A DNA stretch of 64,000 nt, from the NCBI GenBank assembly GCA_016204695.1, contig JACQKD010000014.1:88170-152169 (forward strand), written 5' to 3'. Origin of the DNA: Candidatus Kaiserbacteria bacterium (GTDB lineage Bacteria; Patescibacteriota; Minisyncoccia; Phycocordibacterales; UBA918). The translations under genes were made by a program, and so were the position numbers. Shown here in pieces: positions 1 through 64,000 of the stretch. The first letter of the stretch is position 1, and each line of letters begins with the position of its first letter. The notes under the pieces were generated by a model. It searched no databases and was not told the origin of the DNA. It saw nothing but the letters and a program-made list of their open reading frames with translations.

Positions 1-2
1 TT

Positions 3-206
3 ATGGAATTGAAAGGAATCAAGAAGGTGCGAGAGCTGAAGTCATTTCGCAGTATCTCAATGTACAAGAAGGTCGGAGAGAAGTCGGTTTTCGCGACCCA
101 CGGGGGCACTGCGGTATTGAGCGTCGCGCTCGCCAATCCCGACCGCTCGAAGCTACTGGCTGACGTGCGCCGAGTTGAGAAGTTACTGAAGGTCATGGTT
201 GTCTGA
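3..206 (+). CDS. C-terminal end of a CDS continuing upstream of the window; hypothetical protein
   Basis: Open frame from the window edge to a stop at 206, followed by a strong terminator hairpin. No recognisable motif. Confidence 0.3.
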   Translation: MELKGIKKVRELKSFRSISMYKKVGEKSVFATHGGTAVLSVALANPDRSKLLADVRRVEKLLKVMVV

Positions 207-247
207 CAAGACATACGCCGCGCCCTTCGGGCGCGGCGTATGTCTTG
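207..247 (+). terminator. Rho-independent terminator (18-bp GC-rich stem, 5-nt loop, T-tract)
   Basis: CAAGACATACGCCGCGCC / CTTCG / GGCGCGGCGTATGTCTTG, followed by CTTTTTTCTTTTTGGGTTTTT. Confidence 0.65.
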
Positions 248-272
248 CTTTTTTCTTTTTGGGTTTTTCTTT

Positions 273-842
273 CTACGGTACGTCCACGCTCGTGGTCGCG
301 CTCGTCGTACTTGTCACCGACGCACCGGTCGTTGTCGCCTGTGCGTTGAGATTGAGCGTTGCCTCAATATCGGCCGCAATGCTCTCAAGTGCTTCTTTCG
401 TCTGCACCGCCGCGGCCTCGCCTTTCGCGGAGAGGCGCGCCTCTACTTGGGCGATCTGCGCTCGAAGCTTGTTGAGCTCCATTTTCGCTTCGGCATCGGC
501 CGACGCATACACTTCGGCGATATCCTGCTTTACATTCGCAAACGCATCAGCCGACAATTGCGCCTTGGCGTCAAGAGCAAGCTGTGCCTGCAGATCGTTC
601 ATTATCGCGGCCGCCTCCTCCTTGATGGCGCGTATCTTCGCGGTTACTTCCGCCCGTACCGTCGCAGTACTTTCTTTCTTCGTCTCGACCGAGGTTTCAC
701 TGTCGGTATTGGCGGTTGTCCGTACCTCCTCTTTGGTAGAGACTTTATACGCCACCGCACCTCCGAGGAACAGAACAGCCAGTATGGCAACAACCGCCAC
801 CAAGCCGAAACCGTCGCTATACGTATCACATGTTCGTTTCAT
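273..842 (-). CDS. Membrane-anchored Ala/Glu-rich coiled-coil protein (hypothetical; ATP-synthase-b-like architecture)
   Basis: N-terminal TM helix GFGLVAVVAILAVLFLGGAVAY followed by a long amphipathic helical region and a Thr/Ser-rich tail. Confidence 0.5.
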   Translation of the reverse strand: MKRTCDTYSDGFGLVAVVAILAVLFLGGAVAYKVSTKEEVRTTANTDSETSVETKKESTATVRAEVTAKIRAIKEEAAAIMNDLQAQLALDAKAQLSADAFANVKQDIAEVYASADAEAKMELNKLRAQIAQVEARLSAKGEAAAVQTKEALESIAADIEATLNLNAQATTTGASVTSTTSATTSVDVP

Positions 843-978
843 ACTATAATCGTTGGTTGATTAACGACCGGATAATCCGAAAGGTACGCTCCCGCATACC
901 TATCTGGTACAGACGTACGAAGGAGCGTATTATTAATGGTATCGAATCGGGCACTGTTGTCCATGGTCCCCGATACAT

Positions 979-2079
979 ATGCTGATACCTATGAAAAAAT
1001 TTTTCATCATCCTCATCATTCTCGGACTCGGCGCTCTTGCGTTCTATTGGTACACCAACGGGCGTTTCTTTGCGAAAGACGTGTGTCCTGACGGGCCCGA
1101 TTGTGCTCCGACGTCTCCTGTCACCGAACAGCCAAAGGACGATCATGAAGAAACGTTCAGTATCGACAATGTCACCCGCGCAACCGTCGTGGTTATGGAC
1201 GGCCAAAAGACGGTCGAGCTTTCGCGCACGGGAACGGACCGTACGCTTCATGCGCAATTCAGCATGGACGATATCCCCACGCCGGGCAGTGTCGCACTGC
1301 TTGAAGAACAGGCAATCTACCAAAGCGGCACCGGGGATATCTTCATACCCTCTGTCGCCAATTACGGGGGGAGCGGCTCGTTCGTCTCGATTGACCTGTT
1401 TTCGCAAGAAGGTAATGCCGCCATTATACAGAAAGATTCGTACGCACTTGGTGACCGCGTGCTGGTGCGGAAACTCATGACAGAAGGGTCGGATGCCGTA
1501 TATACGCTCCGAGTGCAGTTTCTCGATCGAAAAAAAGATGAGCCGATGGCTGCCGAACCGACAGTGCTAAAAGAACTGACCGTCTCGGTCGCGGATCACC
1601 AATTCGGGATGGGAAATATCCAAACTCTCTCAAGCGCCTCTCCGGACACATACAAGGATATGATCGTTGTCGACACGCCAAAGAAGGGTGAGAGTGTGTC
1701 TTCACCGCTTACTGTCCGCGGTAAAGCCCGGGGACAGTGGTATTTTGAAGGAACTTTTCCCGTTGTGGTCACCGACTGGGACGGAAAAATAATCGGCGAA
1801 GGGTATGGGGAAGCCAAGGGAGGGGAGTGGATGACACCGGAGTACGTCCCGTTTACGGGCACGATTTCCTTCACTGTCCCGTCCGATACATCGTACCGAT
1901 GCTGTCCACTCACTGGACTTTTTGCTTCGCTTCTCTCGCAAAAATTCTCAGTGAGTCTTGCGGAAGCATCCCATGCTTCCTCACCATATCGCCGCGGCAC
2001 GATCATTTTCAGAAAAAGCAATGCGTCCGACCTCCGAGAACATGACGATGCTTTTGAGGTGCCGGTGGTCTTCCAATGA
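979..2079 (+). CDS. Gmad2 immunoglobulin-like domain protein, N-terminal TM anchor
   Basis: Motifs PLTVRGKARGQWYFEGTFPVVVTDWDGKIIGEGYGEAKGGEWMT...FTGTISFTVP and GTIIFRKSNASDLREHDDAFEVPVVF are typical of the Gmad2/GerMN-associated Ig-like fold. An alternative start is at 991. Confidence 0.6.
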   Translation: MLIPMKKFFIILIILGLGALAFYWYTNGRFFAKDVCPDGPDCAPTSPVTEQPKDDHEETFSIDNVTRATVVVMDGQKTVELSRTGTDRTLHAQFSMDDIPTPGSVALLEEQAIYQSGTGDIFIPSVANYGGSGSFVSIDLFSQEGNAAIIQKDSYALGDRVLVRKLMTEGSDAVYTLRVQFLDRKKDEPMAAEPTVLKELTVSVADHQFGMGNIQTLSSASPDTYKDMIVVDTPKKGESVSSPLTVRGKARGQWYFEGTFPVVVTDWDGKIIGEGYGEAKGGEWMTPEYVPFTGTISFTVPSDTSYRCCPLTGLFASLLSQKFSVSLAEASHASSPYRRGTIIFRKSNASDLREHDDAFEVPVVFQ

Positions 2080-2130
2080 GCCGCTCCCGACATGGTATAC
2101 TGGCGATAATTAGCAGATAAGCCTTCTTCT

Positions 2131-2607
2131 ATGAACCAACGAGCAATCATCGTCGCAGTCGTGCTTTTTGCCGTTATCGTACTCGGCATGTTTCTCTACG
2201 CCCGTTTTAAGAGCGATACGTTACGCACCGCCGAGCCCGCACCGGTTACATCGCCAGTCAATCAGCCGTCCGGTATCACCCATGTGGACGCGAAGCACTT
2301 CTTCAAAGACGGTATGCACACCGTCGCCGGAGAGATCATGATGCCGACCCCATGCGACCTGCTGGAGGTAAGTCCTATCTCGCTCGAGTCATCGCTCGAC
2401 GAAGTGACTCTCGCCTTTCGAATCACCAACAGCACGGAAGGGGTGTGCGCACAGGTAGTCACCCCCCAGCGTTTCAAGGTATCGTTTGAGGCAAATGAGG
2501 GTGCGACCATCAAGGCCACGTTCAAAGGCGAACCGGTAACACTCAATCTTATTGAAGCGGGTCCTGACGAAAATCCCGACGACTTCGAAGTCTTTATCAA
2601 AGGTTAA
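2131..2607 (+). CDS. Hypothetical membrane-anchored protein
   Basis: N-terminal TM helix IIVAVVLFAVIVLGMFLYA; no recognised motif. Confidence 0.45.
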   Translation: MNQRAIIVAVVLFAVIVLGMFLYARFKSDTLRTAEPAPVTSPVNQPSGITHVDAKHFFKDGMHTVAGEIMMPTPCDLLEVSPISLESSLDEVTLAFRITNSTEGVCAQVVTPQRFKVSFEANEGATIKATFKGEPVTLNLIEAGPDENPDDFEVFIKG

Positions 2608-2617
2608 GTGTCGGAAG

Positions 2618-3910
2618 ATGACGGCCGCGGCGCAGAGCGCCGCGGCCGTCCGCCCCTCTACCATGTCACCATTCGAACAAGTCAAAAAGCACATCACTGA
2701 CGCGCTGGACGCGATCGGGGTCACCGACGCCGAAGCGGAGATAGTGATGACTCCGAACGCCATCCGCGACGCGACACTCGAAGTCGAAACCAAAAAAGGC
2801 CCTCGGAAACTGCCGGCCTATCGCGTACAGTTCAATAATGCCCGCGGACCGTACAAAGGCGGCATCCGTTTTCATCCGAACGCCGACCTCGAGGAAGTCA
2901 AAGCACTCGCCGCGACGATGGCGGTAAAGTGCGCGGTGATTGATGTGCCGCTCGGCGGCGCAAAAGGAGGCGTGGCATTCGACCCGAAAGAATACGACCG
3001 GGACGACATTGAAAAAATCTCGCGCGCATACATTCGCGCCATGCACCCCTATCTCGGCATTGACATTGATATCGCCGCCCCTGATGTGTACACAACGCCC
3101 GAAATTATGGGCTGGATGCTTGATGAATATGAAACCATAACCGGAAAGAACGAGCCGGGCATGATTACCGGAAAGCCGCTTGTACTCGGCGGAAGCGTCG
3201 GACGCGACACCGCGACCGCGCAAGGCGCCGTCCACGTCTTGCAGGCATATGTCCGAGAACAAGACCTTGACCCCAACAATCTCCGAGTCGCCATTCAAGG
3301 GTTCGGCAATGCTGGATCAGTGATTGCCAAACTCCTGCATGAGGCGGGGTACACCATCATCGCACTTTCCGACAGCAAGGGTACGCTCCACGATACAAAC
3401 GGTCTTGACCCCGACCGAGTCGAAGAAGCGAAAAAGGCCGGGGGAAGCGTGACGGCCGCGGCAGGAGGCGGGGCGGAAGCATTGGATGGCACTGCAATAC
3501 TCGCGCTCGACTGTGACATCCTCATCCCCGCCGCACTCGACAATCAGATACGCGAAGACAATGTCGGAAGCATACGGGCAAAAATAATTTTGGAACTCGC
3601 CAACAATCCGACTACGCCGGAAGCGGATGCCATACTTGCCGAACGCGATGTGACCGTCATCCCCGATGTGCTTGCAAACGCCGGCGGCGTCACCGTCTCG
3701 TACTTCGAATGGGTGCAAAATCGCCAACAGTACTATTGGACGAAAGAGGAGGTAGACGAACGTCTCAAACAAAAGATGCTTGCCGCGTATGCCACACTCT
3801 CGGCGCGCGTGCACGCCGAGAGTGTGAGCTACCGCGATGCCGCCTACCGTATCGGCATGGAGCGCATCCACCGCGCCATGGCGCAACGTGGCAGATACGA
3901 AACGCACTAG
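2618..3910 (+). CDS. gdh: Glutamate dehydrogenase (Glu/Leu/Phe/Val dehydrogenase family)
   Basis: Catalytic motif KGGIRFHPNADLEEVKALAATMAVKCAVIDVPLGGAKGGV, and Rossmann GFGNAGSV. The track ORF begins at 2552 but overlaps the upstream gene; the in-frame ATG at 2618 or 2663 is the likely start. Confidence 0.9.
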   Translation: MTAAAQSAAAVRPSTMSPFEQVKKHITDALDAIGVTDAEAEIVMTPNAIRDATLEVETKKGPRKLPAYRVQFNNARGPYKGGIRFHPNADLEEVKALAATMAVKCAVIDVPLGGAKGGVAFDPKEYDRDDIEKISRAYIRAMHPYLGIDIDIAAPDVYTTPEIMGWMLDEYETITGKNEPGMITGKPLVLGGSVGRDTATAQGAVHVLQAYVREQDLDPNNLRVAIQGFGNAGSVIAKLLHEAGYTIIALSDSKGTLHDTNGLDPDRVEEAKKAGGSVTAAAGGGAEALDGTAILALDCDILIPAALDNQIREDNVGSIRAKIILELANNPTTPEADAILAERDVTVIPDVLANAGGVTVSYFEWVQNRQQYYWTKEEVDERLKQKMLAAYATLSARVHAESVSYRDAAYRIGMERIHRAMAQRGRYETH

Positions 3911-4034
3911 TACGCGACCCCCACTACCGACTTTTTTCAATATAACACTTCTCCTTCGGGAAGAAGGGAGATGTGCGTTCGGGTGCTTTTTGCGGCCGAT
4001 ACATTTGCTATACTGAAGTCAAACAACTATTCGT

Positions 4035-5096
4035 ATGGCCAACAGCCGCACCGTTGAATATGTTTTCTTTTTCGGGATTCTCGGCCTGGCGGCGTATGTC
4101 ATGTGGCAGATTGTCGAACCGTTTTTCGGATCGCTTGCGGTCGCGGCAATCATCGCCACTGTCGGGTATCCGTTTTACCGGAGGATTCTTGTCCTGATGC
4201 CTCGGCAGAACAGGGGTCTTGCGGCGCTTGCCACGACACTTCTTATCGGCCTGCTGGTCGTAGTGCCGCTTGCCGTACTTGCGTACCTCATCTTCGAACA
4301 GACGTTTTCCCTCTATACGTTTCTAAGCCACGACGGCGCGACGACGGTCAACCAGTCGATTTCCCACATAGAGTCCTTGGTGCACGGCGTCGTGCCATCG
4401 TTTACATTCGATGCGGGAACCTATGCGAGACAGGCGACCGAATGGCTCGCCACGCATATCGGCGCCATTTTCGCCGCCACGACCTCAACGGTCTTTTTCA
4501 TCTTCATCGCAACGGTCGCCGTCTTCTATTTCTTTCGCGACGGCGAGCAGTGTATCGCCTACATAACCGAGATCAGCCCGCTTCCCAAAGAGGAGAATGC
4601 GCATATCTTCAAGGCACTTGCTCGCTCAATGCGCTCTGTGGTGCTCGGCACCCTCGCGGTCGCCATCATACAAGGCGTCCTGACCGCCATCGGGTTTGCG
4701 ATCTTCGGCATCAGTACTCCGGTCCTCTGGGGAGCGGTAGCGGCAGTCGGTTCGTTGATACCGGGAGTCGGCACCCTTATCGTATTCGTGCCGGCCGTCG
4801 TCTATTTCGCCCTGCAAGGCTCGTACGGCGCGATGTTGGGACTCGTTATTTGGGGAAGTGTGGCGGTGGGTATGATCGACAATCTGCTCGGGCCATATCT
4901 CATGAGCCGCGGCGCGGCGCTCCACCCACTCCTGGTGCTCCTCACGGTCCTCGGCGGTATCGCGGTATTCGGACCCATGGGCTTTATCCTCGGACCGGTG
5001 ACATTGAGCCTGCTTGCGGTGTTGCTTGAGCTTCACGCCGCACGTGCAAAATCAGGCCTTCCGACCGAACATCCTTCGGTTTCTTATGATGGATAA
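4035..5096 (+). CDS. AI-2E family transporter (PerM/UPF0118-like permease)
   Basis: Eight or more TM helices; conserved VAIIQGVLTAIGFAIFGISTPVLWG...LIPGVG region typical of AI-2E family. Confidence 0.8.
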   Translation: MANSRTVEYVFFFGILGLAAYVMWQIVEPFFGSLAVAAIIATVGYPFYRRILVLMPRQNRGLAALATTLLIGLLVVVPLAVLAYLIFEQTFSLYTFLSHDGATTVNQSISHIESLVHGVVPSFTFDAGTYARQATEWLATHIGAIFAATTSTVFFIFIATVAVFYFFRDGEQCIAYITEISPLPKEENAHIFKALARSMRSVVLGTLAVAIIQGVLTAIGFAIFGISTPVLWGAVAAVGSLIPGVGTLIVFVPAVVYFALQGSYGAMLGLVIWGSVAVGMIDNLLGPYLMSRGAALHPLLVLLTVLGGIAVFGPMGFILGPVTLSLLAVLLELHAARAKSGLPTEHPSVSYDG

Positions 5097-5526
5097 ACGC
5101 TTCATAGACTCATACCTCCGTATTAACAACGTAGACGAACGCGCTTCGGAGGCGACCGTACGCAAGACGCTTGGGGACGCCCGTTGGCCGAAGGAAGAGA
5201 TCGAGGAAGCCATTCTCGTGCGAAACGGCGACGAAGCGGCAAAGGCGCGACTCATACAAAAAGAAAAAGAGCGGACGTTTCGACCGGACATGGACTGGTC
5301 GTCAACCAAACTTTCGACACTGTTGGGTACCGACGTTGTTATCGATCCGAAATTGTTCCAGACATATGCGCACAGACAGGAGCAAGCGGGAGGCGGCGTC
5401 AGGACAATACTGTTCGGACTCTCTATTGCCGCGATTGCGACCATTATCGCCGCAGGCATAGGAGTGGCCTTGTTGTACTTTCTCGAAATGGGCCCTTTTT
5501 ACACTCAAGCGCAGGACATTATCTAG
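5086..5526 (+). CDS. Hypothetical protein with C-terminal TM helix
   Basis: In-frame ATG at 5086 (MMDKRF) avoids overlap with the upstream gene. C-terminal LFGLSIAAIATIIAAGIGVALLYF. Confidence 0.4.
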   Translation: MMDKRFIDSYLRINNVDERASEATVRKTLGDARWPKEEIEEAILVRNGDEAAKARLIQKEKERTFRPDMDWSSTKLSTLLGTDVVIDPKLFQTYAHRQEQAGGGVRTILFGLSIAAIATIIAAGIGVALLYFLEMGPFYTQAQDII

Positions 5527-5542
5527 CGGAAAGCAGTTTCGC

Positions 5543-5851
5543 TCATCCCTCTTCGCCTGTTTGGGATTTGAAATAGAAACCGATGATAAACCCGAGCGGG
5601 CCGGAGAGTATCGCCGAAATGGCGGTGATAAGGTCGATCAAGCTGTTGGTCTCCATTTTACCCGCGCCGAAGAGAATCATCGCAAAGAGCAAGATGCCTA
5701 GAAACCCGATGACATATGCAAACGCAATCTTGGAGCGCGCATCTTCTCGCTTAACGGCTACGCTCCCGACAACTCCTTCCAAAACCGCGCTGGATCCGAC
5801 TTCAATTTCTCCTGCCGAAGGGATTGAAACGAATTCATCATTTGTTGACAT
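5543..5851 (-). CDS. Small membrane protein (hypothetical)
   Basis: Two TM helices (IAFAYVIGFLGILLFAMILFGAG; LITAISAILSGPLGFIIGFYF); 14-nt overlap with the upstream minus-strand ORF suggests an operon. Confidence 0.4.
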   Translation of the reverse strand: MSTNDEFVSIPSAGEIEVGSSAVLEGVVGSVAVKREDARSKIAFAYVIGFLGILLFAMILFGAGKMETNSLIDLITAISAILSGPLGFIIGFYFKSQTGEEG

Positions 5852-6056
5852 AGAACCCTTTTACCTCGTACATATTGTCATGCTTTTCAACCTCAAGTTC
5901 TTTGCCCGCCAGCGTCGACAGATCAACGCCGCTGATTTTTACGCCGTGCGAGAACATGGCGTCCCGCAAGATGACACCGCCAATCTTTATCGGCCCCTTG
6001 ATCGTGAAGGTGCCATCAGGATTGATACCCATTATTGATGATGCTCGTATTCTCAT
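5838..6056 (-). CDS. Small hypothetical protein
   Basis: 72-aa ORF translationally coupled to 5543..5851; no motif recognised. Confidence 0.35.
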   Translation of the reverse strand: MRIRASSIMGINPDGTFTIKGPIKIGGVILRDAMFSHGVKISGVDLSTLAGKELEVEKHDNMYEVKGFYVNK

Positions 6057-6121
6057 AGCGTTAATGATAACAGATTCCGCACCCTAGACAAAGAACCAAA
6101 AACAGGTGATGATGCCGACCA

Positions 6122-7240
6122 TTGGTTATGTCTCGTAGCAAAAAGCAGTCCGGGCGTGATTCTCTGGCGCCTAAAGGCGCACGAGACCATGCTCTTAAGC
6201 GGTATGTCAAGAGTGAGCTGTTTTGGCTCTTGGTCGTCTGCCTCGGCGCGGTCGCCGTATTTGCGCTCACCCGATCTATCCCGGCAAGCGACGAGACCGC
6301 CATTACGGGGGATTCAATCCTCTTTGTGGGAGATGTCATGCTCGCGCGCAATGTCGAGCGGTTGATGAACGAACACGGCTCGTATTACCCGTACAAGGGC
6401 GTGCGCGACATGCTCGCCGAACATGAGCAAGTCATCGGTAATTTCGAGGCGAGTATACCGGAGCTCCATCGCCCGACTCCCAGTTTCACCTTCAGATTTT
6501 CCGTTTCTCCCGATATCCTCGCGGCGCTTCCGCGTGTAGGATTTACCGCTATGACGCTCGCCAACAATCATTCCTACGACTACGGAGAAGGCGGATATCT
6601 CCACACCCGCGACACACTGATACGAGAAGGACTTGCGACGGGAGGCAATCCAATGAAGATTTCCGCAGACGAGGTACTCTACCGAAGGATAGCGGACACG
6701 GACATTGCGATCATCCCCATCCATGCGACCACAGTGACACCCGTCGTCGCCGACATACGGGAAGTGCTCGCGCTGACTGCGGAAAAAAGTGATCTGCAGG
6801 TCGTCTTCATTCATTGGGGCACCGAATACGAATCCGTCTCCGACAGTGCCCAACAAACATTCGCGCATGCGGTCATTGATGCCGGTGCGGACGCGATCAT
6901 CGGACACCACCCGCATGTGGTCCAAAATATCGAAGAGTACCGCGGCACGCCGATCTTTTATTCGCTCGGGAACTTCATCTTCGATCAATACTGGAACACC
7001 GAAGTACGAGAGGGACTCACAGTCGCGATATCGTTTGAGGAAGACAGGGTACACTACACGCTTATCCCCGTCTCAAGCATGGAAACAAAAAGCCAACCGC
7101 GGCCCATGAACCGCATTGAACGGACGCAGTTCCTCGACGTCCTTGCGGCAAAAAGTGAGGACGTCATTGCGGACGCAATCAGGAACGGATCCATCGTGGA
7201 ACCGTTCGCTCGAAGAAAATCAGAAACTTTGATAGACTAA
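6122..7240 (+). CDS. capA: CapA/PgsA-family metallophosphatase (poly-gamma-glutamate capsule biosynthesis-like protein)
   Basis: Motifs GDVMLAR, GNFE, LANNHSYDYG, IHWGTEY, GHHPHVVQ, YSLGNF; N-terminal TM anchor. Confidence 0.8.
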   Translation: MVMSRSKKQSGRDSLAPKGARDHALKRYVKSELFWLLVVCLGAVAVFALTRSIPASDETAITGDSILFVGDVMLARNVERLMNEHGSYYPYKGVRDMLAEHEQVIGNFEASIPELHRPTPSFTFRFSVSPDILAALPRVGFTAMTLANNHSYDYGEGGYLHTRDTLIREGLATGGNPMKISADEVLYRRIADTDIAIIPIHATTVTPVVADIREVLALTAEKSDLQVVFIHWGTEYESVSDSAQQTFAHAVIDAGADAIIGHHPHVVQNIEEYRGTPIFYSLGNFIFDQYWNTEVREGLTVAISFEEDRVHYTLIPVSSMETKSQPRPMNRIERTQFLDVLAAKSEDVIADAIRNGSIVEPFARRKSETLID

Positions 7241-7254
7241 GCAGGCTCTACCAT

Positions 7255-7788
7255 ATGAAATCACTTACAAAATACGAAGCCATCGGAATCGGAACCGCTA
7301 TCGTCATAGCGGCGATAGTCCTCGGGTTTATGCGCTCCGCACCGTGGAATACCGCCACAAGCACGAACAATGTTGACGATATCGTTGTAGCGGACTCGGA
7401 GGCGAAAAACAGAGAAGCCGCACTGGCGGACGCCATCAGGAAAGCGAGCAACACCAGTGGGCAAGTGCGCAAACTCATCGTCAATGATGTTTCGGTGGGA
7501 GACGGAAGGGAAGTGAAAGTCGGAGATACCGCCACGGTGCATTATATCGGCATGGTCAGGGATGGAGCGGAATTCGACAACTCGTATAAAAAAGGACAGC
7601 CGTTATCATTTAAGGTCGGGGCGGGAGAAGTTATTGCGGGATGGGAACAGGGCATCATCGGCATGAAGGAGGGCGGCAAAAGAATACTCATTGTTCCGCC
7701 GGAAATGGGGTATGGCAATGCCGTTGTCGACCCGATTCCCGCCAATGCCACCCTGCTGTTTTCGATCGAGCTTCTCTCCATAGAGTAA
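7255..7788 (+). CDS. FKBP-type peptidyl-prolyl cis-trans isomerase, membrane anchored
   Basis: VHYIGMVRDGAEFDNSYKKGQPLSFKVGAGEVIAGWEQGIIGMKEGGKRILIVPPEMGYG...ATLLFSIELL is the canonical FKBP domain. Confidence 0.85.
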   Translation: MKSLTKYEAIGIGTAIVIAAIVLGFMRSAPWNTATSTNNVDDIVVADSEAKNREAALADAIRKASNTSGQVRKLIVNDVSVGDGREVKVGDTATVHYIGMVRDGAEFDNSYKKGQPLSFKVGAGEVIAGWEQGIIGMKEGGKRILIVPPEMGYGNAVVDPIPANATLLFSIELLSIE

Positions 7789-7792
7789 CAAG

Positions 7793-7821
7793 AAGCCCGG
7801 CTCCTTCGGAGCCGGGCTTCC
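7793..7821 (+). terminator. Stem-loop terminator after the FKBP gene
   Basis: GAAGCCCGGCTCC / TTCG / GAGCCGGGCTTC. Confidence 0.5.
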
Positions 7822-7830
7822 GCCTTTCCC

Positions 7831-9150
7831 ATGACTCCATTCTCTTTCTCCATTACAAAAAAGCTGTCCGGCAAACTCGGCAGAGTGGGCGTTATCCATA
7901 CGCCGCACGGCGACATCGAGACTCCGGCATTTACCGTTGTCGGCACCAAAGCGACGGTGAAAGCGCTCTCGCCGGAGGACGTACGCGACCTTGTCGGCGC
8001 GCAGGCCGTACTCGTCAACACCTACCATCTCTACCTCCAGCCGGGCGAAGCACTTATCAAAGATGCGGGCGGATTGCACACATTCATGCACTGGGACGGG
8101 CCGACACTCTCCGACTCCGGCGGCTTCCAGGTCTTTTCGCTCGGCGCGGGCCTGGAAGGAAAGGGTGAGAAGCGAATACTTGGAGCTTCGCAAGACTCAT
8201 CGAGGGCTTTTGTGAGGGACGAAACAAAAGACCCGATGAGTGGACAGCGCCGGTACGGCGTCACCAAATTCACCGGCGAGTTCGCGGACTCCTCCGACGA
8301 CATGCGTCCGCGCCTCTATAACAAAGAGATTGCACTCCAGCACGGCAAGCTCTGCATCCTCGACGAAGAAGGCGTGACGTTTACCTCGCATCTCGACGGC
8401 TCGCTTCACCGCTTCACCGCCGAACGTTCGATCGAAATACAGCATGCCATCGGCGCGGACATCATGTTCGCGTTCGACGAGTGCACGTCTCCGACCGCCG
8501 ACTATGTATACCAGAAAGAGGCGCTTGAACGCACGCACCGCTGGGCCAAGCGCTCGATTCTTGCACACAAACGCGACTACAACGCGCTGAAATCGCAAGC
8601 GCTCTACGGCATCGTACAGGGCGGTCGTTTTGAGGACTTGCGAAAGGGGAGCGCGACCGAGCTTGCAAAAATGGATTTCGACGGGTACAGCTTCGGCGGC
8701 GCGTTCTCAAAGGAAGACCTCAAGACGCTTGAATGGGTCAACGCCATCCTACCGGAAGAAAAGCCTCGGCATCTCCTCGGCATCGGCGAACCGGAAGATC
8801 TCTTCATCGGTGTCGAGAACGGCATGGACACCTTTGACTGCGTCCTCCCGACCCGTATCGCCCGCACCGGCACCATCTACACCCATCACGGAAAAGTTAA
8901 TCTACTGCGAACGGAGTACCAGCGCGACCTCGGAAAGCCCGACGACACCTGCGACTGCTACACGTGCACCCACTACACCCGCGCCTACCTCGCCCACCTT
9001 TTCCGCGCAAAAGAAATGCTCGCCGCCCGCCTCGCCTCCATCCACAATCTCCATTTCATCGTCTCCCTCATAAAAAACATCCGTCGCAACATCCTCGACG
9101 ATACCTACCCACAATCCAAAGAAAACTTTTTACGAACGTATCGGGTTTAA
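7831..9150 (+). CDS. tgt: Queuine tRNA-ribosyltransferase with an ~60-aa internal insertion
   Basis: Motifs TPAFTVVGTKATVKAL, NTYHLYLQPG, LSDSGGFQVFSLG, GVTFTSHLDGSLHRFTAERSIEIQHAIGADIMFAFDEC and the zinc site CDCYTCTHYTRAYLAHL. At 439 aa it is longer than the usual ~370-380; the extra segment (~8160-8340) contains repeat copy 1. Confidence 0.9.
   Translation: MTPFSFSITKKLSGKLGRVGVIHTPHGDIETPAFTVVGTKATVKALSPEDVRDLVGAQAVLVNTYHLYLQPGEALIKDAGGLHTFMHWDGPTLSDSGGFQVFSLGAGLEGKGEKRILGASQDSSRAFVRDETKDPMSGQRRYGVTKFTGEFADSSDDMRPRLYNKEIALQHGKLCILDEEGVTFTSHLDGSLHRFTAERSIEIQHAIGADIMFAFDECTSPTADYVYQKEALERTHRWAKRSILAHKRDYNALKSQALYGIVQGGRFEDLRKGSATELAKMDFDGYSFGGAFSKEDLKTLEWVNAILPEEKPRHLLGIGEPEDLFIGVENGMDTFDCVLPTRIARTGTIYTHHGKVNLLRTEYQRDLGKPDDTCDCYTCTHYTRAYLAHLFRAKEMLAARLASIHNLHFIVSLIKNIRRNILDDTYPQSKENFLRTYRV
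8165..8260 (+). repeat. Structured palindromic repeat family, copy 1 (in frame inside tgt)
   Basis: Hairpin A GAAGCGAATACTTGGAGCTTC (8169-8189), long imperfect hairpin B ACTCATCGAGGGCTTTTGT...ACAAAAGACCCGATGAGT (8195-8241), and 3' module CAGCGCCGGTACGGCG (8245-8260). Homologous to 39233-39421, 32383-32505(-) and 34656-34772(-). Confidence 0.75.
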
Positions 9151-9375
9151 ATGCACACTCTTGTCGTTGATATGTCGATCTGATTTTAATCCTATCGCGG
9201 TATATTCATGTTTCATCACGTCCATGCCTTGCGCTACCTTGTCTATCGCTTCCAGCAATACGCCCGTCATATTTTCTAAGTCTGTTTTTGTAGCAAACTC
9301 ATCAAGTCGAGTATTGAGTTCAGCCCTTGTAGGGAAAACAACCATCAGTTTTTTAATATCGGTGTCCGTGATCAT
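9130..9375 (-). CDS. Hypothetical small protein (AT-rich segment)
   Basis: 81-aa ORF in an AT-rich stretch between tgt and uvrB; no motif. Confidence 0.3.
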   Translation of the reverse strand: MITDTDIKKLMVVFPTRAELNTRLDEFATKTDLENMTGVLLEAIDKVAQGMDVMKHEYTAIGLKSDRHINDKSVHLNPIRS

Positions 9376-9475
9376 ATAGAAATGATACGTCTCAAGTTTT
9401 CTTTGTCAAACAAAAAGAAAACCGCCCCTTGCATGGACAAAGGAACGGTTTTCCTTTGTCCACCGGAGTGGACGG

Positions 9476-9844
9476 CTACAAGCTTTCGACAAATTCCTTG
9501 ACGTCTAGGATGGAATCGGGAGAACGTTCCTCCATTACTGTAAATAGCTGGGAGAGTTGCGGAGATACCGCAACTCGACAAACAAGAAAAAGACTACCCT
9601 CAATCTCTCTAACCGACACGCCACTGCTACGCAAATTTTGAAATCCGACTCTGCTATACTCGCGACTTCGGAATCGAACCATTAGAAACTTCACATCGCT
9701 GGGATCCAATTCCGCCAACAAGTACAACGTGCCGTTCATCAGACCAAGCTGACCGATGGCGCCACCGGTCATCTGATCGAAAAGATTCCTGACAGTCTGG
9801 TTTTCCGGAACTAACGAATACACTCGCATCTCTTTTTCCTCCAC
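9476..9844 (-). CDS. Hypothetical protein (AT-rich segment)
   Basis: 122-aa ORF; no confident family assignment. Confidence 0.35.
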   Translation of the reverse strand: MEEKEMRVYSLVPENQTVRNLFDQMTGGAIGQLGLMNGTLYLLAELDPSDVKFLMVRFRSREYSRVGFQNLRSSGVSVREIEGSLFLVCRVAVSPQLSQLFTVMEERSPDSILDVKEFVESL

Positions 9845-9927
9845 ACGAAGAAGAAATCCGCTTTTTCGAGTAGACTGTCTATATCATACATCTACGAAAT
9901 GTCAATGGTGTGCTATAATTTCGCTCC

Positions 9928-11967
9928 ATGAGCGGGTTTAAACTCTCTACAAACTACACCCCCGCGGGGGACCAGCCGAAGGCGATTGAGTCGCTTATAA
10001 AAGGCGTCAAGCGCGGCGACCGACACCAGACGCTTCTTGGTGTCACCGGCTCCGGCAAGACGTTCACGGCGGCAAACGTCATCGCGGCCATACAGAAGCC
10101 GACGCTCGTCATCGCACACAACAAGACGCTCGCGGCACAGCTCGCGCAGGAGTACGCGGACTTCTTTCCCGAAAACGACGTGCATTATTTCGTCTCGTAC
10201 TACGACTACTACCAACCCGAGGCGTACATGCCCATTTCGGACACATACATCGAGAAGGAGGCGATGATCAACGAGGAGATCGACCGCCTCCGCCACGCTT
10301 CGACGCAGGCACTTCTCTCGCGAAGCGATGTCATCATCGTCGCATCCGTCTCGTGCATTTACGGCCTCGGCTCGCCGATAGAATATGAAAAAGTGCACAA
10401 GCGCATCGAAGTCGGTACGGTCATCACGCGGCGCGACATGGTGCGCGCGCTCGTGGCATTGTATTTTGAACGTACCAACGCCGACCTTGCGCCCGGCCAC
10501 TTCCGCGCACTCGGCAACACCATAGAAATAATGCCGACAAACGAGCGCGTTATCTACCGGCTCTCCTTCAGCGGAGACGCCGTGGGAAAGATAGAACGCA
10601 TCGACGCGGTCACACGGACAATCATCGCGGAAGTGCCGACATTTTTCCTCTTTCCCGCAAAACATTTCGTGACACCCGAGCTGGAACGCAAGCGCGCCAT
10701 CGCCGACATTACACTCGAGCTCAAAGACCAGCTCGCAAAATTTGAAAAAGAAGGGAAGATTCTCGAAGCCGAGCGCATCAAGCGGCGCACCCAGCACGAC
10801 CTTGCGCTCATACGCGAAATCGGCTATTGCAACGGCATTGAAAACTACTCCCGCCATTTCGACGGCCGCAAGCCGGGGGAAGCGCCGTACACCCTCCTTT
10901 CATACTTCCCGCACAAGCCGGACGGCATGCCGGACTTTTTGACCATTATCGACGAGTCGCACGTCACCATCCCCCAGCTCGGCGGCATGTACGCGGGCGA
11001 CCGCTCGCGCAAGGACACGCTCGTCGAGCACGGATTCCGCCTGCCGAGCGCCGTGGATAACCGGCCGCTGACGTTTGACGAGTTTGAGGAGCGCGTCGGC
11101 GAAACCATCTACACCTCCGCGACGCCCGGCACCTACGAACACGAGCACAGCACGCAAGTCGTCGAGCAGATCATCCGTCCGACCGGACTTGTGGACCCGG
11201 AAATTATTGTGCGTCCGATTGTGAGTCAAGAAGAAAATCAAGGAAAAAATACTGAAGCGTACCCCGGACAAGTACGAGATTTCATCGCTGAAACAGAAAA
11301 GGTAGTAAAAGGCGGCGGCCGCGTGCTCGTCACCACGCTCACGAAAAAAATGGCCGAAGACCTCTCCGAATTCCTCAAGGAGCAAAGCGTGCAAGCCGAA
11401 TACATCCATAGCGAAATCAAGACGCTTGAACGCATCGAAATACTCACCAACTTTCGCAGAGGGAAGTTCGACGTGCTCGTCGGAGTCAACCTGCTCCGAG
11501 AAGGACTCGACCTTCCCGAAGTCGAGCTTGTCGCCATACTCGATGCGGACAAAGAGGGTTTCTTGCGTTCAGAAACATCGCTCATCCAGACCATCGGCCG
11601 CGCCGCACGCAATGTCAACGGCCGCGTCATACTCTACGCCGACGGGATGACCGGCTCGCTTGAAAAAGCCATCGGCGAGACCAACCGTCGCCGCGCCATT
11701 CAAATCGCATACAACACCGAGCACGGCATCACCCCGGCCACCATCAAGAAAGAAATCAAAGACATCACCGAACAGCTCCGTACCGTCCATGAGGAGACCG
11801 TAGACACACTCCTTTCCATCGACCGCGACCTCTACAAGAAGAACCCCAAGAAACTCATCCGCGAAAAGAACCGCCAAATGGCGGAAGCCGTCAAACTCCT
11901 CGACTTCGAAACCGCCGCCATCCTCCGCGACGAGATCAGAGCGCTGGAGGACAGAGGAGGTAGATAG
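9928..11967 (+). CDS. uvrB: Excinuclease ABC subunit B
   Basis: LLGVTGSGKTFTAANVIA (Walker A), YFVSYYDYYQPEAY, helicase motifs, C-terminal UVR domain LDFETAAILRDEIRALE. Confidence 0.95.
   Translation: MSGFKLSTNYTPAGDQPKAIESLIKGVKRGDRHQTLLGVTGSGKTFTAANVIAAIQKPTLVIAHNKTLAAQLAQEYADFFPENDVHYFVSYYDYYQPEAYMPISDTYIEKEAMINEEIDRLRHASTQALLSRSDVIIVASVSCIYGLGSPIEYEKVHKRIEVGTVITRRDMVRALVALYFERTNADLAPGHFRALGNTIEIMPTNERVIYRLSFSGDAVGKIERIDAVTRTIIAEVPTFFLFPAKHFVTPELERKRAIADITLELKDQLAKFEKEGKILEAERIKRRTQHDLALIREIGYCNGIENYSRHFDGRKPGEAPYTLLSYFPHKPDGMPDFLTIIDESHVTIPQLGGMYAGDRSRKDTLVEHGFRLPSAVDNRPLTFDEFEERVGETIYTSATPGTYEHEHSTQVVEQIIRPTGLVDPEIIVRPIVSQEENQGKNTEAYPGQVRDFIAETEKVVKGGGRVLVTTLTKKMAEDLSEFLKEQSVQAEYIHSEIKTLERIEILTNFRRGKFDVLVGVNLLREGLDLPEVELVAILDADKEGFLRSETSLIQTIGRAARNVNGRVILYADGMTGSLEKAIGETNRRRAIQIAYNTEHGITPATIKKEIKDITEQLRTVHEETVDTLLSIDRDLYKKNPKKLIREKNRQMAEAVKLLDFETAAILRDEIRALEDRGGR
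11896..11952 (+). repeat. Direct repeat A (native 3' end of uvrB)
   Basis: CTCGACTTCGAAACCGCCGCCATC... is repeated at 12919-12976 (first 24 nt identical, remainder ~75% identical and AT-richer). Confidence 0.7.
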
Positions 11968-12005
11968 TGTGAAGAGATAATTCCTTCTCTGATAAGATTG
12001 GAGAT

Positions 12006-12719
12006 ATGACCGATGATGAGATTCGCGAGACGGCAATCGAGTTTGCAAAACGAAACAAAAACCGCATTGCCCGAGAGCTTACCGACAAGACAACGTATGC
12101 GCCGGACACTGCACCGGTTTCCATTTTTATGGCTGGCTCGCCCGGAGCGGGAAAGACGGAATTTTCAAAAGCATTGATAACGCTTTTGGAAGTGCGCACG
12201 GGGCTTCGCGCGGTACGAATCGATAACGATGAGATACGTCCTTTAATTCCCGGATACACCGGAAGTAACTCATACCTATTCCAAGGAGCAACGACGCTCA
12301 TTGTCGAAAAAATGCATGACCTTGCCCTACATAACGGACAAAGTTTTATTATGGACAACACGTTCACGAATTTTGAAAAGGGTACTGATAATATCAGACG
12401 TTCCCTTGGAAAAGAACGCCCGATTTTAATTTTCTACTTGTACCAAAAACCGGAGGTTGCGTGGAGATTTACGCAAGCGCGAGAAGCGACAGAAGGCAGA
12501 AATATCCCGAAAGGGGCATTTATCGAACAATTTTTAGGTGCACGTCATACGGTTGCCAAAATCATCGATAGATTCGGAGACCGAGTCATTGCTTTTCTTG
12601 TCAAGAAAGATTTTGAGAAAAACACCTTGGAAGGCATCTATCGTGTTGTCGAAAGCCAAGAAATTGACCGGTATATACCAGAGGAGTACACTGAAGAGAA
12701 GTTGCAAGAATGCTTATGA
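12006..12719 (+). CDS. Zeta-toxin-family P-loop kinase (zeta/PezT-like)
   Basis: Walker A MAGSPGAGKTEF, RIDNDEIRPLIP, about 230 aa, AT-rich. Confidence 0.65.
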   Translation: MTDDEIRETAIEFAKRNKNRIARELTDKTTYAPDTAPVSIFMAGSPGAGKTEFSKALITLLEVRTGLRAVRIDNDEIRPLIPGYTGSNSYLFQGATTLIVEKMHDLALHNGQSFIMDNTFTNFEKGTDNIRRSLGKERPILIFYLYQKPEVAWRFTQAREATEGRNIPKGAFIEQFLGARHTVAKIIDRFGDRVIAFLVKKDFEKNTLEGIYRVVESQEIDRYIPEEYTEEKLQECL

Positions 12720-12898
12720 AACTACGCGCCATATTCTCTTTATTTCGAGACAACAAGAAAGGAGATTCTTTTTCCGATGTTCTTTTGCGTGCGCCTGAAG
12801 GTCAAAGGGAAGAATTATTCAAGGAAGCGGCACGACAGGCCAACGAGGAGCAAAGAAAAATATTTGAGCAGTCCCGCGTGAACACTCCGGCTTCTTGA
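12710..12898 (+). CDS. Small helical protein overlapping the zeta-toxin stop (possible cognate partner)
   Basis: 62-aa ORF whose ATG lies inside GAATGCTTATGA at the toxin 3' end (10-nt overlap). Confidence 0.3.
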   Translation: MLMKLRAIFSLFRDNKKGDSFSDVLLRAPEGQREELFKEAARQANEEQRKIFEQSRVNTPAS

Positions 12899-12918
12899 AA
12901 ACCGTCAAATCCGGCGGA

Positions 12919-12987
12919 CTCGACTTCGAAACCGCCGCCATCTTGCGGGATGAGATACGAGCGTTGGAAGAAGGAACGAAAAAGTAG
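12919..12987 (+). repeat. Direct repeat B: displaced duplicate of the uvrB 3' end (pseudo C-terminus ...LDFETAAILRDEIRALEEGTKK*)
   Basis: Homologous to 11896-11967; the pair brackets the zeta cassette. Confidence 0.7.
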
Positions 12988-12993
12988 TATAAT
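12988..12993 (+). promoter_or_regulatory. Putative -10 box (TATAAT) upstream of the vapB-like gene
   Basis: TATAAT lies 9 nt upstream of the GTG at 13003. Confidence 0.3.
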
Positions 12994-13002
12994 CACACCA
13001 TC

Positions 13003-13176
13003 GTGACCAAAGCTACCGTCACAAAAAGACTTACCGGCTTGGAGGCCGAGATTCGGATGCTCAAGACAGCCGTACGTACGCGACCGAATTTCGTCGTGGA
13101 TGACGCAAACTGGAAAAAAATTAAACCTGCTCTAAAGAAAGTGCGCAAACAGGTTTCCAAGCAGACCTATGGCTAA
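13003..13176 (+). CDS. vapB: VapB-like antitoxin (small ORF absent from the track because of its GTG start and <60 aa length)
   Basis: GTG-initiated 57-aa ORF VTKATVTKRLTGLEAEIRMLKTAVRTRPNFVVDDANWKKIKPALKKVRKQVSKQTYG. Its stop overlaps the vapC ATG (ATGGCTAA), indicating translational coupling. Confidence 0.5.
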   Translation: MTKATVTKRLTGLEAEIRMLKTAVRTRPNFVVDDANWKKIKPALKKVRKQVSKQTYG

Positions 13177-13606
13177 GCCAAAGGTTTTTGTAGACTCCAG
13201 TGTCATCATTGCTTCGCTTCTATCCGCAACAGGAGGTAGCGCGTATATTCTCAACAGCTATCACGAAAACTGCGAGTTTCAAACGAATGAGCACGGCTTG
13301 GCGGAAATTCAAAGGGTATTAAAAGATAAATTCGCCGATCAACCGGATTTACAAAACCAACTCTTTCTACTCCTCGGCACGGCTCGGATAGTAATATTAC
13401 TGAATCCTACAAAACGGGAACGAAACATTTGTGCCAAATATATTTCCGAGATAGACGCACCCATTCTCGCCTCGGCAATCAAGCATAGTGACTACTTGCT
13501 CACTCTTGATAACGAATTTTTAGGAAAGAGTGTGGCAGAAATCGCTCGAAAGAATTCTCTAACCATCCTAAAACCAAAAGATTTTATAGAACAATTCGAA
13601 ACATAA
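13169..13606 (+). CDS. vapC: PIN-domain toxin (VapC family)
   Basis: VFVDSSVIIASL (N-terminal catalytic Asp), DAPILASAI, LLTLDNEF. Confidence 0.8.
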   Translation: MAKPKVFVDSSVIIASLLSATGGSAYILNSYHENCEFQTNEHGLAEIQRVLKDKFADQPDLQNQLFLLLGTARIVILLNPTKRERNICAKYISEIDAPILASAIKHSDYLLTLDNEFLGKSVAEIARKNSLTILKPKDFIEQFET

Positions 13607-13608
13607 AC

Positions 13609-14115
13609 ATGGAAAATATTATTGATTCTATTTCTAAAGCAATTAGAGACAAAAACTGGTATTCAGCACTGGCTGTTTCACTCATGATCCCGGATATTTG
13701 TACTGCGCTCGAACACGAAAGAACTAACGGCGGCAGATACGCTGATTGGTTTCAAGAAAACTTGATCCAATATGATGGCTTCCTTTCGGGAAACGATTGT
13801 TATGCATTAAGGTGTTCTTTATTACACGAAGCGAGAGATGATATTACAACTCAAAGATGTCGCGATGTCTTGGAACGCTATTTATTTACGACAAGTGGCT
13901 TACATTTAGGTCTATTTACAGAAAATTATCTGAACGGTGAGAGGATACCTTCTATACTAGTATTGAATGTTCAACATTTTTGTGAAGATGTATGTGCCGC
14001 CGCTACGAAATGGCTAGAAGCTAATAAAAGGGACGCACAAATACAAACTCGTCTGGGACAGACGATCAAAATCTACAGGCCTGGAGAAAGCTACAAAGGC
14101 GTAATAGGATTCTGA
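13609..14115 (+). CDS. Hypothetical protein, possible HEPN-like (Rx4H motif)
   Basis: ALRCSLLHEARD contains R-x4-H. AT-rich and immediately follows vapC. Confidence 0.35.
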   Translation: MENIIDSISKAIRDKNWYSALAVSLMIPDICTALEHERTNGGRYADWFQENLIQYDGFLSGNDCYALRCSLLHEARDDITTQRCRDVLERYLFTTSGLHLGLFTENYLNGERIPSILVLNVQHFCEDVCAAATKWLEANKRDAQIQTRLGQTIKIYRPGESYKGVIGF

Positions 14116-14197
14116 TAGATCTAGAAATAGAACGCCCGACTTGCTATAATCTACCCGTCACATCCTCACACTATGTCCATAGGTGAGGCCGTTATCT

Positions 14198-16837
14198 ATG
14201 TCCGAGAAAAAACAAATGCAGAAAAAAACCGTGGGGAAAACAGCGAAGGAAGAAATCGTCATCAAGGGTGCGCGGACGCATAACTTGAAGAATATTTCTT
14301 TGACCTTGCCGCGAGGCGCGATGATTGCGTTCACGGGGCTTTCGGGGTCGGGGAAGTCGTCGCTTGCGTTCGATACGATTTTCGCGGAAGGACAGCGGCG
14401 GTATGTCGAGTCGCTTTCGACATATGCGCGGCAGTTTTTGCGGCAGATGCAGAAGCCGGATGTGGACGAAATCAGCGGACTTTCTCCAGCTATTTCTATT
14501 GACCAGAAGTCTGCTTCACGCAACCCGCGCTCGACGGTCGCGACCATCACCGAGATATACGACTACCTCCGCATTCTCTATGCGCGCGTCGGCCAGCCGT
14601 ATTGCCTCGGCGTGGATGTGCCTATTCAAAAGCTCTCGCAGGACGAAATTCTGCGGATTATTCTCGAATCCATAGAGAAACGAGAGGTTAAAAAAGCACA
14701 AAAGGATGAGCAAAAGGTCATGGGCGTGCCGGTTTCCTCGGAGCGCCTTGCCATCTTCGCCCCGGTCATCGTCGGCAGAAAAGGCGAATACTACCAGCTT
14801 CTCTACGACCTCCTCGGCAAAGGATACGAGACAGTGAAGATAGATGGGGAGATCAAACAGCTTCGCGAGCGTATCACACTCGCGAAGACCAAGCGTCACG
14901 ACATCGACGTGCTCGTGGATGAGATATATGTGAGCGAATTCCGTGACGACCCGAAGGGCGCGCGCGAGCGGCTTTCGGAGGCGATCGAGTACGCGCTCAA
15001 GGAATCGTCGGGGCTCATCAAGGTGCAAAGTCCGGACGGGAGCGAGCGCACTCTCTCGGCAAAATTCATCTGCCCCTCCGATGGCTCGTCGTTCCCCGAA
15101 GTCGAGCCGCGGCTCTTTTCATTCAACTCGCCATACGGCGCCTGCCCGGAATGCAACGGCCTCGGCACCGTCGGTATCTTCCACAGCGACCTTTGCCCAG
15201 CATGTCTCGGCGCGCGGCTTCGTCCGGAAGCGTTGCGCGTATACCTCACCGACGGCACGAAAGGCTCGCTCGGAAAAAGCATTGTAGACTTCACCGCCAT
15301 GACAATTCGCGAAGCGTACCAGTTCGTCGAAGACATCAAGCTTTCCAAAAAACAACAGGAAATCGCCTGGCCCGCGCTCCGCGAGATTATCGACCGACTG
15401 CAATTCATGATAGATGTCGGCATCGAATATCTCACGCTCGACCGCCGCGCCAACACGCTCTCCGGCGGCGAGGCACAGCGCATCCGGCTCGCTTCCCAGC
15501 TCGGCTCGGGACTCGTCGGCGCGCTCTATGTGCTCGACGAGCCGACCATCGGCCTCCATCAGCGCGACAACGACCGCCTCATCAAGACGCTCACCAACCT
15601 GCGCGACCTCGGCAACACCATTCTCGTCGTCGAACACGACGAGGACACCGTGCTTGCATCCGACTATCTCGTGGACATTGGCCCGGGCGCGGGCGTACAC
15701 GGCGGTAATGTCGTCGTCGACGGCTGGCTCGAAGAATTGCTCAACGCGAAGAAAAATACCTCCGGCTCGGTGACGCTCGACTATCTGCGCGGCGACCGCG
15801 TCATTCCTCTGCCGGAAAAGCGCAGAGAAGGAGAAAAGGGCTCAATCAAAATCCACGGCGGCAAGGCGTTCAATATCAAAAATATGCATGTGGACATCCC
15901 GCTCGGCCGCCTCATCGCGCTCACGGGAGTATCCGGCTCGGGAAAGTCCACCTTCATGTATGAAATCCTCTATCGCAACCTGCGCTCGCGCCTCGAACGG
16001 AAATACCGCACGCCGCACACATACAATGCCGCATCATTCACCGGGAGCGAGTACCTCGGTCGCGCGGTCATGATCGACCAGTCGCCCATCGGCCGCACCC
16101 CACGCTCCAACCCGGCCACATACACCGGCGCGTTCACCCACATCCGCGACTTGTTCGCCGCCGCAACAGAAGCCCGCGCGCGCGGCTGGAAGCCCGGACG
16201 GTTTTCATTCAATGTCAAAGGCGGGCGGTGCGAAGCATGCCAAGGCAACGGAGAGATTGCCGTCGAGATGCACTTCCTCCCGACCGTGTATGTCACCTGC
16301 GATGTCTGCGACGGCAAGCGATTCACCAAAGAGACGCTTGAAGTCATGTACAAAGGCAAAAATATCGACGAGGTGCTCCATATGACTATTGAAGAGGCTC
16401 TTGATTTTTTCAATGACATTCCGGCGGTGTACGACCGTCTGCGCACACTCATGGATGTGGGGCTCGGGTACCTTGAGCTCGGCCAGAGTGCGACCACGCT
16501 CTCCGGCGGCGAAGCACAGCGCGTGAAGATTTCCGCCGAGCTCTACCGCCGCCATACCGAGAAGACGATGTACCTGCTCGACGAGCCCACCATCGGCCTG
16601 CATTACGAAGACGTGAAAAAATTGATAGAGATTTTGCAAGAACTCGTCAACCGCGGCAACACCGTGATGGTCATCGAGCACAATCTCGACTTCATTAAAT
16701 CCGCCGACTATGTCATAGACATCGGCCCCGAAGGCGGCGAGAAGGGAGGCGAGCTCATCGCCAAAGGCACCCCGGAGGAAGTCGCTAAAAGCCAACACTC
16801 GTATACTGGGAAGTATTTGAAGAAAGTGTTGAGATAA
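14198..16837 (+). CDS. uvrA: Excinuclease ABC subunit A
   Basis: Two ABC ATPase modules (GLSGSGKSSLAFDT; GVSGSGKSTFMYE; two LSGGEAQR signatures), zinc fingers CPSC/CPEC and CEAC/CDVCDG. Track ORF begins at GTG 14183; the ATG at 14198 has an upstream GGTGAGG. Confidence 0.95.
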   Translation: MSEKKQMQKKTVGKTAKEEIVIKGARTHNLKNISLTLPRGAMIAFTGLSGSGKSSLAFDTIFAEGQRRYVESLSTYARQFLRQMQKPDVDEISGLSPAISIDQKSASRNPRSTVATITEIYDYLRILYARVGQPYCLGVDVPIQKLSQDEILRIILESIEKREVKKAQKDEQKVMGVPVSSERLAIFAPVIVGRKGEYYQLLYDLLGKGYETVKIDGEIKQLRERITLAKTKRHDIDVLVDEIYVSEFRDDPKGARERLSEAIEYALKESSGLIKVQSPDGSERTLSAKFICPSDGSSFPEVEPRLFSFNSPYGACPECNGLGTVGIFHSDLCPACLGARLRPEALRVYLTDGTKGSLGKSIVDFTAMTIREAYQFVEDIKLSKKQQEIAWPALREIIDRLQFMIDVGIEYLTLDRRANTLSGGEAQRIRLASQLGSGLVGALYVLDEPTIGLHQRDNDRLIKTLTNLRDLGNTILVVEHDEDTVLASDYLVDIGPGAGVHGGNVVVDGWLEELLNAKKNTSGSVTLDYLRGDRVIPLPEKRREGEKGSIKIHGGKAFNIKNMHVDIPLGRLIALTGVSGSGKSTFMYEILYRNLRSRLERKYRTPHTYNAASFTGSEYLGRAVMIDQSPIGRTPRSNPATYTGAFTHIRDLFAAATEARARGWKPGRFSFNVKGGRCEACQGNGEIAVEMHFLPTVYVTCDVCDGKRFTKETLEVMYKGKNIDEVLHMTIEEALDFFNDIPAVYDRLRTLMDVGLGYLELGQSATTLSGGEAQRVKISAELYRRHTEKTMYLLDEPTIGLHYEDVKKLIEILQELVNRGNTVMVIEHNLDFIKSADYVIDIGPEGGEKGGELIAKGTPEEVAKSQHSYTGKYLKKVLR

Positions 16838-16876
16838 AATAGAACAAGGCCGTCCCAGAAAGACAGCCTTGTGTCC

Positions 16877-17071
16877 TCACTTATACTCCGGCCGCTTGTG
16901 CGGCTTGGTACAGGTGGGGCAAACTACCAATGCCCAGTCGGAGAAAGAACGCCTCCCACAACCGGCATTGGCGCAAAAAATGGTCCAGCAGTCCGTGCAC
17001 TGCCAGACAAGACCGGGCTTCCCGAAAGCCCCGCACGAGGGGCAGATGGTTACTTTGAGGTCCTTTTTCAT
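16877..17071 (-). CDS. Zinc-ribbon small protein
   Basis: CPSC..C..C......C..C.......CPTC pattern in 64 aa. Confidence 0.5.
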   Translation of the reverse strand: MKKDLKVTICPSCGAFGKPGLVWQCTDCWTIFCANAGCGRRSFSDWALVVCPTCTKPHKRPEYK

Positions 17072-17085
17072 ACGACCCCCTTTCT

Positions 17086-18339
17086 GTGCTAGAAATTAGA
17101 GACAAAATAATGACAAGTCAAGACTTACAAAAACTCAAATTGCCGGATGCGCCGGGCGTGTATTTCTTTTTGGGGAAGCGCAAGAAGATACTATATATCG
17201 GTAAGGCGACATCTCTGCGCTCACGGGTGCGGAGTTATTTTGCGGACGACATTCTAGAAAAACGAAGTGCGCTCATCGAGCAGATGGTCGCGGAGGCCGA
17301 AACGGTTGAGTGGACGGAAACAGACTCGGTACTTGAGGCGCTCATTCTTGAGGCAAATCTCATCCGCACGCACAAGCCGCGATACAACACGATTGCGAAA
17401 GACGACAAGACGTTCAACCACCTCGTGATTACCAACGAAGAGTATCCGCGCGTGCTCGTCGTGCGCGGCAAAGACCTCACCGAACGCTTTACAACAAAAG
17501 AAATCAAATACATCTTCGGCCCGTTTCCGAGCGGCATGCTCTTCCGCGAGGCGCTCGCCATCGTCCGAAAAATTTTCAAATTTTACGACACCGAGCGGCC
17601 AATCGGAGAAATCAAGACAAAGATGGGGAAGGGGACGATAGATTTCAATCGGCAAATCGGCCTCTATCCATCCGTGCAGTCCAAGCGGGAATATCAGCGA
17701 ACAATCCAGCACATCCGACTTTTCTTCGAGGGCAAAAAACATCAGCTCATCAAAATTCTCACCAAAGAAATGCGCGAATATGCACGCACACAGGCATTCG
17801 AGAAAGCGGGGGAAATAAAACGAAAGATATTCGCGCTTACCCACATCGAGGATGTCGCGCTCGTGCGGCGCGACATGTATCGCAATCGGGGATCACGCGC
17901 GACGCGCATCGAGGCATATGACATCGCGCACATGAGCGGCAAGGACATGGTCGGCGTGATGACTGTCGTCGAAAATGGGGAAGTGCGGACGAGCGAATAC
18001 CGCAAGTTCAAAATCGGAAGCGTCAAAAGCTCGAACGACCCGGCCGCGCTTCGCGAAGTGCTCGACCGCCGGCTTGCACACGCCGAGTGGCCGATGCCGC
18101 AGATGATTGTCGTCGACGGCGGCCGTGCCCAGAAGAACGCCGCCGAGCTCATTCTCAAAAAATACGGCATCGGCATCCCCGTCGTCGCGGTGACCAAAGA
18201 CGAATACCACCGCCCCAAGCGGCTCCTCGGCACACAAACCCTTATCCGCGAGCACGAAGACTCCATCCTCCTCGCCAACGTCGAATCCCACCGCTTCGCG
18301 ATCGCATACCATAGGCAGAAAAGAGGAAAGTTTGTATAA
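17086..18339 (+). CDS. uvrC: Excinuclease ABC subunit C-like (GIY-YIG nuclease), short form
   Basis: GIY-YIG motif PGVYFFLGKRKKILYIGKATSLRSRVRSYF. At 417 aa it lacks the usual C-terminal HhH region. Confidence 0.7.
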   Translation: MLEIRDKIMTSQDLQKLKLPDAPGVYFFLGKRKKILYIGKATSLRSRVRSYFADDILEKRSALIEQMVAEAETVEWTETDSVLEALILEANLIRTHKPRYNTIAKDDKTFNHLVITNEEYPRVLVVRGKDLTERFTTKEIKYIFGPFPSGMLFREALAIVRKIFKFYDTERPIGEIKTKMGKGTIDFNRQIGLYPSVQSKREYQRTIQHIRLFFEGKKHQLIKILTKEMREYARTQAFEKAGEIKRKIFALTHIEDVALVRRDMYRNRGSRATRIEAYDIAHMSGKDMVGVMTVVENGEVRTSEYRKFKIGSVKSSNDPAALREVLDRRLAHAEWPMPQMIVVDGGRAQKNAAELILKKYGIGIPVVAVTKDEYHRPKRLLGTQTLIREHEDSILLANVESHRFAIAYHRQKRGKFV

Positions 18340-19348
18340 ATTTCAGCACGCAGAGTGGTATAGTATACCTATGCAAAAGTACCGAGTAGCTGTTCTTCGC
18401 GGAGGACCGGGCGAAGAATATGATATTTCGTTGCAGAGCGGCATGGACGTGCTCGCGGCGCTCGACACCGACCGGTACCAGCCGCTTGATGTCGTCATCA
18501 CGCAATCCGGCGAATGGCTCTCGCAGGGCAGAGTGCGCGTGCCGCACGAACTCTTCACCGGCATTGATGCGGTTTTCCTCGCGCTTCACGGCCCATATGG
18601 AGAAAACGGCAGAGTCCAGCGTCTCCTCGACACTCTGCGTGTGCCGTATACCGGCAGTCGAGCGTTCCCCTCGACAATGACCCTCAACAAGGCGCTGGCG
18701 AAAGACCGCCTCGCACGCGCGGGAGTGCGGATGCCGAGACATATGCTTGTCAGTGCCTCCGCACAGCAAAATCTCGCCGGCCTCGCCGATTCCATCAGAG
18801 AGCTTTTCGGGCCGAGATACATTGTAAAGCCGGTAGACGGCAGCTCGTCGGTCGGTATCGCATATGCGGAGAACGCTTCCATCCTTATCACCGCGCTTGC
18901 CCAAGCGCTCGCCGCGCACGAACAGGTGCTTATTGAAGAATATATAGAAGGAAGGGAAGCGACCTGCGGTATCATCGAGCGCTTCCGCGAGCAAGACCGT
19001 TATGCGATCCCGGTGATGGAGATAGCCTCTCCGGACGGAGCGCCCTTCATAGACTGCGACAGCAGACGGAACAACCGGGTGCACGAAATTTGCCCGGCCT
19101 CGTTTTCAAATGCGGAAAAAAGGGAGCTCGAGCGGCTCGCCCGACTCGTGCATGACACGCTTGAGTTGTCGCAGTACTCGCACAGCGACTTCATCGTCGC
19201 GGATGACGGCATGTATTTTATAGAGGCAAATACCCTGCCGCGCCTTACGACAGAGTCGTCCTTACCAAAAGCGCTCACGAGCGTAGGATCTCCCTACAAG
19301 GACTTCATCAATCACCTCGTCGAGGATACATTGGAAAAAAGGAGCTGA
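18332..19348 (+). CDS. ddl: D-alanine--D-alanine ligase family (ATP-grasp) paralogue
   Basis: VLRGGPGEEYDISLQSG..., FLALHGPYGENGRVQRLLDTLRVPYTGS, ATP-grasp C-terminal half. True start may be the ATG at 18371. Confidence 0.75.
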   Translation: MYKFQHAEWYSIPMQKYRVAVLRGGPGEEYDISLQSGMDVLAALDTDRYQPLDVVITQSGEWLSQGRVRVPHELFTGIDAVFLALHGPYGENGRVQRLLDTLRVPYTGSRAFPSTMTLNKALAKDRLARAGVRMPRHMLVSASAQQNLAGLADSIRELFGPRYIVKPVDGSSSVGIAYAENASILITALAQALAAHEQVLIEEYIEGREATCGIIERFREQDRYAIPVMEIASPDGAPFIDCDSRRNNRVHEICPASFSNAEKRELERLARLVHDTLELSQYSHSDFIVADDGMYFIEANTLPRLTTESSLPKALTSVGSPYKDFINHLVEDTLEKRS

Positions 19349-19365
19349 CCTTCCCGCCATCCTCT

Positions 19366-19986
19366 CTATTTTCCGTCGGGAGACGGAAGATTGTCTGTTT
19401 CCACGGGTCCTTCAATATTGACGTATCCTTGAAATCTCCTGAAGATCCGCCCTCTGCGCAACAGTACGAAGAGAATAGCGATCGGCAGAAGGAAAATGAT
19501 CGCCCAATAGCTCTTGTGCTCGATGATGATGCCGCCGAAGTAATAGAAGAGTCCGACGAAGACGGCATTGGTCAAGAAAGTAGTCGCGAGAAATTTGCCA
19601 TAGCTGATCTTGGTCAGACCCGCAATATAGCTGATGTAGTCGAAAATAAGCACCGTGGCGACGCGCACCGATATCAAGCCGAGCAGACCCGTCTGCGTGC
19701 GTATTTTTTCTTCCCATGCACGTATTTTCTCCAGTGCCATAAACCGCCGCACCGCCGGCTCTCTGAACTTTCGCGCAATGAAAAAATTGGCGGTACTGCC
19801 GATCATCGAACCGATAATCGTGTAGATAAAACCGTTCCATTTGCCGAACACCGCAAGAAACACCGCGTCGAGCGCGGTACTCGGTATCGGCGGAATGATG
19901 ACCGACCATATTCTGATAAGAATGGCGGCAACGGGCGCCGCCGTTGTATACGTTTCGAGAAACGCCTGTACTGATTCAAACATCAA
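19366..19986 (-). CDS. DedA/SNARE-associated (TVP38/TMEM64) family membrane protein
   Basis: VFLAVFGKWNGFIYTIIGSMIGSTANFFIAR with multiple TM helices. Confidence 0.8.
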   Translation of the reverse strand: MMFESVQAFLETYTTAAPVAAILIRIWSVIIPPIPSTALDAVFLAVFGKWNGFIYTIIGSMIGSTANFFIARKFREPAVRRFMALEKIRAWEEKIRTQTGLLGLISVRVATVLIFDYISYIAGLTKISYGKFLATTFLTNAVFVGLFYYFGGIIIEHKSYWAIIFLLPIAILFVLLRRGRIFRRFQGYVNIEGPVETDNLPSPDGK

Positions 19987-20047
19987 GTGTAACTATAGCA
20001 GATCATATCCGCATCGGCCGCATACCGGATACCGTATGCACTTCCGT

Positions 20048-20075
20048 AGTGGACCCGAGGGGATTCGATCCTTAC
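20048..20075 (-). repeat. Degenerate duplicate of the tRNA-Ala(CGC) 3' end (integration scar)
   Basis: Reverse complement reads ...GTAAGGATCGAATCCCCTCGGGTCCA; the last 20 nt are identical to the 3' end of tRNA-Ala(CGC) 140 bp away. Confidence 0.6.
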
Positions 20076-20212
20076 AGGATCAGTATACCTTGCGGATACT
20101 TTTCTTCTCCGCCAGCCGGCGGATCGAAAAGATATCTCGCAAGGTCTGCGAACCCCCTGTATCCTACAAAAACATAGTCGCGTGACGCTTCGCGTCCCGC
20201 TCCTTGTTTTTG

Positions 20213-20284
20213 TGGACCCGAGGGGATTCGCACCCCTGACCCCTGCAATGCGAATGCAGTGCTCTACTCCTGAGCTACGGGCCC
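20213..20284 (-). tRNA. tRNA-Ala (anticodon CGC)
   Basis: GGGCCCG TA GCTC AGGAGTA GAGC A CTGCA TTCGCAT TGCAG GGGTC AGGGG TGCGAAT CCCCT CGGGTCC A; G3:U70 present. Confidence 0.9.
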
Positions 20285-20373
20285 GGCAACGCCTCATATG
20301 GTATCCGACAGGACGGGAAAAAGGAAGTTGCTGGCGGCATCTGTCGGTTTTGGCTACAATACACCATGCATCT

Positions 20374-20445
20374 CCTCCCGTCGTTCAACGGATAGGACGC
20401 GAGTTTCCGGAACTCGTAATGTCAGTTCGATTCTGGCCGGGAGGA
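20374..20445 (+). tRNA. tRNA-Arg (anticodon CCG)
   Basis: CCTCCCG TC GTTC AACGGATA GGAC G CGAGT TTCCGGA ACTCG TAAT GTCAG TTCGATT CTGGC CGGGAGG A. Confidence 0.8.
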
Positions 20446-20459
20446 CAAGAGCTTCATTG

Positions 20460-20530
20460 TGGACCTACGGGGAGTCGAACCCCGGCCTCCTCCATGCCAT
20501 GGAGGCGTTATACCGCTTAACTATAGGCCC
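20460..20530 (-). tRNA. tRNA-Ala (anticodon GGC)
   Basis: GGGCCTA TA GTTA AGCGGTA TAAC G CCTCC ATGGCAT GGAGG AGGC CGGGG TTCGACT CCCCG TAGGTCC A; G3:U70. Confidence 0.85.
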
Positions 20531-20570
20531 TCGAGTACGGGTCCGTGGAATTGTCTTCAACTCTACCTGA

Positions 20571-21116
20571 ATGCAATATCTCGCACAAGAACACCGCATG
20601 TTTGCAGAGGAAGCTGTCCACAGGACATACGAAAATACTTCACTTGTATCTTATACTGTGCCTAACGATCAGCATTTTGTGATGAATATCCTCTCATACT
20701 TCGACTTGAATAAGACGGCGGGCGGCTTCCGGGAACTCGGAGGCAGTGCGGCACTGGACTATAAGATGAAAGCCGAGCCGCCAGCCGCTCCGGTACCGGA
20801 AGCGCCGGAGACAGTAAAACCGCAAGCGCGCCCGATGCCCCTCTTTGAACAGCTCGTGCTGTACGCCGGCGTGATCATCGGCGTACTCTTCAGCTCAACA
20901 GTTAGACAATTCCAGGATGGAGCAGTCGCATTGCCAAAACTCGGTTTTGCCTCCGTACTGATTGCGGCGGTCGTGTCGCTGATCATCATCCCCATCGTGT
21001 TCGACAAGCTCAAGGTCAATCCCGACGCGCCGTTTATCATCCGCTTCGGCCTCTTCGTCCAACACGGCGCATTCTGGCACATCCTCCTTGTCGCGATCGG
21101 CAAGGCAATCGTTTGA
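20571..21116 (+). CDS. Hypothetical membrane protein
   Basis: C-terminal TM helices; start uncertain. Confidence 0.35.
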   Translation: MQYLAQEHRMFAEEAVHRTYENTSLVSYTVPNDQHFVMNILSYFDLNKTAGGFRELGGSAALDYKMKAEPPAAPVPEAPETVKPQARPMPLFEQLVLYAGVIIGVLFSSTVRQFQDGAVALPKLGFASVLIAAVVSLIIIPIVFDKLKVNPDAPFIIRFGLFVQHGAFWHILLVAIGKAIV

Positions 21117-21199
21117 ACCGGTACATAACGCCCGGGTAGCAAAGACAGAAAAAATATGTATAGTTGAAGGGAACAAAAGCAGTCCATAGGACTGTTTTT

Positions 21200-21272
21200 G
21201 GGCCCCTAGCTCATCTGGTAGAGCACCGGTTTTGCACTCCGGAGGCGAGCGGTTCGAGTCCGCTGGGGTCCA
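21200..21272 (+). tRNA. tRNA-Ala (anticodon TGC)
   Basis: GGGCCCC TA GCTC ATCTGGT AGAGC A CCGGT TTTGCAC TCCGG AGGCG AGCGG TTCGAGT CCGCT GGGGTCC A; G3:U70. Confidence 0.9.
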
Positions 21273-21292
21273 CATACGGTGTAGGATGTAGG

Positions 21293-23015
21293 GGTATCCG
21301 CTTAAGGCGGGACAATTGGGTGTCGGTCATGTACGCTGAAGGACTGAATTCCACCACGAGTTCAGTCACCCTTCAGAGGACCGACCGACATGAAATTTTG
21401 GGCCAAAAGTCTTCGCATTGTCAACGCTTTTTGTGACAACGCCGCGCAGAGCATCCGACACGTGGCGCATCAGACCGGGTTCTCCAAGAGCAGTGTGCAT
21501 CGCCTCAAACAGGCGATGGAACGCCGAGACCGCCACCCAGAGTCGTGGTTGTGGGAAACGGAAGAAGGCCACCGTTGGCTCCTCCGTCTGGTGGTCGCCG
21601 CCCTTTTTACGTTCGGTCTCACACGCGGTGTCGGGGCGGAAACCCTCAGCGAGTTTTTTGGCCGTCTGCGCCTCGAGGCACATATCGGGTCTTCGCCCAG
21701 CGCCTTGCGGAGGATGATGGAGGCGTTGGAGGCCGTGCTTCTGGAGACGGCAGGAACATGGGAGCACGAGGGGGTAGCTGCCGGAGAGATCAGACCAATC
21801 ATCGGCGCGGTGGACGAAACCTTCTTGGAACGCATGATGCTGGTGTTCATGGACCTTGCCAGTGGCTACTTGGTGGCTGAAGAGGTTGCCGCGGATCGGA
21901 GTTATGACACCTGGTACGCTGTGGTCACGGCACGCCTGGCGACGCTGGGGGTTGGTGTGAGGTACATGGTGAGTGACCGGGCCAAGGCACTGATCAAACT
22001 GGCGGACACGGGGCTGGCGTGCTTGAGCGTCCCGGACTTCTTCCACCTTCTCCATGACCTGACCAAGAGCTATTCGCTGGCCATTGTCAGTCGGCTGAGG
22101 CACGCGCAGCAGGCCTTGCAGCACGCGCAGGAGCGTCTTGCCGCGTGCCAAGAGGCTCATCCAGACGGTGCGGACGTGCAACACGTGCACGCCTTGGTGG
22201 AGGTGCATGAAGCGGAAGTCCAGCGCTGGCAAAACGTGCACAGTGACTACCGGCACCACCTCGAGCACCTGTCGCTCATCATGCATCCATGGCGCTTAGG
22301 AGGCTCGACACCCCAGACGTCACACGAAGTGGAAGACCTCTTACAGACAGAGATCGCGGCCCTGGAAACCTTGGTCGCAACGCAGGGGGTGCCCATCAAG
22401 AAGCACGCCTTGGAGAAGGTCCGCAAGCAGCTCGCGGGCGTCGCCGCCCTGGTGGACGTGTGGTGGCAGGAGGTGTGGCACGATGTGCAGTCTCAGGTTG
22501 CCCTGACGTCGCAGTGGCGGGGCTGGGTTGCAGAGTGTGTGCTGCCGCTCATGTATTGGCAGGAACAACTGGCGCGCACGCGTTGCCCACGACGCAAAGC
22601 CAAGCTCTTCGAGGCGTTGCAGACGGTTGAGGAGGCCATGGAAACGCATCCCCTCACCCGCCAGTTGGCCCCCGAGGTCCTGGCGGGGTGGAAAGTCTGG
22701 GCGGCCGAGCATGCCAGAGGCTTTCAGCGGGCCTCCTCGGCGGTTGAAGGGCGCAACGGTGCGCTGCCGCAGTTGCACCACAACCAGCGCGGCTTGCCCA
22801 AACGCCGCTACAAGGTGTGGACGGTGTTGCACAACTTCGACTGTCGTGCCGCGGACGGGAGCACGCCCGCCTCACGGTTTTTCCGGCACGAATTTCCGGA
22901 CCTCTTTGAGACGGTGCTCTCAAAAATCGATGACGTACCACGATCTCGTCAACGCCACCAGGCTCTGGCGATAAGTATTTGAAGCTATAGAATGTCCCGC
23001 TTTAAGCGGATACCC
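21293..23015 (+). mobile_element. Insertion sequence, ISL3-family-like (1.72 kb, single transposase, 22-bp terminal inverted repeats, 9-bp target-site duplication GGATGTAGG)
   Basis: IR-L GGTATCCGCTTAAGGCGGGACA (21293-21314) matches the reverse complement of IR-R (22993-23015) with one mismatch. Flanking direct repeat GGATGTAGG at 21284-21292 and 23016-23024. GC content is higher than surrounding DNA. Confidence 0.75.
21390..22982 (+). CDS. DDE transposase (ISL3-like)
   Basis: N-terminal HTH; catalytic-region signatures AVDETF...MDL, MVSDRAKAL...VPDFFHLLHDL (DrFHv-like) and AVEGRNGALPQLHHNQRGL (EGxN...RG). Confidence 0.7.
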   Translation: MKFWAKSLRIVNAFCDNAAQSIRHVAHQTGFSKSSVHRLKQAMERRDRHPESWLWETEEGHRWLLRLVVAALFTFGLTRGVGAETLSEFFGRLRLEAHIGSSPSALRRMMEALEAVLLETAGTWEHEGVAAGEIRPIIGAVDETFLERMMLVFMDLASGYLVAEEVAADRSYDTWYAVVTARLATLGVGVRYMVSDRAKALIKLADTGLACLSVPDFFHLLHDLTKSYSLAIVSRLRHAQQALQHAQERLAACQEAHPDGADVQHVHALVEVHEAEVQRWQNVHSDYRHHLEHLSLIMHPWRLGGSTPQTSHEVEDLLQTEIAALETLVATQGVPIKKHALEKVRKQLAGVAALVDVWWQEVWHDVQSQVALTSQWRGWVAECVLPLMYWQEQLARTRCPRRKAKLFEALQTVEEAMETHPLTRQLAPEVLAGWKVWAAEHARGFQRASSAVEGRNGALPQLHHNQRGLPKRRYKVWTVLHNFDCRAADGSTPASRFFRHEFPDLFETVLSKIDDVPRSRQRHQALAISI

Positions 23016-23036
23016 GGATGTAGGATGGTGTAGGTT
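23016..23036 (+). repeat. 24-bp (TGTAGG)x3-type site, copy 1 (split by the IS; other half at 21277-21292)
   Basis: Reconstituted pre-insertion site GGTGTAGGATGTAGGATGGTGTAGG. Related copies at 23770-23791 and 25417-25442. Confidence 0.6.
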
Positions 23037-23054
23037 TTTTGCTTTATATGGCTA

Positions 23055-23267
23055 TTGACTGGACAGACATACAAAAAGAATACAAAGGGCTCTGGGTGGC
23101 CGCTCAAGGAAGATGAACAGACTGTAGTAGGGAGCGGCAAGACTCTTGCGGAGGCCCTGGAAAAAGCGAAGGAAGCCGGATATGAGAAACCCATTGTTGT
23201 CTGCACGTCAGAAAGGGTCCTGCCGTTTATAGGCGGCCCCCAATTAGTGACGGGAAAAGAAGAGTAG
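23055..23267 (+). CDS. DUF2188-like small protein (TTG start)
   Basis: KGSGWPLKEDEQTVVGSGKTLAEALEKAKEAGYEKPIVV resembles the DUF2188 pattern (GWaVk.eG....tqaeAie.A...A). Confidence 0.45.
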   Translation: MTGQTYKKNTKGSGWPLKEDEQTVVGSGKTLAEALEKAKEAGYEKPIVVCTSERVLPFIGGPQLVTGKEE

Positions 23268-23312
23268 ATTGCGGGAGAGAAATAAGAGGCAGAGCAGGGA
23301 GAAAATGAAAGA

Positions 23313-23347
23313 GAGAAGCCGTCAGAATAAATCTCTGACGGCTTCTC
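23313..23347 (+). terminator. Terminator hairpin (14-bp stem, T-rich tail)
   Basis: GAGAAGCCGTCAGA / ATAAATC / TCTGACGGCTTCTC then TCTTTTCTC. Core GCCGTCAGA..TCTGACGGC is shared with the hairpin at 24963-24993. Confidence 0.6.
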
Positions 23348-23489
23348 TCTTTTCTCATGCTATAATCCGTTCAATTTGTACCTTCTAAACTGACGGGGAG
23401 AAAGTCCGGTGCCCTTTTTGATCTTCAGGGAGCTACGTCACTTTCCTCCCCCTCCATAGCCACCAACACTTGGTAGCTACGGCGGGGGC

Positions 23490-23705
23490 GTGAGTAAGGT
23501 CGACCGCTTCCCGAATTATCAACAAAAGTTCCGAATGTGTATGAGTATAAATAAAACTACTACTCAAACCGGGCAAAAAGCTCCTATTTCTGGTCAATAT
23601 CGGCCAGTTGGTACGCGCGACGAAATCACCCTCTCGAAGGGGGATCGTGTTCCACCGTACCAGAAGGAAGCCAAGAAGTTTGTTCTGGTTGATAAAACCA
23701 AATAG
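23490..23705 (+). CDS. YjzC-like small protein (hypothetical)
   Basis: GQKAPISGQYRPVGTRDEITLSKGDRVPP resembles the YjzC family pattern. Start may be the internal Met at 23544. Confidence 0.4.
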   Translation: MSKVDRFPNYQQKFRMCMSINKTTTQTGQKAPISGQYRPVGTRDEITLSKGDRVPPYQKEAKKFVLVDKTK

Positions 23706-23769
23706 CTTCTGACGCCCAGAATCCCCGTCAGTTTCGAGAGTACAACTCTTATTTTCTATAAGGCTCAGT

Positions 23770-23791
23770 GGGGATGTAGGTCGGTGTAGAC
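23770..23791 (+). repeat. 24-bp (TGTAGG)x3-type site, copy 2
   Basis: GGGGATGTAGGTCGGTGTAGAC lies 16 nt upstream of the SIR2-like ORF. Confidence 0.55.
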
Positions 23792-23806
23792 TTATACAAG
23801 TTCGTA

Positions 23807-24862
23807 TTGTTAAAAATTGGAAATCTGAATGAGGGTATGTCGAATCCACTTATAATTTTCGGAGCAGGCGCGTCCTTTGACTATTCTGCGTTTGGTAACA
23901 TCGCTCCACTTACTAATGATCTCGTCTCAGAACGTTTTCTTCATCACGATCTTTTAGAAAAATATCAAGGTGCCAACGATCTGTTATCTGATATGGTGCA
24001 CCAGGTCCATACACGTAATCGCGCATTTGAGACCGTCTTGAGCGAGATGAGAGAACGTGCGGCCCATTCTCCGCAACTTCTCAGTCAATTCGCAGCACTT
24101 GAATTTTATTTAAAAGCTCTTTTCAAGCGGATCTCAACTCCCTCGGACCTAACAAGAAGAGCGTATCAGGTAAACAATTATCGGATTATAAATAATCGTA
24201 TACATGCGTACTCTGGTGGTAGAGCAAATATTATATCTTTTAATTACGACACTCTCTTTGAGCATACTCTTGGTGCAAAAGCGCCAAAAAACATGCTGGA
24301 ATATATTTCTGGTGATATTAAAATCTTCAAACTGCATGGTTCCCACGACTGGCTTCATATACAACCAAGATCGCTAATGGGGGGTGATCCAAAGACAGAA
24401 GCAGAGGATATTGACTGGTACTTGGGTCGTCCAGATTTTATTGAGAATATTAGAGCTAGAAATGACACAAGTCCTTACCATGAACTAGAGCTCCACGAAC
24501 GTCCGAATAGAAATCGATATGCTTGGTTTCCAGCGATCGCTGTCCCTTTAAATAGTAAAGACAGATATGTTTGTCCTCCGAGGCATATCCAAGCGCTCGA
24601 ACAGGTACTGCCAAAGATCGATCGGGTTCTTATTATTGGTTGGAAAGCAGGAGATCAGCTTCTTCTTGAAATGCTTTCAAGACACTTGCCTAACTTCGGC
24701 TACAAGTTGCTTGTGATCTCAGGAACTGTAGATGGTGCGCAAAAGGTTGCCGAAGTTGTTCGAGATAAACTTACTGCCCATGCAGGAAAAATTGAGGCAC
24801 GTGGCGGTGGATTCTCAGATTTCGTAGGTAGCGATATAAGTCATAGCTTTTTTGCCGATTGA
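23807..24862 (+). CDS. SIR2-like (SIR2_2/DHS-like NAD-binding) domain protein, standalone; candidate anti-phage NADase
   Basis: IIFGAGASFD (GAGxS nucleotide-binding loop), ISFNYDTLFE, KLHGSHDW. AT-rich gene in a mobile island; track ORF starts at TTG 23807, first ATG at 23837. Confidence 0.7.
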   Translation: MLKIGNLNEGMSNPLIIFGAGASFDYSAFGNIAPLTNDLVSERFLHHDLLEKYQGANDLLSDMVHQVHTRNRAFETVLSEMRERAAHSPQLLSQFAALEFYLKALFKRISTPSDLTRRAYQVNNYRIINNRIHAYSGGRANIISFNYDTLFEHTLGAKAPKNMLEYISGDIKIFKLHGSHDWLHIQPRSLMGGDPKTEAEDIDWYLGRPDFIENIRARNDTSPYHELELHERPNRNRYAWFPAIAVPLNSKDRYVCPPRHIQALEQVLPKIDRVLIIGWKAGDQLLLEMLSRHLPNFGYKLLVISGTVDGAQKVAEVVRDKLTAHAGKIEARGGGFSDFVGSDISHSFFAD

Positions 24863-24962
24863 TTTATCATTACCAGGAGACACTTGACGACCTTGTATGC
24901 TTTGGTACTATATAGATACAAGTGGCTTCGGCCTCACCCCCGCAAGGGGGAGAAAATGCAGG

Positions 24963-24993
24963 AAAGCCGTCAGAACAAGTTTCTGACGGCTTT
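24963..24993. terminator. Bidirectional hairpin between convergent SIR2-like and MazF-like genes
   Basis: AAAGCCGTCAGAA / CAAGT / TTCTGACGGCTTT overlaps the last codons of the minus-strand toxin. A GC hairpin CCCCC GCAA GGGGG sits at 24934-24953. Confidence 0.5.
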
Positions 24994-25353
24994 TCTCAAT
25001 TCTGCGAATATTTCCTTGTCGAGAAAACCGACCTTTTCGACCAAACGCCGCGTATCGATCACTCGAAGTTGTGAGAGGAGCGCTTTCGCCTCCTTGTCTT
25101 GAACTATCCCCACAGAGATACGGAGTCGATGGGGATGCGGAGAGGTGGTTAGCGGGATAACCGCACAGGTTTCTGCTCCAAACGAGCGTATGATCACCAC
25201 CGGCCGAAGAAATGATTTACCGCTCCCGTCCTGTTCCGATCCGACATTCACGCCGAGTCGACACCACCATATTTCGCGAACCGTATAGAGACGAGATTCT
25301 TCACCATGGGTCTGCTTTTTCAGCGTATTCCACGTATCGAAATCTTTTGTCAT
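24970..25353 (-). CDS. MazF/PemK-family endoribonuclease toxin (type II TA), no adjacent canonical antitoxin
   Basis: REIWWCRLGVNVGSEQDGSGKSFLRPVVIIR...CAVIPLTTSPHP...IDTRRLVEKVGFLDKEIFAELRKAV aligns motif-for-motif with the MazF/NdoA family (GSEQxG, RPxxVI, xPxTT, IDxxRL). Confidence 0.75.
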   Translation of the reverse strand: MTKDFDTWNTLKKQTHGEESRLYTVREIWWCRLGVNVGSEQDGSGKSFLRPVVIIRSFGAETCAVIPLTTSPHPHRLRISVGIVQDKEAKALLSQLRVIDTRRLVEKVGFLDKEIFAELRKAVRNLF

Positions 25354-25402
25354 GAAGTTAGGGAAATCATAGCATGGACATTTTATGATGGTATGATGAG
25401 TC

Positions 25403-25549
25403 TTATCGAGAGGGGAGTGTAGGGTGTAGGTTGGTGTAGGACTTTTTCTCTAACAGCTTCTGGACGGGTGCCAGAAAATCCTTGTTTTCCGCCACAGCGG
25501 TTCGAACGTCGTCCAATAAGGCCCACAACTGTAGAAAATCCCGTCTCAT
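25403..25549 (-). CDS. Possible 48-aa ORF upstream of the MazF-like toxin (speculative antitoxin candidate; overlaps repeat site 3)
   Basis: ATG at the centre of the 42-nt palindrome encodes MRRDFLQLWALLDDVRTAVAENKDFLAPVQKLLEKKSYTNLHPTLPSR; ends 49 nt before the toxin start. Confidence 0.2.
   Translation of the reverse strand: MRRDFLQLWALLDDVRTAVAENKDFLAPVQKLLEKKSYTNLHPTLPSR
25417..25442 (+). repeat. 24-bp (TGTAGG)x3-type site, copy 3
   Basis: GTGTAGGGTGTAGGTTGGTGTAGGAC. Confidence 0.55.
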
Positions 25550-25570
25550 ATGAGACGGGATTTTCTACAG
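25529..25570. promoter_or_regulatory. Perfect 42-nt palindrome (21-nt arms, no spacer); operator or bidirectional terminator candidate
   Basis: CTGTAGAAAATCCCGTCTCATA|TGAGACGGGATTTTCTACAG. Confidence 0.5.
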
Positions 25571-25697
25571 TTGAAGGGGAGTTCGGAACGGACTCGAAGC
25601 TGTTGCGAGCTAGACTATGAGCGAAGCGAAATAGTATAGCCGCAACGGAGGAGTCGATTACCGCACCCGGGACAGGTCTGTTAAAATGGCAACCTGT

Positions 25698-26690
25698 ATG
25701 AAACTTCTGATTGTGACACATCTTGAGACGAGCAAGAAACCTGCTCCGCACACACCGGGATTGCGTACGCTTACCCGCGTGCAGGTGAAAAAGATCAAGG
25801 CGGTCGCGCCGAAGATGGAGATAATCGTGACCGGAGAGCCGGACGAAATCGAGCGGCATGCCGCCGATGCGAACATCATCGTGACGTCTCCGCGGACGCT
25901 CCCGCCGCTTGCACATGCAACACATCTCACATGGCTTCACTCGCTCTCGGCGGGCGTGGACCGCATCCTGACACCCGAGGTCAAGAAGTCATCGGTCATC
26001 GTCTCAAATTCTTCCGGCGTGCATGCGGTCCCGATTGCAGAGCATGTCATGGCATACCTGCTCATTTTCGCGCGCGGTTTTTTACATTCGCTTGAAAATC
26101 AAAAGCATCGTCTCTGGAAACGGGGCGAAGGCATGACCGAGCTGTATGAGAAGACCGTACTCATCGTCGGCATGGGGAATATCGGGAGCGAAGTCGCGAG
26201 ACGCGCGCATGCATTCGACTGTCATATCATCGCGCTCACGCGAAGCGGAAAGACCGACTCAAAATACGTTCACGAGATACACAAAGCATCGGCGCTTGAG
26301 CGCATGCTGAAGAAAGCCGATTTTGTTGTGAGTTGTCTGCCCGGCACACCGGAGACGCATCACATCTTTGACCGCAAAAAATTCGGCCTTATGAAGCCGA
26401 GCGCGTACTTCATCAACATCGGCCGCGGTTCGCTCGTGCATGAAAAAGACCTCATCGCCGCGCTCAAGAAAAAGCTCATCGCGGGCGCCGCGCTCGATGT
26501 CGCCGAGACCGAGCCGCTTCCCGCAGAAAGCCCGCTCTGGAACATGCAAAATGTCATCATCACTCCACACCATTCCGGCGCCTCCGAACGATACATGGAC
26601 CGCGCCATCGACCGCTTCGTGCTCAATCTCAAAGCATACCTGCGGAAGAAACCCCTCCCGAATCTCGTAGACAAAACCTTGGGGTACTGA
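25698..26690 (+). CDS. D-isomer-specific 2-hydroxyacid dehydrogenase (NAD-binding)
   Basis: GMGNIGSEVARRA (GxGxxG), INIGRGSLV, ALDVAETEP, ITPHHSG. Confidence 0.8.
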   Translation: MKLLIVTHLETSKKPAPHTPGLRTLTRVQVKKIKAVAPKMEIIVTGEPDEIERHAADANIIVTSPRTLPPLAHATHLTWLHSLSAGVDRILTPEVKKSSVIVSNSSGVHAVPIAEHVMAYLLIFARGFLHSLENQKHRLWKRGEGMTELYEKTVLIVGMGNIGSEVARRAHAFDCHIIALTRSGKTDSKYVHEIHKASALERMLKKADFVVSCLPGTPETHHIFDRKKFGLMKPSAYFINIGRGSLVHEKDLIAALKKKLIAGAALDVAETEPLPAESPLWNMQNVIITPHHSGASERYMDRAIDRFVLNLKAYLRKKPLPNLVDKTLGY

Positions 26691-26705
26691 CATAGTATCA
26701 GTGCG

Positions 26706-27455
26706 ATGCAGGTAATTATCCAAAACCTCGCAACCGAATATCTGGACGAGGGAAGCGGTACGGCCGTGCTGTTTTTGCACGGGTGGATGGACAGTCTGCA
26801 TACGTTTGATGCGCTTGCGGCGCTCTTGCCTCCGACACACAGGATTATTCGGCTCGACCTGCCGGGATTCGGCAAGACTGAACGGCCGAAGGAAGCATGG
26901 GGCCTCGACGAGTATGTGCGCTTTGTCGACAATTTTATCAAGAAGCTCGGCGTCGAAGTCGACACGTTCGTCGGACACTCGTTCGGCGGACGAGTCATCC
27001 TAAAGGGAGCGGCGGAAAACATCTTCCATGCGGACAAGCTCGTGCTCATCGGTTCCGCAGGGATTGCCAAACGGAACACTCCTCGCCATTTGTTTTTCAA
27101 CATCATTGCAAAGCTCGGAAAGGTTGCGACAGCCATACCGCCGTTGAGCTTTTGGAAAGAAAAAATACGCAGGCGGTTTTATACGCGCATCGGGAGCGAC
27201 TATGCGGATGCCGGAGCACTGCAGGAGACATTTTTGAAAACCATTTCGGAGGATTTGAGCGAAAGTGCACAAAAGATAGACACCCCGACGCTCCTCATAT
27301 GGGGAAAAAATGACACCGCCACACCGCTCTCCGACGGCGAGCGGCTGGCTCGGCTCATCCCGCGAGCACAGCTCGAAGCGCTCGACGGCGGACATTTCAT
27401 CCACCGTGAAAGGCCGGAGGAAGTCGTGGCATTCATACGAAATTTCATATGCTGA
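26706..27455 (+). CDS. Alpha/beta-fold hydrolase
   Basis: FLHGWMDS, nucleophile elbow GHSFGG, catalytic His near the C-terminus (DGGHF). Confidence 0.75.
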   Translation: MQVIIQNLATEYLDEGSGTAVLFLHGWMDSLHTFDALAALLPPTHRIIRLDLPGFGKTERPKEAWGLDEYVRFVDNFIKKLGVEVDTFVGHSFGGRVILKGAAENIFHADKLVLIGSAGIAKRNTPRHLFFNIIAKLGKVATAIPPLSFWKEKIRRRFYTRIGSDYADAGALQETFLKTISEDLSESAQKIDTPTLLIWGKNDTATPLSDGERLARLIPRAQLEALDGGHFIHRERPEEVVAFIRNFIC

Positions 27456-28882
27456 AACACCGACTCGCCAATTTCTTTTCGCAATACCGCCTCGACTATC
27501 CGCGCTCACTCATCTATATTCTGCAAGCGAGCGAGTACGACATCGGCGAGTATCTCACGTGGTACCGCCAGACGCAGGACTTCAGGCGCGTCGAGCGTCG
27601 CAAGCGGTTGGTCTACACGCCGAAGGCGGTCTGCCTGCTTGTCCTATGCTGGCTGTTGGCGGTTATGTTGCTCGGCGGAACGATGATGTTTTCCATCACA
27701 AGAGGATGGTATGTTCTGCCCATCGTCCTGTTACTGCTTCCCGTCATCCTTGCGTATGGCATACTCATCCCTCTGGTACTCGCGAAGTTTCTCATTCAGA
27801 AACCCGCCGAATTTTTTGTCATACGCAATGCGCGCACGCGGCTTGCGTCGCATAAAGCCGTGAAGGTTAGTATCGCGGGAAGTTTCGGCAAGACAACCAT
27901 GCGCGAAATACTCAAAACGGTTGTAGCGGAAGGAAAGAAAGTCGCCGCGCCGCCGCACAGCTATAACACGCCGCTCGGCATCAGCCGCTTCATACAGACG
28001 CTCAACGGAAACGAGGAGGTGCTCATCTTTGAACTGGGAGAACACTATCCGGGCGACATCAAAAAACTCTGCGACCTCGTGCGCCCCGATATCGGCGTCA
28101 TAACGGGCGTGAACGAAGCGCACCTCGAAAAATTCAAAACGCTTGAGCGGACGACCGCGACTATTTTTGAACTCGCCGACTACCTCGGCGAAAAGCGTAT
28201 GTATGTCAACGGAGAAAGCGAGCGTGCCCGCGGCGCTTTGCGCCGCGGGCACATCACCTACGACCGCACACAGGTCGGCCAGTGGCAGATCCACCATCCG
28301 CACACCGGCCTCGACGGTACGGCATTTACGATGATAAAAGACGACACGAAGATGGAATTGCACTCATCGCTCCTCGGTCTTCACCAGATCGGCCCGCTTG
28401 CCGCCGCCGCAGACATCGCGCTCTCGCTCGGACTTTCACCCGAACAGGTAAAAAGCGGCATCGCCAACACAAAGCCATTCGACCACCGTCTTGAGCCGAA
28501 AACGGACACGAGCGGAGTCGTCACCCTCGACGACAGCTACAACGGCAATCCCGACGGGGTAAAAGCGGTCATCGAATTTCTCACATCACTCGAAGGCCAC
28601 CGCCGATGGTACGTCACTCCGGGACTCGTGGAAATGGGTCCGAAAACGGAACAGGTGCACCGCGAGATCGGCAGACGGCTTGCCGAGGCGGAAATAGAAC
28701 ATGTCATCCTCGTACGCAATTCAGTCACTCCGTTTATTGCGGAAGGTCTGAAATCAGCGCACTATGCAGGCAAGGTTATGTGGTTTGACGATGCGCTTGC
28801 CGCATTCGCCGCGCTCCCGCATTTGACAGTGCGCGGGGATGTGGTACTTCTGCAAAATGATTGGCCTGATCAGTACCGGTGA
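27449..28882 (+). CDS. murF: UDP-N-acetylmuramoyl-tripeptide--D-alanyl-D-alanine ligase (MurF-like Mur ligase) with N-terminal TM extension
   Basis: VSIAGSFGKTTMREIL (Mur ligase P-loop), DSYNGNPD; two N-terminal TM helices. Confidence 0.8.
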   Translation: MLKHRLANFFSQYRLDYPRSLIYILQASEYDIGEYLTWYRQTQDFRRVERRKRLVYTPKAVCLLVLCWLLAVMLLGGTMMFSITRGWYVLPIVLLLLPVILAYGILIPLVLAKFLIQKPAEFFVIRNARTRLASHKAVKVSIAGSFGKTTMREILKTVVAEGKKVAAPPHSYNTPLGISRFIQTLNGNEEVLIFELGEHYPGDIKKLCDLVRPDIGVITGVNEAHLEKFKTLERTTATIFELADYLGEKRMYVNGESERARGALRRGHITYDRTQVGQWQIHHPHTGLDGTAFTMIKDDTKMELHSSLLGLHQIGPLAAAADIALSLGLSPEQVKSGIANTKPFDHRLEPKTDTSGVVTLDDSYNGNPDGVKAVIEFLTSLEGHRRWYVTPGLVEMGPKTEQVHREIGRRLAEAEIEHVILVRNSVTPFIAEGLKSAHYAGKVMWFDDALAAFAALPHLTVRGDVVLLQNDWPDQYR

Positions 28883-28888
28883 TTTAGA

Positions 28889-30064
28889 ATGGAATATATG
28901 AAAACCGTCGCGGTATTTTTCGGGGGCAGAAGTTCAGAGCATGATGTCTCCATCATCACCGCGCACACGCCCATCATCGAATCACTCCTCGCGACCGGAG
29001 AATACGATGTATGGCCGGTCTATATCGCAAAAGACGGCTCGTGGTACGCCGACAAAGCGATGAACAACATCGCCTATTTCAAACAGGACGGTTGGGAAAC
29101 AAAAATCGCCGCGCAGAAAAAAGTACAGATACTCTTCGACAACGGCCTCACGCTCGTCTGGCCGGGACTCATGCAAAAAACGGTTCGTATGGACATCGCA
29201 TTTCCGGCAATGCATGGCACCTACGGCGAGGACGGCAGTTTGATGGGACTTCTGCGCATGGCGAATGTGCCGTTTGTCGGATGCGATATCTTTGCGTCCG
29301 CCGTCGCGATGGACAAGGCACTCACCAAGCAAGTACTCGCCGCCGAAGGCGTCCCTATTGTGCCGTTCGTGTGGTTTACCAAGCACGACTGGGAGCAGAA
29401 TACAGACGAGCTGAAAGAAAAAATAGTACGACTCCGTTGGCCTCTTTTTGTGAAGCCGGTACACCTCGGCTCCAGCATCGCAATCGCGAAAGTCAAAGAC
29501 GAACCCCAGCTTGAAAACGCGATTGAGGTCGCACTCCATTACGATGACAAAGTACTCGTCGAGGAAAGTGTGGAAAACCTCATCGAAGTGACGCTCCCCA
29601 TCATGGGCAACGACGAACCGCGACCGGCGGGAATTGAGCGGCCGTTCAACAAAGCCGAGTTTTATGATTTCAATGACAAATATCTCTCCGGCAACAAAAC
29701 AGGCGGGGGAGTCAACAGCCAGTACAGCGAGATACCGGCACAGATTGACGCGGAGCTGGCGAAACAAGTGGAAGATTTCGGCACGCGGACATACCGCGTC
29801 CTCGGATGCACCGGCATTGCGCGCGTGGATTTCCTCATAGAAAGCGAACGGAAGCAGGTGTACGTCAACGAAGTCAACACGCTCCCGGGCAGTCTCTACG
29901 CCCACAATTGGAAAACCGTCGGCATATCGAGCGTGGAGCTCGTACAAAAATTGGTCGCATTCGCGGAAGAACGTTTTGCCGCACATCAGAACCTCACCTA
30001 CACCTTTGATTCGGATATTCTCAAAAAGGCGGGTATTCCAAAAAGTCCGGGAGGCACCGCGTAA
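28889..30064 (+). CDS. ddl: D-alanine--D-alanine ligase
   Basis: AFPAMHGTYGEDGSLMGLLRMANVPFVGCDIFASAVAMDKALTK; ATP-grasp C-terminal region. Confidence 0.85.
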   Translation: MEYMKTVAVFFGGRSSEHDVSIITAHTPIIESLLATGEYDVWPVYIAKDGSWYADKAMNNIAYFKQDGWETKIAAQKKVQILFDNGLTLVWPGLMQKTVRMDIAFPAMHGTYGEDGSLMGLLRMANVPFVGCDIFASAVAMDKALTKQVLAAEGVPIVPFVWFTKHDWEQNTDELKEKIVRLRWPLFVKPVHLGSSIAIAKVKDEPQLENAIEVALHYDDKVLVEESVENLIEVTLPIMGNDEPRPAGIERPFNKAEFYDFNDKYLSGNKTGGGVNSQYSEIPAQIDAELAKQVEDFGTRTYRVLGCTGIARVDFLIESERKQVYVNEVNTLPGSLYAHNWKTVGISSVELVQKLVAFAEERFAAHQNLTYTFDSDILKKAGIPKSPGGTA

Positions 30065-30121
30065 CAACTCATACACACCCCCGCGACACAAGCATCAACG
30101 GCGGGATGTATACTATGTTCC

Positions 30122-30388
30122 ATGGAACATATGCAAAACAAAACGAGCATCATCGCGATCGGCGCGGCAATTGTGGTCATTCTCATCGCCGCGCTTTCAT
30201 ATTGGTACTGGCAGGGTGTTCGAGAAGCGCCGCCTCCGGCCGAGCCGGCAGACACTTCATCGTCGCAGACAGCTTCGACGACACCGTCCGTAGCGCCGCC
30301 GTCGGCGAATCCGCTCGACGAAGTGACGCCCATAGCAAATCCCATTGAAAAAACTAACCCGTTCGACTATGAAAACCCGTTTGAATAG
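30122..30388 (+). CDS. Small membrane-anchored Pro/Ser/Thr-rich protein
   Basis: TM helice IIAIGAAIVVILIAALSYWYW followed by a low-complexity tail. Confidence 0.35.
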   Translation: MEHMQNKTSIIAIGAAIVVILIAALSYWYWQGVREAPPPAEPADTSSSQTASTTPSVAPPSANPLDEVTPIANPIEKTNPFDYENPFE

Positions 30389-32111
30389 CGCCGTGGCTAC
30401 GATGGCGTCCCTCGCCATCTCCGCCATCCTCATCACCGCCGCATACGCACAATCACCCGACGATATCATCTATCCCATCGGAGCGTTGGGGAATTGCGAG
30501 AGCAAAGAGGCGTGTCGGGCATATTGCGACATCGCCGAACATCATGCGGCATGCCAAGCATTTGCTGAAAAACATAATCTTGATGACGAGTCGGGCGACA
30601 AATTCGATATGGCGGTGAAAGACGGCGGACCGGGCGGATGTGCCGCAGGCGCCGCCGACCCGCGCGATGCGTGCCGGCAGTATTGCGATTCCATGGATCA
30701 CATGCGGGAATGTGTCGCATATGCGGAGTCGCACGATCTGATGGACGAAACGGAGCTTGCGGAAGCCCACCGCGTCATTGCCGCACTTGACCGGGGCGCG
30801 ACGCTTCCGCCCGGTTGCACCAATGAGGAGCGCTGTCACGAGCTTTGCGAAGCGCCCCCGGATGTGGCAACTGCGCGGCAGTGTTTCGCGTTTGCCGAAG
30901 CCGCCGGACTCCTGCCTCCGGACGTTGATCGGGAAAAGGCGGAGATGATGTTCAAGGCGATCGAAGAGGGCAGAGCGCCGTTTAAGACACCCAAGGAATT
31001 CGAACAATGCGAAAATCCGTCGAGCGACGAAATCATGCAAAAGTGCATCGACTTCGGCCTTGAGAACGGCTTTCTTTCGGACGAAGAAGCGGAAATGGTG
31101 AAGAAGACCGGCGGCAAAGGGCCGGGCGGCTGTCGCGGCAAAGAGCAGTGCGAGGCGTACTGCAGTACGCACCAAGACGAGTGTTTTGCATTCGGCGTCG
31201 AGCACGGCATGATCAAGCCGGAGGATAGGGAAATGATGAAGGAGGGTATCCATCGTTTCAAAGAGGGTTTCGCAAAGGCTCCGCCGGAAGTGAAAGAATG
31301 TCTTGAGGAAAGCCTGGGCGCGGACACGCTTGATCAGATGCTCTCCGGAGCGACTATGCCGACCGAAGAACTCGGACAAAAAATGCGTGCGTGTTTCGAA
31401 AACCATTTCGGGGAAGAGGGCGGCATGATGGAAGGAGAGGGCGCAAAGGGCGGCATGTCCGGCAAGCAATTCCCTCCCGAAGTGAAAGCGTGCCTCGAAT
31501 CAAAAATCGGCGCGGAAGGAGTGAAAAAAATGCTTGAAGATGGTCCCGATCCGTCACTCGAAAGCGCGATGAAAGGATGCTTCCAAGGAATGATGCAGAA
31601 CAAACAGGGAGAAGAAAGGTACGACGATAAGGAAGCATCATCACAGGGATTCCAAGGAGAATTCAAGGGTCCCGGCGGATGCACCGATCCCGAAGAGTGT
31701 AAGCGCTACTGCGCCGAACATCCGGAAGCATGCGGTATGAAGCGCGATGCGACAGGTTTTCCGGCCGGCGCCAATCCGGAAGAAATAGAACAGATGATGC
31801 GCGAAAAGATGATGCAGGAAGGCCGCGAGCAATATATGCAAGAGAATGAGGGACAGTTTCCCGGAGAAATGAACCCTGAAGACAGGGAACGAATGATGGA
31901 AGAAAAATATGAAGAGATGGAACGAGACGACAATATGTCCGAGAACTTCCACGAGGAAAATGAAGATCCGGGAACATACGACAGGCCGGCGGAAGAGCCG
32001 CAAGAACACACCGAACCGTCCGAACCGGCACCGACAAGTCGTCTCCCGCAAATCGGCGGAAGCAGTCTGATCGCGAACGTCGTCTCGATCCTGCTCGCCT
32101 TGCTGTGGTAA
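30369..32111 (+). CDS. Secreted cysteine-rich repeat protein with acidic C-terminal region and terminal hydrophobic anchor
   Basis: Signal peptide MASLAISAILITAAYAQ; about seven repeats of the form G(G/N)C-x4-C-x2-YC-x6-C-x2-FA-x3-(H/G)GL; C-terminus LPQIGGSSLIANVVSILLALLW. Confidence 0.6.
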   Translation: MKTRLNSAVATMASLAISAILITAAYAQSPDDIIYPIGALGNCESKEACRAYCDIAEHHAACQAFAEKHNLDDESGDKFDMAVKDGGPGGCAAGAADPRDACRQYCDSMDHMRECVAYAESHDLMDETELAEAHRVIAALDRGATLPPGCTNEERCHELCEAPPDVATARQCFAFAEAAGLLPPDVDREKAEMMFKAIEEGRAPFKTPKEFEQCENPSSDEIMQKCIDFGLENGFLSDEEAEMVKKTGGKGPGGCRGKEQCEAYCSTHQDECFAFGVEHGMIKPEDREMMKEGIHRFKEGFAKAPPEVKECLEESLGADTLDQMLSGATMPTEELGQKMRACFENHFGEEGGMMEGEGAKGGMSGKQFPPEVKACLESKIGAEGVKKMLEDGPDPSLESAMKGCFQGMMQNKQGEERYDDKEASSQGFQGEFKGPGGCTDPEECKRYCAEHPEACGMKRDATGFPAGANPEEIEQMMREKMMQEGREQYMQENEGQFPGEMNPEDRERMMEEKYEEMERDDNMSENFHEENEDPGTYDRPAEEPQEHTEPSEPAPTSRLPQIGGSSLIANVVSILLALLW

Positions 32112-32157
32112 CAGATGCCGCCCGAGGAAAAGTATAGTACTATGTGCCCGTTGAACA

Positions 32158-32229
32158 CGGGCTATAGTGTAGCGGCAACATGCATGCATGGGGTGCATGA
32201 GACGCTGGGTTCGACTCCCAGTAGCCCGA
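32158..32229 (+). tRNA. tRNA-Pro (anticodon GGG)
   Basis: CGGGCTA TA GTGT AGCGGCA ACAT G CATGC ATGGGGT GCATG AGACG CTGGG TTCGACT CCCAG TAGCCCG A. Confidence 0.8.
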
Positions 32230-32261
32230 CAATGGAGCTTTTGGCGGAATTGTCGGGCTGA

Positions 32262-32283
32262 GAAAAGCGCCTGCGCGCTTTTC
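32262..32283 (+). terminator. Hairpin downstream of tRNA-Pro(GGG)
   Basis: GAAAAGCGC / CTGC / GCGCTTTTC. Confidence 0.4.
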
Positions 32284-32382
32284 GTCTGGGAGTCGAAAGG
32301 TGGAGCCATGTCGAGAGAAGCGAGACGAGCGAGCCGAGGCCACGAGCACTTAGGATTTTACGAACGAAGTGGAGTAAAATAC

Positions 32383-32505
32383 TTAGTGACTCGGGCCGAC
32401 TCCCTACGGGAGCAGTACACCTTGCGGCTCTTTTGCTTCGGCGTACGCCTCGCAAAACAGCTCGCAAGATCTTGAGGAAGCTCCAAGTATTCGCTTCCTC
32501 AACCT
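32383..32505 (-). repeat. Structured palindromic repeat family, copy 3 (intergenic, between the two tRNA-Pro genes)
   Basis: Hairpin A extended to a 10-bp stem (TTGAGGAAGC / TCCAAGTATTC / GCTTCCTCAA on the + strand); hairpin B ATCTTGCGAGCTGTTTTGCG...GCAAAAGAGCCGCAAGGT. Confidence 0.65.
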
Positions 32506-32658
32506 AGTAGCCCGACCGCAGGGAGGAATACCTCGTCGGGGCGTAAGTAAAACTTGCCCCGACTGCGCTCGGAGGAAATAAATGCTAGCATTTATTCGCT
32601 CCTCACTGGTCGTGGTAGTACAGTGGCAATATACACGCTTTGGGGTTCTTCACATTGT

Positions 32659-32729
32659 CGGGGCGTAGTACAGTGGCAGTATACACGCTTCGGGTGCGTG
32701 AGACCCGAGTTCGATTCTCGGCGCCCCGA
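32659..32729 (+). tRNA. tRNA-Pro (anticodon CGG)
   Basis: CGGGGCG TA GTAC AGTGGCA GTAT A CACGC TTCGGGT GCGTG AGAC CCGAG TTCGATT CTCGG CGCCCCG A. Flanked by an 11-nt inverted repeat CTTCACATTGT/ACAATGTGAAG. Confidence 0.85.
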
Positions 32730-32790
32730 CAATGTGAAGAACCGAGTGTCTGGGAGACACTCGTGGCTCCGTAGATGGTAATCATAGTAT

Positions 32791-33219
32791 ATGAAATGGT
32801 ATTTTGCGTCACGAACGAGACATCAGGGAAAATTGGCCGACCTCTCCGGACAGCTCGAAAATCTCGGAGAGGAAATAGCGTCCCAGTGGGTCTACATAAC
32901 TGACTCCCTCAAGCCCTACCACGAGCATCCGGATAAAGTACATCCTATAGCTGAAATGGATATCAGAGGCGCATTTGGGTGTGACGTGTTTGTCCTCATA
33001 AGCGATCCCGAAGGTACCGATATGTTTGCCGAACTCGGCGCGGCCCTGGCAAAAGCCGCTCTTTCTCCGGAGAAGATCACCGTGTACGTCGTCGGGGAAC
33101 ACGCCAAACGATCACTTATCCAATGTCATCCCGCCATCACACACGTATCGACAGTGCGAGACGTCCTCATGCGAGAACATATAAATACTGAAAATATTGT
33201 GGTGCCTGATTTTGTGTAG
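32791..33219 (+). CDS. Nucleoside 2-deoxyribosyltransferase-like protein
   Basis: N-terminal WYFAS and CDVFVLISDPEGTDMFAELGAALAKA resemble the Nuc_deoxyrib_tr fold signature. Confidence 0.45.
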   Translation: MKWYFASRTRHQGKLADLSGQLENLGEEIASQWVYITDSLKPYHEHPDKVHPIAEMDIRGAFGCDVFVLISDPEGTDMFAELGAALAKAALSPEKITVYVVGEHAKRSLIQCHPAITHVSTVRDVLMREHINTENIVVPDFV

Positions 33220-33229
33220 CGCACCCAAC

Positions 33230-33262
33230 TTGTGCACTCTGGAAGATTCGAACTTCCGACAT
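33230..33262 (-). repeat. Duplicate of the tRNA-Val(CAC) 3' end (27 nt identical), integration scar
   Basis: Reverse complement reads TCGGAAGTTCGAATCTTCCAGAGTGCA, identical to the 3' end of the tRNA-Val at 34783-34856. Confidence 0.65.
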
Positions 33263-33353
33263 CATCGGTTATTCGCGAGAATAAGCTTACCGATGATCAT
33301 ATCCTCTTTGAGATCCTCAAATTTGTATACACGGTTCACTTTTCGTTGCTACG

Positions 33354-34019
33354 TTGGACAATGGTTATAATGGAGCCATGTGTTTTTCGGCGGGAGCAAG
33401 TTTTGTTGCAAGCGGAGGCCTTGCTATTACCGGCGGAGCTTCCTTAAAATTGGCGACAAAAAGACAGAGGATGCTCGCCCTCGTACCATTGTTGTTTGCC
33501 GTCCAGCAGGCGCTTGAAGGCATACAGTGGTTGTATGTAAATGATGGTCAAAGTTCACTCTTTGCCGCATACGCGTTTCTCTTCTTTGGCTTCATTGTGT
33601 GGCCAATCTATGTTCCGTTAGCCCTCTACGAGATCCATCGCCACAAAGTACTTAGATGGTTCATCGGCTCGGGTATATGCACGGCTTTGATATATCTCGT
33701 CGGTTTCCTCACCAATCCTTTGAACGTCACTACTTGGGGACAGAGTATAGATTACGGACATACGGTTCCTTTCCCTTGGATAGCAACTATACTCTACGCG
33801 ATCACGATTTTGGGCACGTTCGTCGTACAAAAAGACCACTTCCTGCTCTTGATAGGGGGTATGATAGGGATTGCGGCGGCCGTAACCCATATCTTTTTTG
33901 TTGCGACATTCGCATCAGTGTGGTGTTTCTTTGCCGCCATCGTGAGCGGTTTGATCTACATCTACATCTGGCGGAGTCGAGCCAAAAACAAGATCCGGAA
34001 AAACAGAAGCCGGAAATGA
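33354..34019 (+). CDS. Hypothetical polytopic membrane protein
   Basis: Six or more TM helices; no motif recognised. Confidence 0.45.
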   Translation: MDNGYNGAMCFSAGASFVASGGLAITGGASLKLATKRQRMLALVPLLFAVQQALEGIQWLYVNDGQSSLFAAYAFLFFGFIVWPIYVPLALYEIHRHKVLRWFIGSGICTALIYLVGFLTNPLNVTTWGQSIDYGHTVPFPWIATILYAITILGTFVVQKDHFLLLIGGMIGIAAAVTHIFFVATFASVWCFFAAIVSGLIYIYIWRSRAKNKIRKNRSRK

Positions 34020-34090
34020 ACACAAAAGCGCGTGGTGCAAACGATCACATATGTGATCTCCCACGCGCTTTGACTATCTAGACACTGTAC

Positions 34091-34549
34091 TTACTTCCTC
34101 AAGCTCCCGACCCAGTACAGGCATACCGGGAAAGACGCGATCGACCCATACAGGTCGACGCACACGTTTGGTTTTTTGAACTCGGCGTCACGCGTTGCAA
34201 GCGCAACGTACACAAACTTTGTGTTGCAACGGCCAATTTTCGCGCCGATCTCCACGAATCCCAAGATTCTGAAGATCTGCTTAGAATAGTAGCGCTCGTC
34301 GCTACCTCCAACCAATTGAAAGTTTTGCAGACACCCTGAAACTAGGGTGTCTGCCGACACCGTCACCGTATCACCGACTTGCAAGCCAGTGGCGGGGTCC
34401 GCTTGCATGTCCGGCAGGAGTGTCGCGTTTTTCTCGTCAAATTTCACCCCTGCAACACGGTGCCGAACTCTAAAGCCGTCCCATGCGGCCCGTGCTAACA
34501 ATTCAGACTTAAGGCGATTCAATACTTCATCATTGACTCTTTCAACCAT
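34091..34549 (-). CDS. Hypothetical protein
   Basis: 152-aa ORF; no confident family assignment. Confidence 0.4.
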   Translation of the reverse strand: MVERVNDEVLNRLKSELLARAAWDGFRVRHRVAGVKFDEKNATLLPDMQADPATGLQVGDTVTVSADTLVSGCLQNFQLVGGSDERYYSKQIFRILGFVEIGAKIGRCNTKFVYVALATRDAEFKKPNVCVDLYGSIASFPVCLYWVGSLRK

Positions 34550-34655
34550 GGAAATTCCTCCGCACTGGGGTTAGTGTGGCGCACTGCCACTTTTCCATTG
34601 ACCGGCTACTTGGGACAATAACATATCATATAGTTTTTGTCAAGGGCTATATTGG

Positions 34656-34772
34656 GATGCACGCTCCGTACAGAAACCTCACACCCATTCATTAGATCTT
34701 TTGTTTCGACGTCCGTCTTACAAAAGCTCTCAATGGGTCTCGTGGAAGCTCCACGTATTCGCTTCCTCACAC
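34656..34772 (-). repeat. Structured palindromic repeat family, copy 4 (immediately 3' of tRNA-Val)
   Basis: Reverse complement: GAGGAAGCGAATACGTGGAGCTTCC..., then hairpin ACCCATTGAGAGCTTTTGT...ACAAAAGATCTAATGAATGGGT. Carries compensatory base changes relative to copy 1. Confidence 0.7.
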
Positions 34773-34782
34773 TTCGCTCGTG

Positions 34783-34856
34783 TGCACTCTGGAAGATTCG
34801 AACTTCCGACCTCGCCCGTGTGAAGGGCGCGCTCTAGCCAACTGAGCTAAGAGTGC
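34783..34856 (-). tRNA. tRNA-Val (anticodon CAC)
   Basis: GCACTCT TA GCTC AGTTGGCTA GAGC G CGCCC TTCACAC GGGCG AGGTC GGAAG TTCGAAT CTTCC AGAGTGC A. Confidence 0.85.
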
Positions 34857-34978
34857 ATCGCTGTATTGATACCACGAGAGTTATCCCAAACCAAGCCAAT
34901 TGACATAGTCTCGGCATAGTATAGTGATCCGTATACGCCGTGCCGGAAGGACGGCATCATTATAACTAGCTGTTTGAT

Positions 34979-35716
34979 ATGAGTCTTCGAAGCCCTTTGG
35001 AGTTATTGAACGACACTATCAGTTTCTATAATGCGCATGCAAAGACCTACGCACTGATCGTCCTCGTACCGGCGATACTGGGCGGGATATTGAGCTATCT
35101 CTCCGAGCGGTATCTTCCGCCGGAAGAGTCGGCGGCCTTCTTTACGGAGCTCGTGGCACTCGGTTCGACACTCTGGATTCTGCTTAGCGGTCTGATACTC
35201 GGAGGAATCGTAAGTATTATCGCATGCATCGCTCTTATATTCTTCACCGCCGATCCGTCACGATATCCTAGCGCCGCAAGCGCCTACTCACACGCAAAAA
35301 CGTATTTCTTCCCCTATCTCTTCGTAGGACTTCTGACGGGTCTTGCCATCATGGGAGGAATGATTCTCCTTATCGTGCCGGGCATCGTCATCGCCGTGTG
35401 GTTTGCATTTTCCCAATACACGTGTCTGCTTGAAGAAAAGAACGGCTTTGAAGCATTGCGGGCGAGCAGGACGCTTGTCGTCGGCCGGTGGGGTGCGGTA
35501 TTCACACGACTTCTCGTGTTTGTTGCGATATATATACTCGCGACATTTGCCTTTATGTCTATCATCGATCAAGCCATATCCGACGATGCGCTCTCGGCGG
35601 GATTGAGTAACCTCCTTCTTGTTATCGTCCTTACACCGATAAGCACCATCTACCCGTACCTTCTTTACAAAGATCTTAAAGCGGCCGACGCAACCAACGC
35701 TTCATCGGCGTCATAA
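34979..35716 (+). CDS. Hypothetical polytopic membrane protein
   Basis: Five or more TM helices. Confidence 0.5.
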   Translation: MSLRSPLELLNDTISFYNAHAKTYALIVLVPAILGGILSYLSERYLPPEESAAFFTELVALGSTLWILLSGLILGGIVSIIACIALIFFTADPSRYPSAASAYSHAKTYFFPYLFVGLLTGLAIMGGMILLIVPGIVIAVWFAFSQYTCLLEEKNGFEALRASRTLVVGRWGAVFTRLLVFVAIYILATFAFMSIIDQAISDDALSAGLSNLLLVIVLTPISTIYPYLLYKDLKAADATNASSAS

Positions 35717-35720
35717 TCGT

Positions 35721-36926
35721 ATGATATTCGTCTCAAAAATACGGCTCTACATGAACTGCTTGGCGTATGGCGCCGCACTATGCGTCCTGCTCGCGGTACC
35801 GTTGGCCGCATCGGCGCATCTTGATCCTGCGGAAGGCGCGAAGATATACGAGGTGTCGGTCGCCTTGACCGGTGCGTCCATCGTCGACGATGACAATTTC
35901 TTCGGACCGGCAAAACTGCTTTTCGAATACTTCGTCACGCCGACGGATCCCAAACACGACGATGGCACGGGAATCACAAGCAACCCCATTACCATTAACA
36001 GCGGCGAGTCGGTCACATTTGACCCGATCGAAATCTACTCGCACGAACAGTGCGGATGCGCGCAAGATTTCAAATTCCAAATCTTTCTGAAAGACCATTC
36101 ACCGCTTTTCTCCGCGGCAAAAAATGTCGTCCGAGCCGGAGCAAATATTGCTGGCGGATTCGCTGTCGGCGGGCCGGTCGGAGCGACCATATCGGCCGCC
36201 GGTGAGGCGGTGGGCGCCATTACCGACTACGGCATGGGTATGGGCGGCACTGACAAAGAAAAAGCGGCACGGGAGCGTGATCGGTTGCGGCGCGAGTCCA
36301 AAAGTATTGGACGAGTATTTGAGAAGGTCAGTACCAATTGCGACCCCGCAGAGGAAACATTCACTTCCGCCGCAATGGACGGAGAAACACAAAACGGCAC
36401 GCTGACATACCGCATCGAGAAGCATGCGACCGACCGCGCATGCGTCGACGAACCGGTCACCGACGGAGTTCCTCCGGACGAACCGGAGGAAGACGACAGA
36501 CCGCAGTGCATCCTCGAAACGGGGAAGGTGCTCATCGACGGCGAATATTACTGCCCGCAAAGTGCCGTACCGGTCGGTATGAGCTGTGGTTGCCGCGCGG
36601 GATACGAGTGGGCGTATCTCGACAACAAATGTGAGGGGTGTACTCGTGTGAAAAATGATTACTGTCTCGATGCCGTACGCGCCACCATCGAGGACGGCAC
36701 GGGCCAGCTTGAGCCGGAGCTCACACTCGAAGGAGAAAACATGATCAAGTGGACATGGGGACCGATGTCGTGCAAAGCGCAGGGCGCGGTGCTCTTTGAT
36801 ACCGCACATATTCTCCCGGGAGAGACATTCAAACATCGCGAGTACTGCACCAATCTCGAATTCGTCCGCGGCGACCCCACAGGAAGTGACTCCTGCGGCC
36901 TGACATTCCTCTGGAAGTACAAATAG
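35721..36926 (+). CDS. Secreted hypothetical protein with Cys-rich C-terminal region
   Basis: Signal peptide ...LCVLLAVPLAASA; C-terminal cysteine cluster. Confidence 0.5.
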   Translation: MIFVSKIRLYMNCLAYGAALCVLLAVPLAASAHLDPAEGAKIYEVSVALTGASIVDDDNFFGPAKLLFEYFVTPTDPKHDDGTGITSNPITINSGESVTFDPIEIYSHEQCGCAQDFKFQIFLKDHSPLFSAAKNVVRAGANIAGGFAVGGPVGATISAAGEAVGAITDYGMGMGGTDKEKAARERDRLRRESKSIGRVFEKVSTNCDPAEETFTSAAMDGETQNGTLTYRIEKHATDRACVDEPVTDGVPPDEPEEDDRPQCILETGKVLIDGEYYCPQSAVPVGMSCGCRAGYEWAYLDNKCEGCTRVKNDYCLDAVRATIEDGTGQLEPELTLEGENMIKWTWGPMSCKAQGAVLFDTAHILPGETFKHREYCTNLEFVRGDPTGSDSCGLTFLWKYK

Positions 36927-36985
36927 CAGTCCCGCGTGCGCTCATCTTGTTTGGCGGTACAATTTTCCCCGAGATGGCGGGCAGT

Positions 36986-37045
36986 GTGAAAAAAGAAAAG
37001 AAAAAGTTTTTGGTGTTTTCGGCGCATCCGTCAAAGAACTCCTGA
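36986..37045 (+). pseudogene. Duplicated 5' fragment of the PIG-L deacetylase gene (VKKEKKKFLVFSAHPSKNS*)
   Basis: AAGAAAAAGTTTTTGGTGTTTTCGGCGCATCCG (36998-37030) matches 37681-37713 in 31 of 33 positions. Confidence 0.6.
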
Positions 37046-37092
37046 GTGTAGTAGTGTCTAATCACACCAAAGGAAAAGCGCGGATGATACAT

Positions 37093-37605
37093 CTACACCG
37101 CGCTCGCAACAGTCCGATAATACGTTATTATGCCTAGTATCCCCAGTACTGACACGGGAACGAGCAATATGGACGCCATGCCGGGAAATACAAGCCACGT
37201 TATTGCCATGAGTCCCACGGCAAATGTCGCCAACCGAGAGCACATGTTCGGTTCTCGTAATGGCTTCCCGATGTGGTAGCCGTAGAGAATGACGAGAAGC
37301 AGGATGGCCTGACGAATCCCTTCCACAGCGTACAGATAGAGAGGAAACTCCGTATGGAAAATCATCAGTATGAGGACTGCTTCGATTGCGATCCGATCTC
37401 CGACCACATCCAGAACGCGCCGGAACCATACGATTCTCTCGTTGTGCGCGAGGACAGATCGACGAAACAAGATCCCGTCGAAGATATCGCAAATCATTAG
37501 CCAGAATATTGCTCCGGCCGCTAACCAATACTTTCTCGACCAAATGAACCAAAGAACAAGTGCCGTATTGCATGGCTTGAACAATGTCAGCAACAATCCA
37601 AACAT
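37093..37605 (-). CDS. CDP-alcohol phosphatidyltransferase family protein
   Basis: D-x2-DG-x2-(F/A)R...G-x3-D-x3-D-like motif (CDIFDGILFRR...VVGDRIAIEA); four or five TM helices. Confidence 0.6.
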   Translation of the reverse strand: MFGLLLTLFKPCNTALVLWFIWSRKYWLAAGAIFWLMICDIFDGILFRRSVLAHNERIVWFRRVLDVVGDRIAIEAVLILMIFHTEFPLYLYAVEGIRQAILLLVILYGYHIGKPLREPNMCSRLATFAVGLMAITWLVFPGMASILLVPVSVLGILGIITYYRTVASAV

Positions 37606-37665
37606 TTTTCACCTCCTTCTAGAAAGTAGTATACTTTGCTGTAAGCTAATCTCTTTGCGCTGCTC

Positions 37666-38370
37666 ATGAAACTGAAACAAAAGAAGAAATTTTTGGTGTT
37701 TTCGGCGCATCCGGACGACCTTGATTTCGGGTGCGCGGGCACGGTCGCACAGCTCACCGCCGAAGGCAATGAGGTTGTCTATTGTATTCTCACCAACGGC
37801 GAGAAGGGCACACACAAAGTAAAGCAGACGAAAAAGGAAATGGTCGCGATGCGCGAACGCGAGCAGAAAGCGGCGGGGAAAGTGGTCGGCGTCCAAAAAG
37901 TCATCTTTTTGCGTAATACCGACGGCGACCTCGAGCATACGAAAGATGTGCGCAAAGAAGTGACGCGGGTGATCAGACGGGAACGGCCGGATGTCGTGCT
38001 CTCGCAAGACCCGGGGAACAACAGCTTCGACAGTTTCGGTCGTTTTCACCGCGACCACCGCATCACCGCCGAGATCGTCTTCGACGCCATCTATCCGGGA
38101 GTCGGCTCCGATTCGTTCTTCCCCGAACTCGCGCAAGAAGACATCTTCCCGCATCAAATCGAAGAGGTATGGTTCTACAGCTCCGAAAAACCGAATTATT
38201 TTGTAAATATCACCGCAACCATCGCACAAAAGATCGCCGCGCTCAAAAGCCACGAGAGCCAGATCAAGGATATGAAAGATATGGAGGCGCGACTGCGCAA
38301 GCGGGCGCGAGATTTCGGGAAAAAGAAAGGCTGGAAATACGCCGAGGCGTTCCGCCGACTAACGTTTTGA
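37666..38370 (+). CDS. PIG-L/LmbE-family N-acetylglucosaminyl deacetylase
   Basis: LVFSAHPDDLDFGCAGTVAQL (HPDD motif), conserved downstream His/Asp residues. Confidence 0.8.
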   Translation: MKLKQKKKFLVFSAHPDDLDFGCAGTVAQLTAEGNEVVYCILTNGEKGTHKVKQTKKEMVAMREREQKAAGKVVGVQKVIFLRNTDGDLEHTKDVRKEVTRVIRRERPDVVLSQDPGNNSFDSFGRFHRDHRITAEIVFDAIYPGVGSDSFFPELAQEDIFPHQIEEVWFYSSEKPNYFVNITATIAQKIAALKSHESQIKDMKDMEARLRKRARDFGKKKGWKYAEAFRRLTF

Positions 38371-38382
38371 AACCACATCATC

Positions 38383-40113
38383 ATGCCTTTGCGACTTGAG
38401 CGGCTCCTCCCATACGCGCTTCCCGTATTGCTCGTCATGCTCTATATCATCCTGCTCTCCGGCGGTATCAATCTCGTGACCGCCGACCTCGGCAGGCATA
38501 TCGCGAACGGCCGGCTTTTCCTCGAGACGTGGCAGACGATAGACACCAACACCTATTCCTACACGCATCCGGACTTCCCGGTCGCCAATCATCACTGGCT
38601 CTCCGGCGTCCTTTTCTATCTCACGTTCATTGTCGGAGGATTCGCGGGAACACACCTCATGTTCATCCTCGTGAGCGCCGCGGCATTTCTCATTTTTTTC
38701 CGTATCGCATGGAAAAAGGGCGGACTTCCGCTTGCGAGTGTCTTCGCACTCCTCCTCTTGCCCATCATCGCCGAGCGCACCGAAGTCCGGCCCGAGGCAT
38801 TCAGCTATCTGCTCGCGGGCGTATATTTCTTTCTGCTCCTTAGGCATCGCGAAGGGCGACTCTCTGCGAAAGCGCTTGCGATAACACTCGGCATTCTGCA
38901 AGTCCTCTGGGTCAATCTCCATATCTATTTTTTCGTCGGCTGGGTATTGGTCGGAACATTCCTGCTTGAAGACATCGTCATGCGCGGCAGGCGGCACGCA
39001 TCAACCAAAACGCTCGCGCTCTGTTTCGGCATCGTGCTTGCCGCAGTATTCGTCAATCCGTTTACGCTCGAAGGCGCGCTCGCGCCGTTTACCATTTTCA
39101 ATGAATACGGCTATCGGCTCGTCGAGAACCAGTCGGTGTGGTTCCTCCGGAGCATACTCAACCGTCCAAACCTGCTTTATTTTGAAATCGTTTCAGCCGC
39201 GCTCGTCGGAAGTTTCATACTCGTCTTCATCCGTGAGAAGCGAATACTTGGAGCTTCGCAAGAGGTTGTCGACAGTTTCGACCGAATGGTGAGAAGCCGT
39301 GGGACGGCTTCGCAAGACCTTTTGAGATATTTCCGAAGCGAAGCGAACGGAAATAGCCAAAAGGTATACAGTTCCTGTAAGGAAGAAACTGTCATACAAC
39401 CTGAACAGCGCCGGTACGGCGAGAACATACGTATTGTGGAGCTAATTTTAGGTCTCGGATTCGGCGTGGCCGCGGCGCTCGCCCTGCGCAACTTCACCAT
39501 CTTCGGCCTTTTCGCACTACCGCTCTTCGCCGAAAATGTCGCACACGCATTTCCATCCATAAAAACGTCCGCTTCGCGAACCGCCGAGTGGATGCTCGCC
39601 GGAGTTATCGCCGTCATCGTCCTTTTGTTCGTCACCGGCGAGATGCGCAAGGCGTATGCGTATCCGCCGCACGCACTCGGCCTCTTGCCGGGCAACGAGC
39701 GCTCTGCGGAATTTTTTCTCGCGCACGATCTCAAGGGACCGATATTCAACAACTACGACATCGGCGGGTATCTCATCCACTACCTCTATCCGCACGAACG
39801 TGTGTTCGTCGACAACCGCCCCGAAGCATACCCTGCGGAATTTTTCCGGAACGTATATATTCCGATGCAGGAAAATGAAACTGTCTGGAACGAACAGGAC
39901 GCAACGCATCACTTCAACACCATCTTCTTCTCGTACCATGACTACACGCCGTGGGCTCAGCAATTTTTGGTCGCACGGATCAACGACCCCGACTGGGCGC
40001 CGGTGTACGCCGACAATTTCGTCATCATTTTTCTCAAGCGGAACGAGCAAAATACTGCTATCATCAGTGAGTTTGAAATCCCGCGCGAGCGGTTCAGGAT
40101 GACGCCGTCATGA
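38383..40113 (+). CDS. Large polytopic membrane protein (GT-C-like glycosyltransferase candidate) carrying an in-frame repeat insertion
   Basis: About twelve TM helices. A cytoplasmic-loop segment at 39233-39421 is repeat copy 2. Confidence 0.5.
   Translation: MPLRLERLLPYALPVLLVMLYIILLSGGINLVTADLGRHIANGRLFLETWQTIDTNTYSYTHPDFPVANHHWLSGVLFYLTFIVGGFAGTHLMFILVSAAAFLIFFRIAWKKGGLPLASVFALLLLPIIAERTEVRPEAFSYLLAGVYFFLLLRHREGRLSAKALAITLGILQVLWVNLHIYFFVGWVLVGTFLLEDIVMRGRRHASTKTLALCFGIVLAAVFVNPFTLEGALAPFTIFNEYGYRLVENQSVWFLRSILNRPNLLYFEIVSAALVGSFILVFIREKRILGASQEVVDSFDRMVRSRGTASQDLLRYFRSEANGNSQKVYSSCKEETVIQPEQRRYGENIRIVELILGLGFGVAAALALRNFTIFGLFALPLFAENVAHAFPSIKTSASRTAEWMLAGVIAVIVLLFVTGEMRKAYAYPPHALGLLPGNERSAEFFLAHDLKGPIFNNYDIGGYLIHYLYPHERVFVDNRPEAYPAEFFRNVYIPMQENETVWNEQDATHHFNTIFFSYHDYTPWAQQFLVARINDPDWAPVYADNFVIIFLKRNEQNTAIISEFEIPRERFRMTPS
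39233..39421 (+). repeat. Structured palindromic repeat family, copy 2 (composite, in frame inside the membrane protein gene)
   Basis: GTGAGAAGCGAATACTTGGAGCTTCGCAAGA (31 nt identical to copy 1), internal partial duplication GAGAAGCCGTGGGACGGCTTCGCAAGAC, hairpin CCTTTTGAGATATTTCCG...CGGAAATAGCCAAAAGG, and 3' module CAGCGCCGGTACGGCG. Confidence 0.75.
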
Positions 40114-40808
40114 CATCGACAATGAAAACACTCTCCATCGTCGTTCCCGTATACAACGAAGCAAAAACGGTCAATACCGTACTTGAACGGCTCGGCGCCG
40201 TCCCCATGGCCGGTTGGGAAAAAGAGATCATCGTCGTCAACGACGGCTCGACCGACGACACCGAGGAGGCGCTCGCGCCGTACCGCTCGCACATCACCTA
40301 CATCCGCCACCCCGAAAATCGCGGCAAAGGAGCGGCGGTCCGCACCGCGACGGCGCTCGCGACCGGCGATGCCGTCATCATCCAGGACGCCGACCTTGAA
40401 TACGACCCGGCGGACATTCCCGCGCTCCTTGCCGCATTTTCGAAAAACAGTGTGCATGCCGTCTACGGCTCGCGAGGACAGCGCGTGTTTGAAAGCCGCC
40501 GGCCGCACTATGTCGCGGGAGTCAAACTGCTCACCGCGCTCGCCAATACCTGTTTCAAATCGCGTCTTTCGGACATCTACACCGGCTACAAGCTCGTTCG
40601 CACCGACATTCTGAAGGACCTCGACCTCACCAGCGCCGGTTTCGAATACGAAATGGAAATCACCGCGCGGCTTCTCAAACGCGGACACCGTATTATCGAA
40701 GTGCCCGTGCGCTACACCCCGCGCGACTTCGGGGAAGGGAAGAAGATCCGTCCCCGCGACGGCATCGTCGGCATCGCCACCCTTGCGCGAGTAGCTCTTT
40801 GGAAATAG
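40110..40808 (+). CDS. Family 2 glycosyltransferase (dolichyl-phosphate/polyprenyl-phosphate sugar transferase-like)
   Basis: LSIVVPVYNEAKTV...VVNDGSTDDT...IIQDADLEYDP. Confidence 0.85.
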   Translation: MTSTMKTLSIVVPVYNEAKTVNTVLERLGAVPMAGWEKEIIVVNDGSTDDTEEALAPYRSHITYIRHPENRGKGAAVRTATALATGDAVIIQDADLEYDPADIPALLAAFSKNSVHAVYGSRGQRVFESRRPHYVAGVKLLTALANTCFKSRLSDIYTGYKLVRTDILKDLDLTSAGFEYEMEITARLLKRGHRIIEVPVRYTPRDFGEGKKIRPRDGIVGIATLARVALWK

Positions 40809-40811
40809 GCC

Positions 40812-42359
40812 TCACGCGTATCCGGGGAAATAGTCGCGGCGGATGTGGCGGTCGGGTATGCCCATGTCGAGAAGCGTTTTCGAAATTCCTTCCACCATCG
40901 GTTCGGGGCCAGAGATATAAAAGATGCGCTCGCTCGCATCCGGCACTTCGGCTTTGATCATATCCGCATCGAGGCGGCCGGTTCTTCCAGTCCATCCACT
41001 TGGTATTTTGTCCGCTTCTGAAAGTACGTATACATTCCGCAGACCGACTTTTGCCGCCTCTTCAAATATGTCGCGGAACACGAGGTCCTGCTCGGTGCGA
41101 GCGGCGTAAAGAAGCACAATATCCCGACGCTCGTTTTTTGCGAGCAAGTATTTCGCCATACTCCTGAAAGGCGTGACGCCGATACCTCCGGCGATCCAGA
41201 CGATTTTTCGCTTCGGGTCGGAGGGCAGGATAAACTCGCCTGCGACTTTCCCTGCGACAATGTCGTCTCCCTCCCGCATCTCGCCGAGCCTCTTCTTCCA
41301 TGTGCTTCCCTTGGACGCCGCAAAGCGCGTCGCGAGCAGTATCTGTTTCTCCTCCGGCGCCGATGCGATGGTGAAGTAGCGGCGCACGCCTCGCGCATCC
41401 GCCTTCGGATGCGCGAGCGTGTACTCCAAAAATTGTCCCGGAAAAAACGAAAAGGGTTTCATCGGCTCGAACCAGAATCCCCAAATATCCGCCGACAATT
41501 GTTTCTTTTTCCGCAATACAAACGACTGGCGAAAATCCGGACTCACGATACGCGCGAAGATATTGCCGACAAGCAGTGCAAGTTCAAGCGGCACCGCGGA
41601 CATCCCCACCCACTGCGGGACGAACATCACCGCGGCAATCACCGTACCGAACCATATCCGCCACCGCTTGGTATGCGGCGACGTCAGCGGCTCGACCAGC
41701 ATCACGAACGAGAAGAACAAGATGGGGGAGGAGATGAAAATGGTATAGAGCAGTGTCGGGATATCCGCCACGGTCCCTCCGCGCACCAAGAAAACGTCAA
41801 CGAACAGCAATGCCAGATACGCCGCGAGAAAGCCGGCGACAAGATGCATCCTGCGGATTTTGCAGACAATCAGCAGTCCTCCCAGAAGCACAAGCGGCAA
41901 TGTCACCACGCTTCCGATCCACCAGCTTGCCGAATATCCGAGGAGTCCGGCCGCAAACGCACCGAACGCGGCGGGATTAAAAATATGACTTTTGCGCATC
42001 GCAAAAACATATTTCGATGCCATCGCGAATGCCGCCGCAAGCAGGAGCCAGTGCCAGTCTGCCGCGAGCGACACCGGCCCGATGATGGCCGAAAGAATGA
42101 GGCCGCTGATAATCGCCGATTCGATATTTTGCGTTGCGCCGACTATCCGCGAGATAATCTCGCTCACCAACCGGCACGCCGCGACAAGCAGGAGCGTCTG
42201 CAAGAGAACCTCCCACCACCTATATGGAAGAAGCCCGACCGCGCTCGCCGCCACCGCCCATCCCAACAACACAACCAAAAACCACACCATCAGCCGGTAC
42301 ATGGTCGTCTTGTCTAGAAATCTCTGGACAAAATACATGCTTCCATTATAATCCGTCAC
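40812..42359 (-). CDS. Fusion protein: N-terminal polytopic membrane domain plus C-terminal FAD/NAD(P)-binding oxidoreductase (FNR-like)
   Basis: RRYFTIASAP (RxYS FAD-binding motif), GGIGVTPF (NAD(P)-binding); N-terminal half has eight or more TM helices. Confidence 0.65.
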   Translation of the reverse strand: MTDYNGSMYFVQRFLDKTTMYRLMVWFLVVLLGWAVAASAVGLLPYRWWEVLLQTLLLVAACRLVSEIISRIVGATQNIESAIISGLILSAIIGPVSLAADWHWLLLAAAFAMASKYVFAMRKSHIFNPAAFGAFAAGLLGYSASWWIGSVVTLPLVLLGGLLIVCKIRRMHLVAGFLAAYLALLFVDVFLVRGGTVADIPTLLYTIFISSPILFFSFVMLVEPLTSPHTKRWRIWFGTVIAAVMFVPQWVGMSAVPLELALLVGNIFARIVSPDFRQSFVLRKKKQLSADIWGFWFEPMKPFSFFPGQFLEYTLAHPKADARGVRRYFTIASAPEEKQILLATRFAASKGSTWKKRLGEMREGDDIVAGKVAGEFILPSDPKRKIVWIAGGIGVTPFRSMAKYLLAKNERRDIVLLYAARTEQDLVFRDIFEEAAKVGLRNVYVLSEADKIPSGWTGRTGRLDADMIKAEVPDASERIFYISGPEPMVEGISKTLLDMGIPDRHIRRDYFPGYA

Positions 42360-42454
42360 CTTGCCGGAGATATATGCCCTCGGGGGTATATCGCGGAGCG
42401 ACCGCGATATCTCACTCTGCGAGCAAGCAGAGAAACGGCAAGAAGGAGAGGGTT

Positions 42455-42685
42455 ATGGCCTGTATCTGTGCCCATTCAAGCGGGCAGTTGGACGGCCTCG
42501 GGTGTGTTTATTGTGACGGGACGGGCGACCAGAGACATTTCCCCGCCGATCGTGTTGGGGGAATGCCGGATTGCGCCAATCCGGGGTGTGGCCACCCATT
42601 TAAGAACCACGGTATCGGGAGCCAGAAGGACAAAATCTTCTGTCATGTTCTCGGATGCCACTGCCCGGCCTACCAACGGGCGTAA
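42455..42685 (+). CDS. Small Cys/His-rich protein (metal-binding candidate)
   Basis: Strong Shine-Dalgarno AAGGAGAG 6 nt upstream of the ATG; MACICAHSSGQLDGLGCVYCDGTGDQRHFPADRVGGMPDCANPGCGHPFKNHGIGSQKDKIFCHVLGCHCPAYQRA. Confidence 0.4.
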   Translation: MACICAHSSGQLDGLGCVYCDGTGDQRHFPADRVGGMPDCANPGCGHPFKNHGIGSQKDKIFCHVLGCHCPAYQRA

Positions 42686-42766
42686 AGGATGATAGTCATG
42701 TGTACTTTTGGGGAGAGCGGCGAGTGCCCGGCACTCGCCGTTTTTTTGTATTTGGTATATGTTGCT

Positions 42767-43399
42767 ATGATGGATCAAAAGGATATCGATGCGGCACTGC
42801 TTCATTTCAAACGGCATGATCCGGTGCTCGCGGAAGTGACACAGAGAGTGGGGAAGTTGCAACGACGATTTGAGAAGCGGGATGCGTTTACGCATCTGTG
42901 CAGGGCGATTGTCGGACAGCAATTGTCGGTCAAAGCGGCGGCGACCATTTGGGAGCGAGTATGTGCGCTCTACGGAAACAAGAAGATGCTCCTGCCGCGC
43001 GAGATCCTCGCAACGCGAGCTGACACACTGCGGAAGTGCGGCCTATCACTGAATAAAATTACAACGCTCGAAGATCTCGCGCGGCATTTCGCCGAAGAGA
43101 ACATCGACCCCAAGCGATTCCCGAGGATGCGGAGCGACGACATAATCGCCGCACTCGTCGCGGTACGCGGCATCGGAGTATGGACGGCGCAGATGTATCT
43201 TATTTTCGGCTTGCGACGACCGGATATCCTACCGGTCGGCGACCTCGGATTCCAAAACGGCATTCAACGCGCATATCGCCTCCGCGCTCGCCCCGCCGAG
43301 AGAACCATCCGCCGATTCGCGAAAAAATGGACCGGGTACGAAAGTATCGCCGCCCTCTACCTCTGGGAGTACCTCCATATCGATATCCACAGAGCATGA
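42767..43399 (+). CDS. HhH-GPD superfamily DNA glycosylase (AlkA-like 3-methyladenine glycosylase II)
   Basis: LCRAIVGQQLSVKAAATIWERV, GIGVWTAQMYLIFGLRRPDILPVGDLGFQNG (HhH followed by a catalytic Asp). Confidence 0.75.
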   Translation: MMDQKDIDAALLHFKRHDPVLAEVTQRVGKLQRRFEKRDAFTHLCRAIVGQQLSVKAAATIWERVCALYGNKKMLLPREILATRADTLRKCGLSLNKITTLEDLARHFAEENIDPKRFPRMRSDDIIAALVAVRGIGVWTAQMYLIFGLRRPDILPVGDLGFQNGIQRAYRLRARPAERTIRRFAKKWTGYESIAALYLWEYLHIDIHRA

Positions 43400-43448
43400 G
43401 CTTTTTGCACATCGGCGGCTTTTATCCCGTCGGCGATATGGTATCGTA

Positions 43449-44042
43449 TTGGTAATGTTTTTCTTCTACGCTCTGGTGCCGGTCATAAGTAGCATGGCGG
43501 TGTCGCTCGGTGTCGGATCCTCGACGTTTGCGCTCGTCTTCTACTTCATGGCTACACACAGCCCCACGCTCCACGAGACGGGGCGGCCGTACCAAAAAGT
43601 GGTCTATATCGTGCTTCGCGTTGCGATGGTGCTTATTCTTCTCATGGAAATCCTTAAGATCGGTTTTTACATGTACAATGGCGTGTCGGTCAAAGAACTT
43701 CTTGCCGCGGACGTACTCGCATTTATGTGGACAGTGGTTGCGGTGCTCTTCGTAAATCCCGTATTGATGACATTTCACTACATGCCAAAAAAGATCGGCT
43801 CCGCGATCCAGGCGACAAGCTGGTATACGCTCGGTGTCGTCTCCGCATTGCCCGGAGACATCCTCTACTCGTATCTGCCGCTCGTACTGACCTACGCCGG
43901 GTGCGTCGTAGCCATGGCGGTCGTGATCGAACTTATCACGCAAAAGGTGGCGCCGAAGGAGAGTATACCGGTTGCGGACACGCTGGAAGCGGTCGTTGTG
44001 ACGGTCGAATCGAATTCTGCTAGAATAGACGAGCCCGTATAA
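43449..44042 (+). CDS. Hypothetical polytopic membrane protein
   Basis: Five or six TM helices; the overlapping minus-strand ORF is Arg/His-rich junk. Confidence 0.45.
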   Translation: MVMFFFYALVPVISSMAVSLGVGSSTFALVFYFMATHSPTLHETGRPYQKVVYIVLRVAMVLILLMEILKIGFYMYNGVSVKELLAADVLAFMWTVVAVLFVNPVLMTFHYMPKKIGSAIQATSWYTLGVVSALPGDILYSYLPLVLTYAGCVVAMAVVIELITQKVAPKESIPVADTLEAVVVTVESNSARIDEPV

Positions 44043-44043
44043 C

Positions 44044-44316
44044 ATGATCAAGGAATTTTTGATGCGGAAAATGCTTGAGCGCCAGCTCAAGAACGTGCCT
44101 CCTGCGCAACGCGCGCAGATATTGGCGATGGTGGAGAAAGACCCCAAACTTTTCGAACAAATCGCAAAGGAAATAAAGGACGAAATGAAAAAAGGGAAGG
44201 ATCAGACTATGGCCGCAATGACCGTGATGCCGAAATACCAGAAGGAGCTTGCGGCCCTTATGGGCGCTCCAAAGATACGGCAACAGTTTAATGCTAACGG
44301 TTCTATTAGAAAGTAA
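44044..44316 (+). CDS. Small helical hypothetical protein
   Basis: 90-aa ORF immediately following the membrane protein gene. Confidence 0.35.
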   Translation: MIKEFLMRKMLERQLKNVPPAQRAQILAMVEKDPKLFEQIAKEIKDEMKKGKDQTMAAMTVMPKYQKELAALMGAPKIRQQFNANGSIRK

Positions 44317-44453
44317 CAGAGTATGTCCCAAAATCTTCATCTGCTTTGTCGCCTTCGGCGCTCGAACACTCACTGTATTATCTATACACCTCGCGTGCTC
44401 ACTCCTCGGCTTCGCACATCTAAAGGATTTTTGAACACACTCTAGAAAACATT

Positions 44454-45029
44454 ATGAAAAAAATACTTGTTCTTTTAGGGAATCCCGATACGGAATCTTT
44501 CTCGGGCGAGCTCGCAACGGCATATGAAGAAGCCGCGCGCACTGCCGGACATGAAGTGCAACGCGTCAATATCGCCGACATGAAATTCGACCCCATCCTG
44601 CACAAGGGGTATAAGGTCATCCAACCCCTTGAGCCCGATCTCATCGCCATGCAGGAAAAGTGGAAGTGGGCCGATCATGTCGTCATCGTGTATCCGAACT
44701 GGTGGTGCACCATGCCTGCGCTGTTGAAAGGCATGTTTGACCGCATGTATCTGCCCGGATTTGCCTTCAACTTCGAAAAGCCGTCGCACCGACTCATCCA
44801 ACGGCTCAAAGGTAAAACCGCACGGGTAATCGTAGTCGCAGGAACGCACAGCCCCTTTATGACATGGTTGAAATTCGGCGACTATACCAATGAAATCGTG
44901 CACGGCATCTTGGGATTTGCGGGCATCAAGGCCTGCGCCACGACGTTCGGTCCCGGCGATCACGTCACCGATGCGCACCGTGCCAAATGGAAGGCAAAAG
45001 TCGCAGAGCTCGGCAAAGCCGGAAAATGA
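44454..45029 (+). CDS. Flavodoxin-like fold NAD(P)H-dependent oxidoreductase
   Basis: MKKILVLLGNPDTESFSGELATAY..., VIVYPNWWCTMPALLKGMFDRM. Confidence 0.75.
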   Translation: MKKILVLLGNPDTESFSGELATAYEEAARTAGHEVQRVNIADMKFDPILHKGYKVIQPLEPDLIAMQEKWKWADHVVIVYPNWWCTMPALLKGMFDRMYLPGFAFNFEKPSHRLIQRLKGKTARVIVVAGTHSPFMTWLKFGDYTNEIVHGILGFAGIKACATTFGPGDHVTDAHRAKWKAKVAELGKAGK

Positions 45030-45080
45030 CGACCTGCGACCGGTACCGGTCGGCCCCGCGGGACAGACTCCGGATCGCGG

Positions 45081-46022
45081 CTACATCTTCGTCAGAAATT
45101 CGTTGACATTCGCCTCCGTCTTCAACGGAATAGCTATCAAGAAAGTCGTGCCTTTATTCTCGATCGATTCGAAACGGATAGTGCCGCGGTGTGCTTTGAC
45201 ATATTGGTCGGACATATACAGCCCGATGCCGCTTCCCGTACTAAGTCGCTTTCTCGCATTGCTTGCTCGGAAAAACTCCGAGAAAATTTTACCCTGTTCT
45301 CCTTTCGGAATCCCGATACCGGTGTCTTGAACACGCACATGCAGGTGCGTGTCGTCGTTGGTAACGGACAATGTTATCTCATTTTTGCCCTCGCTCGTAT
45401 ACTGGAGTGCGTTTTCAAGAAGATTTTCCAAAATGATCCGCAGACGCAACATGTCGACTTCGACCTGCCGTTTTTGATCCAGCCGCACTTCCGTCCGAAA
45501 CTCTATACCCCGTTGGCGCGTTCCCACCGAATAGCGCTCAATCGTTTCGTTGATCATTTCTTCGACTTCCGCGAGCGTGACCCACGCGAGAGAAATCGAC
45601 AGCTTTCCGATATCAAGAATACTGACATCGAGAAGATTTACCGCATGCACGACCGTCGTGCGGATCGACGCGATGGCGTCCTGCAACATTTTCCTGTCGC
45701 TCTCCTTGAGAACGCCCGTATAGTTGTCGAGAATAAATTGAATCGTCCATCCGGTCGACGTGAGGCCGGTTCGCATCTCATGTGTAATCAGCGACACGAT
45801 CTCGTTGCGCACCTTGCCGTTCTTCTTTGCAATCCGCTCTTGCCGATATGCGACAATCGCCACCGACACGAGAATGCCGAGGATACTCATGATAATAAGC
45901 ATGGCCGTCGATTCATCCCGTGTTACCGGCGATATCTGAAAGGTCAGGAGGATAGTGCCCGCAACGGCGCCGCCCGCTCCGCCGACCGCGTACAACGTGA
46001 TTTTTTCGATTATCTCTTGCAT
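45081..46022 (-). CDS. Sensor histidine kinase
   Basis: H-box LITHEMRTGLT, N-box, G-box GTGIGL; N-terminal TM segments. Confidence 0.8.
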   Translation of the reverse strand: MQEIIEKITLYAVGGAGGAVAGTILLTFQISPVTRDESTAMLIIMSILGILVSVAIVAYRQERIAKKNGKVRNEIVSLITHEMRTGLTSTGWTIQFILDNYTGVLKESDRKMLQDAIASIRTTVVHAVNLLDVSILDIGKLSISLAWVTLAEVEEMINETIERYSVGTRQRGIEFRTEVRLDQKRQVEVDMLRLRIILENLLENALQYTSEGKNEITLSVTNDDTHLHVRVQDTGIGIPKGEQGKIFSEFFRASNARKRLSTGSGIGLYMSDQYVKAHRGTIRFESIENKGTTFLIAIPLKTEANVNEFLTKM

Positions 46023-46124
46023 ATATGGACGGAAAACAAGCGTGCTATTGGAAGACAGTCGGGCCCCCTGACAACCCGAAGCTCAATGGCATTAGAGTAT
46101 ATGCAATATCGGACAGGCTTGACG

Positions 46125-46793
46125 TTATACGCGATTCATCGTCGGTTGTTGCCTTCCTCGGGTGAAAAGCAGTGAACCGAGAATGATCACCGGGGCGAAG
46201 AATCCGATCACCGAGCCGGCAAGTATCGCTCCGCCAAGCATTGCTCCGTTGGCGACGACGCAACAACTCACGACTCCGGCACCTCCTCCAAACGCCTTGA
46301 TCCTAAGCAGACGCTCCGTGGTCCTGATGGCGAGCAGGAGCATGAAGCCGCCGACCACCAAGCCGTTGATCACGATGTCATACCAAAGTGTGAATTCCAT
46401 CAATTTCATTTGCCGTTCTTCCGTCTGCATAAACCAGACAAAGAGACCTAGCACGGCCGCAAGTATAAGGAGAAACAAGACCCGTCTCTTCCCTTGAGAG
46501 AGGGAGCTGAACGGGAATTTGAGCATATAGGCGGAACCGACGAATACCGCCAGACTTGCGACATTACCATAAAAGATGTTCATGGTTTGTACTTCCAATC
46601 CCATGAAAAACATGTTCACCGCCTGATACAGAAGAAAGGCGAGCAACGCGCCGATCAGTTCATTTTTCTCCCTCCGGTACGATCTCCAAAGAGATGCCGC
46701 GCACAGTATGTAAAAAATACCGGACACGATCATCAAGAAAGCCTCCATATGCAGACCGAGAATGATTGTACCCCCCATTGGTTCCATTTCCAT
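46125..46793 (-). CDS. Hypothetical membrane protein upstream of the histidine kinase
   Basis: Six TM helices; co-oriented with the kinase gene. Confidence 0.4.
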   Translation of the reverse strand: MEMEPMGGTIILGLHMEAFLMIVSGIFYILCAASLWRSYRREKNELIGALLAFLLYQAVNMFFMGLEVQTMNIFYGNVASLAVFVGSAYMLKFPFSSLSQGKRRVLFLLILAAVLGLFVWFMQTEERQMKLMEFTLWYDIVINGLVVGGFMLLLAIRTTERLLRIKAFGGGAGVVSCCVVANGAMLGGAILAGSVIGFFAPVIILGSLLFTRGRQQPTMNRV

Positions 46794-46899
46794 GCTGTTG
46801 TGTGTTTAAGGCATCCGTGCTTTTTTTAATATCTCCTTATGATAGAGTATACATAACCTCCCCGTAAAAAAAGTTATCAACTGTGTACTATACTCCCAT

Positions 46900-47280
46900 A
46901 TGACCACGGCATCGGCAAAACGGGTATTTCTCGTCGAAGACGACGAGTTTTTGAGTTCGATGCTCATGAATCAATTGGCGGCTCATAATATTTCCGCGGA
47001 ACGCTTCGGAGACGGCCGCACCGCCAGCGAAGCGTTGAAAAAAGATCCGCCGCATCTCTTGATACTGGACCTTTTTCTTCCCGACATCAGCGGTTTTGAG
47101 ATTCTTGAAATGATACGGAAAGATGAACATCTAAAAGACCTGCCCGTGTTGGTGGTCTCGAACACCAGCCAGGTGGACGACAAGGAGCGGGTCCACAGAC
47201 TCGGCGCCACATTCTTACTCAAAGTGCTTGTCACTCCCCAACAGATCGCGGAACATGCGCAGAAGATGCTCGCCGCATAG
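46900..47280 (+). CDS. Response regulator, receiver domain only (CheY-like)
   Basis: VFLVEDDEF...LLILDLFLPDISGFEIL...VLVVSN with the phospho-accepting Asp. Confidence 0.8.
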   Translation: MTTASAKRVFLVEDDEFLSSMLMNQLAAHNISAERFGDGRTASEALKKDPPHLLILDLFLPDISGFEILEMIRKDEHLKDLPVLVVSNTSQVDDKERVHRLGATFLLKVLVTPQQIAEHAQKMLAA

Positions 47281-47747
47281 CCGTTCGGTGCGCGACAGGA
47301 TTTGTATCAGCCGTTTTTTCGACCTGTGCACAACTTCCGGGGAAACTCATGGACTTCCGGCGGCATTGGTCGGTATTATAGGGAAGGGTGCCATAATCGC
47401 AGAGCAAAAATGGGCCCGTCGAGTATACGATCGGAAGAAAAAGAAAATTATAAAACCGTAGCAAATTAAGAAACCAAACTATGATGAACGGATATTCGAT
47501 GATGGGCGATGGCGGTATCGGCTGGCTGTTGTATCTCGTCGTGTTTATTGACCTTGTGCTTCTCGGGATATGGCTCTGGAAGCAAATCTCAAAAAAGGGC
47601 AACTGAATTCAGTGGACGGATGACGGTACCGTCATCTGATCTTGCGCACAGGGACAGTCTCGCGTGAAATACGACGCGACCACGGGTTGTGGTCATTGCC
47701 GGCGGGATCCCCGAGCGTCCATGTATGTGGAATCTTGAATAATCACT

Positions 47748-48239
47748 ATGGACCGACACTACGAAGAGAGCACTCTCATTTCCGCTTCTCCAGAGACACT
47801 CTTTGCATATATAGACGATCATACGCGTTTCTCATCGCATATGAACGAATCGTCCTGGATGATGGGCGGCGGCACGATGCACGTTTCGGTTGACGCGGGA
47901 CGCGGACAGGAGGTCGGTTCCCACATTCGTATGACCGGTACGGCGTTTGGCATACGATTATTCCTCGACGAAGTCGTCACGCGCCGCGATCCGCCGTTTG
48001 TAAAAACATGGGAAACAGTCGACATTCCGAAATTGCTGGTTATCGGCTCCTATCGCATGAGCATCGAGATAACACCAAAAGATAGCGGCTCGCTCCTGCG
48101 GGTTCGTATTGATTATGACTTGCCAACAACGAATGTCTGGCTTGGACGGCTGTTCGGCGGCATGTATGCACGGTGGTGCGTACGGCGGATGATCAAAGAC
48201 GCGCGCACGTACTTTGATACTAAGAGCCTACGCGCATGA
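47748..48239 (+). CDS. SRPBCC (START/polyketide-cyclase-like) domain protein
   Basis: Length and beta-rich pattern typical of SRPBCC ligand-binding proteins. Confidence 0.6.
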   Translation: MDRHYEESTLISASPETLFAYIDDHTRFSSHMNESSWMMGGGTMHVSVDAGRGQEVGSHIRMTGTAFGIRLFLDEVVTRRDPPFVKTWETVDIPKLLVIGSYRMSIEITPKDSGSLLRVRIDYDLPTTNVWLGRLFGGMYARWCVRRMIKDARTYFDTKSLRA

Positions 48240-48300
48240 AACACCCTGCGAAAGGGGCATGGCATATATAGACAATATATTTTTCTGCTATCATATGGTT

Positions 48301-48927
48301 ATGAATACAAATACTTTTATGTGGGGACTGGGAGGGATAGTCGTCGGCGTCGTGCTTACGTTGGTATTGACTCCCTTATGGAGCGGTACACCGGGCTATC
48401 GGGATTCCATGATGGGACCCGGTGGCACGATGCAGGGCGGCGGCCGGATGTCGGGAGAAATAGACTCCCACTTTATCGAACAGATGATCCCGCACCACGA
48501 GGATGCCATTACTATGGCGAAGCTTGCCTCAACTCGCGCCGAACATGAGGAAATCAAAACGCTTGCCGCAAACATCATCAAGGCGCAATCGGCTGAAATC
48601 GATATGATGGACCAGTGGTACAAATCATGGTTCGGAAATGACGAAGTGCCGTATGTGCGTTCCTCGATGGGTATTGGCATGATGATGCATGGCGGCATGA
48701 TGGGAAATGACACCGATACCGCAAGACTTGAAAACGCGCAACCGTTCGATAAAGCATTCATCGAGGAAATGATCCCGCACCACCAGATGGCGGTCATGAT
48801 GGCGCAGATGCTCTCGCGTGCCACAGAGCGGCCCGAAATGGAACAACTTGCCGCAGATATCATCAAGGCGCAAACGCAGGAAATAGACGCGATGCGGGAA
48901 TGGTATCGCACATGGTATGCGCAATAA
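48301..48927 (+). CDS. DUF305 domain protein (two tandem copies), membrane anchored
   Basis: Repeated FIEQMIPHHEDAITMAKLA...IIKAQSAEIDMMDQWY and FIEEMIPHHQMAVMMAQ...IIKAQTQEIDAMREWY. Confidence 0.75.
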   Translation: MNTNTFMWGLGGIVVGVVLTLVLTPLWSGTPGYRDSMMGPGGTMQGGGRMSGEIDSHFIEQMIPHHEDAITMAKLASTRAEHEEIKTLAANIIKAQSAEIDMMDQWYKSWFGNDEVPYVRSSMGIGMMMHGGMMGNDTDTARLENAQPFDKAFIEEMIPHHQMAVMMAQMLSRATERPEMEQLAADIIKAQTQEIDAMREWYRTWYAQ

Positions 48928-49050
48928 CTGATGCACATACGGACAAACCGAATCGGGACCGACAAAAAACGAACAATGCCACGCACGATATGAACGATTC
49001 GCCGGTAGTTGCCGGTACAGGCATGATATATTCGTAGTATTACTTATAAC

Positions 49051-49443
49051 GTGCAACAAATTATGAACACCAAAACAGCGGAGTGGGCGCTTCGGATCGC
49101 GGTGGCCGGAGAATTTCTCGGCCACGGGGTCTTTGCCCTGCAAGGAAAGAAAGACTGGGTCGGCTGGTTCGCGCAGTTCGGCGTCTCCGACCCGGGGACG
49201 GCGACGCAATTACTCTTTATATTGGGACTTCTTGACATCGCGCTGGCGATTCTTGTCCTCCTGAAGCCGGTGCGCATCGCACTCCTCTGGATGGTCTTCT
49301 GGGGATTCTGGACGGCGCTTCTGCGGCCGATTGTCGGCATGCCCGTTTGGGACTTCGTCGAGCGATGGGCCAACTGGGGAGCACCGCTCGCACTGCTTTT
49401 ATTGCTCGGCTGGCCGAAAACGTTGAAAGAGTGGTTCAAATAA
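49051..49443 (+). CDS. DoxX-like small membrane protein (hypothetical)
   Basis: Four TM helices in 130 aa. Confidence 0.45.
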   Translation: MQQIMNTKTAEWALRIAVAGEFLGHGVFALQGKKDWVGWFAQFGVSDPGTATQLLFILGLLDIALAILVLLKPVRIALLWMVFWGFWTALLRPIVGMPVWDFVERWANWGAPLALLLLLGWPKTLKEWFK

Positions 49444-49444
49444 G

Positions 49445-50092
49445 ATGGGGACTGACGCTCTCGCGAAAATCATTTGGGATTACATGCTTATGCATCACTC
49501 GCTCGAAAAAGCGGACGCTATTTTCGTGTTGGGAAGCAGTGATATTCGCGTGGCTGGGTACGCGGCAATGTTGTATCTCGACGGATGGGCGCCGCTCATT
49601 ATTTTTTCCGGCAACACCGGCACGCGAGGGAAAGCTCGCGAGCTCTGGGGAATGAGCGAGGCGGAAAAGTTTGCTTCGACTGCACGAGACATGGGAGTAC
49701 CCGAGACCGCCATGCTCCTTGAGAAAGAGTCGACCAACACCGAACAAAACATTACATTCACCAAAAAGCTTTTGGAAGAAAAGAGCCTGCATCCGAAGAA
49801 GCTGATCCTCGTCCAAAAGCCATACATGGAACGAAGAACATACGCGACCTTCATCCAGCAATGGCCGGAAATGGATTTTATCGTGACGTCTCCGCCGATT
49901 TCGTTTGAAGACTATCCCACTGCAGACCGCACAAAAGAATATGTGATCAATATGATAGTCGGAGATATGCAGAGAATCCGAGAGTACCCCGCGAAGGGCT
50001 TTCAAATAGAGCAGGAGATACCCGCGGAAGCATGGGAAGCGTATGAAGAGCTGGTGCGGCGGGGCTACACGGAGGATTTGATTAAAGAATAA
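49445..50092 (+). CDS. YdcF/DUF218 family protein
   Basis: ADAIFVLGSSDIRVAGYAAMLYLDGWAPLIIFSGNTGTRG...STNTEQN. Confidence 0.75.
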   Translation: MGTDALAKIIWDYMLMHHSLEKADAIFVLGSSDIRVAGYAAMLYLDGWAPLIIFSGNTGTRGKARELWGMSEAEKFASTARDMGVPETAMLLEKESTNTEQNITFTKKLLEEKSLHPKKLILVQKPYMERRTYATFIQQWPEMDFIVTSPPISFEDYPTADRTKEYVINMIVGDMQRIREYPAKGFQIEQEIPAEAWEAYEELVRRGYTEDLIKE

Positions 50093-50147
50093 AAAGACGA
50101 CAATCTTCGAAAGGGCGCCGGCGATTTTGTTTGGTATACTGTGGCAT

Positions 50148-50381
50148 ATGGAACCGAAACGATTGTATCGGAGCAAAGAGAACAAGATATTTGCCGGCAT
50201 CTGCGGCGGACTGGGAGACTATTTCAGCATCGACCCGACTCTGTTGCGTCTCGCATGGCTCCTCGTCGTCATTTTCACCGGCATCTTCCCCGGCGTCGTG
50301 GTCTACATTCTCGCGATTTTCGTCATACCCGAAAAGCGTGAGCAAGATACAAAGGAACACCCACATGCGACTTCTCTATGA
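50148..50381 (+). CDS. PspC-domain protein
   Basis: RLYRSKENKIFAGICGGLGDYFSIDPTLLRLAWLLVVIFTG. Confidence 0.7.
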   Translation: MEPKRLYRSKENKIFAGICGGLGDYFSIDPTLLRLAWLLVVIFTGIFPGVVVYILAIFVIPEKREQDTKEHPHATSL

Positions 50382-50965
50382 CGAACGTCATGCATGGCAC
50401 CGACATAACACAAATAGGAAACAAGCTCATTCGGGCAAAGGCGAAGAAGGTATCCAACCCGACATCGAAAGTCATTCAAACAATCATTAAAGATCTCGTT
50501 GCGTCCATGCATACGCATGAACTTGTGGGCATTGCCGCCCCTCAAATAGCAAAGAGTGTGAGGGTATTCATCACGGAAATCAGGAAGACGCAACTCAGGA
50601 AGGGTCAGAGCATTAAGAATGTCGATCCGTTGAGAATTTTCATAAATCCGAAGGTACTTTCAGTCTCTAAAGAAAAGACGAGCGGCTGGGAAGGTTGCGG
50701 GAGCATAGCCTTCGCTCACTTATTTGGCGTTACCAGACGTCCCGCATCGGTAACGATTGAGGCACTGGATGAGAAGGGAAAGAAATTCCGGCTGAAAGCT
50801 GGCGGTTTGCTTGCCCGAGTGATCCAGCATGAAATAGATCATCTTGATGGCGTTGTATTTACCGACAAGGCGGACGCAAGCACCTATATGAGCAGAGACG
50901 AATATCTTAAATTGCGAGCGAAGAAAAAACGTAAAGAACCCTGTGCCAAGAGCACAGGACGTTAG
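50378..50965 (+). CDS. def: Peptide deformylase
   Basis: GIAAPQI (motif 1), EGCGSI (motif 2, variant of EGCLS), QHEIDHLDG (motif 3). Confidence 0.8.
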   Translation: MTNVMHGTDITQIGNKLIRAKAKKVSNPTSKVIQTIIKDLVASMHTHELVGIAAPQIAKSVRVFITEIRKTQLRKGQSIKNVDPLRIFINPKVLSVSKEKTSGWEGCGSIAFAHLFGVTRRPASVTIEALDEKGKKFRLKAGGLLARVIQHEIDHLDGVVFTDKADASTYMSRDEYLKLRAKKKRKEPCAKSTGR

Positions 50966-50985
50966 GAGTGTGCTCTTGGCACAGG
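50940..50985 (+). terminator. 17-bp perfect stem hairpin overlapping the def stop
   Basis: CCTGTGCCAAGAGCACA / GGACGTTAGGAG / TGTGCTCTTGGCACAGG. Confidence 0.55.
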
Positions 50986-51193
50986 AACAGGGGTTCTTTG
51001 CTAGTAGCAGAGCGGGCTCCGCCCGTGCTTCTCGTATATGCCGATTCATCCCTGCGGCAGAGACCGCAGGGCGTTCTCGGCAAGACTAGTAAAAACGGCC
51101 GGCCGCCAATCTCCACTTCAATCGGACGGGGGTATTCTCGACAGGCCGGCAAAGAATTTTTCCCGTATATAGGTTATATGCTACTATCACACG

Positions 51194-52294
51194 GTGAAAT
51201 TATCCGTCGGAATCGTGGGTCTGCCGAACGTGGGGAAGTCCACGCTTTTTAATGCGTTGACCAAAAACAGCGTGCCTGCGGAAAATTATCCGTTTTGCAC
51301 GATAGACCCGTCGGTCGGCATCGTCGCGGTGCCAGACAATCGGCTCGACACGCTGACAAAAATCTCAAAATCGCAGAAGACCATCCCCGCGGCAATCGAG
51401 TTTGTCGATATCGCGGGACTGGTCAAGGGCGCGGCCGACGGGGAAGGGCTCGGCAATCAATTCCTTTCGCACATCCGCGAGACCGATATGATCGCCGAGG
51501 TCGTGCGCATCTTCGATGACGAAGACACGATCCACATCGCGGGAGTCGTGAACCCGCTCGCGGATATCGAGGTCATCAATCTTGAACTCGTACTGACTGA
51601 CCTACAGACAGTGGCCAAACGCCTTACCGCCGCCCAAAACGATCTCAAGCGCGGCGACAAGACCGCGACGAAAGCCGCGCCGGTGCTCGCCCGACTGCGC
51701 GAACACCTCAAAGCCGGACAGCTTGCGCGCACGCTCCCCGTCGCTGATGCGGAAGAAACGGCACCCATCCGCGAACTTCAGCTTCTGACGACGAAACCGA
51801 TACTGTATGTACTCAACAAAAAAGCCGGCGCCTTCAATATCGACGAGCAAAACGACCCGCGTTGGACCGCACTTACGCAATTTATGGAAGAGACCGGCTC
51901 GGAGTATGTGCTCGTGGATGCCGGCGTCGAGCATGAATTGAAAGACCTTGCCGAAGACGAGAAGCAGGAATTTCGACGCGAGTACGGGACGCAGGACTCC
52001 GGCATTGCCGACCTCATCCGCGCCTGCTATCGGCTTCTCGGTCTCATTTCGTATTTCACGACCGGGCAAGACGAGACGCGCGCGTGGACTATTCCCAACG
52101 GCTCGACCGCACCGGAAGCAGGTACCGCCATCCACACCGACTTCCGCGACAAATTCATCCGCGCGAGCGTCGTCGCATATGAAGACCTCGTGAACGCAGG
52201 GTCAATCGCCGCCGCCCGCGAGCGCGGCACGCTCCGCACCGAAGGAAAAGAATACGTCGTCAAAGACGGCGACGTCATTGAGTTTCGAATTTAA
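51194..52294 (+). CDS. ychF: Redox-regulated ATPase YchF (Obg-family GTPase)
   Basis: G1 [16 protein letters not shown]-terminal domain. Confidence 0.9.
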
Positions 52295-52587
52295 TGTATA
52301 ATGCTTCCACTATGGACATCACCAAAGCGCCGAAACAATTTTTGGATAATGTGACCGGGGGATTCAGCGAAGAGTTTTTCGTGCTCGCGATGGTCTCGGG
52401 AGAACACGCGACCGCATACGCGCTCACGCCCCAGCACGCCAAGCGGCTCTCGCAGTGGCTCGCGTATCAAATCGAAGATTACGAGAAAAAGCACAAAAAA
52501 ATAGAAGCGCATTGGATCCCCGGAATGAAAAGCCCGATCCAATCGACCGACTTATCCGTGGGCGAAAAGAAGGACGACCGAAAATGA
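52294..52587 (+). CDS. Small hypothetical protein
   Basis: 97-aa ORF whose start overlaps the ychF stop. Confidence 0.4.
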   Translation: MYNASTMDITKAPKQFLDNVTGGFSEEFFVLAMVSGEHATAYALTPQHAKRLSQWLAYQIEDYEKKHKKIEAHWIPGMKSPIQSTDLSVGEKKDDRK

Positions 52588-52803
52588 GTACGAGTGCGTG
52601 TTGCGCACTCGTAGACTTTACCGGGTTACCACACTATGAATCGCCAAAGCAATGGCGACAACCGCCATCGCCACGACACTGACCCAAAGAAAAATATCTT
52701 TCACACGCCCTCCTTCCAAAAAGGTCTGCCCCGAGAATGCAACGCTATAGACTTTTTGTCAAAATTCCGTTGCGCTTTGCGGAAACCGCATTTTAGCGAC
52801 ATA

Positions 52804-53784
52804 ATGGGGTCATTATTCGGTTTGTCTAAACCTATGAAAAACACACCGCGAGACTTTTTTCTCCATTTCGGAGCATTTGCGGCGCTCTATGCGGCGGCGA
52901 CCGCACTCGGCACGCTTCTTTTTCTCATTATCGGCTATGCGTTCCCCGACCCGCTCTATAGCAACTACTACTCCTACGGCGGCTACGACCCGTATTCAGC
53001 TCCGATGCGTTTTGCGATTGCATCCCTGATTATTCTCGTGCCGCTCTTCCTCTGGCTCATGCGAGTCATCCAGCGCGAAGCGCGCATCACGCCCGAGCGG
53101 TATACATTTGCGATTCGTAAATGGCTGACATACATCACCCTCTTTGTCGCCGGAGCGACCATCGTCGGGGACCTCATCACCCTCCTTTACTCGTTTCTCG
53201 GCGGAGAGCTGGCGACGCCGTTTGTGCTCAAAGTGCTCGTACTCTTCGCGATCACCGGCGTCATCTTCTGGTACTTCCTCCTCGATATCCGGGGCTATTG
53301 GCAAAACCGCGCAAGTGCATCGAAAATGGTCGGCATCGTGACGGTTGGCGCCGTACTCGTTGCAATCATCGGCAGTTTCTTCATCATGGGCTCGCCGATG
53401 ATTCAGCGCGAGATACGGTTTGACCAGCAGGAGATACAAGACCTCTCCATGATTCAAAATCAGGTGGTGAATTACTGGCAACAGAACGGAACGCTACCGG
53501 CAACACTCTCAGAGCTTGAAAGCGATATCACCTACTTCCATGTCCCGCAGGCACCGGAAGGCAGAGAACCGTACGAATATCGAAAAACCGGCGATACTTC
53601 CTTCGCGCTCTGTGCGACATTCGCACAGAATTCAGACGGTACCTACGCAGAACCGTACGCTCCATCATATGGTGTCGGCAATAATACCAGCTGGGAACAC
53701 ACGGCAGGCCGCACCTGTTTTGACCGAACTATTGACCCGAGTCTCATCCAACCACTCGACGGTAAACCAGTACCGTTCGACTAA
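52804..53784 (+). CDS. Hypothetical membrane protein (DUF5671-like N-terminal membrane domain)
   Basis: Four TM helices followed by a soluble domain. Track ORF starts at 52636, but Met at 52804 or 52834 is more plausible. Confidence 0.5.
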   Translation: MGSLFGLSKPMKNTPRDFFLHFGAFAALYAAATALGTLLFLIIGYAFPDPLYSNYYSYGGYDPYSAPMRFAIASLIILVPLFLWLMRVIQREARITPERYTFAIRKWLTYITLFVAGATIVGDLITLLYSFLGGELATPFVLKVLVLFAITGVIFWYFLLDIRGYWQNRASASKMVGIVTVGAVLVAIIGSFFIMGSPMIQREIRFDQQEIQDLSMIQNQVVNYWQQNGTLPATLSELESDITYFHVPQAPEGREPYEYRKTGDTSFALCATFAQNSDGTYAEPYAPSYGVGNNTSWEHTAGRTCFDRTIDPSLIQPLDGKPVPFD

Positions 53785-53804
53785 AAATTACGGACAATGC
53801 TGAC

Positions 53805-56237
53805 TTGCCGCCCCTATTCCCTATGCATAAAAAATTCGACCACAAAACAATAGAAAAAAAATGGCAGAAGCGCTGGAGGGATGAGAAGGTGTACGAGGTC
53901 GCAAATGACCACAAGGGAAAAAAGAAGCGGTACATTCTGACCGAGTATCCCTATCCCTCCGGCAACCTCCATATCGGACACTGGTACGCCTTTGCGGTGC
54001 CGGACATTTTGGTACGCGCAAAACGCATGCAGGGGGAGCATGTCATGTATCCCGTCGGCTTCGATTCGTTCGGATTGCCTGCGGAAAACGCCGCCATCAA
54101 AAACAAGCTCGATCCGAAAAAGTGGACATACGAAAATATCGACCGAATGACCGCGCAACTCGAAAGCATGGGCAATTCGTATGATTGGTCGCGTGCGGTA
54201 CGCACCTCGGATCCCGATTATTACCGTTGGACGCAATGGCTGTTTTTGCAACTTTTCAAAAATAATCTCGCGTATCGCGGCACATCGATGGTCAACTGGT
54301 GCCCGTTGTGCAAGACCGTACTCGCAAACGAGCAGGTGGTGGGCGGGAAGTGCGAGCGGTGCGGCAGTGAGGTGGAACATAGAGAAATGCCGCAGTGGCT
54401 CCTGCGCATCACCGACTACGCCGACCGGCTCATCGACGATCTCGATGCGCTCAACTGGCCGGAGCCGATCAAGGAGTCCCAGCGTAATTGGATCGGCAGA
54501 AGCGAGGGTATCAATATCGATTACACAATCGTCGGCTCGGATGAAGTCTTGACCTGCTTCACGACCACACCGGTGAATTTCGGGGCATCTTTTATCGTCA
54601 TTGCACCCGAGCATCCGCTGACTGCCAAACTTACCACAAAAGAAAATGAGGAGACAGCAAAAACATACACGGAGGCGAGTGCTAAAAAGAACGAGATGGA
54701 GCGCACTGGACAGAAAGAAAAGACGGGAGTATTCACCGGCTCGTATGCGATCAACCATGTGACCGGGGAGCATATGCCGATCTGGATCGCCGACTTCGTG
54801 TTGAAGGATGTGGGAACAGGAGCGGTACAAGGTTGTCCCGGGCATGATAAACGCGACTTCCAGTTCGCGAAGAAATACGGCATTTCGATACGACGAGTCG
54901 TCGTTGGGCCGGATAATGACACGAGCGACATTGTCTCGGAAGATCAAGTTGTCGAAAAGGGGACGCAGGGACGAATGATCAACTCCGGCTTTCTTGACGG
55001 GGTGGATTTCGCCGACGCAATGGAAAAAACGAAAGATTATTTCGAATCGAAAGGGTGGGGGAAGCGCGTCGTACGTTACAAACTCCGCGACTGGTCGGTG
55101 GGGAGGCAGAGGTACTGGGGATGTCCGATACCGATCGTCTACGATCCGGAAGGCCTGCCGCACGCCGTCCCCGACGAGCATTTACCGTGGCTTCTGCCCG
55201 AGGACGTGGACTTCACGCCGACTGGCGAGCCGCCGCTTGCAAAATCGGAGGCGCTTAAAAAGCGGACCGTGGAAATTTTCGGAGAAGGATGGACTCCGGA
55301 AGTCGAGACACTCGATACATTCGTCGACTCCTCGTGGTACTTCCTGCGGTACACCGATCCGAAAAATACGGAGGTGTTCGCGACTACGGAGGCGCAAGGT
55401 GCGTGGATGCCGATCGACGCCTATTTTGGCGGCGCCGAGCACACCACGATGCATCTTTTATACGCACGCTTCGTGCAAAAAGTGCTTTGTGACATGGGTC
55501 TGGCGACCGTGCCGGAACCGTTTACCGTCCGCGTCAACCGCGGCCTCGTACTCGGCCCCGACGGCAACAAAATGAGCAAATCCAAGGGTAACGTCATCGA
55601 CCCCGACGAGCAAGTGTCGCGTCTCGGCGCCGATACGGTCAAAATATATCTGGCATTCATGGGACCATATGGTGAAGTGACCAACTATCCCTGGGACATG
55701 GGCGGCATCGCAGGCACTCGCCGCTTCCTTGAGCGGGTACACGGTCTCGGCGCGCATGTGCATGAAAACGAGCCGCGGGACGTGACGAGCCTCCTCCATC
55801 GCACTGTCGACAAGGTCACGCGCGACATCGAGCATTTCAAATTCAACACCGCCATCAGCGCGATGATGATTTTCATCAATGCCGCCGAAAAAGACGGGTT
55901 ATCCGAAGAAAGCTACAAAACATTTTTGAAACTGCTCGCGCCGTTTGCACCGCACCTTGCCGAAGAACTCTGGGAGACCGCAGGCGAATCGTTCTCCATC
56001 CACCAAGCGACATGGCCGCTCGCCGACAAATCGCTTCTCACGGAAGAAACCGCCACCATCGCCGTCCAGATCAACGGCAAGGCGCGCGGAACAATCGAAG
56101 TGTCTGCGGACACCGAGGAAGAATCAGCCATGGATATCGCAAAAGCGCACAAGCATATCGCCGGATATCTCGATGGCAAGACGATAACGCGCGTCGTCTA
56201 CGTACCCGGCAAGATCCTCAATATTATTGTTCGCTAG
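53805..56237 (+). CDS. leuS: Leucine--tRNA ligase
   Basis: HIGH-type motif YPSGNLHIGHWYAF, KMSKS, editing domain and zinc CxxC motifs. Alternative start at 53823. Confidence 0.95.
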   Translation: MPPLFPMHKKFDHKTIEKKWQKRWRDEKVYEVANDHKGKKKRYILTEYPYPSGNLHIGHWYAFAVPDILVRAKRMQGEHVMYPVGFDSFGLPAENAAIKNKLDPKKWTYENIDRMTAQLESMGNSYDWSRAVRTSDPDYYRWTQWLFLQLFKNNLAYRGTSMVNWCPLCKTVLANEQVVGGKCERCGSEVEHREMPQWLLRITDYADRLIDDLDALNWPEPIKESQRNWIGRSEGINIDYTIVGSDEVLTCFTTTPVNFGASFIVIAPEHPLTAKLTTKENEETAKTYTEASAKKNEMERTGQKEKTGVFTGSYAINHVTGEHMPIWIADFVLKDVGTGAVQGCPGHDKRDFQFAKKYGISIRRVVVGPDNDTSDIVSEDQVVEKGTQGRMINSGFLDGVDFADAMEKTKDYFESKGWGKRVVRYKLRDWSVGRQRYWGCPIPIVYDPEGLPHAVPDEHLPWLLPEDVDFTPTGEPPLAKSEALKKRTVEIFGEGWTPEVETLDTFVDSSWYFLRYTDPKNTEVFATTEAQGAWMPIDAYFGGAEHTTMHLLYARFVQKVLCDMGLATVPEPFTVRVNRGLVLGPDGNKMSKSKGNVIDPDEQVSRLGADTVKIYLAFMGPYGEVTNYPWDMGGIAGTRRFLERVHGLGAHVHENEPRDVTSLLHRTVDKVTRDIEHFKFNTAISAMMIFINAAEKDGLSEESYKTFLKLLAPFAPHLAEELWETAGESFSIHQATWPLADKSLLTEETATIAVQINGKARGTIEVSADTEEESAMDIAKAHKHIAGYLDGKTITRVVYVPGKILNIIVR

Positions 56238-56344
56238 CTCCCCGGCCCGCGTCATCACACGGGAACAGAGTGGACAACTTGACGCATTTCTAATATCGTG
56301 CTAAAGATATAGAATCTTCCTACAGCACGCCTCGGGAGAAAGAT

Positions 56345-57379
56345 ATGAAAAACCTGCCGTTTAAGCCCAAACAGATCACGAAAAAACTTCTCTCGGTGCT
56401 TCCTGCGCGCGCCCGGGACGTGATTGAGAAACGATACGGCCTCGGACCGAACGGCGAGCCTCCTATGACGCTCGAAGCCATCGGCCAGACCTACGGCATC
56501 ACCCGCGAGCGGGTGCGTCAGATCGAAAATTACGCCATCGAAATGATCCAAAAATCGGATGTCTACGCCGAGTATGCGCCGCTGTTCGCGGAGTTGCAGA
56601 AAGAGATGGACCTGCTCGGGGGCGTCATCGCGGAACACGATTTGTTGAAGGAATTCGGATCCGACCGGGCGGCCGACAACCACCTTTATTTTATTTTCGT
56701 GCTCGGTATCCCGTTCAACCGGAGCAAGGAGAACAGCACGTTCCATCACCGATGGTTTACCCGCGAAGATGTCGCATCGGCGGTCGAGACAGCCCTCCTC
56801 GAATTGCATGATTCTCTCACGGACGATTCGCTCTTGAGCGGAGAGGAGATCGTCGCATCGATACTCAACAAGCTCGATGCGCTCGACCCCGCATACAAGC
56901 GGGAGGAATTTGCGCACCGATGGCTCTCGCTGTCGAAGGTGCTCGCGCAGAACCCCCTCGGCGAATGGGGACTCGCTTCGAGCCCCAACGTACGCGCCAA
57001 AGGCATCCGCGACTTCGCCTATCTCGCGGTCAAGCGTCATGGCTCGCCGATGCATTTCAAGGAAGTCGCGGAATCAATCGAAAAGCTGTTTGCGCGCAAA
57101 GCGCATGTGGCGACCTGTCATAACGAACTCATCAAGGACAAGCGTTTCGTGCTTGTCGGCCGGGGCCTGTATGCGCTTGAGGAGTGGGGATACAGCGCCG
57201 GCGTGGTCAAGGACATTCTCCACGAAATCCTGAAGGCAAACGGCCCCCTGCCGCTCCAGGAAATCATCGAGCGGGTCCGCAAAGAACGGTACGTGAAAGA
57301 CAACACCATCATGGTAAATCTGCAGGACCGGACATTCTTCAAGCGGCTTCCGAACGGACAATACGCAGTGATCGGATAA
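56345..57379 (+). CDS. Sigma-70 region 4-like HTH domain protein
   Basis: LPARARDVIEKRYGL...TLEAIGQTYGITRERVRQIE at the N-terminus, followed by an uncharacterised C-terminal domain. Confidence 0.55.
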   Translation: MKNLPFKPKQITKKLLSVLPARARDVIEKRYGLGPNGEPPMTLEAIGQTYGITRERVRQIENYAIEMIQKSDVYAEYAPLFAELQKEMDLLGGVIAEHDLLKEFGSDRAADNHLYFIFVLGIPFNRSKENSTFHHRWFTREDVASAVETALLELHDSLTDDSLLSGEEIVASILNKLDALDPAYKREEFAHRWLSLSKVLAQNPLGEWGLASSPNVRAKGIRDFAYLAVKRHGSPMHFKEVAESIEKLFARKAHVATCHNELIKDKRFVLVGRGLYALEEWGYSAGVVKDILHEILKANGPLPLQEIIERVRKERYVKDNTIMVNLQDRTFFKRLPNGQYAVIG

Positions 57380-57449
57380 ACCGCCCTTTGGCGGCCTGTT
57401 CAGTGCGTTTGAAGACACACGCTGTCGATGTGATACCATACGTGCATCT

Positions 57450-58778
57450 ATGGGGTTTGGAGAAAAGATCATCGGATGGCTTGAGGGATTCGGAGTAAAC
57501 GCCGGCATCGTGCTTTCTGTTGTCGGCACGATCCTCATCATCGTCGCTTTTTCACTATTTGATGTCAGACTGCCGAAGGTGATTTCTTTTGCCGTGGCGA
57601 CAAGCCCGGTATGGCTCCCGATCGTACTCTTTTTCGTATTTTTCGAGTGGTGGATGAAGTATGTTCAGAAGTATTTCAACCTCCAGCAGGGACGCATTAC
57701 GCTTGAGATTCTTCTGCCGGAAGAGATACTGAAATCGCCGCTCGCGATGGAGCTGGTCTTGGGCCATCTCTGGCAGACGGCAAGTCCCGACAACCTCGTC
57801 CAGACATATTGGGACGGCAAAAATCCGCCGACATTCGGGCTCGAGATCGTCTCCATCGGCGGCACCGTACGCTTCTTTATCAATACCCAGGTCCGCAAAT
57901 ACAAAAACATCATCGAGGCACAGCTGTATTCACAATACCCCGGCATCGAGATACGCGAGGTGCCCGACTACACCGCCGAGATCGACAAAGACATCACGGA
58001 CTTCGAGCTCTTCAGTATGCACTTCAGCATCCGCAAAGCGGACGCGTATCCGATCAAGACATACGTCGAGTACGGACTCGACAAAGACCCGAAGGAAGAG
58101 TTGAAAATCGACCCCATCACGCAGATGCTCGACCTCTTGGGTTCCATCGGTCCGAACGAACGCATCTGGGTACAGATACTCATATCCGCGCACCGCGAGG
58201 AAACCTTCAAGGTGGGGAGCCTGTTTCATAAGCCGGACTGGAAAGACGACGTTCGCAAAGAGATCAACCAGATCGCCGGACGCGACGACAAGCGCCTTGG
58301 CCCGGCCGAGCTCGAAAGCCAACCGCGGCTGACCGAAGGCGAGCGTCGCGTTATCAGCGCGCTTGAACGCAGTCTCTCGAAGATACCGTTCAATACCGGA
58401 ATACGCGTCATTTATGCCGCCAAGAAGGGGTACTATCTCCCGGGCGAACGTATCGGCGCGATCATCACGGCATGGTTTCAGTACAACGACGCGATGCTCA
58501 ATTCCTTCCGTCTGCCTTGGCGCACCGACTACGACTGGAACTGGTGGCAGGACCCGACCGGCCGTAGGCGGTTCAACATGAAGAAACGCGAACTCAACGA
58601 GTACAAGCGCCGCTATTACGAAAACCGCGCCAAGAACGACAAGAAATTCATCCTGACCGTCGAAGAGCTCGCGACAATTTATCACTTCCCGGGCAAGGTG
58701 GCACATACGCCCACTCTGCCGCGCATCCCGTCGGCGCGCGGCGAGGCGCCTCCCAACCTTCCGATCGCAACGAAATAA
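57450..58778 (+). CDS. Hypothetical membrane-anchored protein (442 aa)
   Basis: N-terminal TM helices; no motif recognised. Confidence 0.5.
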   Translation: MGFGEKIIGWLEGFGVNAGIVLSVVGTILIIVAFSLFDVRLPKVISFAVATSPVWLPIVLFFVFFEWWMKYVQKYFNLQQGRITLEILLPEEILKSPLAMELVLGHLWQTASPDNLVQTYWDGKNPPTFGLEIVSIGGTVRFFINTQVRKYKNIIEAQLYSQYPGIEIREVPDYTAEIDKDITDFELFSMHFSIRKADAYPIKTYVEYGLDKDPKEELKIDPITQMLDLLGSIGPNERIWVQILISAHREETFKVGSLFHKPDWKDDVRKEINQIAGRDDKRLGPAELESQPRLTEGERRVISALERSLSKIPFNTGIRVIYAAKKGYYLPGERIGAIITAWFQYNDAMLNSFRLPWRTDYDWNWWQDPTGRRRFNMKKRELNEYKRRYYENRAKNDKKFILTVEELATIYHFPGKVAHTPTLPRIPSARGEAPPNLPIATK

Positions 58779-58798
58779 TCTTTGCGTCTCCATAGTCT

Positions 58799-59824
58799 AT
58801 GCCCGAGGATAGCAACGCAGACGCAGAAACGGACCGGATCCCGGCGGAAACCCCCGCCCCGCGCCGACGCTTCCTGTCGGTATGGCGGATCGGGGCGCTG
58901 TCCGCTCTTGCGCTCGCACTTCTGGGCGGCGCAGGAGTGGTCGCATCCGCCACACCTCCCGCCGCTTTTCCTGCCGGAGAACGCATTGAAATATTGCCGG
59001 GCACGTCGCTCGTGACCGCGGCGCGAATGCTCGAAGACGCACATGCAGTACATTCGTCTCTTCTCTTGCAACTCATTCTGATCGCGCAAGCCGGAGAGGG
59101 AGGAGTCAAAGCGGGAATATACCGGTTTGACGAACCGCTCTCCGTCTTCGGCATCGCGCACGCGCTCCTCTATGGCACGCATTCCGCTCCACTGATACGC
59201 ATTACCATTCCCGAAGGGATGAGGAACGGCGACATCGACAAGATCGTGACAAGCCAACTGCCCGCCATACCGCCGGGAGCCTTCGAACGTGCCGCCGCAG
59301 ACGCGGAGGGATACTTGTTCCCCGAGACATACCACGTGCCGGAGATTTTCACCGCCGAACAGCTCGTCGACATGATGAAGGAAACCTTTGCCGAAAAAAC
59401 CGCGCCGCTTGCAGACACATTCGCGGCTTCGACACGGACGCGCGAGGAGATCATCATTATGGCATCCATCCTCGAACGCGAGGCGGACAGTGAAGAATCC
59501 ATGCGCATTATTTCGGGTATTTTGTGGAAACGGTTCGACAAGGGCATGCCGCTCCAAGTCGATGCCAGCTTTGCATATTTATTGGGAAAGAAGAGCGAGG
59601 AAGTAACCGTAGACGATCTCGCCCTCGACTCGCCGTACAACACCTACAAATACTGGGGCCTTCCGCCGACTCCGCTCAATAACCCCGGACTACAGGCAAT
59701 CAAAGCGGCACTTTCGCCGACACCATCACCATATCTGTATTACCTCACCGACGCCGAAGGCGCATTCCACTACGCCAAAACCTTCGAAGAACACAAGAAA
59801 AATAAGCAACTTTTTCTGGAGTGA
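58799..59824 (+). CDS. mltG: Endolytic murein transglycosylase MltG (YceG-like)
   Basis: N-terminal TM helix plus YceG-like domain, ending ...YLYYLTDAEGAFHYAKTFEEH. Confidence 0.8.
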   Translation: MPEDSNADAETDRIPAETPAPRRRFLSVWRIGALSALALALLGGAGVVASATPPAAFPAGERIEILPGTSLVTAARMLEDAHAVHSSLLLQLILIAQAGEGGVKAGIYRFDEPLSVFGIAHALLYGTHSAPLIRITIPEGMRNGDIDKIVTSQLPAIPPGAFERAAADAEGYLFPETYHVPEIFTAEQLVDMMKETFAEKTAPLADTFAASTRTREEIIIMASILEREADSEESMRIISGILWKRFDKGMPLQVDASFAYLLGKKSEEVTVDDLALDSPYNTYKYWGLPPTPLNNPGLQAIKAALSPTPSPYLYYLTDAEGAFHYAKTFEEHKKNKQLFLE

Positions 59825-60046
59825 ACTTGACACTGCAAGCCGCGAGCCACACCATCAATGCAATGAGTGTGGAAAATTCGAGCGAAGCAAAGGAGCAAGA
59901 AAATCAACCACCCCAGTGGCTTGCCACGGCGACGGTTGACTGCACAAAATAGGCCGTCTTGGAGGGAATACCGTGAAATATGTTGATTTTTTCATTGAAT
60001 TCACGGTTATTTGACAATAATAGTTAACTTTACTACACTTGACCAC

Positions 60047-60919
60047 ATGGCGAGAATACTCAATATATACAAAAAAATAATCGAACTGCGCGAACGTTAC
60101 TACAGGGTTTCGCCCGGCAAGGAATCGTTGCTCAAGATGATCATGGAAGCGGAAATTCCGGAACAGGTATACAACTCTAATGCTATCGAGAACAGCACAC
60201 TTTCTCTGGAAGAAACCGAAAAAATTCTACTCCAGATCGATCTCGACCGCTTTGTGTCCGAGCGCGAACTCTTTGAAGCTAAAAATCTCGCACGCGTGGT
60301 GGAATACATCGACAAACGAGCGAAGGAACAGGAGCTTACCGAGGAGGTCATTTTGTTTTTGCATAAGATGCTCATTTCCAATATCCGCGATGATATCGCC
60401 GGAAGATTCCGCACAGGAGAGGAGCGTGTACGGGTAGGCACGCACATCGCACCGCATGCGTCAGAAATTCCCGAGCTTATGAAAAAGATGCTCGCGGAAT
60501 ATAACGCTTCGAGTCATGAGCATATCGTGCGAAGAATCGCCAGATTGCATCTTGCCTTCGAGTACGCCCACCCGTTCGTTGACGGCAACGGCCGAATCGG
60601 TCGCGCTATCAATAATTACCTGCTCATCCGCGAAGGATATGTTCCTATCAACATCAAGTTTATCGATCGCGCCAGATACTATGACGCATTCAAAGAATTC
60701 CAAACGAACAATAAAACGGCGGTCATGGAAGAAATAGTCGGCCGCGCTCTTACTAACAGCTATCACAAGCGGCTGGCATATTTGGAACACAAAAAGATCG
60801 TATCGCTTTCCGAATATACCAAACAGAGTCGTCTTTCCCACTCAAACTCCCTTAACAAAGCAAAGCGTCAAACCATTGAAGCCTTTATAGAAAAAGGCAA
60901 TTGGAATATCGGAATATAA
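60047..60919 (+). CDS. Fic family protein
   Basis: Fic motif HPFVDGNGRIGRAINNYLL; AT-rich gene and upstream region. Confidence 0.8.
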   Translation: MARILNIYKKIIELRERYYRVSPGKESLLKMIMEAEIPEQVYNSNAIENSTLSLEETEKILLQIDLDRFVSERELFEAKNLARVVEYIDKRAKEQELTEEVILFLHKMLISNIRDDIAGRFRTGEERVRVGTHIAPHASEIPELMKKMLAEYNASSHEHIVRRIARLHLAFEYAHPFVDGNGRIGRAINNYLLIREGYVPINIKFIDRARYYDAFKEFQTNNKTAVMEEIVGRALTNSYHKRLAYLEHKKIVSLSEYTKQSRLSHSNSLNKAKRQTIEAFIEKGNWNIGI

Positions 60920-60932
60920 AATGAAATAATTT

Positions 60933-63293
60933 ATGCCCGATAAAAATCTTTCAGAACGCGATATTTGCACAAAATATATTACTCCGGCAGTGGTCGGAGC
61001 AGGTTGGAATGTACAAACCCAAATCCGCGAGGAAGTTACCTTTACCGCGGGTAGAATAAATGTCTACGGCAAAACAATAACCCGTGGCGAGAAAAAGCGA
61101 GCCGATTATATTTTGTATTACAAAAATAATTTTCCAATCGCGCTTATTGAAGCGAAGGATGCCAGTCATTCCGTAGGAGATGGTATGCAACAGGCACTCA
61201 GTTATGCGGAGTCTCTTGATATTCCATTTGTGTACAGCTCAAATGGCGAAGGTTTTTTAGAGCACGATCGGCTCACCGCATCCGGTCAAAAAGAGCATGA
61301 ACTACCCATCTCTGCTTTTCCAAGTCCCGCAGATCTCTATCAAAGATACAAAGAGCAGAAAGGATTAGTGCCAGAAGTCGAGGAGGCGGTTTTGCAGGAT
61401 TATTACGAAAATCCATCGGCACATCCACCGCGTTACTTCCAGCAAGTGGCGATCAATCGCACTGTTGAAGCGGTGGCGCGCGGCCAAAATCGCATTTTGC
61501 TTGTCATGGCTACCGGCACGGGCAAAACGTACACGGCATTTCAAATTATTTGGCGACTATGGAAAGCCCGCAAGAAAAAACGAATCCTATTTCTCGTTGA
61601 TCGTACCGCGCTTGCCGACCAAACGCTTTCCGGCGAGTTCCGCCATTTTGGCGAAGCGGTGACAAAAATTGACGACCCAAAGGTAAATCCGGCGTATGAA
61701 ATTTATGTCGCGCTCTATCAAGGACTCATGGGCGGGGAGGAAGCTGAAAAGTTTAAACAATTTTCAGCGGATTTTTTCGACCTCGTTATTGTAGACGAGT
61801 GTCATCGTGGTGCCGCGCGAGAAGATGCTTTGTGGCGTTCTGTTCTTGAATACTACAAGAGCGCAACACATATCGGCCTTACCGCCACGCCAAAAGTCGC
61901 TGACGATGCCGACAACTTTGAATACTTCGGCGCGCCTATTTACACCTATTCGCTCAAGCAAGGAATTGATGACGGTTACCTCGCGCCATATAAAGTCATC
62001 CGCTATCGTTTCAACAATGACGAATGGCGCCCGCCGCAAGGTTTTATAGATATGCACGGCCAAGAAGTGCCGGACGAAATATACACCGAATCGATGTTTG
62101 ACCGCTCCATTATCATCGAAGACCGCAATCGCGCGGTGGCAAAATGCGTGAGTGATTTTATGCGTGAGACGGATATATACCAAAAAGTTATCGTCTTTTG
62201 TGTAGACATAGCCCATGCCGAGCGGATGCGCAGGTTCCTGGTGAATGAATTCGCTGATGAAATAAAAAAGAATGCAAAATATGTTGTCAAAATCACCGGC
62301 GACGACTTCTATGGCAAACTGGAAATTGAAAACTTTATAAATCCGGAGTCAAAGTACCCGGTCATTGCCACCACCTCAAAACTGCTTTCCACCGGAGTGG
62401 ATACCCAGACGGTCAAGCTCATTGTGCTCGACGCGCCGATGAATTCCATGACGGAGTTTAAACAGGTCATCGGCCGGGGTACGCGTATCAACGAGCAGTT
62501 TGGCAAATACTATTTCACCATCATGGATTTCCGCAATGTCACGCGCCTGTTTGCGGACGCGGACTTTGACGGCGACCCGGTAGAAAGTTACGAAAAAGAC
62601 GGCGCCGAGCCGCTCGCGATAAAAGAAAAGATAGAACAAGAAACCCGTAGCGAAGCCGAGTTGCAGAAAATAAATCCGCAGGAAGAAATTTTAATCGACG
62701 GCACCGAAGCCGCGCCAAAGCCAAAGAAAATCCATATCAAAGATGGCGTCACGTTTGACCCGATCCAAAAACTCATTCAGTACATTGACCCCAAAACCGG
62801 AAAGCTCATTACCGCCTCGCTTCAAGACTTCAGCAAGCAGACCATCCAAGGCGTATATGCTTCACTTGAAGATTTTCTCAATCGCTGGAATGCTACCGAA
62901 CGCAAAGACGCCATCATTTCCGAGCTTGCCGATATGGGTATCGTCTTTGATGAATTGCAAAAAGAAGTGGGCAAAGACCTTGATGTGTTTGACCTTGTCC
63001 TCCATGTCGCCTACGGCAAAAAACCCCTGACCCGAAGCGAGCGATTGAAAAAAGTCCGCGCAAGCGACTATTTTGCCAAATATGAAGGCAGGGCGCGGGA
63101 AATCATTGACCATCTCCTCGACAAGTACGCCGCAAGCGGCATCACTGCCATAGACGACATCGGCGACCTGCAAGTGTCTCCGTTTACCGCCTACGGCACG
63201 CCGTTTGAAATCGTGGAGGAAATCTTCGGCGGCCGTGAAAAATATCTGCAAGTGGTGCGCCACATAGAAACCGTGTTATATACCGCCCAATAA
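60933..63293 (+). CDS. hsdR: Type I restriction enzyme R subunit (short form)
   Basis: N-terminal PD-(D/E)xK nuclease region (ALIEAKD), helicase motif I MATGTGKT, motif II VIVDECHRG. Confidence 0.8.
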   Translation: MPDKNLSERDICTKYITPAVVGAGWNVQTQIREEVTFTAGRINVYGKTITRGEKKRADYILYYKNNFPIALIEAKDASHSVGDGMQQALSYAESLDIPFVYSSNGEGFLEHDRLTASGQKEHELPISAFPSPADLYQRYKEQKGLVPEVEEAVLQDYYENPSAHPPRYFQQVAINRTVEAVARGQNRILLVMATGTGKTYTAFQIIWRLWKARKKKRILFLVDRTALADQTLSGEFRHFGEAVTKIDDPKVNPAYEIYVALYQGLMGGEEAEKFKQFSADFFDLVIVDECHRGAAREDALWRSVLEYYKSATHIGLTATPKVADDADNFEYFGAPIYTYSLKQGIDDGYLAPYKVIRYRFNNDEWRPPQGFIDMHGQEVPDEIYTESMFDRSIIIEDRNRAVAKCVSDFMRETDIYQKVIVFCVDIAHAERMRRFLVNEFADEIKKNAKYVVKITGDDFYGKLEIENFINPESKYPVIATTSKLLSTGVDTQTVKLIVLDAPMNSMTEFKQVIGRGTRINEQFGKYYFTIMDFRNVTRLFADADFDGDPVESYEKDGAEPLAIKEKIEQETRSEAELQKINPQEEILIDGTEAAPKPKKIHIKDGVTFDPIQKLIQYIDPKTGKLITASLQDFSKQTIQGVYASLEDFLNRWNATERKDAIISELADMGIVFDELQKEVGKDLDVFDLVLHVAYGKKPLTRSERLKKVRASDYFAKYEGRAREIIDHLLDKYAASGITAIDDIGDLQVSPFTAYGTPFEIVEEIFGGREKYLQVVRHIETVLYTAQ

Positions 63294-63299
63294 AATAAT

Positions 63300-64000
63300 A
63301 TGTCTGACATCCAAAACATCGTTAAAAATATCCAAAACATCATGCGAAAGGACGCGGGCGTGGATGGCGATGCCCAGCGTATCTCCCAGCTTGTCTGGAT
63401 GCTCTTCCTCAAAATCTTTGACGACCGGGAGAAAAACTTGGAGCTCATAGACCCTGGCTACCATTCGCCGATTCCGGAGGAACTGCGCTGGCGTGCTTGG
63501 GCGGCCGACCCCGAAGGCATGACCGGCGAGGAGCTCTTTGCTTTTATAGACAAAAAACTTTTTCCCACGCTCAAAGGACTTGCCGTCCACGGCACGCAAA
63601 CCTCTGGTGTCATCGTCAAAAACGTCTTCATCGACACCTACAACTATATGAAGAACGGCACGCTCATCCGCCAGGTGGTAAACAAAATCAACGAAATCAA
63701 TTTCAATAAAAAAGGCGACCGCCACGCCTTTGGCGATTTGTATGAAAAACTCTTAAAAGACCTGCAGAGCGCAGGTAATGCCGGAGAGTTTTACACGCCG
63801 CGCCCGCTCACCAAATTTATCGTGGAGATGGTCGCGCCAGAGCTTGGCGAAACCGTCCTTGATCCGGCCTGCGGCACTGGCGGGTTTTTGGTCAATGTCT
63901 TGGACTACATCCGCGCAAGCGGACAGGTCAAAACCGCCGACGATGAAAAACTCCTACAATCCTCCGTCCACGGCGTAGAAGTCAAACCGCTTCCGCATCT
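63300..64000 (+). CDS. hsdM: Type I R-M N6-adenine methyltransferase subunit (runs off the window; absent from the track because no stop is reached)
   Basis: NAGEFYTPR (motif IV) and DPACGTGGFL (motif I, SAM binding). ATG lies 7 nt after the hsdR stop. Confidence 0.75.
   Translation, partial: MSDIQNIVKNIQNIMRKDAGVDGDAQRISQLVWMLFLKIFDDREKNLELIDPGYHSPIPEELRWRAWAADPEGMTGEELFAFIDKKLFPTLKGLAVHGTQTSGVIVKNVFIDTYNYMKNGTLIRQVVNKINEINFNKKGDRHAFGDLYEKLLKDLQSAGNAGEFYTPRPLTKFIVEMVAPELGETVLDPACGTGGFLVNVLDYIRASGQVKTADDEKLLQSSVHGVEVKPLPH

Follow-up and report, generated by a model that had tools for sequence, protein, structure and literature searches.

A Cysteine-rich Helical-repeat Protein and its NPF-tailed Neighbor: A Candidate Two-gene Envelope Module of Parcubacteria

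We analysed a 64-kb window of DNA (the whole stretch, 64,000 nucleotides) from a Candidatus Kaiserbacteria bacterium and propose that a gene at 30369..32111 on the forward strand belongs to a two-gene envelope module extending across the Parcubacteria, in which a helical scaffold stapled by disulfides would lie at the outer face of the membrane and dock the NPF tail of a small partner protein encoded immediately upstream. We assign this reading a probability of roughly one half. The protein is conserved across Parcubacteria and the NPF gene is its constant neighbor; the pair is therefore better understood as a real two-gene envelope module than as a sortase-anchored wall protein.

The Parcubacteria make up a very large bacterial branch with almost no cultivated members, and their cell envelope is little understood. 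Published surveys list ~20 Parcubacteria-enriched protein families, mostly hypothetical and membrane-associated, that were left uncharacterised (PMC6744442). The locus described here gives one Parcubacteria-enriched family a concrete anatomy, consisting of a new three-helix repeat with two putative disulfides per unit and a universal, easily missed partner gene whose C-terminal NPF tail is strikingly constrained, and it yields a binary-interaction hypothesis that is directly testable. The TGGKGPGGC loop together with the NPF partner may serve as a lineage marker. The view of the protein as a sortase substrate is corrected as well; by itself, the analysis settles no long-standing question. No description of the family was found in the literature searched.

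The Main Gene and its Product

The open reading frame runs from an ATG at 30369 to a stop codon at 32109-32111 (included in the span 30369..32111, forward strand), as originally predicted, and encodes a protein of 580 aa with 26 cysteines that is 100% identical to NCBI HY416_04310 (Candidatus Kaiserbacteria). An alternative in-frame TTG is present at 30345, and the ATG at 30369 is the start used by homologues and by public gene calls. Secretion, which had also been predicted, is supported by a signal-peptide-like N-terminus: residues 1-27 (30369..30449, forward strand) read as a Sec-type signal peptide, with MKTR followed by a hydrophobic core, and cleavage between AYA and QS would be expected from the -3/-1 rule. 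The hydrophobic part corresponds to a helix at residues 3-24 in the AlphaFold model, and an N-terminal hydrophobic segment is common to all aligned homologues (107/107). Cys, Gly, Pro, and hydrophobic residues account for most of the invariant and near-invariant positions in the alignment of these 107 homologues, with no conserved Ser, His, or Asp. Every Cys up to C342 is invariant or nearly so, and the total number of cysteines in the protein is even.

Repeat Units and Modules

That the protein is made of cysteine-rich repeats is borne out by a unit HMM built from homologues with the query left out, which finds matches across residues 39-481; the repeats are real and far above chance. The matches at residues 39-76, 87-143, 146-201, 249-300, and 432-481 (E 1e-11 to 2e-23) correspond to five full four-Cys units of ~54 aa, with the motif C-x5-C-x3-C-x8-C followed by xxFAExxGL. 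All of the units and modules lie on the forward strand. The first unit (residues 39-76; 30483..30596; E 1.6e-16) contains C43, C49, C53, and C62, which are invariant in the 107 homologues. The second (residues 87-143; 30627..30797; E 2.5e-16) and third (residues 146-201; 30804..30971; E 1.2e-11) are likewise conserved and differ in their Cys spacing, the former having a C1-C2 spacing of 10 (C91, C102, C106, C115) and the latter a C3-C4 spacing of 11 (C150, C156, C160, C172). The best-conserved unit is the fourth (residues 249-300; 31113..31268; E 1.9e-23), with C255, C261, C265, and C272, while the fifth (residues 432-460; 31662..31748; E 5.5e-11), with C438, C444, C448, and C455, is without the third helix.

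Between units 3 and 4 lies a half unit (residues 211-249; 30999..31115) with only two cysteines, C214 and C226, both invariant and separated by a spacing of 11. The unit HMM matches it at residues 221-249 (E 5.2e-7), with C226 aligned to C4, and in 18 relatives the two half-unit cysteines are aligned to C3 and C4. Its x11 spacing and its "CE.P......C" pattern are those of the C3-C4 loop in unit 3, and it leads into a near-invariant KKTGGKGPGGC loop. Two further modules with two cysteines each share the pattern PPEVxxC-x28-30-CF (residues 305-343 and 369-405). The first of these "PPEV" modules (residues 302-348; 31272..31412; C311 and C342) was delimited by regular expression and alignment and is helical in the model, with pLDDT above 90; the second spans residues 366-410 (31464..31598; C375 and C404). 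The unit HMM has a faint match at residues 338-360 (E 2e-3). We considered the possibility that the PPEV modules are diverged four-Cys units and rejected such a derivation, because hhalign gave a probability of only 0.3%. Hence, the original prediction of about seven units with four cysteines each was right in that the repeats exist, but its count has to be replaced by five four-Cys units, one half unit, and two PPEV modules with no detectable relation to the four-Cys unit. The predicted unit length of ~35 aa also gives way to ~54 aa and three helices, according to both the HMM and the single-unit model.

Fold and Novelty of the Repeat

The AlphaFold model of the whole protein, computed with the 107 homologues, has a mean pLDDT of 80.9, exceeds 90 for residues 31-350, and contains 25 helices and no strands. 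Modelled as a single unit, unit 4 reaches a pLDDT of 87 and folds into helices at positions 10-19, 21-30, and 36-51. In this single-unit model C3 (residue 17) and C4 (residue 24) are approximately equidistant from the hairpin turn, and C1 (residue 7) lies one loop ahead of C2 (residue 13).

The suggestion that the repeat is not a described domain is supported by every search that we made with profiles and structures, for the whole protein and for the single unit. For the 580-aa protein at E<=10, the Pfam matches were limited to DotY, Mnt, and one defensin-like model, all sub-threshold and with Sel1 and TPR not matched, and NCBIfam returned no families. In sequence-profile searches of the PDB, neither the full-length nor the unit alignment produced a match below E 0.29. 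Foldseek with the full model found no match at E<=0.001 in the PDB and BFVD, the best PDB hit having E 0.59 and TM<=0.16 (generic PPR/TPR), and with the single-unit model it returned zero matches in the PDB at E<=10. The three-helix, four-Cys repeat is, as modelled, a previously undescribed all-alpha unit that is predicted with confidence.

Disulfides or Metal Sites

The cysteines had been thought to form either disulfides or metal sites, and the statistics of 1,174 units in 201 family proteins make disulfides the better of these two options. All four cysteines are present in 1,065 of the 1,174 units, and the C2-C3 spacing equals 3 in every one of them (1,065/1,065). Where cysteines have been lost, they have been lost in pairs: 97 recurrent degenerate (half) units keep C4, and C3 as well where the alignment reaches it (18 units); direct inspection finds two cysteines in 110 degenerate half units; and an odd number occurs in only one fully aligned unit (CCCx). 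The half-unit spacing of 11 equals one class of C3-C4 spacing. This pairwise loss, together with the helix geometry of the model, is consistent with disulfides connecting C1 to C2 and C3 to C4. Counting those of the half unit and of both PPEV modules, the putative disulfides in the protein would number 13.

Alternatively, each four-Cys unit might bind Zn, Cu, or an Fe-S cluster, making the protein an extracellular metal store, a metallochaperone, or a redox wire, with additional Cu(I) sites in the Met-rich tail. The four invariant cysteines per unit and the Met-rich linker (10 Met in 95 aa) speak for this explanation, and so does the fact that the organisms are mostly anaerobes, in which disulfides are less expected. 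We nevertheless consider it improbable. The half unit retains two invariant cysteines and the PPEV modules two each, which fits pairs and not tetrahedral sites; CxxC and CxxCH motifs are absent, as is any conserved His. Nor is the Met richness conserved, as the linkers of relatives are rich in Pro, Gln, and Gly, with a median Met fraction of 0.05. The leader of the 580-aa protein (MKTRLNS) is of the Sec type and contains no twin arginine, and a pre-loaded cofactor is therefore unlikely. Finally, CPR bacteria encode MdbA-like oxidoreductases, often beside VKOR (PMC6744442; bioRxiv 10.1101/335083), although no gene for MdbA, Dsb, or VKOR was present among the ~50 ORFs scanned in the window. A more specific candidate, a ferredoxin-like, Fe-S, or Cys4 module, was rejected on the spacing C-x5-C-x3-C-x8-C without CxxC, the persistence of two-Cys units, and the missing twin arginine.

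The Upstream NPF Partner

The partner gene (30122..30388, forward strand) encodes 88 aa, overlaps the main gene by 20 nt, and is called as an ORF in public assemblies; it had been overlooked in the original prediction. Its product has the features of a single-pass membrane protein ending in ...KTNPFDYENPFE, in which a brief N-terminal stretch precedes a single TM helix (IIAIGAAIVVILIAALSYWYW), followed by a Pro/Ser/Thr linker and the tail ...ANPIEKTNPFDYENPFE-COOH. Neither Pfam nor NCBIfam has a match to it. A word-indexed search with the 88-aa sequence retrieved one relative, and the partner family was assembled from DNA sequences at related loci. Of 84 loci, 83 have a homologous small gene directly preceding the Cys-rich gene, the exception being cut by the end of a contig; the gap between the two genes is about -50 to +85 nt, and they usually overlap. 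In all of the 76 partner sequences compared (76/76), only 0-2 residues follow the last NPF before the C-terminus.

The partner is the only conserved neighbor across the 84 loci, with the next commonest neighbor found in 7, and no wider operon is conserved among them: the gene pair adjoins MurF/Ddl in the window and PriA/def/fmt, ATP synthase, or radical SAM genes elsewhere, and these surroundings offer no clue to its function. Promoter and terminator scans around the pair gave nothing beyond shuffled expectation. The net-charge difference across the TM helix favors an N-in/C-out orientation in 54 loci versus 11, which would place the NPF tail on the outer side of the membrane. The K+R counts are equal on both sides of the helix (1.86 vs 1.96), and the topology is therefore read from net charge only. 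NPF motifs and Cys units do not correlate in number (rho 0.10, p 0.38). The partner tail does co-vary with the subfamily of the main protein, in that a subfamily bearing a lectin domain has partners ending in ...NPLR.

Breadth of the Family and Possible Host Interaction

An exhaustive HMMER search recovered 1,989 clusters (at 50% identity) at E<=1e-3 and 1,167 at E<=1e-30, a word search found more than 1,300 homologues of the main protein, and a single nine-residue pattern matched 310 species-representative genomes. All named members of the family belong to the Parcubacteria/Patescibacteria. The protein in the window shares the family hallmarks, namely full-length homology, the invariant Cys pattern, the TGGKGPGGC loop, and the upstream NPF partner. 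When the unit profile was used in a word-indexed search, the yield was only 9 short N-terminal fragments from this family, which is uninformative on other architectures.

One might suppose that the protein is an adhesin or effector, secreted or displayed at the surface for attachment to host cells or their manipulation, and that the small upstream gene encodes an unrelated, co-transcribed membrane protein. An extracytoplasmic repeat protein would not be out of place in a lineage regarded as mostly (epi)symbiotic (bioRxiv 10.1101/335083), a ConA-like lectin domain (Laminin_G_3) is joined to the Cys-repeat scaffold in one subfamily, and the long linker is variable and has low complexity. However, the core is 40-60% identical across different candidate phyla, with every Cys and many loop residues invariant, which is unusually conserved for a protein of host interaction. 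Each examined locus carries one copy, with no local paralogue arrays, and the NPF gene universally accompanies the main gene, often with translational overlap, which points to a joint function of the two products. We view a role in host attachment or manipulation as unlikely.

The Acidic Linker, the C-terminus, and the Sortase Question

The acidic Glu/Met-rich region reported earlier occupies residues 461-555 (31749..32033, forward strand) and constitutes a low-complexity linker with 30 D/E, 8 K/R, 10 Met, and a net charge of -22, within which EEMERDDNMSENFHEENED begins at residue 515. Helices are predicted in the linker at residues 470-492 and 503-527 (pLDDT ~80), and pLDDT falls below 50 from 527 to 565. 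In place of this acidic Met-rich stretch, relatives have a Pro/Gln/Gly-rich linker with a median length of 113 aa. The C-terminal segment (residues 556-580; 32034..32108, forward strand) consists of PTSRLPQIGG and a 16-residue hydrophobic helix, modelled by AlphaFold at residues 567-579; the terminus LPQIGGSSLIANVVSILLALLW is found, as described earlier, at residues 559-580.

This terminus had been likened to a sortase-type sorting signal, and one may ask whether LPQIGG is a degenerate LPXTG signal through which a sortase joins the protein covalently to peptidoglycan. In this one protein LP-x-x-G is indeed followed by a 16-residue hydrophobic stretch at the C-terminus, and genes for peptidoglycan precursors (MurF-like and Ddl) lie just upstream. 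Sortases occur in CPR bacteria, including Parcubacteria, with a patchy distribution outside Microgenomates (PMC6744442). However, the Thr of LPxTG and the basic tail are both missing, as was recognised from the start: the query has LPQIG, its hydrophobic segment comprises 16-20 uncharged residues, and it ends in ...LLALLW with no terminal basic cluster and no K or R. The motif also varies even in the closest relatives (58-67% identical), where the counterparts of LPQIGG are LPKIPG, LPWVAG, and LPLVPG. Across 201 family members, LPxT[G/A/S/N] is never found in the last 45 residues (0/201), any LPxx[GA] occurs in 10, inside Pro-rich tails, and P[TS]S[FWLRYI] occurs in 54 only, leaving no family-wide motif. 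Neither the Pfam Gram_pos_anchor model nor the LPXTG-anchor models of NCBIfam match at E<=10, no sortase is present among the ~50 ORFs scanned in the window, and the MurF/Ddl neighborhood is not kept at other loci. The sortase reading of LPQIGG is largely refuted, because the C-terminal motif is not conserved, and we regard covalent anchoring as very improbable. Other sorting signals (PEP-CTERM, GlyGly-CTERM, PGF-CTERM, and similar) were also rejected, with no NCBIfam family matched at E<=10 and no conserved motif.

A hydrophobic tail by the Kyte-Doolittle scale (KD>=0.8) is found in 89 of 201 relatives. Across the relatives, charged residues often occur within the segment, and there is at most a single terminal R (69/201); for most of them, the final 12-16 residues either make up an amphipathic helix bearing charges or are lacking altogether. 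The C-terminal hydrophobic helix may tether the present protein to the membrane; it is absent or amphipathic in many relatives and therefore not a universal tether.

Proposed Mechanism

The two-gene envelope module may work as follows. The 580-aa protein would be exported by Sec and, after removal of its signal peptide, would fold on the outer side of the cytoplasmic membrane, forming an elongated all-alpha array of three-helix units, with two local disulfides in each four-Cys unit, probably made by an oxidation system of the MdbA/VKOR type that CPR bacteria encode. The flexible acidic linker of ~95 aa and the short hydrophobic C-terminal helix would retain the protein at the surface of the membrane. 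The partner, presumably co-transcribed and translationally overlapping, would offer a free C-terminal NPF-x3-5-NPF tail on that side too. The helical array would most likely have no enzymatic activity and serve as a scaffold or receptor to which this tail docks, with a logic like that of peptide-tail recognition by TPR-like proteins. From the pairing of the two genes, we infer that the main protein and its partner bind physically.

In a bolder version, which we put forward tentatively, a disulfide-stapled helical array with a new fold would specifically clamp the free NPF-x-NPF tail of a bitopic partner as an extracytoplasmic counterpart of TPR-EEVD and EH-NPF recognition, and the pair would constitute a previously unrecognised, lineage-defining envelope system of Parcubacteria/Paceibacteria that organises a core membrane-surface process, for example envelope biogenesis, division, or surface display. 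That the scaffold can display binding modules is suggested by the subfamily with a lectin domain.

Comparison with Known Systems

Several known systems share part of this design. Among them are HcpA-E of Helicobacter and Sel1-like repeat proteins, which are secreted tandem alpha-helical repeats with neighboring helices stapled by disulfides, as seen in the crystal structures of HcpB and HcpC; these solenoids are thought to bind ligands and not to catalyse. The present protein likewise has a signal peptide, all-alpha repeats, and, putatively, disulfides in each repeat, but its unit measures ~54 aa with three helices and two putative disulfides, whereas the Sel1-like repeat measures ~36 aa with two helices and one disulfide. 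There is also no Pfam match to Sel1 or TPR at E<=10 and no Hcp or SLR structure among the Foldseek matches, and the present family is restricted to Parcubacteria and has an NPF-tail partner gene.

For tail recognition, the TPR "carboxylate clamp" of Hop and CHIP reads EEVD-COOH, and EH domains read NPF motifs. The resemblance, a helical module paired with a partner motif <=2 residues from a free C-terminus, is a functional analogy only: there is no homology in sequence or structure, and here the setting is extracytoplasmic and bacterial, with the interaction proposed from gene pairing alone. The small Tims and CHCH proteins are disulfide-stabilised helical hairpins with twin CX3C or CX9C motifs and offer a likeness in the helix-turn-helix with (here putative) disulfides and in the CX3C spacing on one helix. 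In contrast to them, the CX3C cysteines of the present repeat would not pair with a second CX3C but sequentially, C1 with C2 and C3 with C4, and the units stand in tandem in a ~550-aa protein of the bacterial envelope.

The present protein resembles LPXTG substrates in its signal peptide and, as a single protein, in its LP motif and hydrophobic end; it differs from them in having no Thr or basic tail, and its family in lacking the motif (0/201), in a tail that is often amphipathic or absent, and in matching no anchor model. Low-molecular-weight PBPs (E. coli PBP5/6) stay on the outer face of the cytoplasmic membrane through a short amphipathic or hydrophobic helix at the C-terminus. Many relatives of the present protein end in sequences like LLGNVLEAFRQLFNLK, a putative anchor of a similar kind. 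The PBPs have no homology to the present family, about half of whose members are without a hydrophobic tail (89/201 reach KD>=0.8).

Repeat anatomy and fold

The gene for the cysteine-rich protein runs on the forward strand from an ATG at position 30369 of the window to a stop codon at 32109-32111; public gene calls choose this ATG, although a TTG in the same frame is present at 30345. Its 580-aa product is identical to the NCBI entry [quoted passage not shown] (lineage Patescibacteria group; Parcubacteria group). The original prediction of about seven units of about 35 aa, each with four cysteines, was right about the repeats but only approximate in their number and length, as we find five full units of about 54 aa, one half unit and two separate PPEV modules. 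When an HMM made from 400 homologue units, with the query excluded, was run on the protein, full four-cysteine units were matched at residues 39-76 (E = 1.6e-16), 87-143 (2.5e-16), 146-201 (1.2e-11), 249-300 (1.9e-23) and 432-481 (5.5e-11), the half unit at 221-249 (5.2e-7), and a faint match at 338-360 (2.3e-3). The consensus unit reads gkgPGgC-x5-C-x2-YC-x8-C-x2-FAeehGl, with a third helix after it. The PPEV modules (PPEVxxC-x28-30-CF, residues 305-343 and 369-405) carry two cysteines apiece, which accounts for all 26 cysteines of the protein (5 × 4 + 2 + 2 × 2); a relationship between these modules and the four-cysteine unit is not detectable (hhalign probability 0.3%). The acidic, methionine-rich stretch and the C-terminal LPQIGGSSLIANVVSILLALLW are both present as first described.

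The earlier remark that the repeat was not recognised as a described domain is borne out by every search made. Pfam at E ≤ 10 returned sub-threshold noise only, NCBIfam gave no match, and neither did PDB sequence-profile searches with the full and the unit alignment. AlphaFold, given a 107-sequence alignment, produced a confident model of 25 helices and no sheets (mean pLDDT 80.9, above 90 at residues 31-350), for which the best Foldseek match in PDB consisted of generic PPR/TPR solenoids (E = 0.59, TM 0.16) and none in BFVD reached E ≤ 0.001 (best E 0.059, TM about 0.1). The model of a single unit (pLDDT 87; helices at 10-19, 21-30 and 36-51) had no PDB match at E ≤ 10. Literature searches found no description of the family; Méheust et al. 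mention 20 families enriched in Parcubacteria, most of them hypothetical and membrane-associated, but do not describe them (PMC6744442). Closest in working principle are the Sel1-like/Hcp solenoids, which are secreted and disulfide-stapled, and helical proteins that read C-terminal peptide tails; Pfam and Foldseek place the protein in neither group. Cysteine-stapled helical-repeat proteins outside the cytoplasm are a familiar class, and within it both the repeat and the fold are new.

Distribution and conservation of the family

A word-indexed search returned more than 1,300 homologues, all of about 500-680 aa and all unnamed or "hypothetical"; those with a named source are from Kaiser-, Yonath- and Wolfebacteria or "Patescibacteria group". 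Exhaustive HMMER searching of 1.84 billion representatives gave 1,989 clusters at E ≤ 1e-3, with 1,167 still passing at E ≤ 1e-30, and since the weak hits are few, the repeat is hardly present outside this family. When one genome per species was searched for TGGKGPG[GDN]C as the only pattern, 310 loci matched; the 80 listed include many Parcubacteria names (Kaiser-, Yonath-, Taylor-, Nomura-, Wolfe-, Jorgensen-, Harrison-, Colwell-, Niyogi-, Lipton-, Wildermuth-, Sung-, Lloyd- and Nealsonbacteria) as well as Paceibacterota and Minisyncoccia, the other labels being generic or probably mis-binned. In the alignment of 107 full-length members, all cysteine positions through C342 are invariant or nearly so, and conservation extends to the loop K246-T247-G-G-K250-G-P-G-G-C255. 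Positions that vary little or not at all are chiefly Cys, Gly, Pro or hydrophobic, and no Ser, His or Asp is conserved.

Probable pairing of the cysteines

All four cysteines are present in 1,065 of 1,174 units, and in each of these 1,065 the C2-C3 spacing is 3, while the other spacings fall into classes (C1-C2 of 5, 10 or 4; C3-C4 of 8, 6 or 11). Just one of the fully aligned units has an odd number of cysteines. Where units are degenerate, the recurring form is the half unit, whose two invariant cysteines align to C3 and C4; its C-x11-C (CENPSSDEIMQKC) matches the x11 class of C3-C4 loops, for example CEAPPDVATARQC of unit 3. The unit model puts C3 and C4 on either side of the turn between helices 1 and 2, nearly equidistant from it, and C1 one short loop ahead of C2. 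As judged from alignment and model, this pattern fits two putative local disulfides per unit, C1-C2 and C3-C4, and does not fit a candidate four-ligand metal site. From the paired cysteines, their spacings and the unit model we infer disulfides, the first of the two options originally offered, rather than metal sites. A Cys4 metal or redox module is an unlikely reading; the protein contains no CxxC, and its leader is of the Sec type, without a twin arginine. CPR bacteria encode MdbA-like oxidoreductases, often adjoining VKOR (PMC6744442; bioRxiv 10.1101/335083).

The C-terminus

The LPQIGG ending had been likened to a sortase-type signal. In the closest relatives the same position reads LPKIPG, LPWVAG, LPLVPG or LPKIKG, and within the last 45 residues of 201 family proteins LPxT[GASN] never occurs and any LPxx[GA] occurs in 10. 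Only 16 of the 201 have an uncharged run of at least 18 residues; most finish with an amphipathic helix of 12-16 residues (e.g. LLGNVLEAFRQLFNLK or NNLLSNVIQALGSLLR), 69 end in R, and in a large minority the hydrophobic end is wholly missing. Because the motif is not conserved, the tails are variable or absent and no sortase was found among the approximately 50 window ORFs scanned, the sortase reading is unsupported, and that the protein is a sortase substrate is highly improbable. Its own tail, with 20 uncharged residues and a helix at 567-579, is hydrophobic enough for a position within the membrane or on its surface.

A conserved partner gene

Immediately upstream, an 88-aa ORF (30122-30388, +) shares 20 nt with the start of the cysteine-rich gene and encodes a single TM helix and a Pro/Ser/Thr-rich linker, ending in ...ANPIEKTNPFDYENPFE, with the free C-terminus ...KTNPFDYENPFE-COOH. 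This two-gene arrangement is new. A homologous small gene lies directly 5' of the main-gene homologue at all loci first inspected, and all-against-all clustering of ORFs from 84 loci identified the partner as the only conserved neighbour, present in 83 of 84 (79 by BLAST, 4 by motif) vs 7 loci for the runner-up family; the sole locus without it, L023, begins 220 nt ahead of the main gene. That the protein serves as an adhesin or effector towards a host, the neighbouring gene being unrelated, seems improbable beside these counts. Most of the intergenic distances fall between -50 and +85 nt. The partner's tail follows NP[VIL]xK[TA]NPF-x3-5-NPF, and in 76 of 76 cases only 0-2 residues come after the final NPF. 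Judged by the net charge on the two sides of the TM helix, N-in/C-out is the favoured orientation in 54 loci vs 11; K+R counts alone are balanced.

In one subfamily the main protein is extended by an additional domain at the N-terminus and a Laminin_G_3 lectin domain at the C-terminus, and its partners end in ...NPLR instead of ...NPFE. Its main ORFs, at loci L047, L052, L055, L056, L076 and L081, are of 740-1020 aa, and the family protein P0106 also belongs here; the N-terminal domain is of about 150 aa, and the Laminin_G_3 (ConA-like) domain was found in P0106, L055, L076 and L081. L056 holds two NPF-type small genes (912-1145 and 2333-2704).

Our preferred reading, to which we give a probability of about 0.5, is that of a Sec-exported, disulfide-stapled helical scaffold that is tethered to the membrane and docks the partner's NPF tail. 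The scaffold would be non-enzymatic and located on the membrane's outer face. In the protein of the window the C-terminal helix may serve as the tether, via the flexible acidic linker, while across the family tethering would depend more generally on docking of the free NPF tail from the co-expressed bitopic partner. Together the two genes form a solid but uncharacterised module, found throughout the lineage, whose proposed interaction can be tested directly.

Other features of the window

Directly upstream of the module, on the same strand, are genes for a D-2-hydroxyacid dehydrogenase, an alpha/beta hydrolase, a MurF-like ligase and a 391-aa Ddl (25686-30064, +). This dehydrogenase-plus-ligase layout is loosely reminiscent of VanH/VanA, yet the Ddl scores above the cut-off for the D-Ala-D-Ala ligase subfamily. 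Another Ddl paralogue, of 338 aa (18332-19348, +), lies 3' of UvrC. Two tRNA-Pro genes (GGG, CGG; 32158-32230 and 32659-32730, +) are found just downstream of the cysteine-rich gene, and farther upstream is a cluster of tRNA-Ala (CGC, GGC, TGC) and tRNA-Arg (CCG) genes on both strands (20212-21273).

A low-GC islet (12006-14115, +; 0.43 vs about 0.54) between uvrB (9928-11967) and uvrA (14183-16837) contains a Zeta-toxin gene (12006-12719) and a weak PIN-like ORF (13169-13606). Another lower-GC stretch (60011-63293, +) comprises a Fic/DOC protein (60011-60919) adjoining the R subunit of an EcoAI-family type I restriction system (60933-63293; 1053 bits). Three ORFs of 401, 576 and 442 aa (35721-36926, 38383-40113 and 57450-58778, all +) have hydrophobic N-termini and no match in Pfam or NCBIfam, and may be additional lineage-specific envelope proteins.
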